From a virus, in IMG/VR virus record IMGVR_UViG_3300033146_003395, positions 1-64,000 of that record: 64,000 bases of DNA; one strand, 5' to 3'. The notes under the pieces are model-generated. The model did no database searches, was not told the DNA's origin, and saw nothing but the letters and a program-made list of their open reading frames with translations. The translations under genes were made by a program, and so were the position numbers. Shown piece by piece: positions 1-64,000 of the stretch; position 1 is the first letter of the stretch; each line of letters opens with the position of its first letter.

Positions 1-192
1 TTCATTTATGTAAACAATTTTATATATGTAATCATTAGGGTTATCTTTTTGGTCTTGAATAAATAATTTATTTGTTGAAGAACTAAAATATTTATGCCCT
101 ATGTCTTCTGATGGAATACAGTTACAACTTCTTGAACCCGTATAATGATAATTTGTTTGTGTATTTGTTATACGATATGTATAGTGATACAT
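1..192 (-). CDS. GIY-YIG-like homing endonuclease, 5' part (runs off window edge)
   Basis: Not in ORF track. Manual translation from ATG at 192: MYHYTYRITNTQTNYHYTGSRSCNCIPSEDIGHKYFSSS..., open to position 1. YTY-x-YTG resembles Seg-like GIY-YIG. AGGA RBS upstream. Confidence 0.7.
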   Translation of the reverse strand, partial: MYHYTYRITNTQTNYHYTGSRSCNCIPSEDIGHKYFSSSTNKLFIQDQKDNPNDYIYKIVYINE

Positions 193-214
193 TTATTTTC
201 CTATAAATTTAATT

Positions 215-291
215 ATAAGAGGACTTCCAACGGTCAGATTATAAATGTAGATAGACCGTTGGAGAGTATCTACATTTATAATATCTCTTAT
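215..291 (-). ncRNA. structured RNA element, copy 1 (P1-closed hairpin with loop/bulge 10-bp complementarity)
   Basis: Minus strand: AUAAGAG-AUA-UUAUAAAUGUAGAUA-CUC-UCCAACGGUC-UAUCUACAUUUAUAA-UCU-GACCGUUGGA-AGUC-CUCUUAU. Late promoter TATAAATA at 296-303. Three more covarying copies in window. Confidence 0.75.
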
Positions 292-331
292 GTTTTATTT
301 ATATTTAATATTAAAGTGTTATAATTAAACT

Positions 332-1840
332 ATGATAGAATTAAAAGAAACTAAAGATTATTTATTAGTGTTTACTGATGATAAAAAGAATAATAAGATT
401 ATTGATGAGTTGCTTAGTGCTTTAAGACCTGGATTTGAGTTTGAACCCCGCTATCAGAGTGGAGCTTCGGATGGAAAAACTAGATTTTACGAAATGCAAA
501 AGTATAAAAGTGGATATTTATTCAAAATATCTAACGGATTTAAACAGAAACTGTTAAAATATATTAAATTTGATGAGGTCAAAGAGTTAGCTATTCCACC
601 TACTCCAGATAAAATGGAGTTCTTGAAAAAGATTATTCCGGAGTTACCATTTAAACCTTATAAGCATCAGCTAAAAGCTTTCTTGAACTTAACAAATAAT
701 AGACAGAACTTAAGTATCGTTGCAACAGGTGGAGGTAAATCTCTAATCGCTTATTTGACACTAAGATATTTCTATGACAATAATATTAAGACTATTCTAG
801 TTGTTCCTACTATTGGATTAACATCACAAATGTTTCAGGATTTTAAAGATTATAATGCACCTGAGCATTTTATTAATGATATTAAACTTATTGGTGGTGA
901 TAATACTTGTAAGAAATTAGACCAGCCGCTAGTTATTAGTACATGGCAATCATTACAAAATATTATAAATGATGTTGCTGTTTTTGATGCTATATTAGTT
1001 GATGAAGCTCACCAGGCTAAGGCTGAAATTCTTCAAGAGATTTTAAAACAACCTTGCGAGTACAAGCTGGGTATGACTGGAAGCATGCCAATTATTAAAG
1101 TTGATGCAATGGCCTTAGAACAAGCTTTAGGTTATCCAACTCGTGTAATTAATGCTAAGCAATTAATGGCTTTAAATTTATTAACAGATACAACAGTTGC
1201 AAGTTTATTTTTAACACACCCAAGAGTAGATACTAGAAGTGGTATGAAGTATCAACAAGAAGTCGCATTTATTAGAGAAAGTTATGCAAGACAACAATTT
1301 GTTAAGAAATTAATCGGCAAATTAAAGGGAGTTACAGTTGCATTATATAATACGACTGAACATGGTGAAGCAACATTTAAAACTTTAACAGGTATTAAAT
1401 TAACTACCAAATTAAAATCTGATTTTGAAATGATGAAAGAACAAAATGTTTTCTTTATGAGTGGTTCAACTAAACCAAAAGTCAGAGAACAAATTAGGTT
1501 ATATTTGAATACGGCTGAGGGTGGAGAAGCAACTGTGATAGGTCAGATGGCTGTATTGAGCACAGGGATTAATATTCCAAGATTAAAAAATCTAGTCTTT
1601 CTGAGCTCTACGAAGTCATATACACTAGTTCTGCAAGCTATGGGCCGTGTTATGAGACTTCATGATGAGAAAGGGTCAAATGTTTACGTTTATGATTTGG
1701 TAGATTGTTTCACTTATGTAAATGAAACTTATTCACTGAAGCATTTTTGGCAACGTCAGAGTTATTATGAATCTGAAGGCCACCCAATTGTAGAGAAAGA
1801 AATAACACTAGAAAATACACCAGAAGAATATAAAATTTAG
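332..1840 (+). CDS. uvsW: UvsW-like SF2 DNA helicase
   Basis: ATGGGKS Walker A, DEAH, TGS, QAMGRVMR motifs. T4-like context. Confidence 0.9.
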   Translation: MIELKETKDYLLVFTDDKKNNKIIDELLSALRPGFEFEPRYQSGASDGKTRFYEMQKYKSGYLFKISNGFKQKLLKYIKFDEVKELAIPPTPDKMEFLKKIIPELPFKPYKHQLKAFLNLTNNRQNLSIVATGGGKSLIAYLTLRYFYDNNIKTILVVPTIGLTSQMFQDFKDYNAPEHFINDIKLIGGDNTCKKLDQPLVISTWQSLQNIINDVAVFDAILVDEAHQAKAEILQEILKQPCEYKLGMTGSMPIIKVDAMALEQALGYPTRVINAKQLMALNLLTDTTVASLFLTHPRVDTRSGMKYQQEVAFIRESYARQQFVKKLIGKLKGVTVALYNTTEHGEATFKTLTGIKLTTKLKSDFEMMKEQNVFFMSGSTKPKVREQIRLYLNTAEGGEATVIGQMAVLSTGINIPRLKNLVFLSSTKSYTLVLQAMGRVMRLHDEKGSNVYVYDLVDCFTYVNETYSLKHFWQRQSYYESEGHPIVEKEITLENTPEEYKI

Positions 1841-1906
1841 TCTATTTAAGATTAAACTTATATTAACTGTGTATAATAAAAGATACAAGAGACACAAAGG
1901 AAAAAG

Positions 1907-2599
1907 ATGTTAAACGAAAATAGTATACAAATACTACAATCAATTGTTAATATTACGAATTCAGCAATATTATCATATCCCATTACAACTATTCAAAATC
2001 AAAACAGAAATGTCATAGCAAATATTGATTTTTCCAAGATTGATGATGAGTTTGAAGAATATGGTATATTTGATTTATCAAGTTTTTTAGGAGCTTTGAG
2101 TGTTCTTGAAGCACCTGTAATTACATTACAAAATAAAGTAATTGAAGCAAAAGATTCAGATAGTCAAATTAAATTTGTTACAAGTTCTCCAAGTTCATTG
2201 GAAGATTTCACAACAAACCCTGCAAAAATCACAAGCACTTGTGCAGCACAATCTGTAGTTGAAGTACAAATTGACACTGATTTAATAAATAGAATTAGAA
2301 AAGGTGCATCGGTATTTAAAACACTAAAAGATTTATTTATTATTAAAGAAGGCGATAAGATTATTCTTAAAACCGGAAATAAAGAATCATTTGCACGTCA
2401 AGATAATTCATACACAATTAATTTAGAACCATCATTATGCAATGGTGATGATTTCAATATAGCAATTCCAATTGATAATTTTTTATCACTTCCTGCAATG
2501 GATTTTAATCTAGCAATTAAACAAGGACCAGATGGTTCTTTCAGAGTTGTTATGGAAAATCAAATATTCCAATTTGTACTGAGCGTAATAGCAAATTAA
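1907..2599 (+). CDS. DNA polymerase sliding clamp (gp45-like)
   Basis: 230 aa. EEYGIFDLSSFLGALS matches the gp45 F/YGIYDL-x-x-FL pattern. Replication context. Confidence 0.8.
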   Translation: MLNENSIQILQSIVNITNSAILSYPITTIQNQNRNVIANIDFSKIDDEFEEYGIFDLSSFLGALSVLEAPVITLQNKVIEAKDSDSQIKFVTSSPSSLEDFTTNPAKITSTCAAQSVVEVQIDTDLINRIRKGASVFKTLKDLFIIKEGDKIILKTGNKESFARQDNSYTINLEPSLCNGDDFNIAIPIDNFLSLPAMDFNLAIKQGPDGSFRVVMENQIFQFVLSVIAN

Positions 2600-2616
2600 A
2601 CTTTTATAAATAGTTT

Positions 2617-3514
2617 ATGAAGAGTAAAAAATTTATAAGCAAAATCAATATTAGTGCATGGAGACAAATATGATTATTCTCAGATTAATTATATAAACTC
2701 TAGCACTAAAGTTAAAATAATCTGTAAAGAACATGGAAATTTTACAAAATTTCCAAATAACCATTTGGCCGGTTCAGGATGTAAAAAATGTACTATACAT
2801 AAAAAATTTACTAATGATGAAATTATTAGTAAATTTGTTACAATACATGGTGATAAATATAATTATTCATTGGTCAAATATGTCGATGCTCATATAAAAG
2901 TTAAAATAATCTGTAAAGAGCATGGAGTATTTGAACAATTGGTTCACAATCATTTAAGAAATGAAACTCCCTGTTATAAATGCGCTGTTAATAACAGAAA
3001 AATTAATTTATCTATGAATAAGAGCGATGTTATAAAAAGATTTATGGAAGTTCATAACGATTTATATGATTATTCATTGGTGGATTATAGAAATATGAGA
3101 ACCGACGTTAAAATAATCTGTAAAGAGCATGGAGTATTTGAGCAGACGCCAGCTAATCATTCACAAGGAAGAGGTTGCAGATATTGTAAACAAATATATA
3201 GATATAATGATAGAGAGACTTTCTTATATTATATTAAAGTTGAAGAACAATATAAAATAGGTATATGTTTACGTGGGAATTATAAGTCTGTGGAAGCAGC
3301 TATTAATAATAGATATTATTCTGAACTAAAAAATGGTATAATAATAGAAATACTGGAATATGATTTATTTATTAATGGAAAAGAAGCGTACATATTAGAG
3401 CAACATATAGTTAAGTATAATAGAAAGCTTCAAATATTAAAAGAAAATATGATATTGAAGACTGGTTATACTGAAACATTTACAAAAGATATTAGAAATT
3501 TAGACGATATTTAA
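2617..3514 (+). pseudogene. homing endonuclease with KIICKEHG zinc-ribbon repeats and C-terminal GIY-YIG-like domain; apparent +1 frameshift near start
   Basis: Three HxDxYxYS...KIICKEHG-F-x...CxxC repeats, then LYYIKV..YKIG. ATG 2617 (4 nt after TATAAATA) gives MKSKKFISK, which joins SILVHGDKY only if one A is removed at about 2641-2644. The track ORF starts at GTG 2654. Confidence 0.65.
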
Positions 3515-3547
3515 TATTCGTTTAAGTTTCCTGCGCTATAATATGAT

Positions 3548-3666
3548 ATTGGCGACGAGAGTGTAAGGCCAATTATTAAATCTACTAGTCCTTAAGTATA
3601 AGGACTCAAAACTTAGGTCGCTATTTAGCACAACCATTAGGTTGCATGACCACTCGGGTACGAGTA
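3548..3666 (+). promoter_or_regulatory. structured 5' leader of gene 32
   Basis: GC-rich hairpins between the TATAAT promoter and the RBS: TTGGC..GCCAA, GTCCTTA-AGTA-TAAGGAC, GGTC..CAACC-ATTA-GGTTG..GACC, ACTCG-GGTA-CGAGT. Confidence 0.55.
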
Positions 3667-3686
3667 AACTAAAAAAGGATACATTT

Positions 3687-4625
3687 ATGAATTTTGACTG
3701 GAACTCAATGGCAGGAAATCTGCAAGATAACGCATACGGAGATAAAAAAACTTACGACAATGAGGTTGATACTCGTTTTTGGAAACTAGCACGTGATGAA
3801 AAAGGTGACGGTGGAGCAATAATCCGTTTTTTACCAGACCCAAGTTTAACTCCATTTATTTCTTTAACTAAGATTAATGCACAAAATGCTAAAAAAGGTT
3901 ACTTCGTTTCTGAATGGTCACCATCTTCAATTGGTCTTAAATGTCCATTTAATGAGAAATTCTCAGAACTATGGAATGCTGGTCAAAAAGATAGAGCTAA
4001 AACTCTAGGTCGTTCAAACCGTTTTATTACTAACATTAAAGTAATTAAAGACCCAGCTAACCCTCAAAATGAAGGTAAAGTTTTCCTTTATGATATGTCA
4101 AAAACAATGATTGATATGCTTAAAGAAGTTATGGTGCAAACTGAACAAATGAAAGCACTTGATGAAGACCCAGTAGCAGTTTACGACCCAGTAAATGGTG
4201 CAAACTTCCTTATCAAGGTTAAAGATGGCGAAAATAACATTCCAACTTATGCAAGCTCAAAATTTGCTGATAAAATTACTGGTATTTATCCAGATGGCGA
4301 TACTGCAATGGCAGATATTAAAGCAAATGCTTATGAGCTTAAAGAGTTCTTTGAACCAGCTAACTTCAAAACTTATGAAGAGTTAGTAGATATGAGAGAC
4401 CGTTTCCTTAAAGAAGGTAAATATGCTCCAGGTGCTGAAGGTCAATCTGCTCCAGATAAAGCTGAACAAACTGCAGTTGAACAAGTTGCAAAAGATGCTG
4501 TAATTGCTACAGGTCTTGAAAATGTAACAGCAACTCCAGAAGCTACTCCAGCAACTGAAACTCCAGCTCCAGCTGCAGATACTACAGATGATGAGCTTGA
4601 CGCTCTTCTAGGAGATATAGGTTAA
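3687..4625 (+). CDS. single-stranded DNA-binding protein gp32
   Basis: DTRFWKL..G.AIIRFLP, NIKVIKDPANPQNEGKVFLY, acidic tail DDELDALL. Start moved to ATG 3687 behind AAGGA. Confidence 0.93.
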   Translation: MNFDWNSMAGNLQDNAYGDKKTYDNEVDTRFWKLARDEKGDGGAIIRFLPDPSLTPFISLTKINAQNAKKGYFVSEWSPSSIGLKCPFNEKFSELWNAGQKDRAKTLGRSNRFITNIKVIKDPANPQNEGKVFLYDMSKTMIDMLKEVMVQTEQMKALDEDPVAVYDPVNGANFLIKVKDGENNIPTYASSKFADKITGIYPDGDTAMADIKANAYELKEFFEPANFKTYEELVDMRDRFLKEGKYAPGAEGQSAPDKAEQTAVEQVAKDAVIATGLENVTATPEATPATETPAPAADTTDDELDALLGDIG

Positions 4626-4628
4626 GTC

Positions 4629-5404
4629 ATGAAAAATCACTTACTTGAGAATTTAAGAACTCTCAAGGTAAATGATGAAAAAATATTAGAAGAATATGTG
4701 AATTATTGCTTAAATAATTCTAATCCTTCTAATATTGGAACTCATAAACATCACATATTACCAAGTCGCATTTTTGTAACTACAAAAATATAGATAAATA
4801 TACTTGGAATTGTTCTCATCTTACACCTTCTCAACATTTAGTGGCTCATTATATATTATTTAATGCAATAAATGAACTACAAGGTGGTTTTACACGGTTA
4901 TATAGTAAATTTGGGTATTTAATAATTGAAAACGTGTTGGAAGATGATTTTAATACAGCAGTAAAAAATGCTTATAAAATTGGCACGATGAAAATGTTAG
5001 AAACTAAGAAAAATGATATTGATGAGAACGGTAAGAATTGTTTTGAACGAGCAACGGCTAAAAGATTGACAACAATGAAAAATACTGTCCAGGAAAATGG
5101 ACTAACTATTTTTGATAATATGAAAAATAAGATTGCAAATACACTTAAAGGGAAAACAAAAGGTATTAAGTTTAGTAATACCCATAAATTAAGTTTAAGT
5201 TTATCCGCAAAAAATAGGGATAAAATAAAGTGTGATTATTGTGATAAAGTTTCAGACCCTGGAAATATTACACAACATCACAATGATTATTGTAAATTTA
5301 ATCCCAATAGAAAATTCAAATATATTTGTAAATATTGTAAATATAAAAGTAATAATATTGGGAGTTTTTCTGTATATCATAATGAAAATTGCAAAAGGAA
5401 ATAA
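4629..5404 (+). pseudogene. HNH homing endonuclease (Mob-like), frameshifted
   Basis: ATG 4629 frame reads ..THKHHILPSRIF and stops at 4791. A -1 shift in the T-run at 4771-4775 continues NCSHLTPSQHLVAHYIL into track ORF 4841-5404, which has C-terminal CxxC/H..C motifs. Confidence 0.7.
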
Positions 5405-6460
5405 ATGAAGACATTAATAGTTGATTTTAGCCCAATAGTATATAGATTCGCATTTTCTTCAACAACTTACGCTTCAGCCAAATTAAAGCTTAAAAAAAAT
5501 GAAATTGGTGTATATAATTTTAATGAATATAAAGATATTTTTATATTCAAATTGTTAGATTATATTTCACAATTTAAGACAAGATTTAATGTTGATGAAG
5601 TAGTGCTGGCTTTAGATAGTTCTCCATATTGGAGAAAAGCATTTTGGTCAGGCTATAAACATGGTCGATTAAAAAATGATAAATCTGGTATAGATTGGTT
5701 AGAATTAAAAAAGTGTGCTAAAGAAATAACTAATTTGTTAAAAGAAAATTCAACTTACAAGGTTATTGATTTACTTGGTGCTGAAGGGGATGATACGGGT
5801 TTTGTATTATCTAAAGAACTTTCCGCACGAGGGCATCAAGTTATAGTTAAGTCATTAGACCATGACTGGTACTATAACCTTGAATACAATAATGTTAAAT
5901 ATTGGCAGACTAAACATAATCACAAAACAAAGCAATGTGGTTTTGTTGAATTCCATCAAGATGAATTAGATGTGCTCAAATGGGAACATTGCTTTTTCGG
6001 AGATAAAGGTGATTATTTGTTAGGAGTAAATGCTTATACACAATTTAGCCCAGAATTTAAATCTCTATATCCAAAAATGACTGAGTTAAAAGCATGGCCA
6101 AAACGTCATGAAATAGACCAAGCATTTATAGCGAAGCATAAAGTACAGTACCCAGAATTATTTGAGAAAAATAAACTAAGTGCCTACAAACAGCCTCCAT
6201 TTGGAGCTAAGTCGTATAATAAGAAAAAGTTGAAAGAAGGTTTTACCGATCAAGAATTCCTTGACCTTAATCCAATTCATCAACTGAATTATGACTTAAA
6301 TACAATGTTAGCATTACCCGCTGGAATTCCAGATGATGTTAGACAATTAATTATTACTGAATATGATAATACAGGAAAAGTTCTAGACACTGGAGCATTA
6401 ACAAAGTATTTCATGGACAATAATATTTTTGACCTTATAGGGAAGCTAGGAATGTTTTAA
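5405..6460 (+). CDS. rnh: RNase H / 5'-3' exonuclease (T4 rnh-like)
   Basis: LIVDFS, WRK..YK..R, EGDD, S.D.D, GDKGD FEN-family motifs. Confidence 0.88.
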   Translation: MKTLIVDFSPIVYRFAFSSTTYASAKLKLKKNEIGVYNFNEYKDIFIFKLLDYISQFKTRFNVDEVVLALDSSPYWRKAFWSGYKHGRLKNDKSGIDWLELKKCAKEITNLLKENSTYKVIDLLGAEGDDTGFVLSKELSARGHQVIVKSLDHDWYYNLEYNNVKYWQTKHNHKTKQCGFVEFHQDELDVLKWEHCFFGDKGDYLLGVNAYTQFSPEFKSLYPKMTELKAWPKRHEIDQAFIAKHKVQYPELFEKNKLSAYKQPPFGAKSYNKKKLKEGFTDQEFLDLNPIHQLNYDLNTMLALPAGIPDDVRQLIITEYDNTGKVLDTGALTKYFMDNNIFDLIGKLGMF

Positions 6461-6510
6461 CATTCTCTTCTCTACCCTAAATTCCCCAATTCTTTTCAAA
6501 TCTACCCAAA

Positions 6511-6563
6511 CTTAAGCTAGAACTAATGTTAAACATGGTATAATATAGTATATAAAGAAGGAT
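6511..6563 (+). promoter_or_regulatory. early (host sigma70-type) promoter repeat
   Basis: TTAAGCTAGAACTAATGTTAAACATGGTATAATATAGTATATAAAGAAGGAT, near-identical to many other copies. Confidence 0.8.
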
Positions 6564-6568
6564 ATTAA

Positions 6569-6775
6569 ATGACTGAGACATCGACAAAGATAGTAAAATG
6601 TTTTACAACAGCAAAGCAGATTACAAATTTTATTGCAAAATATGTTCCTGGAAGTGATAGAGGAATTGATTTAGCTGAAGAGATTTATACAATTGCATTA
6701 ACTGATTGTAACTTATCTGAAGAAGAAGCAGAAAAGATTGTTGTATTAAATATGAAACTTGTAGGAAGATGCTAA
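6569..6775 (+). CDS. hypothetical early protein
   Basis: ORF with AAGGA RBS after early promoter. Confidence 0.7.
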   Translation: MTETSTKIVKCFTTAKQITNFIAKYVPGSDRGIDLAEEIYTIALTDCNLSEEEAEKIVVLNMKLVGRC

Positions 6776-6787
6776 ATTCAGACGGAA

Positions 6788-6832
6788 TTTAAGCTAGAAC
6801 TAATGTTAAGTATGGTATAATATAATATATAA
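6788..6832 (+). promoter_or_regulatory. early promoter repeat
   Basis: TTTAAGCTAGAACTAATGTTAAGTATGGTATAATATAATATATAA. Confidence 0.8.
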
Positions 6833-6876
6833 AGAGTGAGAGTGTTTGAATCTCACCTTGAAAAGAAGGATATAAA

Positions 6877-7602
6877 ATGGCAAAGACAAAATTCGCAACA
6901 TTCAATACAATTGAAGAGTTAAAAGCATTCGAGACAGTAACTGGAAACGTATCAAAGAAATATGTTCCTATCTATACAAGCGAAATCATAGAGATTTTAG
7001 CACCTGAGTTTCATTTCGTAAGTGGTGAAAAATACTACAACTTTAATTCTGCTCATACAGTTTTCTTAGAGTCTGAAAATGGAATTAAGATTGCTATCTC
7101 AAATTCATTTGATAGAACAAGAGCATTCTCTGCATTTTTAATTGCTGATGAAGTTCGTATTCCATTGAACCTAGATAGACAAATTCACTTAGGTCAAGAA
7201 GCTGCAGCATTAACAGAAAATTTTAAAGCGAATAAACCTGAATTTTTTGTAGCAATTGAACATGCAACTGCAATTGTTCGTAAACTTAAAACTACAAATA
7301 TTCCTCAATACGTTAAAGATGAAGTACAAGAGATTGTATTTGCTGCTACTAAAAAACGTAAAGGTTTCTTAGAACTTGACCTTAACATTGCTGATAATTA
7401 TGACAACTGTTATACTTATATCAATACTTGTATTTCTCGCTATGTAAAAGGTGAATACAATGTTGTAATTGAATCAAAATCTCATAAAGATGGCGAGGTT
7501 ATTCGTAAAGGTGTTAAACTTGGTTCACGTTTCGTTAAACTACAAGTTACAAATGAAGTTTATACTTATCTATCTGCAGAAATGCCAGAACTATTTATTT
7601 AA
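6877..7602 (+). CDS. DUF932/DUF945-like protein, C-terminal PELFI tag
   Basis: SKKYVPIYTSEII and ISNSFDRTRAF resemble the DUF932 S.rY / NShDg motifs. Confidence 0.55.
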   Translation: MAKTKFATFNTIEELKAFETVTGNVSKKYVPIYTSEIIEILAPEFHFVSGEKYYNFNSAHTVFLESENGIKIAISNSFDRTRAFSAFLIADEVRIPLNLDRQIHLGQEAAALTENFKANKPEFFVAIEHATAIVRKLKTTNIPQYVKDEVQEIVFAATKKRKGFLELDLNIADNYDNCYTYINTCISRYVKGEYNVVIESKSHKDGEVIRKGVKLGSRFVKLQVTNEVYTYLSAEMPELFI

Positions 7603-7611
7603 GGAAATATT

Positions 7612-7800
7612 ATGAAAAGAGTAACAGATAATATGAGTTTTGAAAAAATTTATACAGATGGTGATGAGATGTTTATGATTAAATCTTTTACAGCAAATGA
7701 AAAGTTCTTAAATGGAACAACGACTTTAGAAAATATAATTACTAAATCAACTATTGAAACTGAAACAGAATTCTTTTTCAAAAAATTTAAGGAAATATAA
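7612..7800 (+). CDS. hypothetical protein
   Basis: AAGGA RBS, operonic. Confidence 0.6.
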   Translation: MKRVTDNMSFEKIYTDGDEMFMIKSFTANEKFLNGTTTLENIITKSTIETETEFFFKKFKEI

Positions 7801-8051
7801 TGGCTAAGAAACAAAGAAAATGGAATCATAAAGCTCAAGATGCTACACAAGAAGAAGGTCAAGAATCTGATACAATGTCGTTTGAAGAAATTGCTGAACG
7901 ATTAGATATGTCCGTACTTGAAGTTAAAAGAGTTTTTAGTACAGCCATGAGAAAATTAAAAGTGCCTAACCCGCAAAATAAAATATTCTGGGAATATGCA
8001 AATATTTCAGATAATGATACACTCTCAGATATGAGCGGCCGAACACTGTAA
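7800..8051 (+). CDS. sigma70 region-4-like helix-turn-helix protein
   Basis: MSFEEIAERLDMSVLEVKRVFSTAMRKLK. Confidence 0.65.
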   Translation: MAKKQRKWNHKAQDATQEEGQESDTMSFEEIAERLDMSVLEVKRVFSTAMRKLKVPNPQNKIFWEYANISDNDTLSDMSGRTL

Positions 8052-8060
8052 GGAGACCGA

Positions 8061-8465
8061 ATGTTAGAAGGATTTTTTAGTGTACCAACACTAGCAGAAG
8101 CAGAAGCTATCCGTGCTACTGGAACAGTTTTACATGCTAATGGAATAATTTTATGGGCAACTATAAAACTATTTATATTAATTTATTTATTCATTGGTAT
8201 TTTATTTTTTATTGGATATGTTATATATTATTTTAGAGATGCTTGGAAAGTGTCTTACGGTTCTAAAACTTCTTCAAATAAAAAAGAAGATTTTGAAAGA
8301 GCATTAGTTAATAATTTTAATGATTTTTGGCTAGGCTTTTTTATGCACATATTATTATGGCCAATGGCATTATGGTTTTGGGCTGGTGAAATAAAACTTT
8401 CTGGAGTATTTGGATATATAGCAGATAGATACGATAGAAGCAAAAACCCAGAACGATATATCTAA
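8061..8465 (+). CDS. membrane protein, C-terminal PERYI tag
   Basis: Two hydrophobic segments. GGAG RBS. Confidence 0.65.
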   Translation: MLEGFFSVPTLAEAEAIRATGTVLHANGIILWATIKLFILIYLFIGILFFIGYVIYYFRDAWKVSYGSKTSSNKKEDFERALVNNFNDFWLGFFMHILLWPMALWFWAGEIKLSGVFGYIADRYDRSKNPERYI

Positions 8466-8467
8466 TA

Positions 8468-9148
8468 TTAAACTATGATAGCTTTATAACCATTAAATTT
8501 TAGATTAGGACCTTTGGAGACATTTAATGGTTTATTATAACTAACTCTTAATTGTTCATAAGGTAAATTATTTTCTTTACAAATAGTTTTAAAATTACCA
8601 TTACAAGTAAATAATAAATTATTTTCAGCATCATAAATTTCTATAATTTTAGCTGATGGATTATTAGAGCCTGATTGTTTCAATATTTGTTCTTCGGTTT
8701 TTGGAAATTTTTTATTAAAATTAGGATGATTTTCACCTTTATTCCAGACGTTTTTATTGTCTTTCATATAGTGATTATCTCTAATCCTTTGTTTAGTTTC
8801 TTCATTAAACATAGGATTATTAATTTTCATCCTTTGAGATAAATTTAATTTATCCTTATCCGACTTATAATATGAAGCAGGATAAGTATTATAACCATTG
8901 GTTATAGAATCAAAAAGTTCCATCCAGTAATTTTCAGATTCATTTAATAAATGTTTCTGAACATTTGACACCAATATAGTAGGGATAAAATCTTCACTAC
9001 CATATTTACGTATAGCCGAATAGAATTTACTCTCTACTCCGGTTTTGGCACTATGTTTATGTTCCGACCATCTTTTACTAATAGTTCTAGTAGTCTGTCC
9101 AATATAACATTTTCCAGTAGTTTGTGATGTAAATTTATATATTATCAT
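8468..9148 (-). CDS. GIY-YIG homing endonuclease (Seg-like) with NUMOD repeats
   Basis: IIYKFT..GKCYIGQT..RW.EH, E..W..GYN, GENHPNF, GSNNP. Leaderless ATG 4 nt after TATAAATA (9153-9160). Confidence 0.85.
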   Translation of the reverse strand: MIIYKFTSQTTGKCYIGQTTRTISKRWSEHKHSAKTGVESKFYSAIRKYGSEDFIPTILVSNVQKHLLNESENYWMELFDSITNGYNTYPASYYKSDKDKLNLSQRMKINNPMFNEETKQRIRDNHYMKDNKNVWNKGENHPNFNKKFPKTEEQILKQSGSNNPSAKIIEIYDAENNLLFTCNGNFKTICKENNLPYEQLRVSYNKPLNVSKGPNLKFNGYKAIIV

Positions 9149-9223
9149 AAATTATTTATAATATTAATATTAAATTAATATTAAATTAATATTTTTATAG
9201 TATAATAAAGTATAAGGGATAGA

Positions 9224-10264
9224 ATGAATTTAAGTCAACTTTCAAAAAAATATTTTAAACTTGCTGTTGGTACTATAAAGAGAGAAGGTACTAATAGATT
9301 AACTTGCGATTGTCCTCTATGTGGAGATACAAAAGCCAGATTAAGTATTACAGCCGTACAAGATGAAGATGGTGTTTGTGGATGTTTTAATGCTGGATGC
9401 GAATTAAGTGACCAACAATTACCACTAATGAAAGCATTAGACTTATTAGCACCAAATTTAGTACCACAATATAAACGTGAAAAATTTAAAGATATTATCC
9501 AAGATTTAAAAGACAAAGATAAACCTTCTTTAAATGATATTCTTAGTGGTGTTAAGAAAAAATCAGAGCCTATTCCAGAACCAGAAGAACCTGTTACTGT
9601 AACGCCCGTTACTGTACCCAAAGTAAAGAAAGAATTAATAGTTCCTGAAATTTTCAAGGAAACTTTAGTAACTTTTAATGAGTCACCAGAAGCAGTCGCT
9701 TATATGAAATCTCGTGGTATAGAGCCAGAAGAAGATTGGCTATTCTCTTATAATAAATTTGTTAATTTTTTCGAGAAACCATATTTTGTAGAGAACTATT
9801 TCTTTATTCCATTATGGCAGAATAATAAACTTAGTGGGTTTTATACTCGTAGTATTACAGAAAAAAGATTCAGTACAATTATTTTTCCTAAGAGAGAAAA
9901 ATATTATGCAGTGAAAGACTTAGATTATGACAAGCCTTGCTATATTTTTGAAGGAATTATTGATGGAATTAGTTCTGGTCTTCAGAATTTTGCGGCAATG
10001 TTGTCGGCGGATTTACCTGATGAGTTCTTAGAAGAATTGAAAGAGCCTATCTTCTGTTTCGATAATGATGAGACAGGCGTTCATAAAGCCTTAAAATATA
10101 ATAAAATGGGCCACAAAACATTTGTATGGCCTGATGTTCCATTTAAAGATATGAATGAAATCTTACAAAAAGGAGGCAAGAAGGAAGAGAATAAGTTGAT
10201 GATTACTGAGAATATTTTCAGTGGGATTCCTGGGCAGATTAGATTAAATTTAAGCAAGGCTTAG
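9224..10264 (+). CDS. DNA primase gp61
   Basis: CPLCGD...CFNAGC zinc finger. TOPRIM FEGIID and FDNDETG. KDMNE. Confidence 0.9.
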   Translation: MNLSQLSKKYFKLAVGTIKREGTNRLTCDCPLCGDTKARLSITAVQDEDGVCGCFNAGCELSDQQLPLMKALDLLAPNLVPQYKREKFKDIIQDLKDKDKPSLNDILSGVKKKSEPIPEPEEPVTVTPVTVPKVKKELIVPEIFKETLVTFNESPEAVAYMKSRGIEPEEDWLFSYNKFVNFFEKPYFVENYFFIPLWQNNKLSGFYTRSITEKRFSTIIFPKREKYYAVKDLDYDKPCYIFEGIIDGISSGLQNFAAMLSADLPDEFLEELKEPIFCFDNDETGVHKALKYNKMGHKTFVWPDVPFKDMNEILQKGGKKEENKLMITENIFSGIPGQIRLNLSKA

Positions 10265-10331
10265 GCAAGGCTTAAGACAGATTTAATAATAAGATGTTAT
10301 AATAGAATATAAAATAAATGAAGGAAAACAA

Positions 10332-10793
10332 ATGTTTTTAGAAAGTGGCGATAAAGTAGTTAACACGGATAGTGTTACAAATATAGTGATAGAAGGTAAC
10401 AAGGTAATTTTTAACCTTGATTATGGTGTGAGTTTACAGGAGAATATTGATAAAATAATCCCTGATTATGTTTATATGATTATCAAAAATGATGAAGAGT
10501 TAGCTGATATGAAAGCTCAAATTGATACACTAGGGTGGTTAACATCAACGTTTGGAAACTATGATAGAAATAACAATTACAGAGCGAACAACAGAATTGT
10601 TAATCCATCTGCAATTAGTTTCATTAAATATGAAGGTAGAAAAAATAGAATTATCTTTAACCTAAGAAATTCGATTTCATTCAACCGCGAAGTATATAAA
10701 AAGACTTCAGATTTTGTATATTTTGATCATGTAGAAACATCAGATTTTGAAAATGAATGTACAAGAATTTCAGCAATACTAGGAGCTAAATAA
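10332..10793 (+). CDS. hypothetical protein with internal two-fold repeat
   Basis: VVN..VIFNL..PDYVY versus IVN..IIFNL..SDFVY. Confidence 0.65.
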   Translation: MFLESGDKVVNTDSVTNIVIEGNKVIFNLDYGVSLQENIDKIIPDYVYMIIKNDEELADMKAQIDTLGWLTSTFGNYDRNNNYRANNRIVNPSAISFIKYEGRKNRIIFNLRNSISFNREVYKKTSDFVYFDHVETSDFENECTRISAILGAK

Positions 10794-11266
10794 TGGAAGA
10801 TTTAGATTTAGATAATTTACTAGAAGAAATTGGTGAGACTCAAGAAGTTACATTAGATTCTCCAGCAAAAGTTGAACTTGAACTTGAACCTGAACCTGAA
10901 CCTGAAGTTGAAGATTCTGGTGTAATGGCAGCAAGTCCTAGAATGTTACAAGCTATTGGCGAACCTGACCCAGATGAAGTACAATACTCTGATGAATTCG
11001 TGGATATTATGCATGAGACTAAAGAGTACATGGAAAAAGCATTTGAGATTGAAGCAGAAATTAGAGCTTATAAATCACAATTACAAGACCTTAAAAGTGA
11101 AGCAAAAGAAATTGGTGTACCAGTTACAGCAGTGAATAAAGCTATCAAAGAAATTGTAAAAGAGATTAAAGAGACTTCTGATGAAGCACATAATATTGAA
11201 CAAATGAAAAGATTCATTACAGAAGATGAAAATCTTTATTCGGAAGTTTCTGCACAAGCACTATAG
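10793..11266 (+). CDS. dsDNA-binding protein (T4 DsbA/GapR-like) with acidic N-terminus
   Basis: IEAEIRAYKSQLQDLKSEAKEIGVPVTAVNKAIKE. Confidence 0.55.
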   Translation: MEDLDLDNLLEEIGETQEVTLDSPAKVELELEPEPEPEVEDSGVMAASPRMLQAIGEPDPDEVQYSDEFVDIMHETKEYMEKAFEIEAEIRAYKSQLQDLKSEAKEIGVPVTAVNKAIKEIVKEIKETSDEAHNIEQMKRFITEDENLYSEVSAQAL

Positions 11267-11275
11267 GGAGAAGAT

Positions 11276-11695
11276 ATGAAGGATTTAGTAATTGATGAGA
11301 GTTTAATCTTATCTGAAGGAACTATAGATGGTAAAAGAGTTATATCATTTAATAATATAGCCAAGCAGTGTAAACAATGTTCGGCTATTAAAAATAAAAG
11401 AGCATTTTATAAACATTATCAATTTCCAGATGGATTACATGCTATCTGCGGAACTTGTTTAAAAGAAAATACTTTAGAGAAAAAACTCGAGAAACTTCGT
11501 AAAGAAGTATTACAAACTATTGATAAAATTAGACCTGGTGTCAATGAGACACTATCTAAGATTAGAAAAGTTGCAGAACATTATAATAATATTGATGTTC
11601 TAATTAAGCTTAAAAAAGAAGTAGAGTCAATCTACTTCAAACAAACAGTTAATGATGAGATGTTAGATAACATCATTGATAAAGGAAATATATGA
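11276..11695 (+). CDS. zinc-finger hypothetical protein
   Basis: KQCKQC..FY..DGLHAICGTC. Confidence 0.6.
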   Translation: MKDLVIDESLILSEGTIDGKRVISFNNIAKQCKQCSAIKNKRAFYKHYQFPDGLHAICGTCLKENTLEKKLEKLRKEVLQTIDKIRPGVNETLSKIRKVAEHYNNIDVLIKLKKEVESIYFKQTVNDEMLDNIIDKGNI

Positions 11696-12480
11696 AATAC
11701 GCTCCATATTCAGCATCGCGTTTAGGGTGCTTTAAACAATGTCCAAGAAAGTTTAAGTACCAGTACATAGACAAACTACCGTACGAATTTAAACCATCTA
11801 TTGCTTTAACAAAAGGGAATATTGTTCATAGCTTCTTAGAAAATCATGAACTAGATTTACCTGGTAAAATTGCAGCACTTAAAAAAGAAAAACAGGTTAT
11901 GAATTCACCGTTCTACACTAAAGAATTAGTTAAAGAATGTTTAGGGATTTATAATACTTATATTCAGTCTAAGTTAGGCCAAGATAATTTTAACAATTTA
12001 ACACTCGGAAATGAGATGCAAATTGCGTTAGATAAGAAACTTCAACCGTGTGGATACTTATCAGAAGATGTATTATTCAGAGGTTATATTGACCGCATTT
12101 CTGTAGACCAGAAAACTGATATTGTAACTATCTTAGATTACAAAACAGGTAAACTAAAAAATGAAGGTCCTTACAAACAACCATTTGACCAGCCATTATA
12201 TTATGCCTCTTGGTACTTTGAAAAATTTCCAGTTGATACTATTATTCTACAGTTCGATTTTGTAGAACATAATCATGAGCCAATGCAAAAAGTTTTAACA
12301 AGAGAGAACTTAATAAAATATAAAAAATTCTTGTTGACTAATATTATGACCGCTGAAAAATGTACTGATTTCGTAAAAAATGAAGGTCCACTTTGCGATT
12401 ATTGTGACTTCCAAGAAATCTGCATGAAAGATAACGATGTGCATACAATAGATATTTCCGAAGATGACATTCCTTTCTGA
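11692..12480 (+). CDS. PD-(D/E)XK exonuclease, RecB/AddB/Cas4-like with Fe-S cysteines
   Basis: SASRL..F.QCP, RGYIDRI, LDYKTGK, Q..YY, CDYCDFQEIC. Confidence 0.85.
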   Translation: MKYAPYSASRLGCFKQCPRKFKYQYIDKLPYEFKPSIALTKGNIVHSFLENHELDLPGKIAALKKEKQVMNSPFYTKELVKECLGIYNTYIQSKLGQDNFNNLTLGNEMQIALDKKLQPCGYLSEDVLFRGYIDRISVDQKTDIVTILDYKTGKLKNEGPYKQPFDQPLYYASWYFEKFPVDTIILQFDFVEHNHEPMQKVLTRENLIKYKKFLLTNIMTAEKCTDFVKNEGPLCDYCDFQEICMKDNDVHTIDISEDDIPF

Positions 12481-12585
12481 TTATTAAACTAATCTTAAGG
12501 AATTAAACTAACTCCAATAGCTTATCACGGATTAATGTTAAATATGTTATAATATAATATAGAGACTATTTAAGAAGGATAAGTC

Positions 12586-12858
12586 ATGAAAACTGAAACT
12601 ACAACAATCTCCCTAGAGATTAACAGAGAAGCAATTAAAGAATTAACATTCGATTTTAGTGAATTACCAGAGTCATTAGATATTATATTTAATGAGTATA
12701 ATAAAATTATCGTAACAAATGTACCTAACGAAGTTGAGTATGAACTGTCAAAATTAATTTTTAACAGAGCTCATATCGAAGAATTGTTAGAAGATAATAT
12801 TGCTCTTGTAATCCAGGTAACAAATCATATCCCATATCATGTACCGAAAGGTCTATAA
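12586..12858 (+). CDS. hypothetical early protein
   Basis: After TGTTATAAT promoter, AAGGA RBS. Confidence 0.6.
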   Translation: MKTETTTISLEINREAIKELTFDFSELPESLDIIFNEYNKIIVTNVPNEVEYELSKLIFNRAHIEELLEDNIALVIQVTNHIPYHVPKGL

Positions 12859-13133
12859 TGAAAGATTTACAAGGTACTGCGATTTTACTTAATGAACATA
12901 AAAAAATAACTGCAACTATTAACAAAGATTTACTTGGTGAAGCTTCTATACATGTTGAATTTATTAATTTAAAAGACCGCAATGAACATACAGAAATATT
13001 AGATTATGTTTTAGATAACTTCCCGGAAATTTTTATTAGTCATGCTTACAATGGATTTTCGGGCAATTCATTTGAATATAAAACTAGATGCGCTTGTAAA
13101 TTAGACGAGACGACATCAGATAAAGTTTCTTAG
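12858..13133 (+). CDS. hypothetical protein
   Basis: TAATG-coupled ORF. Confidence 0.6.
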   Translation: MKDLQGTAILLNEHKKITATINKDLLGEASIHVEFINLKDRNEHTEILDYVLDNFPEIFISHAYNGFSGNSFEYKTRCACKLDETTSDKVS

Positions 13134-13642
13134 TGAAATGGCTTTATAAAAAATTAGCTAATGGTATTGTAGATTTAATTGACTCAAGTATTGAAGCTAA
13201 AGTTAATCATATCATCAAGCACCGTTTTGCTATCCTCACTAAAGAAGAAAAAATCGCTTTTACCCACTCATTAAATAGTGATAGTAAAGCATTCTTTAAA
13301 TTCATTGATGAAATAAATGTTACTGAATTAGAACCTAAATTTGCATTTCGTTCAAATATTGATACTTATGAATATAGCGATGTAAAACTGGAAGGTAATT
13401 CAGCATTTAAAGATTTACAAAATGTATGTAATAATTTCAGAGATGACTTAGAATTTGATGAAGCCGGTATTAAATATTGTGTAAGTTTAGATATTGCTGT
13501 ACGTGGTGAATATTTAGGTAAAAGAGTTTATAAGTCATTTGATATTATTAAAAATGGTAAATATTCAATCCAAAATATGGACAAATATACTAAAAAATTC
13601 GCATTTCAGATGGATGAAATATGCCCAGAACGATTAATATAA
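13133..13642 (+). CDS. hypothetical protein, C-terminal PERLI tag
   Basis: Coupled GTG start. Tag at C-terminus. Confidence 0.6.
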   Translation: MKWLYKKLANGIVDLIDSSIEAKVNHIIKHRFAILTKEEKIAFTHSLNSDSKAFFKFIDEINVTELEPKFAFRSNIDTYEYSDVKLEGNSAFKDLQNVCNNFRDDLEFDEAGIKYCVSLDIAVRGEYLGKRVYKSFDIIKNGKYSIQNMDKYTKKFAFQMDEICPERLI

Positions 13643-13660
13643 ATAAAGAAAAGGATTATC

Positions 13661-13864
13661 ATGGAATTTAAGCAAGTATTTATCTCTGAAGGTTTAACTT
13701 ATCTATTTAAAAAAGGTAACTATTACTTTACTACTAATTCATCAAAAGCATCAGAATTTATTAAAGATGGCGGAGAAGAAATTGGTAGAAAAGAATGGAA
13801 TGAAGCTAAATCAGATTATAAAGCAATGCACGGAAATGTAAAAGATTTCTCAACTGAGTTATAA
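13661..13864 (+). CDS. late small protein, candidate internal head protein
   Basis: TATAAATA 13638-13645. N-terminus MEFKQVFISEG resembles a capsid-targeting/prohead-protease cleavage leader. Confidence 0.5.
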   Translation: MEFKQVFISEGLTYLFKKGNYYFTTNSSKASEFIKDGGEEIGRKEWNEAKSDYKAMHGNVKDFSTEL

Positions 13865-13865
13865 T

Positions 13866-14105
13866 ATGTTTAAAGAATTTTTCAAACCAAAGAAAATTAC
13901 AGAAGATGTAATAGAAAAAGTTACTGTTACTGAAGCTGAGGATAATATTCAGAAGATACGTGATGCTGGACTTAAAATTAAAACAGTAATTCCAACTCGT
14001 TTCGGAAATGAAGTTGTATTTTTTAAAGAACGTGATGCTGAAGAAGCACAAAAATTAATTAAAGATTCACAAATTGATGGCAAGTCAATTTTTATAGGAA
14101 AATAA
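13866..14105 (+). CDS. late small protein, candidate head protein
   Basis: Late operon. MFKEFF..ITE, VTEA. Confidence 0.5.
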   Translation: MFKEFFKPKKITEDVIEKVTVTEAEDNIQKIRDAGLKIKTVIPTRFGNEVVFFKERDAEEAQKLIKDSQIDGKSIFIGK

Positions 14106-14106
14106 T

Positions 14107-14340
14107 ATGGTTTTCAAAAATGAATTTATAAAAGGAAGTAATTATTTCGATTACTTAACTAGAGATTATATGGCAATTGCTAAGGTTAAAAAATCTGGTC
14201 AAGGCCATTTGACTCTTACTTTTAAGGGTGACAAGGGTGCTAAAAATGCTTATGCTCAAATTAGTAAAGAAATTGAACATGATGAATATACAGTAACAAT
14301 AAATAATAATATAGTAGAAATTTTAAAAGGGAAAATATAA
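14107..14340 (+). CDS. late small protein
   Basis: Late operon, AGGA RBS. Confidence 0.5.
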   Translation: MVFKNEFIKGSNYFDYLTRDYMAIAKVKKSGQGHLTLTFKGDKGAKNAYAQISKEIEHDEYTVTINNNIVEILKGKI

Positions 14341-14741
14341 TGTACGGTAAATTATTCGAAAGTGAACTAACAAGAGCACTTAAAAAATCAGAACAAAAGA
14401 AAAAAGTAGATGATGTAGATAGAAAAGAAGGGGATGAAGAGAAAATTGATAAAGACCTTAAAGCTAAAGAATTAGCTAAAACAGCTGAGCCTAATTCTCC
14501 TAAGAAAACAGCTCCTACAGAAATAGAACTTATGGCTATGGAACTTGGTGCTGATGCTGAACTTGCAAATGCTGAAAATGATACCGGTGAAAAAACCACT
14601 AAAGATCAACCTGCAGAAGGTCAACCTAAAGATGCTGGCGAAGAAGAATGTGAAGACGACGATGAGGAATGCGAAAAAAAGAAAAAAGATGCTGCAACTA
14701 ATGAAGCATATAAAAATATCTTCAGAAGTGCACTAAAATAA
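14340..14741 (+). CDS. highly charged late protein, candidate prohead core protein
   Basis: MYGKLFESE leader, K/E/D-rich. Confidence 0.5.
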   Translation: MYGKLFESELTRALKKSEQKKKVDDVDRKEGDEEKIDKDLKAKELAKTAEPNSPKKTAPTEIELMAMELGADAELANAENDTGEKTTKDQPAEGQPKDAGEEECEDDDEECEKKKKDAATNEAYKNIFRSALK

Positions 14742-14756
14742 ATTATTAGAGTTAGG

Positions 14757-15224
14757 TTATTTAATACCTAGCTCTTTAGCTCCCATAACTCTCCAAATTA
14801 AGCCGTGTTCTGTACAGAATTTTTCGGCCATTTCCCACTTAGCTAAATTAATAGGGTCATTCCATTGACTTTGTGGTTTAATTTCAATTAACCATTTAGT
14901 ATCATCAGTAAATTTTATTAAAAAATCTGGGAAATATCTGTGTGGTTGTCCATCTGTAGGCTTTATATATTGTATTGCAAATGGCTCACATGTCCAATAT
15001 TCTACCTTAGGATTCTGGTCACACCACTTCATTAATTTAAGTTCCCAACCTGAACGATATTCTGGAATAGGTCCCTTATTCATATAATCATTTTGAGGTA
15101 GTTTATATTTATCCTCATTAATAGGTTGATAGTAACCTCTCCTGAATTTAGACCTTCCACCATTTTCATTTGTATCTTTTCTCTTACGTTTCTGAGAAAA
15201 TCTTTTAGCTCTTGAAACCGACAT
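14757..15224 (-). CDS. head completion nuclease gp4
   Basis: YRSGWELKLMKWCDQNP..W..E..I.Y..HRYFPDF..IEIKP. Confidence 0.88.
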   Translation of the reverse strand: MSVSRAKRFSQKRKRKDTNENGGRSKFRRGYYQPINEDKYKLPQNDYMNKGPIPEYRSGWELKLMKWCDQNPKVEYWTCEPFAIQYIKPTDGQPHRYFPDFLIKFTDDTKWLIEIKPQSQWNDPINLAKWEMAEKFCTEHGLIWRVMGAKELGIK

Positions 15225-15724
15225 TATTCACTCCAATCAGAAAAATCTAAGCTAGCTGCTCTTAAAAATATCTCCGATGGCATTTGAACTACTTTAGGTG
15301 ATACACGACGTATTGCGTATCTTCTGAAAATGGGCGATTTCTCAAATTTCTTAATTAATGGTTTAACATCTTTATAATCAAGCTTGCCGCCTTTTTTCTC
15401 AAGCATTTCAGTAATTAATGAGGCTAATAATACTCTTTGATTTTCTGGCATCCAGTGAATGTTGAGCCCCACAAAGTGACGAGTATTGTCTTGAGCAAGA
15501 CCAAGTGAAATTACTAATGGTTTTTTATCAAATCTTTTATTCTTATCTATAGCATTATACTCAAATGTTATCATACTTCCAGGTAAGAAGTTCTTAGCTT
15601 GCTTCTTACCTGTATATTTCCTGCGGAACGTTTTCACTATTTCTCTCTTGGTAGATTTAATTGTTTTTTTAGTGTCTTTTATAAAATTTTTCGCTCGTTT
15701 AATTGCTTTATCTAAGATACCCAT
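15224..15724 (-). CDS. DNA end protector gp2
   Basis: PG.M..F.Y.A..FD..PLV..F.GLNIHW.P. Adjacent to gp4. Confidence 0.8.
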   Translation of the reverse strand: MGILDKAIKRAKNFIKDTKKTIKSTKREIVKTFRRKYTGKKQAKNFLPGSMITFEYNAIDKNKRFDKKPLVISLGLAQDNTRHFVGLNIHWMPENQRVLLASLITEMLEKKGGKLDYKDVKPLIKKFEKSPIFRRYAIRRVSPKVVQMPSEIFLRAASLDFSDWSE

Positions 15725-15886
15725 TATTTTCCTTTATAATTAATAACCAAATTATGATTACTTATTGTTTTATATACTTTGATGAACTTAAATTAAATTT
15801 TTTAATTCTGTATTTTCTAATAGATATTTATTAATTAATCTATTATAAATTTTATTAAAAATTTTATTATAATTCATTTATATCTC

Positions 15887-16567
15887 CTAAAATTTAAGTG
15901 GACTAATCGGTGATGGCTGTTTTAATTTCCCATTTCTAAAATGTGGTGTTCTAGCCCATTTTACTATTTTGTCTTTATTTCTTAAGACTTCATAATTAAT
16001 TGTCATTTCTAATTGACCTAGTTTATGCTTTCCCATTTCGAGTTCAACCATATTTGGACTTAAAACATTTTTTATTTTTTTATCGAAGCATATTGCAAGT
16101 CTTTTAGCACCTTTTAAATATTTACCTATGGGATATATAATACCATAACTTTTAGATAACTCAAAAAGTTGCTCTCTATTTAAATAATTAAATACAATAG
16201 TATCATCAGCTTTTAATGCTTTATTAAATACATCATTATTAATATAATTTTTAATATCTGACGTTTTATCACCCCTTCTATGCAATAAAACTTCATCATT
16301 ACCTATTAATGGTTTTACTTTAGAAACCATTTTAATCCACTCAGTTCTATTAGATTTTTCATAATTCATCATTATGGGTTTATTACCATCTAAATCTAAA
16401 TAAAAATGATAGGGATTAAGCGTAGAAATCCACTCTTGATACTCAATACCATTATTTTCTAAAGCATGTAATGCTTCATTATATTGACTGATAGAGTAAA
16501 ATGGGTCGATAGTTATAAGGTCAGAGACCTTAAGCATATCTTCATTTAATATATCATTCTGTTCCAT
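15887..16567 (-). CDS. hypothetical protein
   Basis: 226 aa ORF with AAGGA RBS. Confidence 0.65.
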   Translation of the reverse strand: MEQNDILNEDMLKVSDLITIDPFYSISQYNEALHALENNGIEYQEWISTLNPYHFYLDLDGNKPIMMNYEKSNRTEWIKMVSKVKPLIGNDEVLLHRRGDKTSDIKNYINNDVFNKALKADDTIVFNYLNREQLFELSKSYGIIYPIGKYLKGAKRLAICFDKKIKNVLSPNMVELEMGKHKLGQLEMTINYEVLRNKDKIVKWARTPHFRNGKLKQPSPISPLKF

Positions 16568-16615
16568 ACTTTTCCTTTTATATACTATTTATAATATTTT
16601 AGTATTTGAAACAAA

Positions 16616-16670
16616 GTTAAGCTCCGTTTAATGAAACTTATGGTATAATATAGTATATTAAAGAAAAGGA
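16616..16670 (+). promoter_or_regulatory. early promoter repeat
   Basis: TTAAGCTCCGTTTAATGAAACTTATGGTATAATATAGTATA. Confidence 0.8.
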
Positions 16671-16836
16671 CTAAAATGGATTTAGTACAAAAAGTAACAG
16701 ATATAGAGGCACAAAACCTTAGTTTAATAGAATTGGCAAATCGTTTATATAATTGTCAAGCAGAAACTGGTGTTGAAGATAAAGAAGATACTCAAGCATA
16801 TAAACTTGTAATGCTTAGAAAGTTAGATGAGATATA

Positions 16837-17112
16837 ATGCCAGATTCATTTAAAATGAAATGGGACATTAATTGGCTTTATTTCCTTGTAGTTGCTGTTG
16901 CTGTCAGTCAAGGTGTTCGTAATTATCAACTTCAAAGTGATATAGATAGACTTGAAACTATCGTTATTCATCTTAATAAAAAAGCAGAATTTCAAATGGG
17001 TGTAGCAACGGCACAAAATTATGTAAATGTTATATTAGTTAATGAAGTATTTGATAAAAATATTACAGTTCCTGATGTTAATGTTACTACTGTATTTAAA
17101 GAATATCATTAA
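16837..17112 (+). CDS. hypothetical protein with N-terminal hydrophobic segment
   Basis: WLYFLVVAVAV. Confidence 0.55.
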   Translation: MPDSFKMKWDINWLYFLVVAVAVSQGVRNYQLQSDIDRLETIVIHLNKKAEFQMGVATAQNYVNVILVNEVFDKNITVPDVNVTTVFKEYH

Positions 17113-17130
17113 TTATAATGGAATAGATAA

Positions 17131-17397
17131 ATGAATAAATTAAATCAATGGGAAAAGGAAATTATAGAAATGCAAAAAGTTAGATATAAATCTGATAGAA
17201 AAATATTTTTATATTATGAAAACCTAATTGATAAGTATAAAGATGCTTATAAAAAAATGATTGATTATAAGAAATATTTTGAACGAGGTATGAAAGATTT
17301 TACCAAAGAAGGGCTAGAAAAATACCTTAATAAAATCGAGGTATACAGAAAAGCCATGAAAAGAGTCAGAGAAAAATATCCGGAGTACGCAGTATGA
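17131..17397 (+). CDS. small protein, PEYAV tag
   Basis: Ends EKYPEYAV. Confidence 0.7.
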   Translation: MNKLNQWEKEIIEMQKVRYKSDRKIFLYYENLIDKYKDAYKKMIDYKKYFERGMKDFTKEGLEKYLNKIEVYRKAMKRVREKYPEYAV

Positions 17398-17624
17398 GAA
17401 AAAGATATAAAGCAGGTGATGGTATTGAAAAATATTTGGTTGGTCGTACTTATAAACAAATGAGAATTGTAGATTATAATAAAGATAAAAAATATTTTAT
17501 TTGTCAATATGATAATCTTCCGACTCAACATGTAGAAGCCAAATGGGTATTAAGAAGTATTGAAAGTACTAACCCTGTACAAATGTTAAAACTCAAAGAA
17601 AAATTCCCGGAGTATTTTGTATGA
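17394..17624 (+). CDS. small protein, PEYFV tag
   Basis: Ends EKFPEYFV. ATGA-coupled. Confidence 0.7.
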   Translation: MRKRYKAGDGIEKYLVGRTYKQMRIVDYNKDKKYFICQYDNLPTQHVEAKWVLRSIESTNPVQMLKLKEKFPEYFV

Positions 17625-17806
17625 ATGACCTAAAAACTAAAAAGAAAAAGTTAAAAGATTTATTGAGCCGTATTGATATATTAGAATCAGCTATTAAACT
17701 CTATAAAGATAAAGGAATACCTTATGACAAAGAGGTTAAAGACCTTAGTAGCTGTCTCGAAATATTAGAAAATAATAAACAGAATTGTCCAGAGTTTTTT
17801 GTATAA
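17621..17806 (+). CDS. small protein, PEFFV tag
   Basis: Ends QNCPEFFV. ATGA-coupled. Confidence 0.7.
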   Translation: MNDLKTKKKKLKDLLSRIDILESAIKLYKDKGIPYDKEVKDLSSCLEILENNKQNCPEFFV

Positions 17807-17825
17807 TATTTAATAAAGGATAATA

Positions 17826-18107
17826 ATGAGCAAAAAAAGTAATATACGATTTATCATTAAAATTGCTAAATATAATACAAATAATTGGCAAATTAATAAA
17901 GTTATGACAAAATATTATATACGTAAAAGATATGTTGATAAGTATTTTAGAGAAAACTGTTCATGTAAAATAAAATTAGTTGAGTTTTCTACAGGTATAG
18001 AAGACCGCGATTTTAATAATTTAATTGAGATTGCTTTTGATGAATATAATAAAGGGTCAGATTTAAGTAAGTATATCGAGGAAAATTATCCTGAGTGGTT
18101 AATTTAA
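17826..18107 (+). CDS. small protein, PEWLI tag
   Basis: Ends ENYPEWLI. Confidence 0.7.
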   Translation: MSKKSNIRFIIKIAKYNTNNWQINKVMTKYYIRKRYVDKYFRENCSCKIKLVEFSTGIEDRDFNNLIEIAFDEYNKGSDLSKYIEENYPEWLI

Positions 18108-18126
18108 CCACCCAGGAAAAAGGCAT

Positions 18127-18158
18127 AAAAAAAGCCCTTCTAATAAAAGAAGAGCTTA
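18127..18158 (-). terminator. intrinsic terminator after major capsid gene
   Basis: Minus strand AAGCTCTTCT-loop-AGAAGGGCTT followed by a T-run. Lies between convergent genes. Confidence 0.8.
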
Positions 18159-18186
18159 AGATTTAAGTTAAAACTTAATCCGAAGA

Positions 18187-19632
18187 TTAAGCTAAAACAG
18201 TGTTACTAAAGTCTACACCAATCATTGAAGCATAAGGAGATTTCTCACCCATTTGTGCAGCAGAATCCTGCCATGGGTTGGTAGTGATCCCATATCTCGT
18301 CATTGCGATTAACGCTGGTTGACCAGTAGAAACGTGAGTTACTTTTTGAATTTGAACTGGAGTATATGGAGCATAAACACCAATTGAATCTTGATTAGAA
18401 CCTTTGTAAACAACAGTCGCATATTCAGAAGTAGCGAAGTTATCAACGATTACTGAAAATTTGTTATCAAATCTACCAACAACACCACCATTAGCGATTT
18501 GAGGGTTAACTGTAGAGTCTACATTAGATGCAGTAAATCCACCAATTTGCTCTAACATTGTAACAACTTTTGGAGATACAAGTAATTTATTACCAGCACC
18601 ACGACGGTTTAATCTACCAATTTCACGACTCATGTCAGAAAGTTTAGCAGCAAACATACGATATTTTTCAATTTCCCATCTACCATCTTGAACACCAGAA
18701 CCATCATTGATTTTGAATTCAGAAGCTTCAACAGATGCGTTAGTGTTAACAAAGTCAACTACTTCACGGTCAGTTTGTGCTTTAATTTCGTAACCCATAA
18801 GACTCATAAGTTCTTGGTCTGCAAGAACACCATGCATAGCTTTAAGATCTTGGTACATTTCAATTGTATATTCAGCACGTAATTTACGAGTTCTAGCTTC
18901 GATTTGTTTACGTTCAACAGCGATACCAACTTCATTCATTTCATTTCCAACAGTACCACGGATTTCACCATTAGCAGTTGTATAAGAACCAGAATATTGA
19001 GGTAATAGACCTAACCATGTAGCTTCGCTTGAGAAAGTTCTAACAGCAACAACACCGTCACCTGAACCAGATTGAGTAATAGCTTCACCATTTTGAATGA
19101 AAGCATCAACACCAGCTAATTCAACAAGTACACGACCTGCAAAAGTATCAGCACCAGCAATAGAAGCATTTGGAGATTGCGCTTTACCAGGTTTTTCACC
19201 TTGACGAGTAAACTCAGTAGGTTCAACATAAACAACAGTACCAACAGCACCAGAAGTTCCACCAGTTAAAGTATCACCAATTACAGGTGCAACAGTACCG
19301 TCTAAATCAACGATTTGAGCTTTAACATTTGGATTAATAGGATTAGCTTGGTTACCAACAAAACGATTAGTTAAGTTATAGATAAAACCAGTTGGTCCAG
19401 ACATTGGCTGTACACCTAGTAATTCATTAGCAATAAGTGCTGGATAAATTCTACGTAACATAGGCATTAAGAATGGAGTAAATTGAGCAACATCAGAAGC
19501 TATAGTTCCCTCTGCAATCATTTGTTCAGTTTCACGTTTTGTATTAGCCATAACAGCTGCAAGAGTACCTTTATCTAGTTCAGATAATGGTGCATATTTA
19601 GTGCTTTCTAAAAGCGCTTTAAATTCAGACAT
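18187..19632 (-). CDS. major capsid protein gp23
   Basis: LRRIYPALIANELLGVQPMSGPTGFIY, IEARTRKLRAEYTIEMYQDLKAMHG, YAPYTP, TGQP..MTRYG..NP. Confidence 0.97.
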   Translation of the reverse strand: MSEFKALLESTKYAPLSELDKGTLAAVMANTKRETEQMIAEGTIASDVAQFTPFLMPMLRRIYPALIANELLGVQPMSGPTGFIYNLTNRFVGNQANPINPNVKAQIVDLDGTVAPVIGDTLTGGTSGAVGTVVYVEPTEFTRQGEKPGKAQSPNASIAGADTFAGRVLVELAGVDAFIQNGEAITQSGSGDGVVAVRTFSSEATWLGLLPQYSGSYTTANGEIRGTVGNEMNEVGIAVERKQIEARTRKLRAEYTIEMYQDLKAMHGVLADQELMSLMGYEIKAQTDREVVDFVNTNASVEASEFKINDGSGVQDGRWEIEKYRMFAAKLSDMSREIGRLNRRGAGNKLLVSPKVVTMLEQIGGFTASNVDSTVNPQIANGGVVGRFDNKFSVIVDNFATSEYATVVYKGSNQDSIGVYAPYTPVQIQKVTHVSTGQPALIAMTRYGITTNPWQDSAAQMGEKSPYASMIGVDFSNTVLA

Positions 19633-19689
19633 TTAAGTCTCCTTATTTTTTAAAAATTTTTATATACTTACCTTTTACGGCAAGCGTTA

Positions 19690-19743
19690 CCAATATAAGC
19701 TGTCCCAATGACATTTCAGCTATTTCATCTCTACTTATATTAG
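19690..19743 (-). promoter_or_regulatory. conserved RNA motif in gp23 leader
   Basis: AAUAUAAG-UAGAGAUGAAAUAGCUGAAAU-GUC AUUGG GAC-AG-CUUAUAUU. Same architecture in gp22 leader. Late promoter at 19775-19782. Confidence 0.6.
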
Positions 19744-19802
19744 CTAGTAATGATATTTAATATCGTTACTGTTTTATTTATAGTTTGTGTAATCCTTAGG
19801 GA

Positions 19803-20540
19803 TTACACATACTGAGAAAAATCTGTTGCAGCTTTAACGTCTACAACTTCTGATTTATATGCACCTTTTGGAAGCTCAGTTTCTTTAGATTCAATTGATT
19901 CATTGAATGTTTCAGAACGAGAATCAACGATTGATTCTTTAAGAGTTTCAAGAGCAGTAACATAACCTTCTGAACGTTCAAAAGTAATCATTTCAGATAG
20001 TTTTTCGAATTTATCAGCTTCAACGATTGAAAGGCCTTTAGCAGTTTCAGCAATGATACCAGCTTTAAGATATTTATCAGACTCTCTACGAGCTTCAGCT
20101 AAATCAGATTCTTTTTCAGCAAGACGGCTAGTTGCGCGGTCAAGTTGGTTTTCAATAGAATCAGCATCTTCTTTAATATCTCTTTCAGAACGAGCTTCTT
20201 GAATATCTGTAAGTGTAACACCACCGATAACCAGCATAGCATCAAACATTTCTAAAAGTTTTTTAGCTTTTTCGTCTAAGATTTCTGCTTCATACATAGG
20301 TGCATTTTGAGCAACAAATTCTTCAACTACAGAAGTCATATAACCATCAAGAGTGTCTTCAAGGTTTTCTACTTTTTCAGCATATTCTTCTTCAAGAAGT
20401 TCAGCTTTTTCAGCAACTTTAGTTTCAACATGTTCGTCCATCATTTCAACTGATTTAGCCATTACAGCTTTATCGAAAGACTCAGATAGTTGAGCTTTCA
20501 TTTCGTCATTAATTTCTAATGATTCAAATAATTCATTCAT
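19803..20540 (-). CDS. prohead core scaffold gp22
   Basis: Acidic coiled coil with LDGYMTSVVEEF. Located between gp21 and gp23. Confidence 0.85.
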   Translation of the reverse strand: MNELFESLEINDEMKAQLSESFDKAVMAKSVEMMDEHVETKVAEKAELLEEEYAEKVENLEDTLDGYMTSVVEEFVAQNAPMYEAEILDEKAKKLLEMFDAMLVIGGVTLTDIQEARSERDIKEDADSIENQLDRATSRLAEKESDLAEARRESDKYLKAGIIAETAKGLSIVEADKFEKLSEMITFERSEGYVTALETLKESIVDSRSETFNESIESKETELPKGAYKSEVVDVKAATDFSQYV

Positions 20541-20575
20541 TTTTTAGTTCCTTGTTTTTATCCACTTGGGATTTT

Positions 20576-20629
20576 ATTAAGTCTTGCTCGTATACCAGCA
20601 ATTTCAATCTATTTCAGCTCTAACTTAAT
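20576..20629 (-). promoter_or_regulatory. conserved RNA motif in gp22 leader
   Basis: AUUAAGU-UAGAGCUGAAAUAGAUUGAAAU-UGCU GGUAUACG AGCA-AG-ACUUAAU. Late promoter just upstream (about 20639-20646). Confidence 0.6.
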
Positions 20630-20712
20630 CTTCTGTTTTATTTATAGTTTAAGAAATTCTTAACTTGAAAACAAATTAAGAATCTATAAACTATATTTTA
20701 ACTATATTTAAC

Positions 20713-21264
20713 TTATACTTCCGAGATAGTCTTAACACTGAAAGATAGACCAACTTTTTTTTCAAGTTTGTCAGCAATTTCAGTAGTATTAGCACCATCG
20801 AATTTTTTAACTTCAGGCCAAATTTTATCACCAGAATTATTGTAACGATTATATAAATCATCACCTTTAATCTTCATATTAGGGTTATCTCCCGGAATAG
20901 CGTATAATAAATCACCAGATTTAGATAAGAATAACTTATCAGTTCCAGCAGGATTACCTATATATACTATATAAGAAGCTTTACCTTCGTGTAAATATGA
21001 ACCTCTTTCAAAGTCAGAAAGTTTAATACCTTCATTTACAGCAAGTGATTTAACTTCTGTAATAGCATCCATATCAATAAGATAATGAAATCTACTTTGA
21101 TCTTCCATAATGTTATTATCAGTGTCATATATAATGTTATTAAACGTATCTAATACACAAACCACTTCATTTGTTTGTGTATTAGCATAATGTTTTCTAA
21201 CACCTTTAGTTTGTACTTCACTTACTGCTTTAGTAAATGAAGCTTCAAAATCAAATATACCCAT
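20713..21264 (-). CDS. hypothetical head-module protein
   Basis: Coupled to gp21, inside the head operon. Confidence 0.6.
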   Translation of the reverse strand: MGIFDFEASFTKAVSEVQTKGVRKHYANTQTNEVVCVLDTFNNIIYDTDNNIMEDQSRFHYLIDMDAITEVKSLAVNEGIKLSDFERGSYLHEGKASYIVYIGNPAGTDKLFLSKSGDLLYAIPGDNPNMKIKGDDLYNRYNNSGDKIWPEVKKFDGANTTEIADKLEKKVGLSFSVKTISEV

Positions 21265-22958
21265 TAGTAATCCTTACCGTTTTCAATTTCATCATATTTT
21301 TCATATGTATCAAACGCTTTTTTAGATTCTTTAGTAAATTTACCTAATAAAGAACTTCCATCACGTTTCATAGCTTTTTCGCAAGCCATCATAGCATCAG
21401 AAAGTTCACCTAGTAAGTCACCTGCTTGAGTAGCTTCTTTAAGTGATTCTGCATCCCATTTAGCAAGTGCTGCTAATTCTTTACCTCTAGCAACCCATTT
21501 ACCATCAGTAAAATATACAGTGTTACCATTAGAAAGTTTAGCTGATACTGCAATATCGTCTTCTTTTTTCATACTAGTTACAGATACAGATTCATCTAAT
21601 CTGTATCCTTTTAAAGTTTCAGTTTCAACATCATTATCAAATTGGTCAATACCAACGAAATAACCATCGTCAAAATCAGTAAAAGATACTAAGATTTCAT
21701 CTGGGTTAATTAACATAACCTCACCATCTTTCTTAAGACGTTTTTGAACTTCTTTAGAAATATCTTTGCCTTCAGTAACAGGTTTATTCATATATGAGTC
21801 AAATTTAGCTTTTAAATCAGCTTCTTCTTTTATATGTGCATCTGTTTCAGCTTTATTTGCGAATTTTTCGAATGCTTCTGTTAATTCTTTAGCTTTACAA
21901 CCACAAGATTTCTCGGATTTAGGTTCAGGTTCAACTACAGCAGCCACTTCATCTAAGTCAGTGTCTTGCTTGATAACATCATCAATATCATTAGCAATTT
22001 TTTCTAAGTATTTTGCAGCTTTTTTAGAAGAATCTTTTTTTAGCTCAACATATGCAGCCCAAAATGCATCCACTACTTCTTCAGCAGCTTCATTAGTTTC
22101 TTTAGTTCCATTATCCATATGATCAGCATCAATAACTTCTTTCTTTTTAACACATACAGGACATTCACAATTTTCTTCATGGTCTTCACCATCTGAATTT
22201 TCTATAATTTGTTTTTCTAGTTCATTAACTGCAGAATATGTATCACATTCATTACACTTAAGTTTTAGGTCGCCATCTTCTACAATAAATGAAACAGCAG
22301 CAGCTTTACAACTAGGGCAAGTAACATTTTTAGCTTCTAACATTGCTGTTAGTTTTTCTTTTTCTTCTTTTTTACTTTCCGCAACCATTGTACAACCAGT
22401 AGGGGTACAAACCCATTTACCTTTAGCATCCACTTCATAATCTACACTTTCAAAAAGCATACTTTCATTGAATCCTGTTAAGTTAGCATTATAATCTGAA
22501 GGGGTACTAACAATATCATAAGTAGTTAAATGAAATTCTTCAACTATTTCGCCAACCAGTTTACCAACACCACGAGAGCTAACACCAATTTTAACACCTT
22601 TGTCAATTAATGCTCTCATAACCATAGTTTCTGGGATATTTAATAGTTCAGCTTCACCATATACCATACCTTCTCTCATTTCCAGTTTACGGATTTGAGC
22701 TACAGCTTTCCAAGGGTCAACTGTATTTCTTTGAGGGTGTTCTTTTTCCATTAGAGTGTTGCTAGTTTTACCAGAAATTTCTTTTTGATAAAGATCTACT
22801 GTATCTTCCCAAAGTTTTTTCGCATATATACGACCATTTCTGTTCTTCTTATCGGGAGTTGAGAATGTACCTTTAATTACATACGTCTTCTGATTTGTTG
22901 ATTCGTTAAGTTCAATAACGTTCTCTAAATCAAAAGTTTCTTCGAGAATTAACTTCAT
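21264..22958 (-). CDS. prohead protease gp21 with long C-terminal extension
   Basis: IKGTF..KNRNGRIY, EHP, IGVSSRGVG, YDIVSTPS in the first ~165 aa. About 400 extra aa follow. Confidence 0.9.
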   Translation of the reverse strand: MKLILEETFDLENVIELNESTNQKTYVIKGTFSTPDKKNRNGRIYAKKLWEDTVDLYQKEISGKTSNTLMEKEHPQRNTVDPWKAVAQIRKLEMREGMVYGEAELLNIPETMVMRALIDKGVKIGVSSRGVGKLVGEIVEEFHLTTYDIVSTPSDYNANLTGFNESMLFESVDYEVDAKGKWVCTPTGCTMVAESKKEEKEKLTAMLEAKNVTCPSCKAAAVSFIVEDGDLKLKCNECDTYSAVNELEKQIIENSDGEDHEENCECPVCVKKKEVIDADHMDNGTKETNEAAEEVVDAFWAAYVELKKDSSKKAAKYLEKIANDIDDVIKQDTDLDEVAAVVEPEPKSEKSCGCKAKELTEAFEKFANKAETDAHIKEEADLKAKFDSYMNKPVTEGKDISKEVQKRLKKDGEVMLINPDEILVSFTDFDDGYFVGIDQFDNDVETETLKGYRLDESVSVTSMKKEDDIAVSAKLSNGNTVYFTDGKWVARGKELAALAKWDAESLKEATQAGDLLGELSDAMMACEKAMKRDGSSLLGKFTKESKKAFDTYEKYDEIENGKDY

Positions 22959-22982
22959 TTTATACCTTTTATATTAAGTTGA

Positions 22983-23462
22983 TTACAGTTTTAATTTTTT
23001 TAAAGCTGATTTAATAGAACTTATTGCTAAATCAACTGCTGGAGCTGGCTCAGTTCCATTTTTTTCATAATTTTTCTTTAAATCTGATTTTAAAGTGCTT
23101 TTAATCTCAGCACCACTATCGCCAACACTATTATCGATTGAATGAGAAACTATTGTATCTAGTCCTGAGTCATCAATAAGACCAAAAAATTCTTCATATT
23201 TTTCATCATTATCTAGTTTTTTATCTAAACTAGCTATTAAATTTGCTAACTCTTTTATATCGCCAAAATCTGTACCTTCGGTAATTGATCCACCAGCATT
23301 CATTTCAGCTAAAAGTTGACGTGCAACTGTTTTACCACCAATTTCTTTAACAATTTTTTTGAACTTAGCTCTTAGCTCAGCTCCAACGTGCGCTTTTGCA
23401 TCAGCTGCACCAGTACGACCAACCATACCAACTGCAGATTCAAACAATACTCTTAAACTCAT
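22983..23462 (-). CDS. prohead core protein (gp68 position)
   Basis: Synteny portal-x-x-protease. MSLRVLFES leader. Confidence 0.5.
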   Translation of the reverse strand: MSLRVLFESAVGMVGRTGAADAKAHVGAELRAKFKKIVKEIGGKTVARQLLAEMNAGGSITEGTDFGDIKELANLIASLDKKLDNDEKYEEFFGLIDDSGLDTIVSHSIDNSVGDSGAEIKSTLKSDLKKNYEKNGTEPAPAVDLAISSIKSALKKLKL

Positions 23463-23701
23463 TATTTCTCACCTTTTCCGTTTTCCCAGCCAGCAGAAAT
23501 ATCTTCAGATTCTGGATTATCTCCATCGGCTTCAACAATTGGGTTTTTGCTAACATTTTGAGCTACATCTAACCTGTCTATATAACTTTTCATTACAGGG
23601 TTTTCTTGAACTTTTGTACGTAAAGCATCTAAAGCCATATCTTCAAATTTGATATAACTTCTATCTTGTGCAGCTTTTACTAAATCTACAGTATTTGACA
23701 T
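23462..23701 (-). CDS. small prohead core protein (gp67 position); paralog of 27851-28162
   Basis: Synteny. VDLVKAAQDRSYIKFED shared with 27851. Confidence 0.5.
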   Translation of the reverse strand: MSNTVDLVKAAQDRSYIKFEDMALDALRTKVQENPVMKSYIDRLDVAQNVSKNPIVEADGDNPESEDISAGWENGKGEK

Positions 23702-23765
23702 TGGTGTTTCCTTTTATTTTATTAATTTATTTATAAGATACGATATTATAAGTTAAAATTCTAAC

Positions 23766-25322
23766 CTAAAATCCATCATCTTGTTTCTCGTAAAAGCTTC
23801 TATATAATGGATTATTAGTTTCGGCTTTAATTCGTTCCATTTCTTCCTGAAGTTGTTCATTAGTCCAACCAAAAGTCATCTTAACAGCGGTTTCAAGTGA
23901 TACCATAACACCAATTTCTTCTTTAATCTCTTGGAAGTTGCCAACAGATTTAATGAATAAATCTTTTTCCATATTCTCAAGGAATATAGAACGACATTGA
24001 AATTCAATTGTTATTTTTTCTTTGTATTTATCCCACTCACCTTCACTCATAACACCAGTAGTGATTAATTCTCTTTTAAGAAGTTGTTTAATCATTTTTG
24101 TAACTGGAATACGAAGTCTGTCTACATGTAAATAAAATCCCATATCTTCATTTGAGATAGAGTCAGTTTCGTAACTGAAATCTCCACCATTTTCATCGGC
24201 ATAAGGATTTCTATTAGTGGGTATTTTCATAGATGTGAATAATTTTTTAGATGTATGAATAATATCTTCCATATCCATAAGACCACCAGCTTCATCCATA
24301 GTTTCAACAGTTGTACCTCTTGAACCACTTCTGTTACTCATCCAATAATCTTCAACTAAAGGTTGAGTACTTTGCATATTACGTATAGTACCTGATTCAG
24401 TATCATAAGTCTTTTTATATTTGAATTCTGAACGGATTTTGTCCATTAATTCCTTGGCTTTCTTAGGTGGTAAATCAGCTACATCTATATTAAACATTCT
24501 ACGAGAAACTGAACGAGAGTATCTCATAGGTACTAACATATTCTCTAATGTATCTAATTGATTGGCTGATTTAAAAGCATTTTCTAGGTAACCTAGATTA
24601 ACTTTACCTCTTTGATTTTCTGAAACACTAATCTTAGATGTTAAACCATAATCAACATGAATTAATTCATCTTTTGAATACTCTTCATTATATAATAATT
24701 CTTGTTGTAACTCATTTTCGTATAGGCAAGAACCAAGTTTTTGATCATCTGGTGCATATTTCCATACAGTATTTTCTTCATCAAAATATAAACCAAATGG
24801 CTCAAGTATTTGTACTTTTTTAATACCTGCTTTCATGTTAGCTTCATCAAAAGTTAAAGCTACATTAAGTTGACCATCTACATACATTTGACGACAAATT
24901 GGGTGTATATTCTCAGTCATATTTAATAGATTTAATACTTTGTCAAATACTTCGCCGATTCTTTCTTTAATTTGATTATTTTCTTCATCAATATTAATCT
25001 TGAATTCTTTTTTATCAACTGTAAAAGCCATTTCATTAATAATTAAATCTATAGCATAATTTACATCAGAATCTTTAGCAAGTTGACGATACATCTCAAT
25101 TACTTTAGACTGATATTTTAGTAATGAACTTTCGTTACCACCATATTGCCACTCGTAAGTGTCCAGGTCTCCAAAAACCATAGTTCCTTCAAAATCATCA
25201 TCTGATAAAGTTTTAACTACATGCAAATCATCTGTTGTATTAGATGGCTCTTGAATATTATCGGCTGGATTACCTTTTAGAAACGGTTTCTTTAACGCTT
25301 CGGTAATGTTGTTTAAAGTCAT
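23766..25322 (-). CDS. portal protein gp20
   Basis: YR.LA...AID.IINE, YVDG, RYSRSVSRRMFNIDVADLP..KA, EDYW..R.G.RGT.VET. Confidence 0.95.
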   Translation of the reverse strand: MTLNNITEALKKPFLKGNPADNIQEPSNTTDDLHVVKTLSDDDFEGTMVFGDLDTYEWQYGGNESSLLKYQSKVIEMYRQLAKDSDVNYAIDLIINEMAFTVDKKEFKINIDEENNQIKERIGEVFDKVLNLLNMTENIHPICRQMYVDGQLNVALTFDEANMKAGIKKVQILEPFGLYFDEENTVWKYAPDDQKLGSCLYENELQQELLYNEEYSKDELIHVDYGLTSKISVSENQRGKVNLGYLENAFKSANQLDTLENMLVPMRYSRSVSRRMFNIDVADLPPKKAKELMDKIRSEFKYKKTYDTESGTIRNMQSTQPLVEDYWMSNRSGSRGTTVETMDEAGGLMDMEDIIHTSKKLFTSMKIPTNRNPYADENGGDFSYETDSISNEDMGFYLHVDRLRIPVTKMIKQLLKRELITTGVMSEGEWDKYKEKITIEFQCRSIFLENMEKDLFIKSVGNFQEIKEEIGVMVSLETAVKMTFGWTNEQLQEEMERIKAETNNPLYRSFYEKQDDGF

Positions 25323-25353
25323 ATTTTTCCTTTTACTCTTTTCCTATTTAAGT

Positions 25354-25367
25354 TATTTATATAAATA
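25354..25367. promoter_or_regulatory. back-to-back late promoters (TATAAATA on both strands)
   Basis: TATTTATATAAATA between the divergent portal gene and the endonuclease/gp13 unit. Confidence 0.7.
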
Positions 25368-25396
25368 TTGTAATTAGAAAAGATATAAGGGTTTAG

Positions 25397-26050
25397 ATGT
25401 TTGTTGTATATTTAACAATGTATAAAGGTAATTTATTACCTCAATGGTATGTAGGTTCATCTAATGAGACAAGAATAAATAATGGATATAATGGTTCAGT
25501 TAAATCTAAAAAATATAAATCTATATATTTAATAGAGCAAAAAGAAAATAAAATATTATTTAAGACTCGCATTTTGAGCCAACACTCAACCAGAGAAGAG
25601 GCATTAATAGAAGAATTACGTCTTCAGAAACTTCATAATGTAGTGAAAAATGATAAATATATTAATATGAGTTTTGCTTCTATAAATGGATTCTTTGGAA
25701 GAGATGTATCTGGTAAACTAAATCCTAGTTATGGCAGGAAAATGACAATAGAACAGAAAGAAAAAATTAGCAAATCTTTAATAGGTAAGTTTACTGGCGA
25801 AAAATCTGCTAATTATGATAGAGAATTTAGTAATGAATGGAAAGAAAACATTAGTAAAGCTAAAAAAGGCTGTAAAAGTCCTTTTAAAGGAAAGACTCAC
25901 TCTAAAGAGTCTATAGAATTAAATAGAATTGCAGCAAAAAATAGAGAAAAGTTAGAATGCCCATATTGTCAGAAAGTATTAGATATTTCTAATGCTAAGA
26001 GGTGGCATTTTGATAATTGTAAATTTAAAGAGGAAGTAGAAAATGGATAG
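25397..26050 (+). CDS. GIY-YIG-like homing endonuclease with NUMOD3 repeats; paralog of 58755-59570
   Basis: VVYLTMY..WYVGSS..GYNGS, E..LQ, YINMS, KGKTHSKES, CPYC..KRWHFDNCK. Confidence 0.8.
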   Translation: MFVVYLTMYKGNLLPQWYVGSSNETRINNGYNGSVKSKKYKSIYLIEQKENKILFKTRILSQHSTREEALIEELRLQKLHNVVKNDKYINMSFASINGFFGRDVSGKLNPSYGRKMTIEQKEKISKSLIGKFTGEKSANYDREFSNEWKENISKAKKGCKSPFKGKTHSKESIELNRIAAKNREKLECPYCQKVLDISNAKRWHFDNCKFKEEVENG

Positions 26051-26924
26051 AAATCAACCACAAGTAGTTAATCAAAAACAACGTTCTCGTAAAGTTGATA
26101 GTGAAGAAAAGCTAGTTGATTACATAAGAACTATGTTAGGCGAACCAATGATACAAGTAGATGTTTCAGATAACCAAATTCTATTAAATATTGATGAGAC
26201 AATCAGAAAGTTCAGTGACTTCGCTTTCGGTGGGGAAGAAACAATAGCATTTGTATATGAAGGGCAAGAAGATGTACAAGATTATAGATTAGACTCAAGA
26301 GTCCAAGCTATATTATCAGTATCATGGGCTAATAGTTTAGGTACTATTAATTATGGAAATGGTGCTGGCGGTGTAAACTTAGGTCCAGGTTGGGGAACAA
26401 TCGGAATCGGATATGTGCCACATGTTGATTCAATGGGTAATGTTTCGTCTTTAGAAGGTGGAATGGCTTCAGGTTCTTGTTCAACAGAAGTTTCTGGTGC
26501 TGCTGGTGGTGTTGGTAGAGGCTCAAGAATGGATAGTATGAGTAATGCTTACGCTTCTTTGGCTCAAAGAGATACAATGCAAGCATTATTTGGTAGAGGT
26601 GTTAATTTTGAATTCAATAGTAATACAAAAATACTTCGTGTATTTGAACCAATTGCTGGACCATTTATGATAGAAGCATCTGTGGAATATCAACCAAACC
26701 CAGAATATGATGAGATATATACCCATGATTTTATTAAAAGATATTCTGTAGCATTAACAAGAAGATTATGGTCAACCATTACTGGTAAGTATGATTCTGC
26801 TCTTGTTGGAGGAGCAACTATAAATTATGATAAGATGCAATCGGAAGCCGAAGCAGAACTTGATAAATTAGATGATGAATTATTAACTAAATGGGCACCA
26901 GCGTTAGGAATTTTCAGTGGTTGA
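26043..26924 (+). CDS. neck protein gp13
   Basis: LVDYIRTMLGEPMIQVDVSDNQI, FIKRYSVAL..W..KY..LVGGATIN. Confidence 0.85.
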   Translation: MDRNQPQVVNQKQRSRKVDSEEKLVDYIRTMLGEPMIQVDVSDNQILLNIDETIRKFSDFAFGGEETIAFVYEGQEDVQDYRLDSRVQAILSVSWANSLGTINYGNGAGGVNLGPGWGTIGIGYVPHVDSMGNVSSLEGGMASGSCSTEVSGAAGGVGRGSRMDSMSNAYASLAQRDTMQALFGRGVNFEFNSNTKILRVFEPIAGPFMIEASVEYQPNPEYDEIYTHDFIKRYSVALTRRLWSTITGKYDSALVGGATINYDKMQSEAEAELDKLDDELLTKWAPALGIFSG

Positions 26925-27710
26925 TTTTGTAAATAATTCTTCTAAAGAAATTGATGAATTTGCTTTTTTATTATAATTTTCTTCCCAGGGTATCATTTCC
27001 AAATTATGAATATTACCAATATATATTGGTAATATTCCATTATTATATCCCTGCAATATACTAAATTTATGATCTAGATGATATTTTCCGTTTACACCAG
27101 CCATACCTCTTTTATCTATATTATTTAAGCTTGATATATTCATAGAATTTGTTATTCTATATACTTCTCGCTTATATAATTTATATAACGATAAATTTTC
27201 TAAAGTAACCCAATGATTTAATTTTTCTCTTGTCTCTCTGGTCTTTATCATTGCTTTATTTCTAACTTCTGGTATTTTACTAATATTATTTACGCCATAC
27301 TTTATTAAACAAGTATTTTTATATTTTTCGATATTATTATAATTTTCATCCCCATACCTGTTTAATTTTGTCATTTTAATTTTGTCTACATTACAATAAT
27401 TTTCATCACCATACCTGCTTAATTTTGTCATTTTAATCTGTTCGTTTGATTTTTTTATTTTATCTTTATCATTTTCCCTACATCTAGCACAACAAAATAT
27501 ATTATATCCGTTTTTGAATGATTTGAATTTGACAATATTATAATTACATTTCTTACATTTAGGAGGTGATACTAAATTATTATTGAAAGCAAAATAATAT
27601 TCTTGTTTAGAATTACACCAAGAATACTTAATAGGTACGGTTATTCTTTTGGACCTATTACTATTTATTTTTCCAGAGGGGCCTATTAACCATTTTATTA
27701 GTTTTTTCAT
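26904..27710 (-). CDS. HNH-like endonuclease with (R/K)YG-x-(E/N)N repeats
   Basis: CKKC..FCCARC, three KxTxLxxYG repeats, YHLDHKFSI..NLEMIPWEEN..K. Confidence 0.7.
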   Translation of the reverse strand: MKKLIKWLIGPSGKINSNRSKRITVPIKYSWCNSKQEYYFAFNNNLVSPPKCKKCNYNIVKFKSFKNGYNIFCCARCRENDKDKIKKSNEQIKMTKLSRYGDENYCNVDKIKMTKLNRYGDENYNNIEKYKNTCLIKYGVNNISKIPEVRNKAMIKTRETREKLNHWVTLENLSLYKLYKREVYRITNSMNISSLNNIDKRGMAGVNGKYHLDHKFSILQGYNNGILPIYIGNIHNLEMIPWEENYNKKANSSISLEELFTKSTTENS

Positions 27711-27729
27711 TTTTATAATCCTTTTAGAT

Positions 27730-27808
27730 TATAAGAGGACTTCGACGGTCAAATTATAAATGTAGAAGGACCGTCGAAAGAGCTTCTACATTTATAACAT
27801 CTCTTATA
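27730..27808 (-). ncRNA. structured RNA element, copy 2
   Basis: UAUAAGAG-AUG-UUAUAAAUGUAGAAG-CUCU-UUCGACGGUC-CUUCUACAUUUAUAA-UUU-GACCGUCGAA-GUC-CUCUUAUA. TATAAATA at 27815-27822. Confidence 0.75.
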
Positions 27809-27850
27809 GTATTTTATTTATAAATATAATAATTAAAACAAAGGACAAAC

Positions 27851-28162
27851 ATGTCAAAAGTAGATTTAGTAAAAGCTGCTCAAAGTAGAAGCTATATAGA
27901 ATTTGAAGATTTAGCTCTTCAAGCACTTAAAGAAAAAGTTCAAGAGAACCCAATTATGACTCAATATTTAGATAAATTAAATATTGCTTCAGGTATAGTT
28001 AATGAAGAAGGTGTTTCTAAAGAAGACTTAGCAAAAGAGTACGGAGTTTCTGTAAAAGAAGTTTCTGATGCTTGGAGTAAAGCTGCTGGTATGGCTAAAG
28101 CCGCTGGAAAAGGTTCTAACTTTGGTTATATTGTTTCTATCGTTAGAGGTATGCTTAAATAA
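27851..28162 (+). CDS. late protein, paralog of 23462-23701
   Basis: VDLVKAAQSRSYIEFEDLALQALKEKVQENPIM. Late promoter upstream. Confidence 0.65.
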   Translation: MSKVDLVKAAQSRSYIEFEDLALQALKEKVQENPIMTQYLDKLNIASGIVNEEGVSKEDLAKEYGVSVKEVSDAWSKAAGMAKAAGKGSNFGYIVSIVRGMLK

Positions 28163-28503
28163 ATCTCTATACATACAAAATAAAAGAAATTACTAAAATC
28201 TATGATGGTGACACAGTTACTGCAATTATAGATTTAGGTATGAAAATGTATATTGAAAAATCTATTCGTTTATATGGAATAGACACACCAGAAATTCGCG
28301 GTGAAGAAATACCTGAAGGTTTAATTTCACGCGACTGGCTTAGGGAAAAATTAAATAATGCTACTGAGATTTATGTTTCAACACATAAAGATAAGAGTGG
28401 TAAATATGGTAGATTATTAGGAACTTTATTTATTGATAAAGAAATAATTTCTATTAATAATCAATTAGTTCAAGAAGGTTTAGCAGTTTTTAAAACTTAC
28501 TAA
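28159..28503 (+). CDS. thermonuclease (SNase-like)
   Basis: IRLYGIDTPE, GKYGRLLG, NNQLVQEGLA. The in-frame upstream segment holds IYDGDTV, implying a start at ATA 28159 rather than ATG 28240. Confidence 0.8.
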   Translation: MNLYTYKIKEITKIYDGDTVTAIIDLGMKMYIEKSIRLYGIDTPEIRGEEIPEGLISRDWLREKLNNATEIYVSTHKDKSGKYGRLLGTLFIDKEIISINNQLVQEGLAVFKTY

Positions 28504-28507
28504 CTTA

Positions 28508-28819
28508 CTAATCTGTTGAATTATTTTCTAAACTCTTCAATAAACTGTAATTTTCTTCAGCCCAAGTTTTATATTGTAACCAATTATTCTTTAAAATAGT
28601 TCCATCTATTCTTGGAATAGCGTAATAATCTTCTCCATTAAAATTAACCATAATAGTTGTATAAGGAACAAACTTCGGTTTGTCTTGTATTGTAGGCAAT
28701 ATACGATTTATATAAACTGTATTTGTAATAATTTCTGGTTCTATCGGCTCTGGGCAATCTGTACAACCCGTAAAACTAATTACCAATATTGCTGATAATA
28801 TTAAAAGTACTGTCTTCAT
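28508..28819 (-). CDS. o-spanin (lipoprotein)
   Basis: Signal peptide with lipobox FTGC, Pro-rich, overlaps the i-spanin. Confidence 0.7.
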   Translation of the reverse strand: MKTVLLILSAILVISFTGCTDCPEPIEPEIITNTVYINRILPTIQDKPKFVPYTTIMVNFNGEDYYAIPRIDGTILKNNWLQYKTWAEENYSLLKSLENNSTD

Positions 28820-29213
28820 CTTCTACCTTTGTTTTGATTTTTACTTTACACTCTTTATACACAATTGTTTCAGGATACTGTACAGGTTTTTTAAGCTCTT
28901 TAATATCATTTCTTAATGTTAGTATTAATTTATCTTTTAATACTAAACTCTTATTATAAAAACCTTTAAGCACTATTGAATCTCTCTTCATGTCTTTGAT
29001 AACATAGTTATTACTATTATTAACATGTTTACATGCTCTAACATTTAAATTTAATGTATTATTATTATTTCTTAATAGTAATATAATTGAATCTTTTTTA
29101 TTAATAGTAGACTCTAAACTCAAAATATTTGTAAATTGGTATAATATATATCCAATTAAAAATATAATACCTAGAACCTTAGGGTCTTTTAATAAATTTA
29201 ATATAACACTCAT
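28776..29213 (-). CDS. i-spanin
   Basis: N-terminal TM plus coiled coil, in lysis cassette. Confidence 0.65.
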   Translation of the reverse strand: MSVILNLLKDPKVLGIIFLIGYILYQFTNILSLESTINKKDSIILLLRNNNNTLNLNVRACKHVNNSNNYVIKDMKRDSIVLKGFYNKSLVLKDKLILTLRNDIKELKKPVQYPETIVYKECKVKIKTKVEDEDSTFNIISNIGN

Positions 29214-29425
29214 TTGTCATCTGCTCCTTGTGAAGGTTTGCTAAATAAATTAGCACCTATAATACCAGCCATAGATGTAAAAAATGTTCCAGCTATCATT
29301 GCTAAATCTATTACACTTTTATCTACAGCAACTAAACCCATTAATCCAAACATTACTGCAATCATTGCAAATAATGCTAACCAAACGAGTTTTTTACGTT
29401 GCTCTTCTTTTTGAGATTTAGTCAT
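29210..29425 (-). CDS. holin (2 TM)
   Basis: 71 aa, two TM helices, between endolysin and spanins. Confidence 0.65.
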   Translation of the reverse strand: MTKSQKEEQRKKLVWLALFAMIAVMFGLMGLVAVDKSVIDLAMIAGTFFTSMAGIIGANLFSKPSQGADDK

Positions 29426-29433
29426 CTTATTCC

Positions 29434-29841
29434 TTATGAGTAAAAACTAAGTAAAGTATCTGAGTTCCTAACATCTATATGTAACCAGCTAATTCCTAGT
29501 TCAATTCCTTTGATATATGGAAATTCTTCCGGGTTATCTAAAATATATTGTCTAACTTCTTCAACATTGTACTTACTAAAAATTGCATCTATGGCATTTC
29601 CTAATGAATGCTGAGATGTAGAAGAATAATATTGGCTAGTAGGTGTTCTTAAACCGGAATCTACTCGTGAGCCATTCCATTTCCAAGTATTAATACTCAT
29701 TGAGCCATCTGGAAATTTTTCTTTAATTGTATCTATTGTTTTAAGTAATAGTGGATTAATTAACTGCCATGCTCTCTGCCCGCGTTTATTAAAAATATCT
29801 TCGGGTACTAATTCTTCTATAATAAAATGTTTAGATTTCAT
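29434..29841 (-). CDS. endolysin, peptidase M15 family
   Basis: SGLR..SQHSLGNAID..WLHIDVR Zn-peptidase motifs. Late promoter upstream. Confidence 0.85.
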   Translation of the reverse strand: MKSKHFIIEELVPEDIFNKRGQRAWQLINPLLLKTIDTIKEKFPDGSMSINTWKWNGSRVDSGLRTPTSQYYSSTSQHSLGNAIDAIFSKYNVEEVRQYILDNPEEFPYIKGIELGISWLHIDVRNSDTLLSFYS

Positions 29842-29864
29842 AATTTTCCTTTAATTATTTATAA

Positions 29865-29918
29865 ATTTAAGCTCGGTTTAATATTAAACATGTTATAATA
29901 TAGTATATAAAGAAGGAT
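29865..29918 (+). promoter_or_regulatory. early promoter repeat
   Basis: TTTAAGCTCGGTTTAATATTAAACATGTTATAATATAGTATATAAAGAAGGAT. Confidence 0.8.
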
Positions 29919-29923
29919 ATTAC

Positions 29924-30337
29924 ATGGATGATTATAAAGATACTATGACTGAATTTGAATTGTTAACTGAAGTGCAAAAGAACTATAAAAGTTTTCTTGA
30001 TATTGATAAAGCCTTAGCTATTTTTGAACTTGAGAACGGCTATAGACCTGATATTATTATAGAAGACCCAAATGATTTTGAAAATGGTTTAGTTGTTCAA
30101 GAAACAATTGATAAAATTAATGAAATTAATGGTAATGATTTTTGTACAGTAGAAGCAATGGTTTATATGAAAAAACTGGAAAAACTGCAAGAAAGTGGTG
30201 AATGTAATATGATCGCTGGTGATGTGAGAGCACGTATACAAAGTTATTTATTAGTCGATTATATTGAGGCATCGGTTATTCACCATGCTTATATTGAACA
30301 TTATTCTGAACTATATCGCCCAGAGACTACAATATGA
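29924..30337 (+). CDS. hypothetical early protein (ends YRPETTI)
   Basis: RBS. Weak tag variant. Confidence 0.65.
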   Translation: MDDYKDTMTEFELLTEVQKNYKSFLDIDKALAIFELENGYRPDIIIEDPNDFENGLVVQETIDKINEINGNDFCTVEAMVYMKKLEKLQESGECNMIAGDVRARIQSYLLVDYIEASVIHHAYIEHYSELYRPETTI

Positions 30338-30582
30338 TTTTTGAATTTACAAATTTACAAACATACAGGGTAGAAAATAATTTATATGAATTATTAATTA
30401 TTCCGCCAAATCATAATATCGTTGCTATGATGAGTAAAAATGAATTTACAATTACCGTAAGTGTTAATAATTTTAATTACTTGGGAGTTTTCCCTGATGC
30501 ACAACGAGCACAAGAAAATTTTAAAAGATTATCTATAGCTTTATGTTATAATGAAGAAGACCACCCAGAAAGATTTGTATGA
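30334..30582 (+). CDS. small protein, PERFV tag
   Basis: Ends EDHPERFV. Confidence 0.7.
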   Translation: MIFEFTNLQTYRVENNLYELLIIPPNHNIVAMMSKNEFTITVSVNNFNYLGVFPDAQRAQENFKRLSIALCYNEEDHPERFV

Positions 30583-30749
30583 TAATTGATGAAATGAAAT
30601 TCCTTACTTTTTTACAAGGATTAACTGAACAACAATTAAAAACGGCAATTAATTTAGTTAAAAGAGATTTGTATGTATTTAATAATGTACAAAGTGACAT
30701 AGAAAAAATGGAAATAATTGCAGAATTTTTTCCGGAGTATTTGGTTTAA
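30579..30749 (+). CDS. 56-aa protein, PEYLV tag (not in track)
   Basis: MIIDEMKFLTFLQGLTEQQ...AEFFPEYLV. ATGA-coupled. Confidence 0.7.
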   Translation: MIIDEMKFLTFLQGLTEQQLKTAINLVKRDLYVFNNVQSDIEKMEIIAEFFPEYLV

Positions 30750-30793
30750 TATAAATTTAATATTAAGATGATATAATAAGTAAAAGGATAAGA

Positions 30794-32668
30794 ATGTCAT
30801 TAAAGAAATTACAACCCGAAACAATTTATGAAGAAACCCAACGTGAGGCTATTGTAAACAGACCGCACAATCTTGCTGGTTCAGTGAAGAGAATGAAAAA
30901 AGAGCGTTTTACTATTTCAAAAGACGAGATTAAATTACAAGAAACAAATACAATCCCAGCATTACTTAAACTGTTTATGGAAGCATTAGATAATCCTATC
31001 GATGTTGCTATCAAAGGTGGTTGTAATCTTATTCAAGTTAATGTAGATGCTAAATCTATTAGAATTCGTGATAATGGTTATGGTATTTCATCAGCGATAG
31101 GAGCAAATGGTGAATATGTTTTATATAAAGCAATGTGTAAATATAACACATCTGCAAATTATGCTAAAGATGTAAAAGGTCAAGGGCAAAAAGGTGTAAA
31201 TGGTATTGGTATTAAACTTTGTACGACACTAAGTTCTTACTTTAAAGTTATTTCAGATGATGGAGTAAAACAAGTAACTGTTATTGCAAAAGATAATAAC
31301 TTCGTTCACGAAGTTGATGAAGCAAAAACAACAGGTCAAACTGGAGTTGAAATTAAATTCAAACCAGATTTTAACTTATTTGATACTAATGAAATTGATG
31401 AAGAGCATTTAGATAGAATGTATGAATATACATTAATCCAAGCATTGACATATCCTGATATTACTTTTAAATTCAATAATAGAGTTATTAAATATACACC
31501 AAAGAAATTTCTAGATTTATTTAAAACTGATTATATTTCTGATAATCAAGATGACTATTTTATTAGTATCATGCCAAATGCAATGGATGATTTTAGACAA
31601 GTATCATTTATTAATGGGCTAGAGACATACAAGGGTGGTTCTCATATCGATTTTGTTATGGATAAAATCGTTGCTGGAATTAGAACTAAACTTATTAGAA
31701 AGCACAAAGGTATTAAACCAGGTGATATTAGGAATAAGTTACAGTTAGTTCTAATCGGGAAGGGTATGAAAAATATTGACTGGGAAGGTCAAACTAAATC
31801 TGAAATGTCAACACCTAATTCTATATTAGCCGATTATTTTAAGAATACAGATTTTGATAAGTTCATTGCTCGTATTTTAAAGAACCCAGATATTATCGAC
31901 CCAATTACTGAGATTTTTAAACTTAAAGAAGAAGCTAAGAAAAACTTAGAGCTTAAAAAGTTAGATAGAAAAGGTAAAAAGAAACCTAAATCAGAAAAAT
32001 TTATGCCTCCAATTGGAGCATGGAAAAATTGTTTTGTTTGTGAGGGAGACTCTGCAGCAAACTCTGTTTCTAAAATTTTAGGTAGACAAGGTAATGGATT
32101 TTATGCAATGTTTGGTGTTCCACCAAACGCTTATGATATGGCAATGAAAGATATTATTAAATCTAAAAAAATGTTAGACTTAAAAGACATTCTAGGTTTA
32201 AAATTTTCTGAAACTGTTCAAAATGAAATTAATTTTGATAATATTGTTATCACAACCGATTTCGATTTACCTGGACATTTTATTACTGGTCAACTTATTG
32301 GACTATTATATAAATTTGGTAAGAATTTATTTGAAGAAGGTAGAGTACGTAGATTTATTACTCCTCTTTTAATAGCTACAGATAAAAAGGAGAAGATTGT
32401 AGAATGGTTTTATAGTTTCGATGATTATAAAGAATTTGAAAAGAAAAATAAATCTAAAAATTATAATTATGACTATAAAAAAGGGTTAGGTAGTTTTGAC
32501 CCAGAAGAACTAGAGGTAGTTATTGCAAAAGATGGCCTAGAAAATATGATGGAAATATTCACATTGGATAATATAGCACCTAAGACAATAGATAATTGGC
32601 TAGGCGGGGATTCAACACCAAGAAAAGAATATTTGGCAGATTATAAGTTTGATATTATGAGTATGTAG
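30794..32668 (+). CDS. DNA topoisomerase II large subunit (gp39+gp60 fused)
   Basis: EALDNPID, DNGYG, GVNGIG GHKL motifs. EGDSA, TDFDLPG, YKKGLG TOPRIM motifs. Confidence 0.95.
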   Translation: MSLKKLQPETIYEETQREAIVNRPHNLAGSVKRMKKERFTISKDEIKLQETNTIPALLKLFMEALDNPIDVAIKGGCNLIQVNVDAKSIRIRDNGYGISSAIGANGEYVLYKAMCKYNTSANYAKDVKGQGQKGVNGIGIKLCTTLSSYFKVISDDGVKQVTVIAKDNNFVHEVDEAKTTGQTGVEIKFKPDFNLFDTNEIDEEHLDRMYEYTLIQALTYPDITFKFNNRVIKYTPKKFLDLFKTDYISDNQDDYFISIMPNAMDDFRQVSFINGLETYKGGSHIDFVMDKIVAGIRTKLIRKHKGIKPGDIRNKLQLVLIGKGMKNIDWEGQTKSEMSTPNSILADYFKNTDFDKFIARILKNPDIIDPITEIFKLKEEAKKNLELKKLDRKGKKKPKSEKFMPPIGAWKNCFVCEGDSAANSVSKILGRQGNGFYAMFGVPPNAYDMAMKDIIKSKKMLDLKDILGLKFSETVQNEINFDNIVITTDFDLPGHFITGQLIGLLYKFGKNLFEEGRVRRFITPLLIATDKKEKIVEWFYSFDDYKEFEKKNKSKNYNYDYKKGLGSFDPEELEVVIAKDGLENMMEIFTLDNIAPKTIDNWLGGDSTPRKEYLADYKFDIMSM

Positions 32669-32711
32669 GTCTGGGTTGTTGGGAATTATAAATAATGAAA
32701 AGGATAAAATA

Positions 32712-33377
32712 ATGAAATCCAATATTTATAAAGTAACATCTAAAACCTCTGGTAAATCTTATATAGGTAAAACTATCAAATCAATATTAAAAAGATTTGA
32801 TGAACATGTATGGCATAGTTTAAATGAAAATTGCTTGAAGACACATTTTCATAATGCTATAAAAAAATATGGTAAAGGTGACTTTATTATTGAATTATTA
32901 GAATGTGCAGAGAATACTTTAGCAAGTGAGAGGGAAATATATTGGATAGATTACTTTGATACATTTAATGGCGAAGGCTATAATATGACTGTAGGTGGAG
33001 AAGGGTTTGGCATAGGAGAAAATCATCCAATGTATAATTCAGCTAGATTCGGAGAATTAAATCCATTTTTTGGTAAAGAACATTCCGAAGAAGCTAAGAA
33101 AAAAATTTCAGATGAAGCTAAAGGTTTAGTAGTAGCAAGAAATAAGGTTACAGGGGAAGTTACTAAAATATTAAAAGAAGAATTTGATTTAAATAATAAT
33201 TTGGTAGGTATTACTAATGGAATTAAATTACCAAAATCTCACAGAGATAATATATCTAAAAGCACCATAGGTAAGAGTAAACCAAGAGTTATATGCGATT
33301 TATGTGGATTAAGTATAGATACTAGTAATTTAAAAAGACACAAAAACGGTAAAAATTGTAAAAAGGAAACACAATGA
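32712..33377 (+). CDS. GIY-YIG homing endonuclease between topoisomerase genes
   Basis: NIYKVT..GKSYIGKT..RFDEH, EIYWI..GYNMTVGGEG, NPFFGKEHSEE. TATAAATA 32687-32694. Confidence 0.85.
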   Translation: MKSNIYKVTSKTSGKSYIGKTIKSILKRFDEHVWHSLNENCLKTHFHNAIKKYGKGDFIIELLECAENTLASEREIYWIDYFDTFNGEGYNMTVGGEGFGIGENHPMYNSARFGELNPFFGKEHSEEAKKKISDEAKGLVVARNKVTGEVTKILKEEFDLNNNLVGITNGIKLPKSHRDNISKSTIGKSKPRVICDLCGLSIDTSNLKRHKNGKNCKKETQ

Positions 33378-34708
33378 AAAAAAGAGACGTAACACATTTT
33401 TTTGATAAAGAGTTTACTGACCAAGCAGCTTATATAAACTTTAGTAAAATCTCATCAATTATGGGATATAAAGTTACAGCTAATAAAGTATTAAATACAA
33501 TACTATCTGAGAATATTACTAAGTGGCAAAAAGTAGAAGTTATTTCGAGCCTAACAGCTCTTAAAACTTTATATCTAGGTGGTTCATCTAATATTGATGG
33601 AGTTATTGTAAATAATTCTACTACTTATGTTGGAGCTAATAATATTTCTGTTATTGATACTAAGGGTGACTTTGGTGGTAGACTGGATAATTTAGCGGCC
33701 GCATCAAGATATATTTTCGCTCGTAAAGGTGAAGATTTCGATAAATATTTTAATAAAGAAGATTTGAATGTTCTAGAACGTTACAATTTTGAAGGTCAAG
33801 ACATTGAGTATCAATTCTTAACTTTTAATATTCCAATTATTCTATGTAATGGTGGGAAAGGTTTAGGTTCTGGCCACTCATTTAATATTTTTCCTCGTAA
33901 CCCAGACGAGATTACTAAGTATCTTAAATATAATTTAGAAGGTAAAAACAAATCCAATAAACCATTTAAGAATAAACCATACTATAAAGGTTGGACTGGT
34001 GATATTTCTGCAGGTGAAGAAGAAAACCAATGGGTGATTGCTGGAAAATTTACTAGAAAAACTAAAGCATTAATTGAAATTACTGAAGTGCCTATTGGTG
34101 AAAGTTATAAATCTTATATTAAGAAACTAGATAAACTTGTAGAAGCTGGTACTATTAAAGACTACGAAGATTTATGTGATACTAAGGCTGATACATTTCT
34201 TTTTAAAGTTAGAACTGATATTGCATTTTCTAAGAGAACTGATGAAAATATTATGAAGACACTGAAGCTTATCACTACAGATAAAGAAAACTTTACACTG
34301 AATGATGAGAATAATGCTATCCGTGTTTATAAAGATGCTAATGAGGTTTTCTGGCACTATTATGAAATTAAAATGAAATATTTACAGAAACGTAAAGATT
34401 ATTTAATTAAGAAAATCACTCAAGATATTCATATTGATGCAAGTAAATATTTATTCATTAAAATGATTGTTGATGAGAAACTAGTTATTAATAAACGTAA
34501 AAAAGATGCAATTGTTAAAGACCTTGATAAAGTAGAAAAAATATTAAAGCAAGAAGACAGTTATAATTATCTTCTGAATATGAATATTTTATCTTTAACT
34601 AAAGAACGTTTAGAGAAATTAATGCAAGATATTAAAGCCAAAAAAGCTAAACTTGATTTAGTAAAATCTCAAACATTAGAAGCGATGTGGCTTGAGGATC
34701 TATCATGA
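33374..34708 (+). CDS. DNA topoisomerase II medium subunit gp52
   Basis: GDFGGR..AAASRYIF (catalytic Tyr), IEITEVPIG. Confidence 0.92.
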   Translation: MKKRDVTHFFDKEFTDQAAYINFSKISSIMGYKVTANKVLNTILSENITKWQKVEVISSLTALKTLYLGGSSNIDGVIVNNSTTYVGANNISVIDTKGDFGGRLDNLAAASRYIFARKGEDFDKYFNKEDLNVLERYNFEGQDIEYQFLTFNIPIILCNGGKGLGSGHSFNIFPRNPDEITKYLKYNLEGKNKSNKPFKNKPYYKGWTGDISAGEEENQWVIAGKFTRKTKALIEITEVPIGESYKSYIKKLDKLVEAGTIKDYEDLCDTKADTFLFKVRTDIAFSKRTDENIMKTLKLITTDKENFTLNDENNAIRVYKDANEVFWHYYEIKMKYLQKRKDYLIKKITQDIHIDASKYLFIKMIVDEKLVINKRKKDAIVKDLDKVEKILKQEDSYNYLLNMNILSLTKERLEKLMQDIKAKKAKLDLVKSQTLEAMWLEDLS

Positions 34709-34908
34709 CATTAATTTTGAAAGATAAACCTATGACACTCAATGAGTTTAATAAAGTTGAGCGAAATGTAAGCCGTAAGCTTACAAATTGGCCTGAAGTA
34801 ATGTTTAATTCTTGGTATTATAAGGGCACAGTCCATTTTAAAATATCAGAAAAACATATAGAGATTTTAAGTTTAGAACTTTATATGGTAGGAGATTTAA
34901 ATGAGTAA
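34705..34908 (+). CDS. hypothetical protein
   Basis: ATGA-coupled to gp52. Confidence 0.55.
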   Translation: MTLILKDKPMTLNEFNKVERNVSRKLTNWPEVMFNSWYYKGTVHFKISEKHIEILSLELYMVGDLNE

Positions 34909-35323
34909 ACTTTATGCAAACCCATTTAAGTTGCAAAACCCATTTGAACCCAATAATCCATATCCAGGTTATAATCAAAGAGATAATGCAGTTGGTACTA
35001 AAAAAGTACAAGTTGAAATGAGATTTAGTGACGTTGTTATGAGTGAGTTGCCGGAAGAAATCAAAGATGAAAAAATTAGAAGACAACTGATTGATAACTT
35101 AGTTCAAGAACTTTATAAAAGTGAATTTATAGAATTTAAGAAACAGAAACGACCTCAAGATTTTGGATTAGAAACTGATTATGCAGTATCTGTAAATGTT
35201 GCTGATAAACAATTTACTAATACAATAGTATCTGAAAATTATTTTTTCTGGAAAGGCCGTGAATGGTCAGAAGCAGAAATTATTGAAGGACTTAAACAAG
35301 CCAACCCCCAATATATAGTTTAA
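34901..35323 (+). CDS. hypothetical protein, PQYIV tag
   Basis: GGAG RBS. Ends QANPQYIV. Confidence 0.65.
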   Translation: MSKLYANPFKLQNPFEPNNPYPGYNQRDNAVGTKKVQVEMRFSDVVMSELPEEIKDEKIRRQLIDNLVQELYKSEFIEFKKQKRPQDFGLETDYAVSVNVADKQFTNTIVSENYFFWKGREWSEAEIIEGLKQANPQYIV

Positions 35324-35344
35324 TATTAGTGTAATTCTTTTCAA

Positions 35345-35396
35345 ATTTAAGCTCCGTTTAATGTTAAACATGGTATAATATAGTATATAAGAAGGA
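35345..35396 (+). promoter_or_regulatory. early promoter repeat
   Basis: TTTAAGCTCCGTTTAATGTTAAACATGGTATAATATAGTATATAAGAAGGAT. Confidence 0.8.
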
Positions 35397-35402
35397 TTGA
35401 AA

Positions 35403-35600
35403 ATGACAAAAACTAAAATTGAAGAAAAAATCGTTAAATATACAACAATGTTGAAACATAATCAAGAAATTTTTGATGGTTATGCCCCTTTCGATGATAC
35501 CAAATGTAATGAAAGAACAGCAGCATTAACAACTGTTCGCTTATGTGAAAATCTTTTAGAAGAACTAGAAGAATTACATTTAGAGCATGATTATGTTTAA
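35403..35600 (+). CDS. hypothetical early protein
   Basis: ATG 35403 after AAGGA. Confidence 0.6.
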   Translation: MTKTKIEEKIVKYTTMLKHNQEIFDGYAPFDDTKCNERTAALTTVRLCENLLEELEELHLEHDYV

Positions 35601-36213
35601 GAGTATTTGGAATAGACTTAAAGGAGATTTTAGCGAAGAGCATGATAACACTTTACCAGAAATAAAATCTAGACCTCCAATGCCTAAAAATGTAAAAGCA
35701 CCTAAGATTAAAGTTAATATTATTCCGGTTTTTAACCCAACCCAAGCTAATATTGACAAATATTCTAAGGGTGCTAGTTATTCATATACAGATGAGCATA
35801 AAGAGCAAGTAGATGGATTTATTAATATTCTGTTTGAAAATTTTGATACATTAGTTATCGACCATTATAATATTAAATTTAAAGGTACCGCTAAAAAAAG
35901 TGCCGCTCATAAATTTCAGATTGAAACTTGGATTGCAAATGGTGCTTACGCTGTTAAATTCGATTACATTATGAAAAGTGGAAAGACATTTACAACTCGT
36001 GTTAATAGAGAACAAGCTGCTAAAGTAATGTTCTTAAAAGAAAAATTGTTAGATCATAAAGCTAAGAAACTTAAAGATGAACTTAATGCTGAACTTAATA
36101 TCGAGAGTAAATCATTCACAACTATGGTGACATCATCAGGTAAAGAAATTAAAATTACCCAAAAAGATATTATTGATAGTTTAAGAATTACATCACCGGA
36201 ATATTTTGTATAA
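35587..36213 (+). CDS. hypothetical protein, PEYFV tag
   Basis: Ends ITSPEYFV. Confidence 0.7.
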   Translation: MIMFKSIWNRLKGDFSEEHDNTLPEIKSRPPMPKNVKAPKIKVNIIPVFNPTQANIDKYSKGASYSYTDEHKEQVDGFINILFENFDTLVIDHYNIKFKGTAKKSAAHKFQIETWIANGAYAVKFDYIMKSGKTFTTRVNREQAAKVMFLKEKLLDHKAKKLKDELNAELNIESKSFTTMVTSSGKEIKITQKDIIDSLRITSPEYFV

Positions 36214-36443
36214 TGGAATTACTAGAAAACTTAAAGGATTTAAAAGGATTTTTAGGACCTAGATTTAAAGAGTTCATTGATGGAAAATATTATGTTCATC
36301 GTAATAATTTTTGTAATATAATTGGAGCGGAAGGTTGTGATGGTTGTGCTTTTGAACCTGTTTGTGATAGTATAGATGAGCTGGAAGAAAATAAGAAACT
36401 GGTAAATATTTTAAATCAAGAATATCCAGAATATATGGTATAG
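36213..36443 (+). CDS. Cys-containing small protein, PEYMV tag
   Basis: C..CDGC..C. Ends QEYPEYMV. Confidence 0.7.
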   Translation: MELLENLKDLKGFLGPRFKEFIDGKYYVHRNNFCNIIGAEGCDGCAFEPVCDSIDELEENKKLVNILNQEYPEYMV

Positions 36444-36451
36444 GAGAAAAA

Positions 36452-36784
36452 ATGAAAAGATTTGATACATTACAAAATAATATTGTTTATATTGAAGCCT
36501 ATTGGTTTTCTCAAGGTGGAATTGTATTAGCATTTGATACACTAACAAAAGAGCATAAGTGCTATATTGAAGGTGGAAATAATGTAGGAGATTCTATGGA
36601 TAAAGATGTTTTACATATTGCTGGATATGGGAGTTCATTTCCGTTAGAAGCTGCTAAAGGTATTTTTCCAAATTTGGATTTAGATGAGGACTACACAGAA
36701 ACAAATGCAGAGTATTTTATAGTTTTTGCTTTTATAAATATTATGTTATTCAGTTTAACTGGTGTAGCAATACCAATAATATAG
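36452..36784 (+). CDS. hypothetical protein with internal AEYFI tag followed by hydrophobic tail
   Basis: ETNAEYFI-VFAFINIMLFSLTGVAIPII. Confidence 0.6.
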   Translation: MKRFDTLQNNIVYIEAYWFSQGGIVLAFDTLTKEHKCYIEGGNNVGDSMDKDVLHIAGYGSSFPLEAAKGIFPNLDLDEDYTETNAEYFIVFAFINIMLFSLTGVAIPII

Positions 36785-36791
36785 GATTTAT

Positions 36792-37655
36792 ATGAGAATT
36801 AAAACACATGAAGATTATTTGATAAAATTAAAATATAAAAATATAGAAGTTATACCATTAGAAATGTATACAGCTTCTAAGACTGCGATTTTACATAAAT
36901 GTATATGTGGGAATGAGTGGGATGTAAAGCCAAATATAGTATTGAATAATCATAAATGTGGATGTATTACTGGGCGAAAAAACAATACTAATGAATGGTA
37001 TCTAGAAAAGTTAAAAGAAAAAGATATAAAAGTTATACCATTAGAAATATATGAAGGTAGCAGTAATAAAATTCTTCATAAATGTATATGTGGAAATGAG
37101 TGGAGAACATCACCAGATGTAATTTTTTCTGGAAGTCTTTGTGGATGTGTATTAGGCCCAAAAAATAATACAAACATATGGTATCTAGAAAAGTTAAAAG
37201 AAAAAGATATAAAAGTTATACCATTAGAACCTTATATAGATTCTAAGTCTAAAATTTTACATAAGTGTTACTGTAATAATGAATGGTTAGGTAGACCAAT
37301 GGATGTACTAAAAGGAATGGGTTGTGGATGTAAACGTAACTATTCTTTAAGAGGAGCAGAATTTTATAGAGATAAGAAAACAATCTTATATTATATAAAG
37401 ATTAAAGGATTAAATAACGAAGATTTATATAAAATCGGTGTTACTTTATATAAAGATTCAATAGAGAAAAGTCTAAAGAAAAGATTCTATAGACAAGAAT
37501 ATGAGGTTATAGAGACTGATATATTCGAAGATGGAAGTGAAGCTTTCACACTAGAACAGTCAATATTAAAATTTAATAGAGAATACAGATACCTAGGTGA
37601 AAAAGTTTTATCATCAGGTAATACTGAATTATTTATTAAAGATATAAAGGATTAA
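36792..37655 (+). CDS. endonuclease with three HKCxCxNEW/CGC zinc repeats and C-terminal GIY-YIG-like domain
   Basis: ILYYIKI..LYKIGVT..E..IL..GNTELF. Paralog of 54776 and 46496. TATAAATA 36733-36740. Confidence 0.75.
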   Translation: MRIKTHEDYLIKLKYKNIEVIPLEMYTASKTAILHKCICGNEWDVKPNIVLNNHKCGCITGRKNNTNEWYLEKLKEKDIKVIPLEIYEGSSNKILHKCICGNEWRTSPDVIFSGSLCGCVLGPKNNTNIWYLEKLKEKDIKVIPLEPYIDSKSKILHKCYCNNEWLGRPMDVLKGMGCGCKRNYSLRGAEFYRDKKTILYYIKIKGLNNEDLYKIGVTLYKDSIEKSLKKRFYRQEYEVIETDIFEDGSEAFTLEQSILKFNREYRYLGEKVLSSGNTELFIKDIKD

Positions 37656-37656
37656 A

Positions 37657-38022
37657 ATGGGTTATTTAGAAATTATTGGAATCGGATATGCAGTGAACAT
37701 ATTAGCTTATGTTTTTATTATATTAATATCGATATTAAATGTGATAGTTAATATGTTATATGGTAATGCTATAGACTTAATGGCTGAGTCTACTGTATTA
37801 AAAACATTACATGCAGAATATTACGAACTTAAGAAATTAGTCCCTAAGAATATTTCAGGAACACCAGAAGATAAAGCCTTATTCTTTCCGTTTATGTTAT
37901 TAGTGCCTACATTTAAATTATTTTTCTTTTCTATGAAATATGGAATGAATAATTATCTAGCTTTAAGGATAATAAAGAAAAATACTGAAATGAAAGAGTG
38001 GATAAAAGCAAATGAGAAATAA
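37657..38022 (+). CDS. membrane protein
   Basis: Hydrophobic segments. Confidence 0.6.
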   Translation: MGYLEIIGIGYAVNILAYVFIILISILNVIVNMLYGNAIDLMAESTVLKTLHAEYYELKKLVPKNISGTPEDKALFFPFMLLVPTFKLFFFSMKYGMNNYLALRIIKKNTEMKEWIKANEK

Positions 38023-38426
38023 TGGCTGATAGATTTGATAAATTAAGTAAACGTTATAAGATAGAAGAAGATGAAAAGTGGAGAGAACATTCACATGATA
38101 TGCCAGCTCTTAAACTAAAACCTGGATATGGAATTAGTGTAGTCCCAGCTTTTGGTGGAGCTATGTTAAGAATGAATATCGAAAAAGGTCCAATTAATTT
38201 CTCAATATATTATGATACTCAAGATGCCTTAGGTATTGTTGGCAAAGCTTATTGGGAAATATTTCCTTTTGTGAAATATGGAACTGAGCAAGATGGTACA
38301 ATTAGAGCAGAGGAGGACACAGGTAGGTATTATACAGATGAATTCAATGAAATGATTGAAGCGATGTATAAGAACACAGAGTATCAGGAAGAATTTCGCG
38401 AGAAATTCCCTGAGAATTTTATTTAA
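38022..38426 (+). CDS. hypothetical protein, PENFI tag
   Basis: Ends EKFPENFI. Confidence 0.7.
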   Translation: MADRFDKLSKRYKIEEDEKWREHSHDMPALKLKPGYGISVVPAFGGAMLRMNIEKGPINFSIYYDTQDALGIVGKAYWEIFPFVKYGTEQDGTIRAEEDTGRYYTDEFNEMIEAMYKNTEYQEEFREKFPENFI

Positions 38427-38435
38427 GGAGAAAGA

Positions 38436-38948
38436 ATGGAATTATTTACAGGAGTAGGTATTTTACTTGCAACAGTTTTAGGGTTAGCTTGGTATTGGTC
38501 AATTGGGATTGTGGTACTTATTTTAATAAGTATAGCATTTAGTAATGATGCAGATATTGGTAATGAAACTTGGTTATTTGTTGGAATCTTAGGATTAATT
38601 ACATGGGCACTTTGGGGTCAGATTACAATTGGAGCATCAATTTTATTTACGATTTATTACTTAGCAATTGGTTCAGTTTGGAGTGTATTAAATTATGCAA
38701 GAACTATCAAGGGTAAAATTACTCAAGCTAAGATTGACGGTTACACGACTACAGATTTACCTCTAAGTCACTTTCAAAAGATGATTAAGAAAAATAGAAT
38801 CGCTCGTTGGATTGCTTACTGGCCTTTCAGTATTGTGAACTATATAATTGGAGATTTCCTTGGAAATGTTTTCAATAAAATTATTGGTATGCTTGGTAAC
38901 ACTTACTCAAGAATTACTAAACATTATTACGACAAGCTATTTGCGTAA
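38436..38948 (+). CDS. multi-pass membrane protein
   Basis: Several TM helices, WIAYWPFS. Confidence 0.7.
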   Translation: MELFTGVGILLATVLGLAWYWSIGIVVLILISIAFSNDADIGNETWLFVGILGLITWALWGQITIGASILFTIYYLAIGSVWSVLNYARTIKGKITQAKIDGYTTTDLPLSHFQKMIKKNRIARWIAYWPFSIVNYIIGDFLGNVFNKIIGMLGNTYSRITKHYYDKLFA

Positions 38949-39508
38949 TGTCTAAAGTTGGAATTTTAGATTCAGGGGATTTTAACCCCTGTACACTGAG
39001 CAAATTAGAGTTACCAAAACGGGAACAAATCTCAGAAGAGGGCGAAAAAAAATTTAGATATGATGATAAAAAACTTTCAGTTGTTATTTACGATTACGAT
39101 GAGATGGAAATTCTTTCTGATTATATCGGGATGGATATTAAAACTTACCTAGAATATTCTTCTTGGAATACGGGGAGAATTAAAAAAGATATTAAAGGTA
39201 ATTATATATATGTTAATAAAGATAATATAGTTAAATATATTAATAAATTAGAACTTAATATATATTTAGAAGATGGTTGGATAAAAGGTAATCTATGTAA
39301 ATCGACAAAAGGCAAAGTAAGGGTTTATAAAAATAATAGGAATACAACAATAGATGAAAATTTATTAGATGAATATATTACAAATGGTTGGAAAAAAGGT
39401 GCATATAAAGTACGATGTGATGATTGTAATAAAGAATTAAGTTCTTTAGGCAAACAAAACCATAAATGTTTAGGAAAAGAGCATAAATATATTTTTAATT
39501 TAAGCTAG
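38948..39508 (+). CDS. protein with endonuclease-type DNA-binding repeats (Y(L/I)xxGWxKG), no nuclease domain seen
   Basis: YLEDGWIKG / YITNGWKKG repeats like those in 58755-59570. C-terminal CDDC..H.C. Confidence 0.5.
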   Translation: MSKVGILDSGDFNPCTLSKLELPKREQISEEGEKKFRYDDKKLSVVIYDYDEMEILSDYIGMDIKTYLEYSSWNTGRIKKDIKGNYIYVNKDNIVKYINKLELNIYLEDGWIKGNLCKSTKGKVRVYKNNRNTTIDENLLDEYITNGWKKGAYKVRCDDCNKELSSLGKQNHKCLGKEHKYIFNLS

Positions 39509-39548
39509 AATTAATGTAAATTATGGTATAATATAGTATATAAAGGAT
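39498..39548 (+). promoter_or_regulatory. early promoter repeat
   Basis: TTTAAGCTAGAATTAATGTAAATTATGGTATAATATAGTATATAAAGGAT. Confidence 0.8.
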
Positions 39549-39554
39549 TAATAA

Positions 39555-40934
39555 ATGATAAAAAAGATACTAGATGAATTTAATAAAACAAATTCGACGA
39601 ATGATAAAAAAATTGTATTAGAAAAACATAAAGATAACTTACAATTAATTGAAGTGTTTCAAAAAGCATTAGATAAAGTTAAATGGACTTATGGGATAAC
39701 TTTAAAAAATATTCCAGAGTATAAATGTTCTAACAAACAGGATTTGCAATGGGCTCTGACTTCTTTAGAACTATTAGCTGATAGAACATATAGTGGACAT
39801 GCTGCCCTTGATTATATACATAATATTTTAAGTTCTATATCTGAAGATAACGCCTACATTATCGAAAGAATTTTGGATAGAGATCTAAAAATTAGATTTG
39901 GTAAAACTGAATTTAATAAGATAGTCGATAAAGGATTACAATGTACTCGTCCTCCATACACTAGATGTGAAATTGGTACTAAAGCAAATATTCTTAAAAA
40001 TATGCCAGTTGATAAAGATGGTAACTTCAAAAATAAAGTATACAGTGAAGTTAAAATGGATGGTACATTCCGTAGAGCAGTTGTTGATGGTACAGATGTT
40101 GAAATTACTTCAAGACCAGGTATTGCTGGTTCATTTCCATTAATCGAAGCACAATTAAAAACTATACCTTTTGAGGGTTATGTTTATATTGGTGAAATGA
40201 CTTTAAGAGGCGAACAAGACCGTTCAAAAGGTAATGGTCTTATTAATTCTGATGATATTCCACATGACGATGTTTTATTTACTGTTTGGGATATGATACC
40301 TATTCAAGAATATGCTATGACTAAAGATGAAATTAAGAAAGCAGAAAAAGCTGGAACATTAAGTCATTATGAAGATAGATTTAATTTATTAGAACATGCT
40401 ATCAAAAATATCCCTGGTGGATTAGCAAATGTTGAACTTATTGAATACAGAATTGTTAAAAACATGACTGAAGCTTATGAGCATTTCCAAGAAGTTACTC
40501 TAAGAGGTGACGAAGGTACAGTTATTAAAGCTCACGATATGACTCACAAAGATGGTAACAGTAAAAAACAATTAAAAGTTAAACTTGTTATTGAATTAGA
40601 TATGAGAATTACCGGATTTAATGCTGGTAATAAAGGTTCTAAAAATGAAGCATATTTCTCAGGAATTAATTTTGAGAATGATGAAGGTACTATCAAAGGT
40701 TCAGTTGGTGTTACATCATTAACAGAAAAAGATAGAGACTACTTTCATGAAAATAGAGAATTTGTTATTGGACAAGTTATGTCAATGGTTTGTAACGATA
40801 TTACACAAGCATCTGGAAATGATTTTAAAGCGTTATCACATCCAAGATATGATAAACTTAGAGGTAAAGAAAAAGAAACTGATACTCTTGAAAGAGCATT
40901 AGAACAAAAACAAATGGCAATGGAGTTAAAATAA
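39555..40934 (+). CDS. ATP-dependent DNA ligase gp30
   Basis: EVKMDG (KxDG), SRPG, IGEM, VWDMI, EGTVIK, KVK, SHPRY..R. Confidence 0.92.
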   Translation: MIKKILDEFNKTNSTNDKKIVLEKHKDNLQLIEVFQKALDKVKWTYGITLKNIPEYKCSNKQDLQWALTSLELLADRTYSGHAALDYIHNILSSISEDNAYIIERILDRDLKIRFGKTEFNKIVDKGLQCTRPPYTRCEIGTKANILKNMPVDKDGNFKNKVYSEVKMDGTFRRAVVDGTDVEITSRPGIAGSFPLIEAQLKTIPFEGYVYIGEMTLRGEQDRSKGNGLINSDDIPHDDVLFTVWDMIPIQEYAMTKDEIKKAEKAGTLSHYEDRFNLLEHAIKNIPGGLANVELIEYRIVKNMTEAYEHFQEVTLRGDEGTVIKAHDMTHKDGNSKKQLKVKLVIELDMRITGFNAGNKGSKNEAYFSGINFENDEGTIKGSVGVTSLTEKDRDYFHENREFVIGQVMSMVCNDITQASGNDFKALSHPRYDKLRGKEKETDTLERALEQKQMAMELK

Positions 40935-41134
40935 TGGCTAAGTGGTTAAAATATAAAAACTTTAATCAATATAATGAAAGAATATCTGAAACAATGTTAC
41001 ATAAAGCAATGAATGATAAACTTTATAAAAATATTGTTAAAGAAAATATTTTAAGAAATGTTAGAGAAGACTACAATAAAGATAGTGAACTTACTGAATA
41101 TATGTTAGATCACTATGCTATGTATTTTATATAA
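40934..41134 (+). CDS. small protein, divergent tag (YAMYFI)
   Basis: TAATG-coupled to ligase. Confidence 0.6.
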   Translation: MAKWLKYKNFNQYNERISETMLHKAMNDKLYKNIVKENILRNVREDYNKDSELTEYMLDHYAMYFI

Positions 41135-41143
41135 GGATAAATA

Positions 41144-41395
41144 ATGGCTAAAGATTTTGACCATCTAGCGAAAGCTAGAGCCCGTGAAGAAAAAGAACAC
41201 AATTATTATACTAGATGGAGTTATGATGATGCCTGGGGTTATTTATCAGCACAAATAAAGGGTAAAACTAAGTGGGAAAGGCAAGCTTCAAAGTTAAAAC
41301 AAGAAATTGATAATACTACTTATCCTAAGAGACTTAAAAAGCTCCAGAAAAAACTCCAGATTATTGTTGATGAATATCCTGAATATTTTGTATAA
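41144..41395 (+). CDS. small protein, PEYFV tag
   Basis: Ends DEYPEYFV. Confidence 0.7.
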   Translation: MAKDFDHLAKARAREEKEHNYYTRWSYDDAWGYLSAQIKGKTKWERQASKLKQEIDNTTYPKRLKKLQKKLQIIVDEYPEYFV

Positions 41396-41405
41396 TTTAA
41401 TCCAA

Positions 41406-41456
41406 ATTTAACCTAGAACTAATATAAGTTATGGTATAATATAGTATATAAAGGAT
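41406..41456 (+). promoter_or_regulatory. early promoter repeat
   Basis: TTTAACCTAGAACTAATATAAGTTATGGTATAATATAGTATATAAAGGAT. Confidence 0.8.
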
Positions 41457-41460
41457 AATA

Positions 41461-41781
41461 ATGATGATACAATATTATGAAACTAAATTAGAGAATTTTG
41501 ATTACGAAATTTCTAATCCCAAAAAAATACAAAAACCTAAAAGTATTAGATGCAGATTTAAAGTTGGTGATACTATTATTAATATTAACAGATTGCAAGT
41601 CGAAAAGAAACCGCAAAATTGGGAAGTCATAAAAATTAATAAGAATTCTATGACTGTTGCAGGATTAGTTGAAAGTCGTTGGTACAAAACACAACGTCAA
41701 ACAGATATTAACCAAGATGGTTATAAATTTTATAAAACATTAGATGAATATAATGAAATGTTTCCAGAATATTTTGTATAG
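41461..41781 (+). CDS. small protein, PEYFV tag
   Basis: Ends EMFPEYFV. Confidence 0.7.
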   Translation: MMIQYYETKLENFDYEISNPKKIQKPKSIRCRFKVGDTIININRLQVEKKPQNWEVIKINKNSMTVAGLVESRWYKTQRQTDINQDGYKFYKTLDEYNEMFPEYFV

Positions 41782-41788
41782 GAAAAAG

Positions 41789-42046
41789 ATGAAAAAGAAA
41801 AGAAATCCAGAATTTTTAGTCTATCGTTTTGGTGATGCACCTGAAGGGTCTATTCAAATCGTTATGAAATATACTGGAATATCAAATAATGAAGATTTTG
41901 ATTATGTCGATACAGTTTATGGTAATTATGGTAATTATAGTAATTATGGTAGCACCTATAGTTTTTGTGAAGATTATGTTTTACAAAAAACTGGTTGCAA
42001 TACTATAGAAGCATTCCATGAAAAATATCCAGAGTATTCAATATGA
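41789..42046 (+). CDS. small protein, PEYSI tag
   Basis: Start moved to ATG 41789 after AGGA. Ends EKYPEYSI. Confidence 0.7.
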   Translation: MKKKRNPEFLVYRFGDAPEGSIQIVMKYTGISNNEDFDYVDTVYGNYGNYSNYGSTYSFCEDYVLQKTGCNTIEAFHEKYPEYSI

Positions 42047-42471
42047 TGGGTTCAAAAGGAGAAACTTTGTTAAAAGTAGAAACAACATCAACAGAAAAAA
42101 ACTTAGCTATATTATTCTTAGAACGTCCACCAGAGGGATATTCATTTAATTCCTTAGATGAAGCTTTTGCATATGCTGAGCAGTATATGAGAGAATCTAA
42201 AGAGACAAAAGAATATTATGTTTGTACAATGTTTCCGTATGATTTACGTGATATTGTAAAAGCGAGAGTTAAAACACCCGCTAAATATTTTACTAGTTAT
42301 AAACAAGCTAGAATTTTTCAACTACAGTTAGCTTTTAAAAATGATATTGAGCAAAAGAAACAAGATGATGAAGGTTATTTTACAGTAGATGGAAAATATA
42401 AATTATTATCTGAAGGTGATATGGGCGAGTATTATGAGTACCATAAAACTGAACCAGAGTATTTCGTATGA
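42043..42471 (+). CDS. protein with PEYFV tag
   Basis: Ends KTEPEYFV. Confidence 0.7.
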   Translation: MMGSKGETLLKVETTSTEKNLAILFLERPPEGYSFNSLDEAFAYAEQYMRESKETKEYYVCTMFPYDLRDIVKARVKTPAKYFTSYKQARIFQLQLAFKNDIEQKKQDDEGYFTVDGKYKLLSEGDMGEYYEYHKTEPEYFV

Positions 42472-42674
42472 AAAAATTATCAGATTTAATAATAGGTGAT
42501 TTAGTTGAATTTAAACTTGAAGCATTTAATCAAAGAGTTTATAAAGTAACAGATTTTAGAGATAACTGGAATATTATTAAATTACTAGATTTAACATACG
42601 GTGGAGAAACTTGGTGGCAAAAAGATAAGCTTAAAGAAATAACACCTGAAGAATGGCCGGAGTATTTCGTATGA
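42468..42674 (+). CDS. small SH3/KOW-like protein, PEYFV tag
   Basis: LIIGDLVEF. Ends EEWPEYFV. Confidence 0.7.
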   Translation: MKKLSDLIIGDLVEFKLEAFNQRVYKVTDFRDNWNIIKLLDLTYGGETWWQKDKLKEITPEEWPEYFV

Positions 42675-42901
42675 AAAAATTAGAAGATTTTCCAATAGGA
42701 ACTGAAATAGTTTATATACCAAATCTGATTAAACATAAAGCAATCCATAAGAGTTGGATTGTACAGAATATTTCAGTAAATAACAATTTAGTTTGTGGAG
42801 TAAAAGATTCAGAAGGTTGGACTGGTATTCAAGAAAAAGATTTAGATAATTATATGGTTATTGATGATGTAAAAATAAATTACCCGGAGTATTTCGTATG
42901 A
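42671..42901 (+). CDS. small protein, PEYFV tag
   Basis: Start moved to coupled ATG 42671. Ends INYPEYFV. Confidence 0.7.
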   Translation: MKKLEDFPIGTEIVYIPNLIKHKAIHKSWIVQNISVNNNLVCGVKDSEGWTGIQEKDLDNYMVIDDVKINYPEYFV

Positions 42902-43137
42902 TAGAACAAGAATTAGAGATGTCATTTGATGCTGATATGCACATGAAAGTATTAAATGATGCTAAAGATGCTTTACTCGAAAATGCTAATATTCATGATG
43001 TTAAAAGCTTAATTCAAATCCGCCAATATTGTAATAATCCTGGAGAATTCCAGATAGTAGACTGTTACGATAAAGTCGCAATTGACTTAGACTTATATAA
43101 TAAATTAAATAAAGATTTCCCGGAGTATTTCGTATGA
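42898..43137 (+). CDS. small protein, PEYFV tag
   Basis: Ends KDFPEYFV. Confidence 0.7.
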   Translation: MIEQELEMSFDADMHMKVLNDAKDALLENANIHDVKSLIQIRQYCNNPGEFQIVDCYDKVAIDLDLYNKLNKDFPEYFV

Positions 43138-43352
43138 AAAATAAAGAATTAAAAGATAATTATGAAGAGCTTACAGAAGAGCTAAGATATTATAAAAACA
43201 GAGTTAATGAGCATAGTCAAATCAGACCGTCTGAACCAGGTAAAAGACTTGACCAATGGAGATTAGGTTGGAATATATTTCATAATAATGTTGCTAGACT
43301 TGAAAAAATAGTGCAAACATTCAAAGATGAACACCCGGAGTTTTTTGTATGA
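43134..43352 (+). CDS. small coiled-coil protein, PEFFV tag
   Basis: Ends DEHPEFFV. Confidence 0.7.
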   Translation: MKNKELKDNYEELTEELRYYKNRVNEHSQIRPSEPGKRLDQWRLGWNIFHNNVARLEKIVQTFKDEHPEFFV

Positions 43353-43603
43353 GACCAGAAATAAATAGTTTCAGTGTCGATGAAAAACAGTTTTGGTATG
43401 TTACAACTAACCTAGATGATAAAAACGTTAATATGTCTAACCTAGATTATCTTTGTAATGATTTTGTGATAAGAGGTTGGAAAGATACTGTTACTAATTA
43501 TGGAGCTGATGAAGCTAACAATATGATTATTCACGAAGATTTATCAGCAATTAATAATTTTTTAGAACAATTTAGAGAAGATTGTCCTGAGTATTTTGTA
43601 TAA
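43349..43603 (+). CDS. small protein, PEYFV tag
   Basis: Ends EDCPEYFV. Confidence 0.7.
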   Translation: MRPEINSFSVDEKQFWYVTTNLDDKNVNMSNLDYLCNDFVIRGWKDTVTNYGADEANNMIIHEDLSAINNFLEQFREDCPEYFV

Positions 43604-43611
43604 GAGATATT

Positions 43612-43905
43612 ATGGGAAATGAAATTTTAGAAATGACATTTGGAGATATAATAAATGACCCCGTAAAAGTGCCTGAGTATGATTATAAGATTTACTTATA
43701 CTATAACGAAACATTAGCGAAACTTAAATCATTAGATTCAATAACAATATTAGTTAGACTTGAAAATGAAGAATCTGCTAATCACTCTGGTGTAGCACTT
43801 GGCATTATTTTAGATACCGAAAAAAGAAAAGCAATAAACCCAAAGTACCTAAAATTTCTTTGTTTAAATTCTGAACGTGATGAGTTCCCGGAGTATTTCG
43901 TATGA
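43612..43905 (+). CDS. small protein, PEYFV tag
   Basis: Ends DEFPEYFV. Confidence 0.7.
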   Translation: MGNEILEMTFGDIINDPVKVPEYDYKIYLYYNETLAKLKSLDSITILVRLENEESANHSGVALGIILDTEKRKAINPKYLKFLCLNSERDEFPEYFV

Positions 43906-44228
43906 TTAAAAATGAACATGGATTTGGTAACACACATCTGAAACTTAATAATAAAAGAGATAAAGTAAAACTGCACCCTCATGAATATTTCAAAAAGAAC
44001 TATGATTTCGATGGAGTAACTTATAATTTCTTTCCAGAGCCTTTTACAAATGCTTTAGAAGGTGTTACTCCAGCAATGACTGGTGAAATATATGAAGTAG
44101 TTGAAGAAGGCTCAAACGGTACTATAATAATAATTAAAACTGAACTTGGAAATATTACAAAACCTGTAGGCAAATGGGCTATTGAAGAATTATATACTTT
44201 AGAAGATAATCCTGAATATTATGTCTAA
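43902..44228 (+). CDS. small protein, PEYYV tag
   Basis: Ends EDNPEYYV. Confidence 0.7.
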   Translation: MIKNEHGFGNTHLKLNNKRDKVKLHPHEYFKKNYDFDGVTYNFFPEPFTNALEGVTPAMTGEIYEVVEEGSNGTIIIIKTELGNITKPVGKWAIEELYTLEDNPEYYV

Positions 44229-44238
44229 TTCTTTTGGA

Positions 44239-44295
44239 ATTTAAGCTCCGTTTAATGTTAAACATGGTATAATATAGTATATAAGAAAAGAAGGA
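44239..44295 (+). promoter_or_regulatory. early promoter repeat
   Basis: TTTAAGCTCCGTTTAATGTTAAACATGGTATAATATAGTATATAAG. Confidence 0.8.
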
Positions 44296-44301
44296 TATTA
44301 A

Positions 44302-44562
44302 ATGACAATTAAAGAAATAACTAAAATTGAGATAACAGAATTAAATATAGCAATCATTGATAATTGTAATAGTAGTGAAGATACTGCTAAAACTATTGAA
44401 GCAGTTGCAGAAGTAATTATTAAAAATTCTAAACTTATGTTAGAAAGAGAAACTCAATTACAAATGAGAATTGAAGCACTTGAAGAAAAACTTCGTAAAA
44501 ATCGAGAAGAAGAAGTTTATACACAAGCTGAAATTGATTCATATAATGGGATGGGTAAATAG
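44302..44562 (+). CDS. hypothetical coiled-coil early protein
   Basis: AAGGA RBS. Confidence 0.65.
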   Translation: MTIKEITKIEITELNIAIIDNCNSSEDTAKTIEAVAEVIIKNSKLMLERETQLQMRIEALEEKLRKNREEEVYTQAEIDSYNGMGK

Positions 44563-44988
44563 ATGGAAAGATTATTTGCGGATAACACACCTACTTTGTT
44601 AGGATTTGAAATTACTTTAGAAATAGCAAGAGAATATGATTGGTCAATGGAGCGTACGATGGCCGAACTAAGACTTACTTTGTATAACAGTTTAGATTTA
44701 GCTTCTGAAGATAAAACAATGGCTTTAGATGAACTTCAAGAGATTAAAGATACTGAAGAAAATGAATCAGTATTAGCAACTATTCACGAATTAAGCAAAA
44801 AAGAAGCTAAAATTTCTTTAGAAATGTCAGATACTTGGTATGAAATTGATACATTAAAAAGAGAATATCCGGAAATATATCAAGCACTTGAAGATGATAT
44901 TCCAGAAGGAATTAGAGGTAATGATTTTTATAAAGAAATGCACGTTCGCTTAAAAAGAGAGTTCAGAGAAATTTGGAAGGAACTATAA
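44563..44988 (+). CDS. hypothetical acidic protein
   Basis: Operonic. Internal KREYPEIY. Confidence 0.65.
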   Translation: MERLFADNTPTLLGFEITLEIAREYDWSMERTMAELRLTLYNSLDLASEDKTMALDELQEIKDTEENESVLATIHELSKKEAKISLEMSDTWYEIDTLKREYPEIYQALEDDIPEGIRGNDFYKEMHVRLKREFREIWKEL

Positions 44989-45335
44989 TGTTAGAATTTA
45001 ATGCTGAACAAAATAAATTTGTAGCAACTCAACTAATGAATAAATACCCAGAGATTTATGAAGAATTAACTGAAGATTTTGATAGACTTCCTGCTGGAGA
45101 TTTGCAAGCGATATTAGCTGTTATTAAAGAAATTAAATTGGGGAAGAAAATCCAGGCTATTAAAGAAGTTATAAGTATCTTAGGGCTAGGCTTAAAAGAA
45201 GCTAAAGACTATGTGGAAGCACTAGAAGGTCCAATGCAAGAAACTTCAGATGGTACAAGAATTCGTACAATTAAACCTGAGATATTAACTCGATTAGCAT
45301 ATTATCAGGAGAAATACCCAGAGTATTTCGTATAG
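44988..45335 (+). CDS. protein with ribosomal bL12 (L7/L12) C-terminal-like domain, PEYFV tag
   Basis: KKIQAIKEVISILGLGLKEAKDYVE. Ends EKYPEYFV. Confidence 0.7.
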   Translation: MLEFNAEQNKFVATQLMNKYPEIYEELTEDFDRLPAGDLQAILAVIKEIKLGKKIQAIKEVISILGLGLKEAKDYVEALEGPMQETSDGTRIRTIKPEILTRLAYYQEKYPEYFV

Positions 45336-45343
45336 GAGATAAT

Positions 45344-45676
45344 ATGAAAAATAAATTAAGTGATTTAGAAGTAGATGATGTATTTCTTGTAAATTACAAA
45401 TATGAAGACCAAGATTTTGATATTATTTGTGCAGTTATGGAAACAGATAATATAGAAGTTGATGGAATGCCAGGTATTAAAATTTCAGATTTGAAAACAT
45501 TCAATGGTGAAGATTTAGATTATGAATATAATATTTCTTTAGAAGGATATGATAGTGGTTTTATGGGAGATAAGAAGCCAGAAATTACAAATCAATTTAC
45601 ATTCAAAGAGTTCTTATTCAGTCACCAAAGTGTTTTAGGGAGATTAGAAGAAGAAAGACCAGAATATTTTGTTTAA
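45344..45676 (+). CDS. acidic protein, PEYFV tag
   Basis: Ends EERPEYFV. Confidence 0.7.
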   Translation: MKNKLSDLEVDDVFLVNYKYEDQDFDIICAVMETDNIEVDGMPGIKISDLKTFNGEDLDYEYNISLEGYDSGFMGDKKPEITNQFTFKEFLFSHQSVLGRLEEERPEYFV

Positions 45677-45684
45677 GGAGAATA

Positions 45685-45879
45685 ATGAAAACAATACTTT
45701 TAAGTATTCCTGAACATGTAAAAAGAGTAAATTCTTTTTACCTAAGAAAAAATCATTATTTAATAAATGATGAAAAAATACCTCACAATTATGAAATAGA
45801 TGATTATGAAATGTATGATTTTCATGTAATTATAAAAGCGGTGTTAGTTACTTTGTATAAAGAAGAAAATATATTATAG
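45685..45879 (+). CDS. hypothetical protein
   Basis: GGAG RBS. Confidence 0.55.
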   Translation: MKTILLSIPEHVKRVNSFYLRKNHYLINDEKIPHNYEIDDYEMYDFHVIIKAVLVTLYKEENIL

Positions 45880-45887
45880 GAGATTTA

Positions 45888-46184
45888 ATGTCACTTTGTA
45901 TGATAGAGCCTGAATAGTTCGGAGAGAAATTTGAAGACGTAGGAAATACAGAAATTATTTCAATGAATTATGATAAGAGTTTTTTCAAAAATTGGAATGG
46001 GCATTATTTAGTTGGTATCGATTATTTGGATAATACTGATTGTACTTATTATGTATTTTCACCTAAGAGAGCAATCTCAAATTCACGATTAACTATTAAA
46101 GTTAAGCATGATACAAAATATGAATTTACACCTGAAATCGCCGAGAGAATAATCCCAGAATTATTCCCAGAGCATTTAATTTAA
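45888..46184 (+). pseudogene. PEHLI-tagged protein interrupted by in-frame TAG at 45915
   Basis: GGAG plus ATG 45888 is in frame with track ORF 45963. Reads MSLCMIEPE*FGEKF... Confidence 0.5.
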
Positions 46185-46199
46185 TCTTAAGGAGATGAA

Positions 46200-46496
46200 A
46201 TGAAAAACGAAATAGTAGAAAACGGAGTTGAAGTAGAAGTATTAGAGACTGATGAAGACTTTAATAACTTTCAAAAACTAGCCGAAGGTATCAATGATGG
46301 ATTAGCACAAGTTGCTATGGAAAACCAAATGACTCAAGACAATAAAGAACAACCTATTTTTTATGGTGAGTATGATGGTGAAACTATCGGTGAAATGATG
46401 GGTGAATTTTATGAAGCAACTCAATTTTTACCTGAAAATAAAGATGGATTTGTTGATGGAACATTCGTAGTTAATGTAACATTTATTAAAAGCTAA
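46200..46496 (+). CDS. acidic hypothetical protein
   Basis: GGAG RBS. Confidence 0.65.
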   Translation: MKNEIVENGVEVEVLETDEDFNNFQKLAEGINDGLAQVAMENQMTQDNKEQPIFYGEYDGETIGEMMGEFYEATQFLPENKDGFVDGTFVVNVTFIKS

Positions 46497-46966
46497 TGAG
46501 ACGGCTACAAACTCTCAAGGGTGTCAAATACCTAAATGATAGAGTGGGCGAAACCTTCTATCATGTAAAATTACAGGGGATTACGAAATATACTTTAAAA
46601 AGTTTCTCTCTGGATTTTGCAATATTTGATGGCGGCAGGTGTAAAAGAAAAGCACCAAGAGGGAATGAATTTTATAGAGATAAGAAAACAATCCTTTATT
46701 ATATAAAGATTAAAGGATTAAATAACGAAGATTTATATAAAATCGGTGTTACTTTATATAAAGGATCTATAGAAAAAAGTCTAAAGAAAAGATTCCATAG
46801 GCAAGAATATGAATTAATTCAATCGGAGATATTTAAAGACGGAAGTGAAGCTTTTGTTTTAGAACAACAAATATTAAAATTTAATAGAGAATATAGATAC
46901 TTGGGTGAGAAAGTACTTAAAGCCGGTAACACTGAATTGTTTATTAAAAATTTAATATTAGATTAA
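46496..46966 (+). CDS. chimeric protein: unrelated N-terminus fused to the GIY-YIG-like nuclease domain of 36792/54776
   Basis: From EFYRDKKTILYYIKIK onward it is near-identical to the paralogs at DNA level. Confidence 0.7.
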   Translation: MRRLQTLKGVKYLNDRVGETFYHVKLQGITKYTLKSFSLDFAIFDGGRCKRKAPRGNEFYRDKKTILYYIKIKGLNNEDLYKIGVTLYKGSIEKSLKKRFHRQEYELIQSEIFKDGSEAFVLEQQILKFNREYRYLGEKVLKAGNTELFIKNLILD

Positions 46967-46999
46967 AGTTATTATAGTATAATAGTACAAGGAGTTAAT

Positions 47000-47161
47000 A
47001 TGCACTGTATAGATAAAATCGCCGATAAAATTAATGATTTAAAAATAGAGCTTGATATTAACCGGAGCGACCTCGGCGGAGATGAAGATAAGTTATATAC
47101 TAAATCTATTCTCTTAGAATTAAAAAAATTAAAAGAGGAATACCCAGAGTATTTCGTATAA
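47000..47161 (+). CDS. 53-aa protein, PEYFV tag (not in track)
   Basis: GGAG RBS. MHCIDKIADK...KEEYPEYFV. Confidence 0.7.
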   Translation: MHCIDKIADKINDLKIELDINRSDLGGDEDKLYTKSILLELKKLKEEYPEYFV

Positions 47162-47170
47162 GGAAAAAGA

Positions 47171-47428
47171 ATGAATGAATGGATTAAATTAATATTTGGT
47201 GGAATGTTAGTATTATTAGGGGCTTTCTTAACTTGGGTTTCTGCAGTTTCAATAAGTTTAGCAGCATACACTTTCGTGATATTATTAATATTGAATATTA
47301 CAGGTTTAATTGCGATTGGTTGGTGGGTCTTATGGGCACCATTATTAATGTTTTTCGGTGGATTTCTTGCAATAGGAATTAATTTATTTTTAACTTTCCT
47401 TGGTGTTGCAATTGCATCGGACGTATAA
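47171..47428 (+). CDS. membrane protein
   Basis: Almost entirely hydrophobic, IGWWVLWAPL. Confidence 0.65.
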   Translation: MNEWIKLIFGGMLVLLGAFLTWVSAVSISLAAYTFVILLILNITGLIAIGWWVLWAPLLMFFGGFLAIGINLFLTFLGVAIASDV

Positions 47429-47622
47429 TGATAGTTAAAATATATGATTACACGGATGCAAGTGGAGAATTAATCTTAGAAGATTACGAATATAATAAGA
47501 ATGATGCAATGTTATTATGTAATGTAGACTTGATTACAGTTGAAGACCAAGATTATGAAGTATTTGAAACAAAAATAAGAGCGTATGCAACAGTGCTCGA
47601 AATAGCAGTAAGGAAACATTAA
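47428..47622 (+). CDS. hypothetical protein
   Basis: Coupled ORF. Confidence 0.55.
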   Translation: MIVKIYDYTDASGELILEDYEYNKNDAMLLCNVDLITVEDQDYEVFETKIRAYATVLEIAVRKH

Positions 47623-47822
47623 TGGAATTAAATATTGTTTATATTGAAGACCACGATGAAGAAGACCAAGAGGCGAAATTTGTTTGTCCTCAATGTCACG
47701 GCATCGTAGAGTATCAAACATTTGAGAGAAAATCAAGTAATCCAATTTATGATTGGAATTGCGGAAGTTGTTTCAGTGCTGTACCAGTAGAAGAATTACA
47801 CCTAAAATTGAAGGAGAAATAG
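47622..47822 (+). CDS. zinc-ribbon protein
   Basis: CPQC..CGSC. Confidence 0.6.
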   Translation: MELNIVYIEDHDEEDQEAKFVCPQCHGIVEYQTFERKSSNPIYDWNCGSCFSAVPVEELHLKLKEK

Positions 47823-48064
47823 TGAAAGAACAATATCAAGAAACGTGGCAAAGAAAATGGGGATTTAGTAAACTAGAATTTCACCCACTATTACTAGCAG
47901 CAGTATTCGGATTTACTGGATTATTTCTTGGTAAAGTATATTTTGATATGGCTTTATTATTTTTATTCTACACTGTAGTGTATTTCATTATAGATGTTGT
48001 ATTAATTGGTGCCAGAATATTCTGGGCAGGTTATAAAGAAATGAAAAAAGATACTGAGATTTAA
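47822..48064 (+). CDS. membrane protein
   Basis: GTG 47822 after GGAG. Two TM segments. Confidence 0.55.
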   Translation: MKEQYQETWQRKWGFSKLEFHPLLLAAVFGFTGLFLGKVYFDMALLFLFYTVVYFIIDVVLIGARIFWAGYKEMKKDTEI

Positions 48065-48114
48065 TCTCGGTCTAATAATATTATAGTATAATAATATAAA
48101 CAGGCAGGAATGAA

Positions 48115-49518
48115 ATGGACGAAATAATCTACCTATGTATGGGATATTTTGAAGCAAAAGGTGCAAATTTTATTACAAACACTGGAAAAGCTGTTCAAGT
48201 AGAATATCAAAATGATAACTCATGGTTTTGGTACAGTGATTACCCATATAAATTGCATCACCATGATAAGTGGAAATCAATTGATGCTTTCTCTGAAATC
48301 ACGAAACTTAAAGAACATAAAAAATTATGGCAAATTAAGTGTGACCAAGATATGACAGATTTACTACAATCTGACGAGCAGGAGTTCTATCAGATTCAGG
48401 TCGATACACAAGACTTAACTGCTCATTCAAAAGATGTAAGTTGTTTCCTAGAAAATTATAATATACTAAAAGTTAAGTCTCCAATGGCTACAAGAAAATC
48501 TAACATTATTGAAGAGACAATTAAACAGTGTAACACACAAAATAAAAGTGTACTGTTTATTACAAATAGGGTTTCACTTTCTCACGATATAGCTGACAAA
48601 TATGCTCAATATGGACTTAAGCATTATCAGAAAAGAGAGTACAATAAAGGTGATAATCTTGTTGTACAATTTGACTCGTTATTTTATTATAATCCAGATG
48701 ATTTTGATGTTGTTATTTTAGATGAGGTCTCATCACTAATTTTATATATGACTGATACTTATCAAGGTAAAGAAGAAAGATTTAACGATAACCTGAATAC
48801 TTTTTCAGCCTTAAAAACTAAGCAGTTCTTAATATTAGATGCTTTCATTATTAACTTTCCTTTTCATGGGAAAACTCTAGGAATTTATAACAAGTTTAGA
48901 GAAGAGCTGCAAGTAATTGAGTACTCAGATAAACCAAATTTTGAGGCTAAGATTGTTCGTGAAACTGGTAAAGGTTTAATCTCAGTGTCAAGCAATGAGA
49001 AAAGATTCTTAACTAATTTAGAAGCTAAACTCAGAAAACGCGGTTATAAAGTTTTAATGTTAACAGGTGACACAAAAGATAAGCCCAGGGTTTATAAAAC
49101 GCTAGAAATGCGAACCATTCCTTATGATGCAATTCTGTATAGTCCAACATTAACAGTTGGTGTAAGTATTTTCGCTGAGATTAAACATCATTTTCACTAT
49201 GATAACTCAGGAACTATATCAGTGATTGACTCTATGCAAATGACCAGAAGAGTTAGGAATGCTAAAGAACTTCACTATTTTATCAGAGGTAGAGCATCAT
49301 ATAAAGCAACAGATATTAACAATATTGAACGTAATTTAAAAGAGTTCAGAATTATGAATGAGTATGGTGTAACTTTCGGGATTACTAATACTGGTAAAAT
49401 GCTAGCCGAATTTAGAAGGACTAAAAATATCCTAGCAAATTCTCACAAGTATGCTTTCCGTTCATTATTGTTATATCAATTTAAAGCAGTAACTTATAAT
49501 AATCAGAGGGTTTATTAA
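48115..49518 (+). CDS. SF2 helicase-like protein (origin-binding protein/UL9-like)
   Basis: VKSPMATRKS (atypical Walker A), LFITNRVSL, VILDEV, YSPTLTVGVS, QMTRRVR. Confidence 0.7.
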   Translation: MDEIIYLCMGYFEAKGANFITNTGKAVQVEYQNDNSWFWYSDYPYKLHHHDKWKSIDAFSEITKLKEHKKLWQIKCDQDMTDLLQSDEQEFYQIQVDTQDLTAHSKDVSCFLENYNILKVKSPMATRKSNIIEETIKQCNTQNKSVLFITNRVSLSHDIADKYAQYGLKHYQKREYNKGDNLVVQFDSLFYYNPDDFDVVILDEVSSLILYMTDTYQGKEERFNDNLNTFSALKTKQFLILDAFIINFPFHGKTLGIYNKFREELQVIEYSDKPNFEAKIVRETGKGLISVSSNEKRFLTNLEAKLRKRGYKVLMLTGDTKDKPRVYKTLEMRTIPYDAILYSPTLTVGVSIFAEIKHHFHYDNSGTISVIDSMQMTRRVRNAKELHYFIRGRASYKATDINNIERNLKEFRIMNEYGVTFGITNTGKMLAEFRRTKNILANSHKYAFRSLLLYQFKAVTYNNQRVY

Positions 49519-49556
49519 TCCTCTGAATCCTCTAATTCTTTTTAAAACTTAAGGTA

Positions 49557-49613
49557 TTTAAGCTCCGTTTAATGTAAAACATGGTATAATATAGTATATA
49601 AAGAAAAGAAGGA
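49557..49613 (+). promoter_or_regulatory. early promoter repeat
   Basis: TTTAAGCTCCGTTTAATGTAAAACATGGTATAATATAGTATATAAAG. Confidence 0.8.
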
Positions 49614-49619
49614 TAAATT

Positions 49620-49955
49620 ATGGAAGCTAAAATATTACATTTTAACGATACAATCCGTAGAGATATAAACGGAGCTGGAAGTAGATTAGAACTTAAATCA
49701 TTAGCCTTTGAGGGTTATTTAAACTTAGGTTATAATACAGTTGCTAGAGTCCTGGTATCTGGTAATACTGATGAGATCTTAAGAAATTCATTTAAACTTA
49801 CAAATTCATTCGATACTTTCTGGGGAGATAATGCAGATGTAACTTGTTATAATCCTAAATGTCGTTCAACTTCAGTTGGTGATTTAATCCAGGTAGGAAA
49901 TGAAATTCATATTGTTGCATCAGCAGGATTTGAATATCTTTGTGAGGTAAAATAA
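49620..49955 (+). CDS. hypothetical early protein (RSTSVGD motif)
   Basis: RSTSVGDLI..V...GF resembles YodL-like phage proteins. Confidence 0.55.
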   Translation: MEAKILHFNDTIRRDINGAGSRLELKSLAFEGYLNLGYNTVARVLVSGNTDEILRNSFKLTNSFDTFWGDNADVTCYNPKCRSTSVGDLIQVGNEIHIVASAGFEYLCEVK

Positions 49956-50662
49956 TGCAAGAATTAGACACTTATAATAAATACGTTAAAGAGTACGCTC
50001 ATTTATTTGATAGAGATTTTGAAGGTGGTTTAAGTAACCCTGAGATTATTGAGCTTGCTAATGCTGTTAAACAAGTAAATTATATGATTAATAATAAGGC
50101 AAAAAATCTTAGAAATATTTACGATTACCAAAAGAAATGTTTAACATTTCCAGAGTATGATGAAAGACATAGCAAAACATTTAAGGGATATGGTAGAATA
50201 TATTTTGATAGATTTGTTGAAAATATTAATTCAGTAAATTTCTTTGAATTGCTTACATCAAAACGTAAGAAAAATTCTAATATCATTTTTAAAACAGATA
50301 ATCATAGAGATGAATTTAATGCTAAAACATTTAGTGATATGTTTAATCAATTCAAATTAATTTGTGATGAGTATGATGATTATTTTAATAACCAAGAATT
50401 TTATATTAAGAGATTCTTAGATACTGGTGATTCTACTAAAGATAAAGTAGTATCTTATGATAGACAATCACTTTATATTGGATATTTTGACGAGAGTGCA
50501 GCAGATATTTCTGGACTAGTTTATAATATTAACCATGATAAGGATAGTGTTTTCGATTTTCATACAGTAGAATTTTCAGTTCCTTTAGAAAAAATAGATA
50601 ACAAATATTATCAAGGTCTAAATGATTACATGAAAAACTTTTTTCCAGAGTATATAGTATGA
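49955..50662 (+). CDS. hypothetical protein, PEYIV tag
   Basis: Ends NFFPEYIV. Confidence 0.7.
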   Translation: MQELDTYNKYVKEYAHLFDRDFEGGLSNPEIIELANAVKQVNYMINNKAKNLRNIYDYQKKCLTFPEYDERHSKTFKGYGRIYFDRFVENINSVNFFELLTSKRKKNSNIIFKTDNHRDEFNAKTFSDMFNQFKLICDEYDDYFNNQEFYIKRFLDTGDSTKDKVVSYDRQSLYIGYFDESAADISGLVYNINHDKDSVFDFHTVEFSVPLEKIDNKYYQGLNDYMKNFFPEYIV

Positions 50663-50922
50663 TTAAAAACCCAACAGAACAACAATTGCAAGCTTTAGAT
50701 TTTAATGTTATTGTATATATTACAGTCCGTAAAGAAAAGATTAAGTGTTTCTCTGGAAATTCATTACCAGATAATCTAAGAGGTACAACTTTTAAAGCAT
50801 CTCGCACTGGCTCACATACAATACAACCTAATAAACCATTAGGTGGATATTGGCATGACATTGTAGCTGAGCAGATAGAAGAGATTTATACTAAGGATGA
50901 AGATACTGAGTATTTTGTATGA
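50659..50922 (+). CDS. small protein, TEYFV tag
   Basis: Ends DEDTEYFV. Confidence 0.7.
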   Translation: MIKNPTEQQLQALDFNVIVYITVRKEKIKCFSGNSLPDNLRGTTFKASRTGSHTIQPNKPLGGYWHDIVAEQIEEIYTKDEDTEYFV

Positions 50923-51275
50923 TTAAAGAATGGGACCAATATCACCAGTATTTTTATACCCCTACAGATATTAATAATATCAAACCTGGTGATGTAATTT
51001 ACAGAATCAAAATAAAAATGATGGACTATATTGAAGAGACTTATAGAGTCCTAGAAATTGATGAAAATGGTTTACATTCAAGAGCTATAATCTGTAATAT
51101 GTTTGATGGTCCAGTGGAGAAAGTGGCCTTAGGCATACTTCCAAGGTTTTATATAACGTACGAACAGATAGTTGAACATAATGTAAATCTAGCAAGGGAT
51201 GGGTTTCCGTGGGATAGACCATACAATTTAATAGTAAAAGGGGACCAGTTAGAATTCCCTGAATATTATATATAA
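50919..51275 (+). CDS. small protein, PEYYI tag
   Basis: Ends QLEFPEYYI. Confidence 0.7.
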   Translation: MIKEWDQYHQYFYTPTDINNIKPGDVIYRIKIKMMDYIEETYRVLEIDENGLHSRAIICNMFDGPVEKVALGILPRFYITYEQIVEHNVNLARDGFPWDRPYNLIVKGDQLEFPEYYI

Positions 51276-51283
51276 GGATTAAA

Positions 51284-51532
51284 ATGAAAACAGTAGATGT
51301 ATTACTAGAAGACCAAGATTTTATGGATAAGTATTGTACAGCATCAATTAGTGCACATTTTTGGAAATCAGACCATAGAATAGTAATAAACAAACACCTA
51401 GTGGGAAAAGGTTTATTAAACTGTAGAATGATAAGTGTAAGACTTTTAGAAACACTAGATGGATATCAATTTGATTGGAAATTCGTTAAGCAAGAAATTA
51501 ACCAGTTAGAATTCCCTGAATATTACGTATAA
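51284..51532 (+). CDS. small protein, PEYYV tag
   Basis: Ends QLEFPEYYV. Confidence 0.7.
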   Translation: MKTVDVLLEDQDFMDKYCTASISAHFWKSDHRIVINKHLVGKGLLNCRMISVRLLETLDGYQFDWKFVKQEINQLEFPEYYV

Positions 51533-51549
51533 ATAACAAAAGGATTAAA

Positions 51550-51723
51550 ATGCAAGGATTAAGTATAGATGTTAAAGACATCGAAAAGTTAAGTGATGAG
51601 GAGATGGAGAAGTTATTTGAAGTCTTAGATATAGTAGAAGAAATTACAGTTACTAATGGTGCTACACCTGTTTCTAAATTATTGAGTGTAGAGTATTACA
51701 ATATATTAATGGAGGGAATGTAA
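51550..51723 (+). CDS. 57-aa acidic protein (not in track)
   Basis: TATAAATA 51528-51535, AAGGA RBS. MQGLSIDVKDIEKLSDEEMEKL... Confidence 0.55.
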   Translation: MQGLSIDVKDIEKLSDEEMEKLFEVLDIVEEITVTNGATPVSKLLSVEYYNILMEGM

Positions 51724-51992
51724 TGAAACAATTACAACTAGATTTAAACATTGATTTAATCACAATGCAATGTAAACCAGATGATAACTTTGAGATTTAT
51801 AGTTATATAGATTTTAATCGTAAAAAATTAGAAGTCTATGTTAATGATGAGCAACCAATTAAAATTAATATTGAGAAGCTTGCAAAAAAGCGTTTAAATA
51901 TTAAGAATTTCTGGGATAAAGTTCAAGACGTAAAATTCCAAGTGGATTTTACTAAAGAGGAATTCGCAGCAATTTATTATATAAAGGATTAA
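51723..51992 (+). CDS. hypothetical protein
   Basis: Coupled ORF. Confidence 0.6.
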   Translation: MKQLQLDLNIDLITMQCKPDDNFEIYSYIDFNRKKLEVYVNDEQPIKINIEKLAKKRLNIKNFWDKVQDVKFQVDFTKEEFAAIYYIKD

Positions 51993-51994
51993 TA

Positions 51995-52306
51995 ATGGAA
52001 ATAAGAATACAATATAGAACAAGTACGCATGAGGGTGATGACTTTTTTGATAGCACAGCCGAAGCGATTGAGTATCTAATGGGATTAGAGGCAGAAATAG
52101 AAGAAGAAATTGCAGCAGATGAAGAAGAATATATGACAGAATCTGAAGAAGAAGAATTTGCGTGCTTACCAGATAGAGTAAGTGTTTCTAAAGTACAAAG
52201 AAGTTATAACAAAACTACTATAGAAGTTGAACTAGCAGAATATAAAGAAAACGGTTTTGAAATTACGTATGAAGGTAAAACGGGTTATACACTGGAGAGA
52301 AAATGA
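51995..52306 (+). CDS. acidic hypothetical protein
   Basis: AAGGA RBS. Confidence 0.6.
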   Translation: MEIRIQYRTSTHEGDDFFDSTAEAIEYLMGLEAEIEEEIAADEEEYMTESEEEEFACLPDRVSVSKVQRSYNKTTIEVELAEYKENGFEITYEGKTGYTLERK

Positions 52307-52674
52307 TTGTTAAAATCAGTACATACAAAAACCGAAAAGGCTTAGCGGAGCTTTTAATACCTGAACTTCCGTTTTATGTGCTGGATAAAGAGGAAGATGA
52401 GCCTAGTCATTATTTTAAAGCCGTTTCAATGTCTAAGAAATATTACTGGGATACACCTTATAAATTAGATAAGAATGGCCAGAATTTTCATAGCGGAAAC
52501 TCTAAAAAACTTGCAGTCATGGCTGGACAAGAAATTTACAAGACTGTAGAAGAAGTCCAGAATGCTTTAATTAAAAGAAAAGTAGAAACAGTAAAAGAAT
52601 TGTTTCCAGAAATTTTATATCTTTATAATGATTATACAAAATTCATGGAAGAATACCCAGAGCATTTTCTATAA
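52303..52674 (+). CDS. protein with PEHFL tag
   Basis: Ends EEYPEHFL. Confidence 0.65.
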   Translation: MIVKISTYKNRKGLAELLIPELPFYVLDKEEDEPSHYFKAVSMSKKYYWDTPYKLDKNGQNFHSGNSKKLAVMAGQEIYKTVEEVQNALIKRKVETVKELFPEILYLYNDYTKFMEEYPEHFL

Positions 52675-52693
52675 ATAAACTAAAAGGAACACT

Positions 52694-52909
52694 ATGACAT
52701 TTAAATCAATTTTTGAGAACAAGAAATCTGATGTAGATACTATATACGATTTTATAGAAAAAAGCGAAGATAACGAACAAAAGGTTTGGGATTATGTATC
52801 ATACGAATTTGATATTTATTATAATGATGGAAATGATATAGAAACACTAGATGATTTAATAGAGTTTTTATCTAAGAAACAACTAAAAGAATTAGCTGCT
52901 TCTATATAA
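52694..52909 (+). CDS. late acidic protein, candidate internal head protein
   Basis: TATAAATA 52670-52677. MTFKSIFE leader. Confidence 0.55.
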   Translation: MTFKSIFENKKSDVDTIYDFIEKSEDNEQKVWDYVSYEFDIYYNDGNDIETLDDLIEFLSKKQLKELAASI

Positions 52910-53659
52910 GCTATCGTTATAGTCTATCATGAATTTCGTTAATTCATGACTTTTGATACTTTCAAAAGATGCTAAATCTTTTGGGAGACAAGCTCCATCA
53001 AATCCTCTAACTCCATCCATACCAACTTGAGTATTTTCACCTAGTGGAATATTCTCTAACATCTGAGCAAGCTTACGAGCATTACCCGTACGGTCTTGTA
53101 CAAATTCCCAGAATAAAACTTTATAAGCCGAGTAGATATTTCTGATGTATTTAAAATCTGATGCTAGCTCTTTAGTAGTACACTCAAATTCAATTTCTGC
53201 TGTATTTAATATAGTATCACTTTTATAAAACATTTTAGCTTTTCTGATAAAATCTATATCTCCACCTAACACAATATAATCCTGTAAAGCGAAATCATTA
53301 ACTGCTGTATTCGCATTCAAGAATTCTGGATTATATACGAAATTAAAATTTGGGGGAATTGCCTCTTTTGGTAAAGTACTTTTAATTAATACTAATCCAT
53401 TAAAATCTTTTATATCTTTATATACAGATAAGAATTGCGATATATTACAACTACCGTCTGAATTTTCTGGTGTTCCCACACAAACTATTATAGTTTTTAT
53501 TCTACTTCCACCGAATCCTTCTTTTTCTGCAATTAAATCTTGGAATCTTTCATCTTTAGTTGTAGTACCTCTTTTAGGGTCGACTATTATTACTTCATCA
53601 TGTTTAATTACACTGTGAACAGCTTGACCCACAAACCCATATCCAATTATAGCTATCAT
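52892..53659 (-). CDS. UDP-glucose/GDP-mannose dehydrogenase family protein
   Basis: IIGYGFVG, CVGTP, IKST, NPEFL, GFDGACLPKD. Confidence 0.88.
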   Translation of the reverse strand: MIAIIGYGFVGQAVHSVIKHDEVIIVDPKRGTTTKDERFQDLIAEKEGFGGSRIKTIIVCVGTPENSDGSCNISQFLSVYKDIKDFNGLVLIKSTLPKEAIPPNFNFVYNPEFLNANTAVNDFALQDYIVLGGDIDFIRKAKMFYKSDTILNTAEIEFECTTKELASDFKYIRNIYSAYKVLFWEFVQDRTGNARKLAQMLENIPLGENTQVGMDGVRGFDGACLPKDLASFESIKSHELTKFMIDYNDSLYRSS

Positions 53660-54207
53660 ATTAAATCCTCTATTGCTTTTCTAGAGCCATCATAAATTTT
53701 AGTGACTCCATTTTTCTTAACTATCCCTCTTTGAATCTCACACATATAATTGTATGGCTCACAAAAATCTTTAATCTTTATATTATGCTTTTTGAATTCG
53801 CTGAACATTTTTTTACAGTCTTGATTAATTAGAGTAAATCTTTCTCTGAGTCCTTTAGTTTCCCAAAGTTTCAGATGATTATGACCGTGCCCACCAATGA
53901 AGCAGAAAGGAGAATTTTGTATTTCTTTAATTTCAGTCCAACTCATATAATCACTATAGTCGCCTGTAAAAGCATTGATATGAGCATCAGAGCATTTAAT
54001 AAATTCTTCAGAAGCTTGTACTGTTTCTGGTCTGATAATTGCAGTAGAAATAAAAAATATTTTTATTGTACTGAGAGTTTTCAAGAATTCTAGGGCTCTA
54101 TACTGGCTCACTAGCCCATCATCGAAGCTGAGGATAAAATTTTCTAAGGTATCTTTCATATCGTAGAATTTATCGTCCCACTCATGTATCATTAAAACTT
54201 GTTTCAT
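53656..54207 (-). CDS. polysaccharide deacetylase (NodB-like)
   Basis: LSFDDG, MSWTEIKE, IGGHGHNH, F..PY. Confidence 0.8.
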   Translation of the reverse strand: MKQVLMIHEWDDKFYDMKDTLENFILSFDDGLVSQYRALEFLKTLSTIKIFFISTAIIRPETVQASEEFIKCSDAHINAFTGDYSDYMSWTEIKEIQNSPFCFIGGHGHNHLKLWETKGLRERFTLINQDCKKMFSEFKKHNIKIKDFCEPYNYMCEIQRGIVKKNGVTKIYDGSRKAIEDLI

Positions 54208-54265
54208 ATACTATTATAACTAATTAAGATTAAACTAGTATTAAAATATATTAAATTCTTTTCAA

Positions 54266-54316
54266 ATTTAAGCTCGGTTTAATGTTAAACATGGTATAAT
54301 ATAGTATATAAAGGAT
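54266..54316 (+). promoter_or_regulatory. early promoter repeat
   Basis: TTTAAGCTCGGTTTAATGTTAAACATGGTATAATATAGTATATAAAGGAT. Confidence 0.8.
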
Positions 54317-54321
54317 AAAAC

Positions 54322-54405
54322 ATGAAATTAACAGCATTACAAATAGCAATGCAAATGCCTCGCCGTAGAGGTGATGTATCAGAATCAGGTCGTGATGGTA
54401 ACTAA
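54322..54405 (+). CDS. 27-aa micropeptide
   Basis: First ORF after early promoter, AAGGA RBS. MKLTALQIAMQMPRRRGDVSESGRDGN. Confidence 0.5.
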   Translation: MKLTALQIAMQMPRRRGDVSESGRDGN

Positions 54406-54448
54406 GTTTATCATCTTAATAAAAACTAAAATAAAAGAAGGAGTTCTT

Positions 54449-54523
54449 ATGAACTACATTTACAACAAAGCATTAACACTAGCACTATTTTTAAGTTACT
54501 TAGGTTATACTTACTTTCAGTAA
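54449..54523 (+). CDS. 24-aa hydrophobic micropeptide
   Basis: AAGGAG RBS. MNYIYNKALTLALFLSYLGYTYFQ. Confidence 0.5.
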   Translation: MNYIYNKALTLALFLSYLGYTYFQ

Positions 54524-54531
54524 GAGATAAA

Positions 54532-54756
54532 ATGGATATTAAAAACAACCGAGTTTATCGCTTAGAAATAGGTGATAATGAAACATTGGTATATACAGTT
54601 AAACAAGTAGCAGAAACCTTATGGGATTGTCAGATACTTGAAACTGGCAATAATATGTATCTGAATAAAGGTGAAATAGGTCGATTTGATATTGGGTGGT
54701 TCGCTGAAGAATTAGGTACTAAAGCAGAATATGAGGAGTATTTCGTATTTTTATAA
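54532..54756 (+). CDS. small protein, EEYFV(FL) tag variant
   Basis: Ends AEYEEYFVFL. Confidence 0.65.
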   Translation: MDIKNNRVYRLEIGDNETLVYTVKQVAETLWDCQILETGNNMYLNKGEIGRFDIGWFAEELGTKAEYEEYFVFL

Positions 54757-54775
54757 ATATATTATAAGGATAAAA

Positions 54776-55666
54776 ATGCCTAAGAAGAAAACGCAAGAAG
54801 ATTATTTATTAGAATTAATTAATAAGTCAATATATATAATTCCATTAGAGACATATATTAACTTTAATACAAAGATTTTACATAAATGTATATGCGGAAA
54901 TGAATGGGAAGTTATGCCTAAGTTAATATTAAGAGGTGTTTTATGTGGGTGTAAAGGTACGGCTAAACCAAATACTAATAATTGGTATTTAAATAAGCTT
55001 ATAAAAAACAAAATAACTGTTATTCCATTAGAGGCGTATATTAACTCTAATACAAAGATTTTACATAAATGTATATGTGGAAATAAGTGGTTTATTACCC
55101 CAAACGATATAATAAAAGGGGTAAAGTGTGGGTGTATTAATGGTTTATCCCAAATTAAATCAAACAAATGGTATCTAGAAAAATTAGAAGAAAAAGATAT
55201 AAAAGTAATACCATTAGAACCTTATATTAAATCAAGGACTAAAATTTTACATAAGTGTTACTGTAATAATGAATGGTTAGGTAGACCAATGGATGTGCTA
55301 AAAGGAATGGGCTGTGGATGTAAACGTAACTATTCTTTAAGAGGTGTAGAATTTTATAGAGGTAAGAAAACAATCTTATATTATATAAAAATTAAAGGAT
55401 TGAATAACGAAGATTTATATAAAATCGGTGTTACTTTATATAAAGAATCAATAGAAAAAAGTTTAAAGAAAAGATTCTATAGACAAGAATATGAGATTAT
55501 ACAGACTGATATTTTCAAAGATGGTAGCGAAGCGTTCACATTAGAACAACAGATATTAGAATTTAACAGAGAATACAGATATTTAGGCGAGAAAGTTCTT
55601 AAATCTGGAAATACTGAATTATTTATTAAGGATATAACGTATGAAAAAAGTACCCAAAAAAACTGA
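54776..55666 (+). CDS. endonuclease with zinc repeats and GIY-YIG-like C-terminus; paralog of 36792
   Basis: Start moved to ATG 54776 after AAGGA and TATAAATA 54752-54759. Confidence 0.75.
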   Translation: MPKKKTQEDYLLELINKSIYIIPLETYINFNTKILHKCICGNEWEVMPKLILRGVLCGCKGTAKPNTNNWYLNKLIKNKITVIPLEAYINSNTKILHKCICGNKWFITPNDIIKGVKCGCINGLSQIKSNKWYLEKLEEKDIKVIPLEPYIKSRTKILHKCYCNNEWLGRPMDVLKGMGCGCKRNYSLRGVEFYRGKKTILYYIKIKGLNNEDLYKIGVTLYKESIEKSLKKRFYRQEYEIIQTDIFKDGSEAFTLEQQILEFNREYRYLGEKVLKSGNTELFIKDITYEKSTQKN

Positions 55667-55877
55667 TTTTGTTCTAGCTGCCAATAAAGAAGTATATCTT
55701 TATTGGGGTGGTGTAGCAGGCGGAGAAGCAATTATCGTAAAAGATAGAAATCAGTTCACTACACAAATGGCTAATAAATATATTGTAGCTACTTGCACTG
55801 TTCAAGATGTACAAAACCACGGCTATGATTCAGCTAATGAATATTTCTCAGAACAATATCCCGAGATGTTTGTATGA
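55641..55877 (+). CDS. small protein, PEMFV tag
   Basis: Ends EQYPEMFV. Confidence 0.7.
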   Translation: MKKVPKKTDFVLAANKEVYLYWGGVAGGEAIIVKDRNQFTTQMANKYIVATCTVQDVQNHGYDSANEYFSEQYPEMFV

Positions 55878-56209
55878 AAATAAATTCAGAAATTAACACA
55901 GGTAAATTATTTGTCTTAAAATCTAAAGAATATTGCACCAATAATAATTATCTTTTTGATGAAGACAATGATTGTTTCCTTAACAAAGAAGAACATCTAT
56001 TTTGGTTTAATAGTACAATAGATGAAATTTGTCAAGTAGGATTTATTGATGTTAATTGTTATGGGAAAATCGTTGAGGTTTTTAACGTAGTTACCGGAGA
56101 CCAAATAAATTTGTGTTACCGTGTAAATAATGCAGCTGATTATTCAATAATTGATGATTGGATGGGAAAATATGTTGACCCAGAAAAAGAACCGGAGTAT
56201 TTTGTATGA
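55874..56209 (+). CDS. small protein, PEYFV tag
   Basis: Ends EKEPEYFV. Confidence 0.7.
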   Translation: MKINSEINTGKLFVLKSKEYCTNNNYLFDEDNDCFLNKEEHLFWFNSTIDEICQVGFIDVNCYGKIVEVFNVVTGDQINLCYRVNNAADYSIIDDWMGKYVDPEKEPEYFV

Positions 56210-56421
56210 CAAATTTTCAAAAGAAAATAATTGGTGCAATTTTTTATAAAAGACCTGCAAAAAGAGGAAACTTATTAGTAAGTTATATGGCTGAGCATGA
56301 GAAATATTATGAATGTCTCTATGCTACAGGTGCGACTTATCTTATAGAAAAAGATGACGTGATATGGGTTGGAGAATCTGAAGAACAATTTAAAGATGAG
56401 CACCCGGAGTATTTTGTATGA
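56206..56421 (+). CDS. small protein, PEYFV tag; tandem paralog of next ORF
   Basis: IG.IFYKR...YEC...G..Y.IEKD.V.WVG.S.EQF. Confidence 0.7.
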   Translation: MTNFQKKIIGAIFYKRPAKRGNLLVSYMAEHEKYYECLYATGATYLIEKDDVIWVGESEEQFKDEHPEYFV

Positions 56422-56630
56422 AAACAGATTTTATGACAATAGGGTATATCTTTTATAAGAGGACAAATGATAGAGGCACAAGGTTATCAAAATATATTAA
56501 TGAATTTGAAAAACATTATGAATGTGCTTTTATAACTGGTGGAAGTTATATGATTGAAAAAGATACTGTTCTATGGGTTGGAAAATCTGTAGAACAATTC
56601 GAAGAAGAAAATGCAGAGTACCTAATATGA
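56418..56630 (+). CDS. small protein, AEYLI tag; tandem paralog of previous ORF
   Basis: Ends ENAEYLI. Confidence 0.7.
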   Translation: MKTDFMTIGYIFYKRTNDRGTRLSKYINEFEKHYECAFITGGSYMIEKDTVLWVGKSVEQFEEENAEYLI

Positions 56631-56863
56631 AATTAACTAGAATGAAAAAAGTTGAAGATATTTACGAAAAAGATTATTGTCTTGTTAACGATGAGTTATT
56701 TTGTGTTACTAGTGTTTATTCAGGATTTAATAACACTATAATTATGGCTTATAATGAAGAATCTCATAAATATCAGCCATCGCTTTCTGAGGTTCAATAT
56801 AACTTTGGACCAGGAACTAGTTTTGAAGATATTAAAAGAGTATTTGCGGAGTATTTTGTATGA
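56627..56863 (+). CDS. small protein, AEYFV tag
   Basis: Start moved to coupled ATG 56627. Confidence 0.7.
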   Translation: MKLTRMKKVEDIYEKDYCLVNDELFCVTSVYSGFNNTIIMAYNEESHKYQPSLSEVQYNFGPGTSFEDIKRVFAEYFV

Positions 56864-57105
56864 AAACAGATAAAGGTCAAAATTTCTATGCCTTAGAGTA
56901 CAATGATACTGAGTGGATGACACAAAACGGTTTGGTATTAGAAATTAAAGATATGGACAAAATGCATGTGTTTAATAGTGTAAGGTTACTGCAAAGACGT
57001 AACAAAATTTTAGAACAAAGTGGGGAAGAACTCTACAAAATTCCTAGGTTATTAATAGCTTCTTACGAAAAATTTGAAGATGAGATGCCGGAGTATTTTG
57101 TATGA
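56860..57105 (+). CDS. small protein, PEYFV tag
   Basis: Ends DEMPEYFV. Confidence 0.7.
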   Translation: MKTDKGQNFYALEYNDTEWMTQNGLVLEIKDMDKMHVFNSVRLLQRRNKILEQSGEELYKIPRLLIASYEKFEDEMPEYFV

Positions 57106-57365
57106 TTAAATTTGGGGTAGGTGATACTGTAATCTACAAATATAGGGATACATTAATCCTTGCGAAGATCAAAGAAGAAAAAGAATGGCAAGATTCTTTA
57201 TGTGCATACGATACAGAAGTTATTTGTGGTAATCAAGATATTTATGGGGAACATTGGGAAATAGCTAAAGTTATTGAGAGGGGTAATGTCGAAGTATTAG
57301 CTGTTGTAAACACTGAATTTGATTATCATACTTGGATTCAAGACAACCCAGAGTATTTTATATAA
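57102..57365 (+). CDS. small SH3/KOW-like protein, PEYFI tag
   Basis: KFGVGDTVIY. Ends QDNPEYFI. Confidence 0.7.
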   Translation: MIKFGVGDTVIYKYRDTLILAKIKEEKEWQDSLCAYDTEVICGNQDIYGEHWEIAKVIERGNVEVLAVVNTEFDYHTWIQDNPEYFI

Positions 57366-57396
57366 ATATACCAAATATATAATACAAAGGTATAAT

Positions 57397-57756
57397 GTGA
57401 TAAAATATAGTGATTTAAATCAAAAACAAAAAGACAGAATTACCAATGGATGTGGCACTAAAGGCGGATGGATTAAACCACCAAATTTTATTTTCAAAGC
57501 ATCTTGTAATCAACACGATTTTTATTACTGGAGAGGTGTAACCGAGCACCAAAGAGAAATAGCGGATACTTCATTTTACAAATACATGAAACTTGATATT
57601 AAAAATGCTAATTATGGGTTCTTAAAAAGAAGTTGGTACAGTACTTGGGCTTTTAGTTATTATAAAGCAGTAAGAATATTTGGTAAGAAAGCTTTCAATT
57701 TTGAAAGAGAAATGACTCAGGCAGATTTACAAATTATTACTCAAACATACTCATAA
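57397..57756 (+). CDS. phospholipase A2-like / DUF1353-like late protein
   Basis: NGCG..F..SCNQHDFYY..R..AD..F...Y.AVR.FG. GTG start after AAGG. TATAAATA 57361-57368. Confidence 0.6.
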   Translation: MIKYSDLNQKQKDRITNGCGTKGGWIKPPNFIFKASCNQHDFYYWRGVTEHQREIADTSFYKYMKLDIKNANYGFLKRSWYSTWAFSYYKAVRIFGKKAFNFEREMTQADLQIITQTYS

Positions 57757-58639
57757 TTAGTTTCTCAAGTCCATATTTAGGCTCGTAGATTGTTCGCATC
57801 TTAGAGATATCTGGAATCCTAGAAGTAATCTCAGCATTAGTTCTAGCATCTGGAATACTTACAATCCTATGAAAATCCCCTGATACTTTTCCAACTAATG
57901 AAGCCAATTCATTCATAGTAATTGTATTATTATCATTACCTATATTAAGTATTTCGCCATTCATTTCTGTTATAAGTAATTCTAATACATTTACAGCATC
58001 TCTAATATCACAGAAACTTCTTACTTGTTCCCCTGACCCATATACTTCTATATCTTCTTGTGTTTTTGCAGCCATAACAAATCTAGGTAAAACCATACCA
58101 TAATTTGGAAGTTGCCCAGGCCCAGTAACATTAAAAAATCTTACAACTGTAAAAGGGAATGTATAAGTTTTAATTAAGAATTCACTCATAAGTTTCTGAC
58201 AAGCATACCCCCATCTCATTTGGTCCGGTGCACCTATTGTAAGCATATCTGTTTCTTTCATGGGAGTATCACTTGAGCCATATACCTCACTTGTTGAAGC
58301 ATAAATTACTTTAGGCTGGTGCTTCTCAAATAATGGAAACAAGTTGTTATTAATATTGAAAGAATTTTGCAGTGTTTCATTAGGGTTTTCACCAATTAAA
58401 TCTACACCTATACTTGAAGCAAAGTGATAAACTATATCAGCTTTTGCTACTATGGTTTCAATCATAACATTATCTGTTAAGTCTCCTAAATCTATATTAT
58501 ACACATCTTTTGTATTTTCTTCGTTTGAAGTTTTAAAATTATCTATGCGATAAACGTTATGTGTTTCTTTAAGTTGATTGTACAAGTGTGTGCCAATAAA
58601 ACCCGCACCACCCGTGATAATTATATTAAGTTTTTTCAT
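57737..58639 (-). CDS. NAD-dependent nucleotide-sugar epimerase/dehydratase
   Basis: ITGGAGFIG, STSEVYG, YACQK (YxxxK), RFFNVTGP, G.Q.RSF. Confidence 0.92.
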   Translation of the reverse strand: MKKLNIIITGGAGFIGTHLYNQLKETHNVYRIDNFKTSNEENTKDVYNIDLGDLTDNVMIETIVAKADIVYHFASSIGVDLIGENPNETLQNSFNINNNLFPLFEKHQPKVIYASTSEVYGSSDTPMKETDMLTIGAPDQMRWGYACQKLMSEFLIKTYTFPFTVVRFFNVTGPGQLPNYGMVLPRFVMAAKTQEDIEVYGSGEQVRSFCDIRDAVNVLELLITEMNGEILNIGNDNNTITMNELASLVGKVSGDFHRIVSIPDARTNAEITSRIPDISKMRTIYEPKYGLEKLIMSMFE

Positions 58640-58680
58640 ATTTTATTATAACGTATTATTATTAAATGAAGATTAAAGAA

Positions 58681-58742
58681 GTGAGCAGCCTGTCTATATA
58701 GACTTTAGGAAAAAGTAGGAGATAACGTATAAACTGCTCATG
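58681..58742 (-). ncRNA. candidate late small RNA
   Basis: TATAAATA at 58744-58751, then UGAGCAG...CUGCUCA closing stem with inner CCU-GUCUA/UAGAC-AGG hairpin. Confidence 0.35.
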
Positions 58743-58754
58743 ATATTTATAAAA

Positions 58755-59570
58755 TTATGATTTTCTTAATCTTCCTTTAGAAAATCCATCATATAGGTAA
58801 AATTCTGTAGGGTTGATAAGTTTAGATATAATTTTGTTATTTATCCAAATTCTATCCTTTACATTTGAAGAAAGTTTTTCTCTAGTTTCTTGTGAAATTT
58901 TATATATTACACCTTGCTGCCACCCATTATTTAGATAATAATCTAATTCATATATTTTAACCTTCTTTTGTTTTTTATCTATTTTATTAAATATAAAAAC
59001 TCTTCCTTTCTGCTCATTAGATATAGCCAATTTTCTTTCTTGTGTAAGTTCCTCTCTACCAATAGTATAATTTACTAAATCTATATCATTTATATTATCT
59101 CTAATATATTCACCTGTTATATTATTTCTCGCCCAAACTGTATTATAAACAGCCGATTTATCTTTAAGTTGTGAACTAGAATTCATAATATTACTTTTTA
59201 TATTATGTAATTTACCATACATAGGATTATTTTTACCTGAAACATCTCTTCCAAAAAAGCCATTCTTTTGCGCATAACTCATATTGATATAGTTATTATT
59301 TTTGACAACTTGATGTAATTTCTGAACTTTAAGTTCATGAATTAAAGCTATTTTTCTTCTATAAAATTTCTTTAATATACGAGTCTTAAATAAATGTGGG
59401 TTATTCTTTCTCTCGTGAATCCATATAGACTTATATCTTTTTGATGTAACTGTTCCATTATATCCATTTAATATTTTTTCTATTGATGTAGATCCTATAT
59501 ACCATTCAGGAAGTTTATCACCTGTATAATGAGTTAAATATGTGCAGTATTGTTTATTTGATGTAGACAT
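58755..59570 (-). CDS. GIY-YIG-like homing endonuclease; paralog of 25397
   Basis: YCTYLTHY..WYIGST..GYNG, GFFGRDVSGKNNPMYG. Confidence 0.8.
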   Translation of the reverse strand: MSTSNKQYCTYLTHYTGDKLPEWYIGSTSIEKILNGYNGTVTSKRYKSIWIHERKNNPHLFKTRILKKFYRRKIALIHELKVQKLHQVVKNNNYINMSYAQKNGFFGRDVSGKNNPMYGKLHNIKSNIMNSSSQLKDKSAVYNTVWARNNITGEYIRDNINDIDLVNYTIGREELTQERKLAISNEQKGRVFIFNKIDKKQKKVKIYELDYYLNNGWQQGVIYKISQETREKLSSNVKDRIWINNKIISKLINPTEFYLYDGFSKGRLRKS

Positions 59571-59591
59571 TGAAGTCTCCTATAATTAAAT

Positions 59592-59673
59592 TATAAGAGT
59601 GAATTACTAGGTTCAAATTAAATGTATATAGAGGAACCTAGTAGAGCTCTATACACATTTAATATCTCTTATA
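59592..59673 (-). ncRNA. structured RNA element, copy 3 (most divergent)
   Basis: UAUAAGAG-AUA-UUAAAUGUGUAUAGAG-CUC-UACUAGGUUC-CUCUAUAUACAUUUAA-UUU-GAACCUAGUA-AUUCA-CUCUUAUA. TATAAATA 59677-59684. Confidence 0.75.
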
Positions 59674-60508
59674 CTTTATTTATACTTTGTGCCCTTTTAA
59701 AATATTCTATTTTTTGATTTATCTTATCATAATTTTTATCATATAAAATATGTTCATGCCAAAAATATACATTTTCTAATTCATCATTAGTTAGTGTAGA
59801 TATATGTGCATAACCTTCGCCAATTTGATACTTCTCAATATATTCCATCTCAATTAAATTATTGGCATAGATATAATCCATTGCAAATTCTTCTATATCT
59901 TGTTGTGGCCTATCATGACAATATTCTGCCCATATAGGCCCAGGATTTTCAGTGAGTCTCTCAAGTTCATTATGAAATAGTGTATAGAAACCAGAATCTT
60001 TCTTTGAAATGGTGAAACCAGTATCGAATGTTTTCCAACCTTCAGGTAAAGGTCTCTGATCCTTAACTGAAACAGTATCATAAACACCACAAATAGGTTT
60101 ATTATAATTAACAATTGGGCTTGGTAAAGGTTTTATCAAACTCATATCACAATCTATATGAATCATAGTTTTAAAATTTAGATTTTCTTCACACCATTTA
60201 CCAACTAATGGAACTGACCAATAGCCACAAAAGAAATTCTCTGTTTCCTTCATATATTCTTCCATATATATTACATCCATCTCTTTAAGTTTCTGGGCAT
60301 CTTCAGTTTTAAGTGTATTGTTAGTAGGACAAATAGCATAGATTGGAATATCTTTATATATTCCTCCATTTTCTCGCCAGGCTTTAACAGATAAAATAAT
60401 TTCATCAGCATATAATCTTTGGTTACTATATACTCCTTGTTGATTATTTAAATTGTCTTCATTATTTTCAACAACATACATTAATATTGTTTCTTCTATA
60501 TTATTCAT
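59669..60508 (-). CDS. putative GT-A glycosyltransferase
   Basis: HIDCDM DxD motif, FDTGF. Located in the sugar cluster. Confidence 0.6.
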   Translation of the reverse strand: MNNIEETILMYVVENNEDNLNNQQGVYSNQRLYADEIILSVKAWRENGGIYKDIPIYAICPTNNTLKTEDAQKLKEMDVIYMEEYMKETENFFCGYWSVPLVGKWCEENLNFKTMIHIDCDMSLIKPLPSPIVNYNKPICGVYDTVSVKDQRPLPEGWKTFDTGFTISKKDSGFYTLFHNELERLTENPGPIWAEYCHDRPQQDIEEFAMDYIYANNLIEMEYIEKYQIGEGYAHISTLTNDELENVYFWHEHILYDKNYDKINQKIEYFKRAQSINKV

Positions 60509-61121
60509 TATTTTCCTTAAAATATTTTATTACCGATAAGTCTTTATAGTCTCTGTATGATCCTGCATTGTCAGGTCTTAAATCTATTTGATTCAGAATT
60601 AGTAATCCTTGCGCTGCCATCTCTGGTGACATATTCATATGAAAACCTTGTACCCAATCTTCCATTTCTATAATAGGACTACGCCCATCAAATGCCATCA
60701 TTTTAAGTCTTTCATAAGTATCTGCATCATCTGTTAAAATTGCCCCACCTTTTCCGATATTAAGTCTCTTCTTCTGATGAAAGCTTAAGCACTGAATAAA
60801 TCCAGGTCTATACATACCTCTATGAAAATCTACTGCTGAGTCTATAATATTAGTCCCTTCAATTTCATAAGAGCCTTTCCATTTCTGGTCTGTGAACTCT
60901 ACATTAAATCCAGCATTTACAATACTGTGTGGAACACCGACATAAGTACTCTTAGGTACATATAATGTGTTAGCCTCAACAGGTATATATGCTGTTTTAT
61001 TTAATAAACTTAAGCTTAAAAATATTGCATTAGTACAACTATCAGTTAAGACACAATACTTAGCTCCTGTATATCTACAAATTTCTTCTTCAAATTTGTC
61101 TATAAAAAATTGATTATTCAT
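60501..61121 (-). CDS. DegT/DnrJ/EryC1/StrS PLP aminotransferase (short form)
   Basis: FEEEI..Y.GAKY.V...SCTNAI, IDSA, SFHQKKRL..GKGGAILT. Confidence 0.85.
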   Translation of the reverse strand: MNNQFFIDKFEEEICRYTGAKYCVLTDSCTNAIFLSLSLLNKTAYIPVEANTLYVPKSTYVGVPHSIVNAGFNVEFTDQKWKGSYEIEGTNIIDSAVDFHRGMYRPGFIQCLSFHQKKRLNIGKGGAILTDDADTYERLKMMAFDGRSPIIEMEDWVQGFHMNMSPEMAAQGLLILNQIDLRPDNAGSYRDYKDLSVIKYFKENNE

Positions 61122-61122
61122 T

Positions 61123-62388
61123 TTACTTTTCCTTTATTCTTTGAATATCTAGACTCGAACAATGTAGTGACCCAGCAAATATATGCGAATGTCTTAATTG
61201 CACTGGAATAACTTCAAATCCATTTTCTTCTAAAACTTCAATTGTTCCTAAAGCATCTTCCTGAACTATTACAGTTTTTTTATCAATGCTTAATATATTA
61301 ACTGACATTCCTTCATCACTAGCTAGTCTTAAATTTTTATTAGTTAAATATTTAATTTCTCTTTCTGGTGTATTCTTTGGATATAAGTAAATATATCCAT
61401 TATTAGGATGGAACTTACTTGGTAATTTCTTCCATACTTCTGGATAATTAGGATTAACCAAAAAAGTATTCTCATTTAAACTGACCAATACACCATCAAT
61501 GTGAGAATCACATAATTTTACTATATGAAATTCTTTATTAGGAAAGAAACTTTTTAACCATAAAAATCCAAGATATTGATTATAATTACTTATGTTAACT
61601 ATAATATCATCATTAAGCCTTAAAAAATTAGCCCCGTCAATTGCAGCTTCATAACTACTAGGAATATTATTAAAATCTCTATTCTTTTCCCAATCTTCAA
61701 TATCAACACTACTCTCGGTTAATATCGTTAAGGGGGCTTTTATCCATTGGGTTTTAAAATTATTAGTAACCTCTTTAAATATATTATACATAGCTAAATT
61801 TTCAAAAGCTCTATTTCTGACAATTACCGGGGTTTCTATTAATTTATCATCAATGACAATTGTTATATCTCTTACATTATTTGCTGGTGATAATTCAGAT
61901 TTAAAAGTGGTTGTTTTAAAAGGTATAACTTGTTTTAGAATATCAGGTCTATAAACAGTTATTCCCAATTCTTGTAATATAGTAGCTAAGTTATTTAAAT
62001 CTTCAATGCGTTCTTTTAATATTATATCATTAATTATATACTCATCACCTAAATCATTATATTCATATACAGATTGACCAAGATTTGACTTATAAAAATT
62101 TTTAAATGTAAAATCTATTACACGTTTAGATAATTCTAGTTCATTGCCAATTATAACTGCTTTTAATGTATCATAACTATTAGAACTATTAACTTCTATT
62201 TTTTTCTTTTTACAATTATCAAAATGCCATCTTTTAATTGCTCTAGGGTCTCCTTCTAAAAAACAATGTGGGCATTTAACTTTTTCTGTAAATCCTCGAG
62301 GTTTACCAATTTTACTATCTGATATTTTTTTTCTAGTTTCTTTGGTTAAGGTCTTTCCTTTATTGCCATTTGAAATCTTTTGTTTCAT
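61123..62388 (-). CDS. amidinotransferase (glycine/inosamine-phosphate type) with N-terminal NUMOD3 + zinc-finger fusion
   Basis: VNSSNSYDTLKAVIIG, VRD, IDGAN, HID, GSLHCSSLD. The first ~63 aa (KETRKKISDSKIGK, CPHC..KRWHFDNCK) match the C-terminus of the 25397 endonuclease. Confidence 0.85.
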   Translation of the reverse strand: MKQKISNGNKGKTLTKETRKKISDSKIGKPRGFTEKVKCPHCFLEGDPRAIKRWHFDNCKKKKIEVNSSNSYDTLKAVIIGNELELSKRVIDFTFKNFYKSNLGQSVYEYNDLGDEYIINDIILKERIEDLNNLATILQELGITVYRPDILKQVIPFKTTTFKSELSPANNVRDITIVIDDKLIETPVIVRNRAFENLAMYNIFKEVTNNFKTQWIKAPLTILTESSVDIEDWEKNRDFNNIPSSYEAAIDGANFLRLNDDIIVNISNYNQYLGFLWLKSFFPNKEFHIVKLCDSHIDGVLVSLNENTFLVNPNYPEVWKKLPSKFHPNNGYIYLYPKNTPEREIKYLTNKNLRLASDEGMSVNILSIDKKTVIVQEDALGTIEVLEENGFEVIPVQLRHSHIFAGSLHCSSLDIQRIKEK

Positions 62389-62407
62389 TATAATTCCTAA
62401 TTTTGAA

Positions 62408-62488
62408 TTATAAGAGGACTTTCCACGGTCAGATTAAAAGTGTAGATGGACCGTGGAAGAGCATCTACACTTTTAATATCTCTTATAA
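62408..62488 (-). ncRNA. structured RNA element, copy 4
   Basis: UUAUAAGAG-AUA-UUAAAAGUGUAGAUG-CUC-UUCCACGGUC-CAUCUACACUUUUAA-UCU-GACCGUGGAA-AGUC-CUCUUAUAA. TATAAATA 62491-62498. Confidence 0.75.
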
Positions 62489-62550
62489 CTTATTTATATT
62501 ATAACGGATTAATATTAAAATAATCTTAAATTGCCTGAAATTTAGTCCAA

Positions 62551-62601
62551 ATTTAAGCTTGTTTTAATGTTAAACATGGTATAATATAGTATATAAAGGA
62601 T
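62551..62601 (+). promoter_or_regulatory. early promoter repeat
   Basis: TTTAAGCTTGTTTTAATGTTAAACATGGTATAATATAGTATATAAAGGAT. Confidence 0.8.
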
Positions 62602-62606
62602 TTAAT

Positions 62607-63005
62607 ATGAATATTTTAGATAAAATCAGAGAATACGTAGATACAGATGTTATTATTGTTTTAGACAATGAGCAAATTACAGAAATTGATGAAGATAGCA
62701 AAGAGATTCTTTGTGTAGAAGGTGGAGTATATTCATTTGAAAGTATTGAAGACCGTTATGCTGAAGATATAATGTTTTATAAATCTTATGAATTAGAAAT
62801 GACTTATGATATTCGTGATTTTATCAAAGACCTTAAAAGATCTGAAAAAGACTTAGATAAATCTAAAGCTAAAAAAATGTTAGTATTAGAAATTAATGAA
62901 AGATATTTATTAAATCCTACTGAATTAGAAGAGTGTTATAACTTTGAATTTTTTGAAAATTTAAATGCAATTACAACACATAAATTTACACGAATGAAAG
63001 ACTAA
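62607..63005 (+). CDS. hypothetical early protein
   Basis: AAGGA RBS. Confidence 0.65.
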   Translation: MNILDKIREYVDTDVIIVLDNEQITEIDEDSKEILCVEGGVYSFESIEDRYAEDIMFYKSYELEMTYDIRDFIKDLKRSEKDLDKSKAKKMLVLEINERYLLNPTELEECYNFEFFENLNAITTHKFTRMKD

Positions 63006-63319
63006 TGAAATTATTTACATACGGTACACTTACTGGAGACCATTATACAATGGGTAATGCTACTTTTCTCGGTAAGTCAACAACAGTAAAAGAATATCAT
63101 AAAGGTCAAAATAATTGGTATCCATATCTGCTAGAAAAATCACAGTTGAGCACTGCAATTATTAGTGGTAACTTGTGGGAAATACCTGAAGAAGATTTCG
63201 GTGAAATTGATAGATATGAAGGTGCACCGGATTTATTTGATAAGAAACTTATTGAAGTCAAAAATGGAGATATTGTAGTACAGGCTTATTGCTATTTTAT
63301 AGACCCAAAGGAAATTTAA
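63005..63319 (+). CDS. gamma-glutamylcyclotransferase (AIG2-like)
   Basis: LFTYGTL, YPYL, I.G.LWE, IDRYEG.P..F, AY.Y. Confidence 0.8.
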   Translation: MKLFTYGTLTGDHYTMGNATFLGKSTTVKEYHKGQNNWYPYLLEKSQLSTAIISGNLWEIPEEDFGEIDRYEGAPDLFDKKLIEVKNGDIVVQAYCYFIDPKEI

Positions 63320-63793
63320 ATGAATAATATGATAGAGTATACCGGAAGATATTTTGTATTGTATAATAATACTGGAGATATGTTCAGAAAAGAAAATCCT
63401 GTAGATTTCGGACCGGCTTTCAGTAACAATAGTAATAATCGGGAATATTCATGTTATAAACCTCACAGAGTACAGGGAGATTTTTATCACAATGATAAAG
63501 AAATTCGCTTATATGACTCAAGAAGGTTACATCGTTATATGAAAAAAGAGGAAGTACAGGAACTTTATCCTGAGATGTTTACACCTTATGATGATGACAA
63601 GATAGATGATAAGTATTATCGATTACGATTAAATGGTCATGGCATGATAGAGTATATTGTAACTGAAGTTTTTAATAAAAAGATATGTATTAAGAGACCA
63701 TTAAGAGCACAGACTATAACACTTAGCGAAAAAAGCGAAGCTTGGATGAAAGAATCTGTAGCACGTGAAAAATATCCGGAGATGTTTATATGA
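63320..63793 (+). CDS. two-module protein with internal and terminal PEMF tags
   Basis: ELYPEMFT (internal) and EKYPEMFI (terminal). Confidence 0.7.
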   Translation: MNNMIEYTGRYFVLYNNTGDMFRKENPVDFGPAFSNNSNNREYSCYKPHRVQGDFYHNDKEIRLYDSRRLHRYMKKEEVQELYPEMFTPYDDDKIDDKYYRLRLNGHGMIEYIVTEVFNKKICIKRPLRAQTITLSEKSEAWMKESVAREKYPEMFI

Positions 63794-64000
63794 GTTTAAA
63801 AATTAAAAAAAAAGTGGACCTCTTTATAATAAGTTAAGAGCATCTAAAAAACAAATTCAGAATTATCAAATAGATATAGTATATCTGAAAAAAGATTTTG
63901 ACCCTTTTTCTGGTCTGTTAGATAGGATAAAACACGAGGAACAAATTGCTGAAATTGAAGAGAAAATAGATGAAGAAAAGAAGTATTATGACAAATTAAT
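63790..64000 (+). pseudogene. ORF with apparent frameshift in A9 tract; runs off window
   Basis: Coupled ATG 63790 gives MSLKIKKK and stops early. Another frame is open from the A-run (63805-63813) to the end: SGPLYNKLRASKKQIQ... Confidence 0.45.

Follow-up and report, generated by a model that had tools for sequence, protein, structure and literature searches.

The window, the whole stretch of 64,000 nucleotides that was analysed, is part of an 81.7-kb phage genome. Its minus strand carries, at 58755..59570, a nuclease gene whose product of 271 amino acids contains a NUMOD3 motif, matches phrog_10820 ("HNH endonuclease") and has a GIY-YIG-like N-terminus. A sequence-only reading of this DNA had placed the third copy of a structured element directly before this gene, and the element, termed copy C here, was located at that site, at 59568-59684 on the minus strand. 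The next open reading frame upstream (59669..60508, minus strand) overlaps with its 3' end the promoter and the first helical segment (P1a) of the element; the promoter lies within its final codons and its stop codon TAA (59671-59669) inside P1a. The overlap with the last codons of the upstream gene had been noted correctly, while the label "glycosyltransferase" given to that gene could not be upheld. The reading frame has no Pfam match and no PDB sequence match, its PHROG match is to a function-unknown family only, and a single Atlas neighbour cluster, in which 20% of the members carry Glyco_transf_8, provides a lead only.

On the minus strand, copy C runs from the T4-type late promoter through P1, P2 and a 3' 10-mer to the SD and the ATG of the NUMOD3 nuclease gene. 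The promoter octamer TATAAATA (59684-59677) is followed by P1a, UAUAAGAG (59673-59666), which is the complement of P1b, and by the 17-nt 5' arm of P2 (P2a, 59663-59647). The P2 loop (59646-59634) consists of a conserved CUC and the 10-nt UACUAGGUUC, the 5' strand of an alternative helix. The 17-nt 3' arm of P2 (P2b, 59633-59617) and the dinucleotide UU are followed by GAACCUAGUA (59614-59605), which is the exact complement of the loop 10-mer and forms the 3' strand of the alternative helix. After AUUCA comes P1b, CUCUUAUA(AU) (59599-59590, with CUCUUAUA at 59599-59592), the partner of either P1a or the SD region; in the latter case it forms the anti-SD arm of a hairpin termed P3. The 3' arm of P3, AUUAUAGGAG, occupies 59586-59577 and ends with the SD AGGAG (59581-59577). 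P1a UAUAAGAG is nearly identical to the SD-side arm UAUAGGAG, and is proposed to be an anti-sequestor of the SD mask. The promoter spacing places the 5' end of the late transcript 1-4 nt before AAGAG, according to the +1 rule of T4 late promoters, which we take to apply here.

P2 of copy C comprises 17 pairs, of which 16 are Watson-Crick and one is a G-U pair (G59654 in P2a with U59626 in P2b on the minus strand, C/A on the plus strand), the G-U pair having been noted in the sequence-only reading; the 10-bp helix is Watson-Crick throughout. On its own, the one G-U pair of copy C is weak evidence for the strand, which was assigned from counts over the whole family (see below). When folded as RNA, the minus strand gave a z of -3.24 relative to shuffles, with 0/200 shuffles as good, and the plus strand a z of -2.64, with 3/200 as good.

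Six copies of the element are present in the genome, four of them in the window and two outside it, one orphaned and one decayed. Copy A (190..303, minus strand) extends from its promoter to the ATG of a GIY-YIG-like gene that is cut by the window start, copy B (27708..27822, minus strand) to the ATG of a DUF7487/phrog_5104 gene (26904-27710), and copy D (62386..62498, minus strand) to the ATG of the gene at 61123-62388, in which a homing-endonuclease C-terminal remnant (NUMOD3-like plus zinc finger) is fused to a phrog_25854 body. All three are located in divergent intergenic regions. In copies E and F the leader persists as an orphan after gene loss; the decayed copy F, which has no P1b, was left out of the family parse of 77 elements. 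Relative to copies A, B and D, double-sided changes affect 4-6 of the 16 P2 pairs of copy C and 4 of the 10 pairs in its 10-bp helix, and a further 1-2 P2 pairs differ on one side; pairing is kept through every one of these changes. The description of copy C as a diverged member with preserved structure is thus supported, although the statement that most P2 and loop positions differ was exaggerated.

A covariance model (R1) recovered 90 matches, 78 of them distinct, in phage contigs (94 sources), and a later scan added 7 more. Copy C genuinely belongs to a family of conserved, folded RNA leaders from uncultured T4-like phages; these leaders follow a T4-type late promoter and precede the ribosome-binding site of selfish nuclease genes. 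The 65 products of at least 100 amino acids that are served by the leaders fall into 12 clusters, and include GIY-YIG-like proteins, HNH/homing endonucleases, DUF7487, phrog_681 endonucleases, TnsA/DUF559-like proteins and T5orf172. The conserved bases of the family are found in P1a, the loop CUC(U), P1b and the SD region, and in the family alignment these conserved blocks flank variable helices. Since the search patterns required P1a, P1b and the promoter, the near-invariance of these segments is in part a matter of ascertainment. In the only scan that left P1b free, all 7 new elements retained CUCUUAUA. A scan with P1a left free yielded, among the matches listed (114 stretches), no real element in 100 new loci as judged by R1, so that variation in P1a is poorly sampled.

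Rfam 15 gave no match at the gathering threshold in the whole window, and around copy C three matches far below threshold (E 1.6-9.2); the leader is absent from Rfam and constitutes a candidate new RNA family. Among cultured phages, megablast of 58000-63000 gave no match, and blastn of the element gave short matches only, with E values of 0.4 or worse. In prokaryote genomes the search pattern matched 7 stretches, none of which scored with R1; the one inspected is a chance match in coding-like sequence. A search for RNA sequencing runs that contain 58000-62600 listed none. The first MAFFT alignment (A1) misregistered the 10-bp helix in roughly half of its rows, and therefore model-based alignments (A3, A5) and our own parse were used for the pairing analysis. 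The fold statistics cover 70-72 of the 77 elements, the others having no recognisable ATG-started reading frame or a mis-parsed helix.

Both helices are supported by extensive covariation. All 15 modelled pairs of P2 change on both sides, and 98.0% of cells are paired compared with 32-58% in slid controls; for the alternative 10-bp helix all 10 pairs change on both sides, and the corresponding values are 97.2% and 18-57%. The family contains 69 different P2 arms and 68 different loop segments; the duplex energy of cognate strands is -20.1 kcal/mol for P2 and -16.2 kcal/mol for the alternative helix, versus -4.6 and -5.8 kcal/mol, respectively, for non-cognate ones. Three-way covariation is seen in element L023:2594, in which P1a, P1b and the start region read ACAAGAG, CUCUUGUAU and GGAUACAA, respectively. 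On the strand of the gene, the non-Watson-Crick pairs of P2 are far more often G-U than A-C (34 versus 3 in the unbiased parse; 48 versus 7 cells in the model alignment), which identifies the sense strand as the RNA; the 10-bp helix leans the same way more weakly (3 versus 0 and 10 versus 4, respectively). These counts support the earlier assignment of function to RNA of the minus strand, the sense strand of the gene.

The same data bear on whether the element acts as DNA, either as a recombination or mobility cassette, the conserved flanks of which would serve the swapping of nuclease genes, or as a cruciform or protein-binding site. The same leader does precede at least six unrelated nuclease families, orphan leaders outlast the loss of the gene in copies E and F, and conserved blocks flank the variable helices. 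However, the excess of G-U over A-C on the sense strand, and helix sequences that vary freely yet stay complementary, point to RNA pairing, rather than double-stranded DNA or a protein site, as the target of selection. Module swapping may account for how the leader spread and yet not be what it does, and a DNA-level role is very unlikely.

P2 measures 14-23 bp and the alternative helix 7-13 bp across the family. In 64 of the 77 elements P2b follows the loop segment directly, with a linker of 0 nt; the 3' segment adjoins P2b in the same way in 52, and the other 25 have a linker of 2-7 nt there. Because the linkers are mostly 0 nt, P2 and the alternative helix exclude each other; that such linkers could not span the helix is deduced from the known geometry of A-form helices, not computed. 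An H-type pseudoknot was rejected on the basis of these linkers beside so long a P2, and the single pseudoknotted fold implied in the sequence-only reading was not borne out. The accompanying claim that all pairings hold is correct pair by pair, but not simultaneously.

Folding of 70 late RNAs suggests which of the two helices would form, and when. In the prefix ending at P1b, the values are 0.94 for P1, 0.96 for P2 and 0.02 for the alternative helix; in the full leader P1 falls to 0.15, and P1b is paired downstream at 0.70. P1 is at only 0.12-0.15 at equilibrium in the nearest-neighbour model, and is therefore possibly marginal in vivo. P1 was seen exclusively in the P2 state (15/70 vs 0/70). 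P2 is stabler than the alternative helix by 4.8 +/- 3.8 kcal/mol, and the two stabilities are uncorrelated (r 0.13, p 0.28); a tuned balance between the helices, of which this gives no hint, was rejected. A ligand-binding riboswitch was rejected as well, as a conserved unpaired core or junction is absent, the junctions being 0-2 nt or variable and the helices varying freely. A leader mini-ORF was considered and dropped: although several copies have an AUG-UAG or a short reading frame at a distance of 7-9 nt from AAGAG on its 3' side, a start codon is missing from P2a in many elements, as judged by eye.

P1b has a further partner in the region of the SD. The pairing of the two segments, hairpin P3, is found in 72/72 leaders with a start codon, with a mean dG of -6.8 kcal/mol against -2.05 kcal/mol for shuffles. 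In copy C, P3 is formed by CUCUUAUAAU and AUUAUAGGAG, with a dG of -8.1 kcal/mol against -2.4 kcal/mol for shuffles. Among the 70 leaders with a recognised SD motif, 45 have all of the SD paired and none has it entirely unpaired. This sequestering hairpin brings in a third partner that the sequence-only reading had overlooked. As judged from the predicted folds, expression would be linked most directly to the pairing of P1b with the SD, rather than to P2 or the 10-bp helix by themselves.

From the helices and the nuclease genes that follow them, we infer that the element is probably a cis-acting 5' leader serving as a translational throttle of the late mRNAs of free-standing homing endonucleases. 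Expression of homing endonucleases must suffice for their spread yet spare the phage, and the leader most likely would limit the amount of nuclease made. In the proposed mechanism three segments would compete: P1b (the anti-SD-like CUCUUAUAAU), the SD region AUUAUAGGAG and the SD look-alike P1a UAUAAGAG. Pairing of P1b with the SD region would form the local hairpin P3 and hide the ribosome-binding site, while pairing of P1b with P1a, at the extreme 5' end of the late transcript, would free the SD. Between P1a and P1b lies a two-state module, in which the long hairpin P2 would bring P1a and P1b together, and the alternative helix, formed by the loop of P2 with the 10-nt segment on its 3' side, is incompatible with P2 and would prevent P1. 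In the nascent RNA, P1 and P2 may form ahead of transcription of the SD (ON); towards equilibrium the SD would capture P1b (OFF), a state that is possibly locked by the alternative helix. This order of events suggests a timed window of expression. A more far-reaching version, in which the leader would be a new kind of ligand-free, self-timing riboregulator that passes from a nascent ON state, with P1 stacked on P2 and a free SD, to a topology-locked P3 OFF state, and a portable cassette taken up by at least six unrelated nuclease families so that a transcript gives no more than a brief pulse of a dangerous enzyme, is possible but doubtful. We also note that the helix that would lock the OFF state in this version shares no nucleotide with P2, the exclusion being purely topological.

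Homing-endonuclease genes with a late promoter and a hairpin that pairs the SD also recall the temporal mask of T-even phages, in which early or middle read-through RNA is inhibited and the late promoter bypasses the inhibition by starting inside the 5' arm. This paradigm has been described for I-TevI, gene e and Aeh1 mobE (PMC2988022, PMC3014915), and in read-through RNA of copy C, P1 can be extended across the promoter sequence, up to 17 bp. The T-even masks leave late transcripts without the inhibitory arm; here, TATAAATA at 59684-59677 is upstream of both arms of the SD hairpin, the 5' arm (P1b) being at 59599-59590, and late transcripts therefore carry the whole mask. Predicted SD accessibility does not differ between late (0.28) and read-through RNA (0.24). 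Moreover, in 61 elements with enough upstream DNA, a co-directional upstream reading frame is present in only 27, the 34 without one including copies A, B and D. A temporal mask of this classic kind is accordingly quite unlikely. Occlusion of P1a by ribosomes terminating upstream was likewise rejected, since only 5 of the 27 have the stop codon at -9..+10 relative to AAGAG, and 34 of 61 elements lack such a reading frame.

The logic of the leader is nevertheless related to that of the T4 I-TevI and Aeh1 mobE masks, while the construction is different. In the portions of PMC2988022 and PMC3014915 that deal with I-TevI, I-TevII, I-TevIII, segB and Aeh1 mobE, ribosome-binding sites are sequestered by hairpins with a nested late promoter. 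Common to these masks and the leader are a nuclease gene, TATAAATA just upstream, a local SD-pairing hairpin and the presumed purpose of limiting or timing nuclease synthesis; the T-even and Aeh1 nucleases are free-standing or intron-borne. As far as those descriptions go, the leader differs in that its promoter is ~75-95 nt upstream of the mask, so that late RNA contains both arms, and in that it alone has an SD look-alike at the 5' end competing for the anti-SD arm and an intervening pair of covarying, mutually exclusive helices. Furthermore, one leader family serves many nuclease families, whereas the T-even and Aeh1 genes described there each have their own hairpin.

The 5'-terminal location of P1 raises the alternative that the element acts on mRNA stability or processing, with P1 and P2 blocking 5'-end-dependent decay or P2 being an RNase III-type site, and the SD hairpin being secondary. 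The late 5' end lies 1-4 nt before P1a, so that P1 would be the terminal helix; P2 is a long, near-perfect duplex; and RNase E processing is reported around T4 seg genes in the relevant part of PMC2988022. Such a role would leave unexplained the covarying alternative helix and the match of P1b to the SD in every leader, and it is unlikely. Other late genes of the phage also have leaders of 14-31 nt without such structure: the TATAAATA octamer precedes the portal gene and others in the same genome at this distance from the ATG, compared with 102-106 nt from promoter to ATG in the element copies of the genome. The paralogue of the nuclease of copy C (59% identity over 118 amino acids), encoded at 25397-26050 on the plus strand, provides a natural control (25360..26050), as had been anticipated; TATAAATA at 25360-25367 is followed by a 29-nt leader in which the covariance model found no element.

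A compact structured part of ~85 nt that starts together with the transcript would also suit a separate small RNA, composed of P1-P2 and the 3' segment, acting in trans or antisense-like, with the nuclease mRNA as a by-product. This possibility is highly improbable. No terminator-like site was found after the element or elsewhere in 58600-62700, P1b is matched to the SD of the gene that it precedes, and no common trans target is apparent because the helix sequences are private to each copy. In the same region sigma-70-like sites occur at chance level, and a role as intrinsic terminator or insulator was rejected for want of terminator-like sites.

A parallel to the favoured reading, a throttled late mRNA, is found in type I toxin mRNAs such as hok and tisB, the structured start regions of which need an upstream standby or anti-sequestor segment. 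The likeness lies in a harmful protein, a locally locked SD, a 5'-proximal sequence that gates ribosomes and a refolding that sets the active window. The leader differs in having no evident antisense RNA partner, in being part of a phage late transcript and in its architecture. One multi-helix leader covers many unrelated nuclease families in dozens of uncultured T4-like phages, and its two covarying, incompatible helices, together with the SD mask and its competitor, offer a clean natural model of ligand-free RNA switches, with natural controls in the same genome in the form of paralogous nucleases without the leader. In metagenomes, the leader can further serve as a marker by which free-standing nuclease genes, and what remains of them, are found.

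Hairpins before phage nuclease genes have been described in other settings. In seg43(25) of Aeromonas phage 25, a very stable hairpin lies directly before the ribosome-binding site of a seg-type nuclease (PMC2988022). Like P1 and P2 of the leader, it does not itself pair with the ribosome-binding site; unlike the leader, it is given no alternative helix or anti-SD arm in the part of that paper concerned with it. Dassa et al. 2009 (PMC2677866) reported hairpins in 15 of 16 endonuclease 5' UTRs of "fractured genes" with split inteins; ten of these include TATAAATA, and two conserved motifs pair on the stem. The leader likely corresponds to these hairpins, the comparison being one of descriptions and not of sequences, and hairpins of its kind have thus partly been noted before. 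In the sections of that paper on the hairpins, a single hairpin is likened to that of Aeh1 mobE, and neither an alternative 10-bp helix or P1b:SD hairpin nor a covariation analysis or family model is described. As in the fractured genes of Dassa et al., the element and its nuclease gene lie between split-intein halves in two loci of the family. In one (L070), the flanks are the N-part of topoisomerase IV-A with the intein N-half and, on the other side, the intein C-half with the remainder of that gene; in the other (L063), they are a helicase with the intein N-half and an intein C-half.

The leader is a conserved, cis-acting and probably bistable RNA of late homing-endonuclease transcripts. 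Copy C (copy 3 of the sequence-only reading) lies on the minus strand at 59684-59568, where its parts run 5' to 3' as TATAAATA, 3 nt, UAUAAGAG (P1a, the 5' arm of the terminal helix P1), AU, the 17-nt P2a, CUC, the loop 10-mer UACUAGGUUC, the 17-nt P2b, UU, the 10-mer GAACCUAGUA, AUUCA, CUCUUAUA (P1b, the 3' arm of P1), AU, UUA, AUUAUAGGAG, ACUUCA and AUG. P2a and P2b form the long hairpin P2, in which G59654 and U59626 make the single G-U pair and the other 16 pairs are Watson-Crick; the two 10-mers, which make up the alternative helix, are complementary throughout. The ATG is the start of a 271-aa NUMOD3 nuclease, and ORF 59669-60508, which lies upstream, has its stop codon within P1a. The coordinates and base-level claims of the sequence-only reading for this copy are therefore correct. 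Upstream DNA of 300 nt or more is available for 61 elements. Of these, 27 have a co-directional ORF that ends between 58 nt ahead of AAGAG and 10 nt past it, and 34 have none; the overlap with the upstream gene, although true in copy C, is therefore no family feature.

Relatives were collected with sequence patterns and covariance models. A sequence pattern returned 47 stretches from viral contigs, in which 14 matches are real elements, and a pattern including the promoter returned 22 viral and 69 metagenome stretches. In 94 sources, R1, a covariance model of P1 and P2, produced 90 matches with E no worse than 1e-5; 78 of these are distinct. The patterns made TATAAATA, AAGAG and CTCTTATAAT obligatory, so the conservation of these blocks is partly built in; a scan with P1b unconstrained found 7 more elements, all 7 carrying CUCUUAUA. 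No Rfam family corresponds to the leader.

In the R1 alignment, two-sided changes occur at 15/15 modelled P2 pairs and 98.0% of cells are paired, versus 32-58% when the partner is shifted by 1-3 columns. P1 is almost invariant in the same alignment, the exceptions being a few G-U pairs and a single compensatory change from UA to CG. R2, a second model comprising P1 and the helix from loop to 3' segment, aligned 66 distinct sequences; there, the alternative helix has two-sided changes at 10/10 pairs and 97.2% of cells paired versus 18-57% when slid. Since both alignments are fitted to their models, each element was also parsed independently. The 69 distinct P2 arms pair with their own partners at -20.1 kcal/mol versus -4.6 kcal/mol with those of other elements, and the 68 distinct loop segments at -16.2 versus -5.8 kcal/mol. 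The structure-level conservation proposed from copy 3 is supported for the family as a whole, and the observation is real and beyond chance.

The RNA strand was assessed with a parse scoring Watson-Crick pairs only, in which interior exceptions were counted. P2 has 34 G-U, 3 A-C and 19 other mismatches, and the 10-bp helix 3 G-U and 0 A-C; in the model alignments, G-U and A-C cells number 48 versus 7 in P2 and 10 versus 4 in the 10-bp helix. As A-C on the gene strand equals G-U on the opposite strand, the G-U excess says that P2, at least, is under selection as RNA of the gene's strand. The assignment to minus-strand RNA is therefore supported at family level; the single G-U of copy 3, on which it had been based, agrees with this excess but is no proof alone.

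P2 and the alternative helix are mutually exclusive. The linker from loop segment to P2b is 0 nt in 64/77 elements and that from P2b to the 3' segment is 0 nt in 52/77 and 2-7 nt in the remainder (0 and 2 nt in copy C), while P2 is 14-23 bp long in the 77 elements. Joint formation would need a linker of 0-3 nt to span the length of P2, which is impossible by helix geometry; the two are therefore alternatives rather than a pseudoknot, and the single-fold picture drawn earlier is wrong. The hairpin energies are close (P2, -18.8 ± 3.2 kcal/mol; alternative, -13.5 ± 3.2 kcal/mol). Over whole late leaders the P2 state is favoured by 4.8 ± 3.8 kcal/mol, with 7 of the 70 leaders preferring the alternative state instead.

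A key partner, the Shine-Dalgarno sequence (SD), was missed in the initial pairing scheme. In 72/72 leaders having a recognisable start, P1b forms a local helix with the start region, for example CUCUUAUAAU with AUUAUAGGAG and UUAUAAUC with GGAUUAUAA, at a mean ΔG of -6.8 kcal/mol; when the tails are shuffled, the mean is -2.05. Of the 70 leaders with a recognised SD motif, 45 have the SD fully paired and none has it fully unpaired. P1a (UAUAAGAG) is nearly identical to the SD arm UAUAGGAG, and the two are competitors for P1b. In the only element with a divergent P1b (CUCUUGUAU), matching changes are present in P1a (ACAAGAG) and in the start region (GGAUACAA) alike.

T4 late transcription starts 6 nt after the promoter motif. 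Folding was predicted for 70 late RNAs, the start being taken 6 nt past TATAAATA. In the prefix ending at P1b, the predicted values are 0.94 for P1, 0.96 for P2 and 0.02 for the alternative helix; in the full leader, P1 falls to 0.15 and P1b is paired downstream at 0.70. In these predictions P1 is restricted to the P2 state. Predicted SD accessibility is low and similar in late (0.28), read-through (arriving from upstream, 0.24) and 5'-truncated (0.25) RNAs. Comparison of prefix and full leader in this model suggests a leader that would be transiently ON during synthesis and OFF at equilibrium, a thermodynamic prediction on A+U-rich helices.

TATAAATA is reasonably taken as a late promoter from its placement 14-31 nt ahead of the ATG in a number of genes, the portal gene included; it lies 102-106 nt ahead of the ATG of leader-bearing genes. 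A second TATAAATA (58744-58751, minus strand) starts 3 nt past the stop of the copy C nuclease gene and 104 nt ahead of the ATG of an epimerase gene (57737-58639). Late promoters thus bracket the nuclease gene, which resembles the embedded promoters of the T4 seg and mob genes.

The 65 downstream products that reach 100 aa group into 12 clusters: GIY-YIG-like (28), a family matching phrog_655 'homing endonuclease' (21), copy B-like (4), one whose representative matches phrog_20046 and phrog_681 (3), copy C-like (2), and 7 singletons, including one match to phrog_681, two TnsA/DUF559-like proteins and one with T5orf172. Within the window, copies A (about 303-190), B (27822-27708) and D (62498-62386) share the architecture of copy C and head a GIY-YIG-like gene, a DUF7487 gene and gene 61123-62388 (minus), respectively. 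In the copy D product, the first ~100 residues correspond to the C-terminal part of a homing endonuclease, joined to a different protein; the gene may be of host type, having captured a nuclease remnant and its leader. The N-terminal match covers the DNA-binding end and includes a NUMOD3-like repeat together with a CPxC...WHFDNC zinc finger, as seen too where the 25397 protein ends. The body is phrog_25854 and terminates in a Cys motif reminiscent of amidinotransferases.

Two further copies lie past the window in segment L048 (genome coordinate = L048 + 64,000). Copy E, an orphan at genome 72482-72360 (within L048:8300-8486, genome 72300-72486), has an intact leader and a 42-bp tandem duplication spanning P1b, SD and first codons, beyond which a 12-codon GIY-YIG-like stub is all that precedes a radical-SAM-type gene; this copy resembles a leader that stayed in place when its nuclease gene was deleted. 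Copy F, decayed, at genome 64452-64313 (L048:313-452; R1, 56.9 bits), keeps promoter, P1a, P2 and loop, has a 4-nt insertion breaking the 3' 10-mer, and is without P1b and downstream gene. Nuclease genes without the leader are located at 25397-26050, 8468-9148 (minus), 2654-3514, 36792-37655, 54731-55666 and 46496-46966 (the last four plus); with the five besides 25397-26050, the genome is very rich in homing-endonuclease-like genes. Those at 36792, 46496 and 54731 have long DNA repeats in common (families D3, D5, D6 and D8).

T4 reviews (PMC2988022, PMC3014915) describe a nested late promoter that skips the 5' arm of RBS-sequestering hairpins in I-TevI, I-TevII, I-TevIII, segB and Aeh1 mobE, and a non-sequestering hairpin in seg43(25). 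Like these, the leader described here has an SD mask and a late promoter, but it lacks their defining feature, a promoter lying inside the mask. Dassa et al. 2009 (PMC2677866) report hairpins in 15/16 5' UTRs of fractured-gene endonucleases, ten with TATAAATA, two conserved motifs pairing on the stem, and liken them to mobE. These hairpins are probably the same leaders, as far as that description goes, because leader and nuclease lie between split-intein halves in two other contigs: in a topoisomerase IV-A-like gene (L070:3656-6454) and a helicase gene (L063:3-2155), each as two ORFs ending and beginning in intein halves. In the literature searches, no title or opening of an abstract pointed to the alternative helix, the three-way competition or a family model. 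We would class the leader as a novel version of the endonuclease translational masks already known; its function and the direction of switching are proposals.

The contig that contains the window, 81,735 bp long with 29% G+C, belongs to a T4-like phage with genes for portal, prohead protease, major head protein, topoisomerase II and ligase. No phage in the collection searched has a major head protein more than 45% identical to this one; the nearest are Vibrio and Campylobacter T4-like phages. An early-promoter-like cassette of ~50 nt (repeat family D1; conserved upstream box, TGGTATAAT, then TATATAAAGGA) stands in 11 copies ahead of plus-strand gene blocks, at 6477-6559 and ten more sites. At 42441-57119 (families D7, D9 and D11), the junction CC(G/A)GAGTATTT(C/T)GTATGA is the common end of many small plus-strand ORFs and gives the gene that follows its GGAG and ATG.
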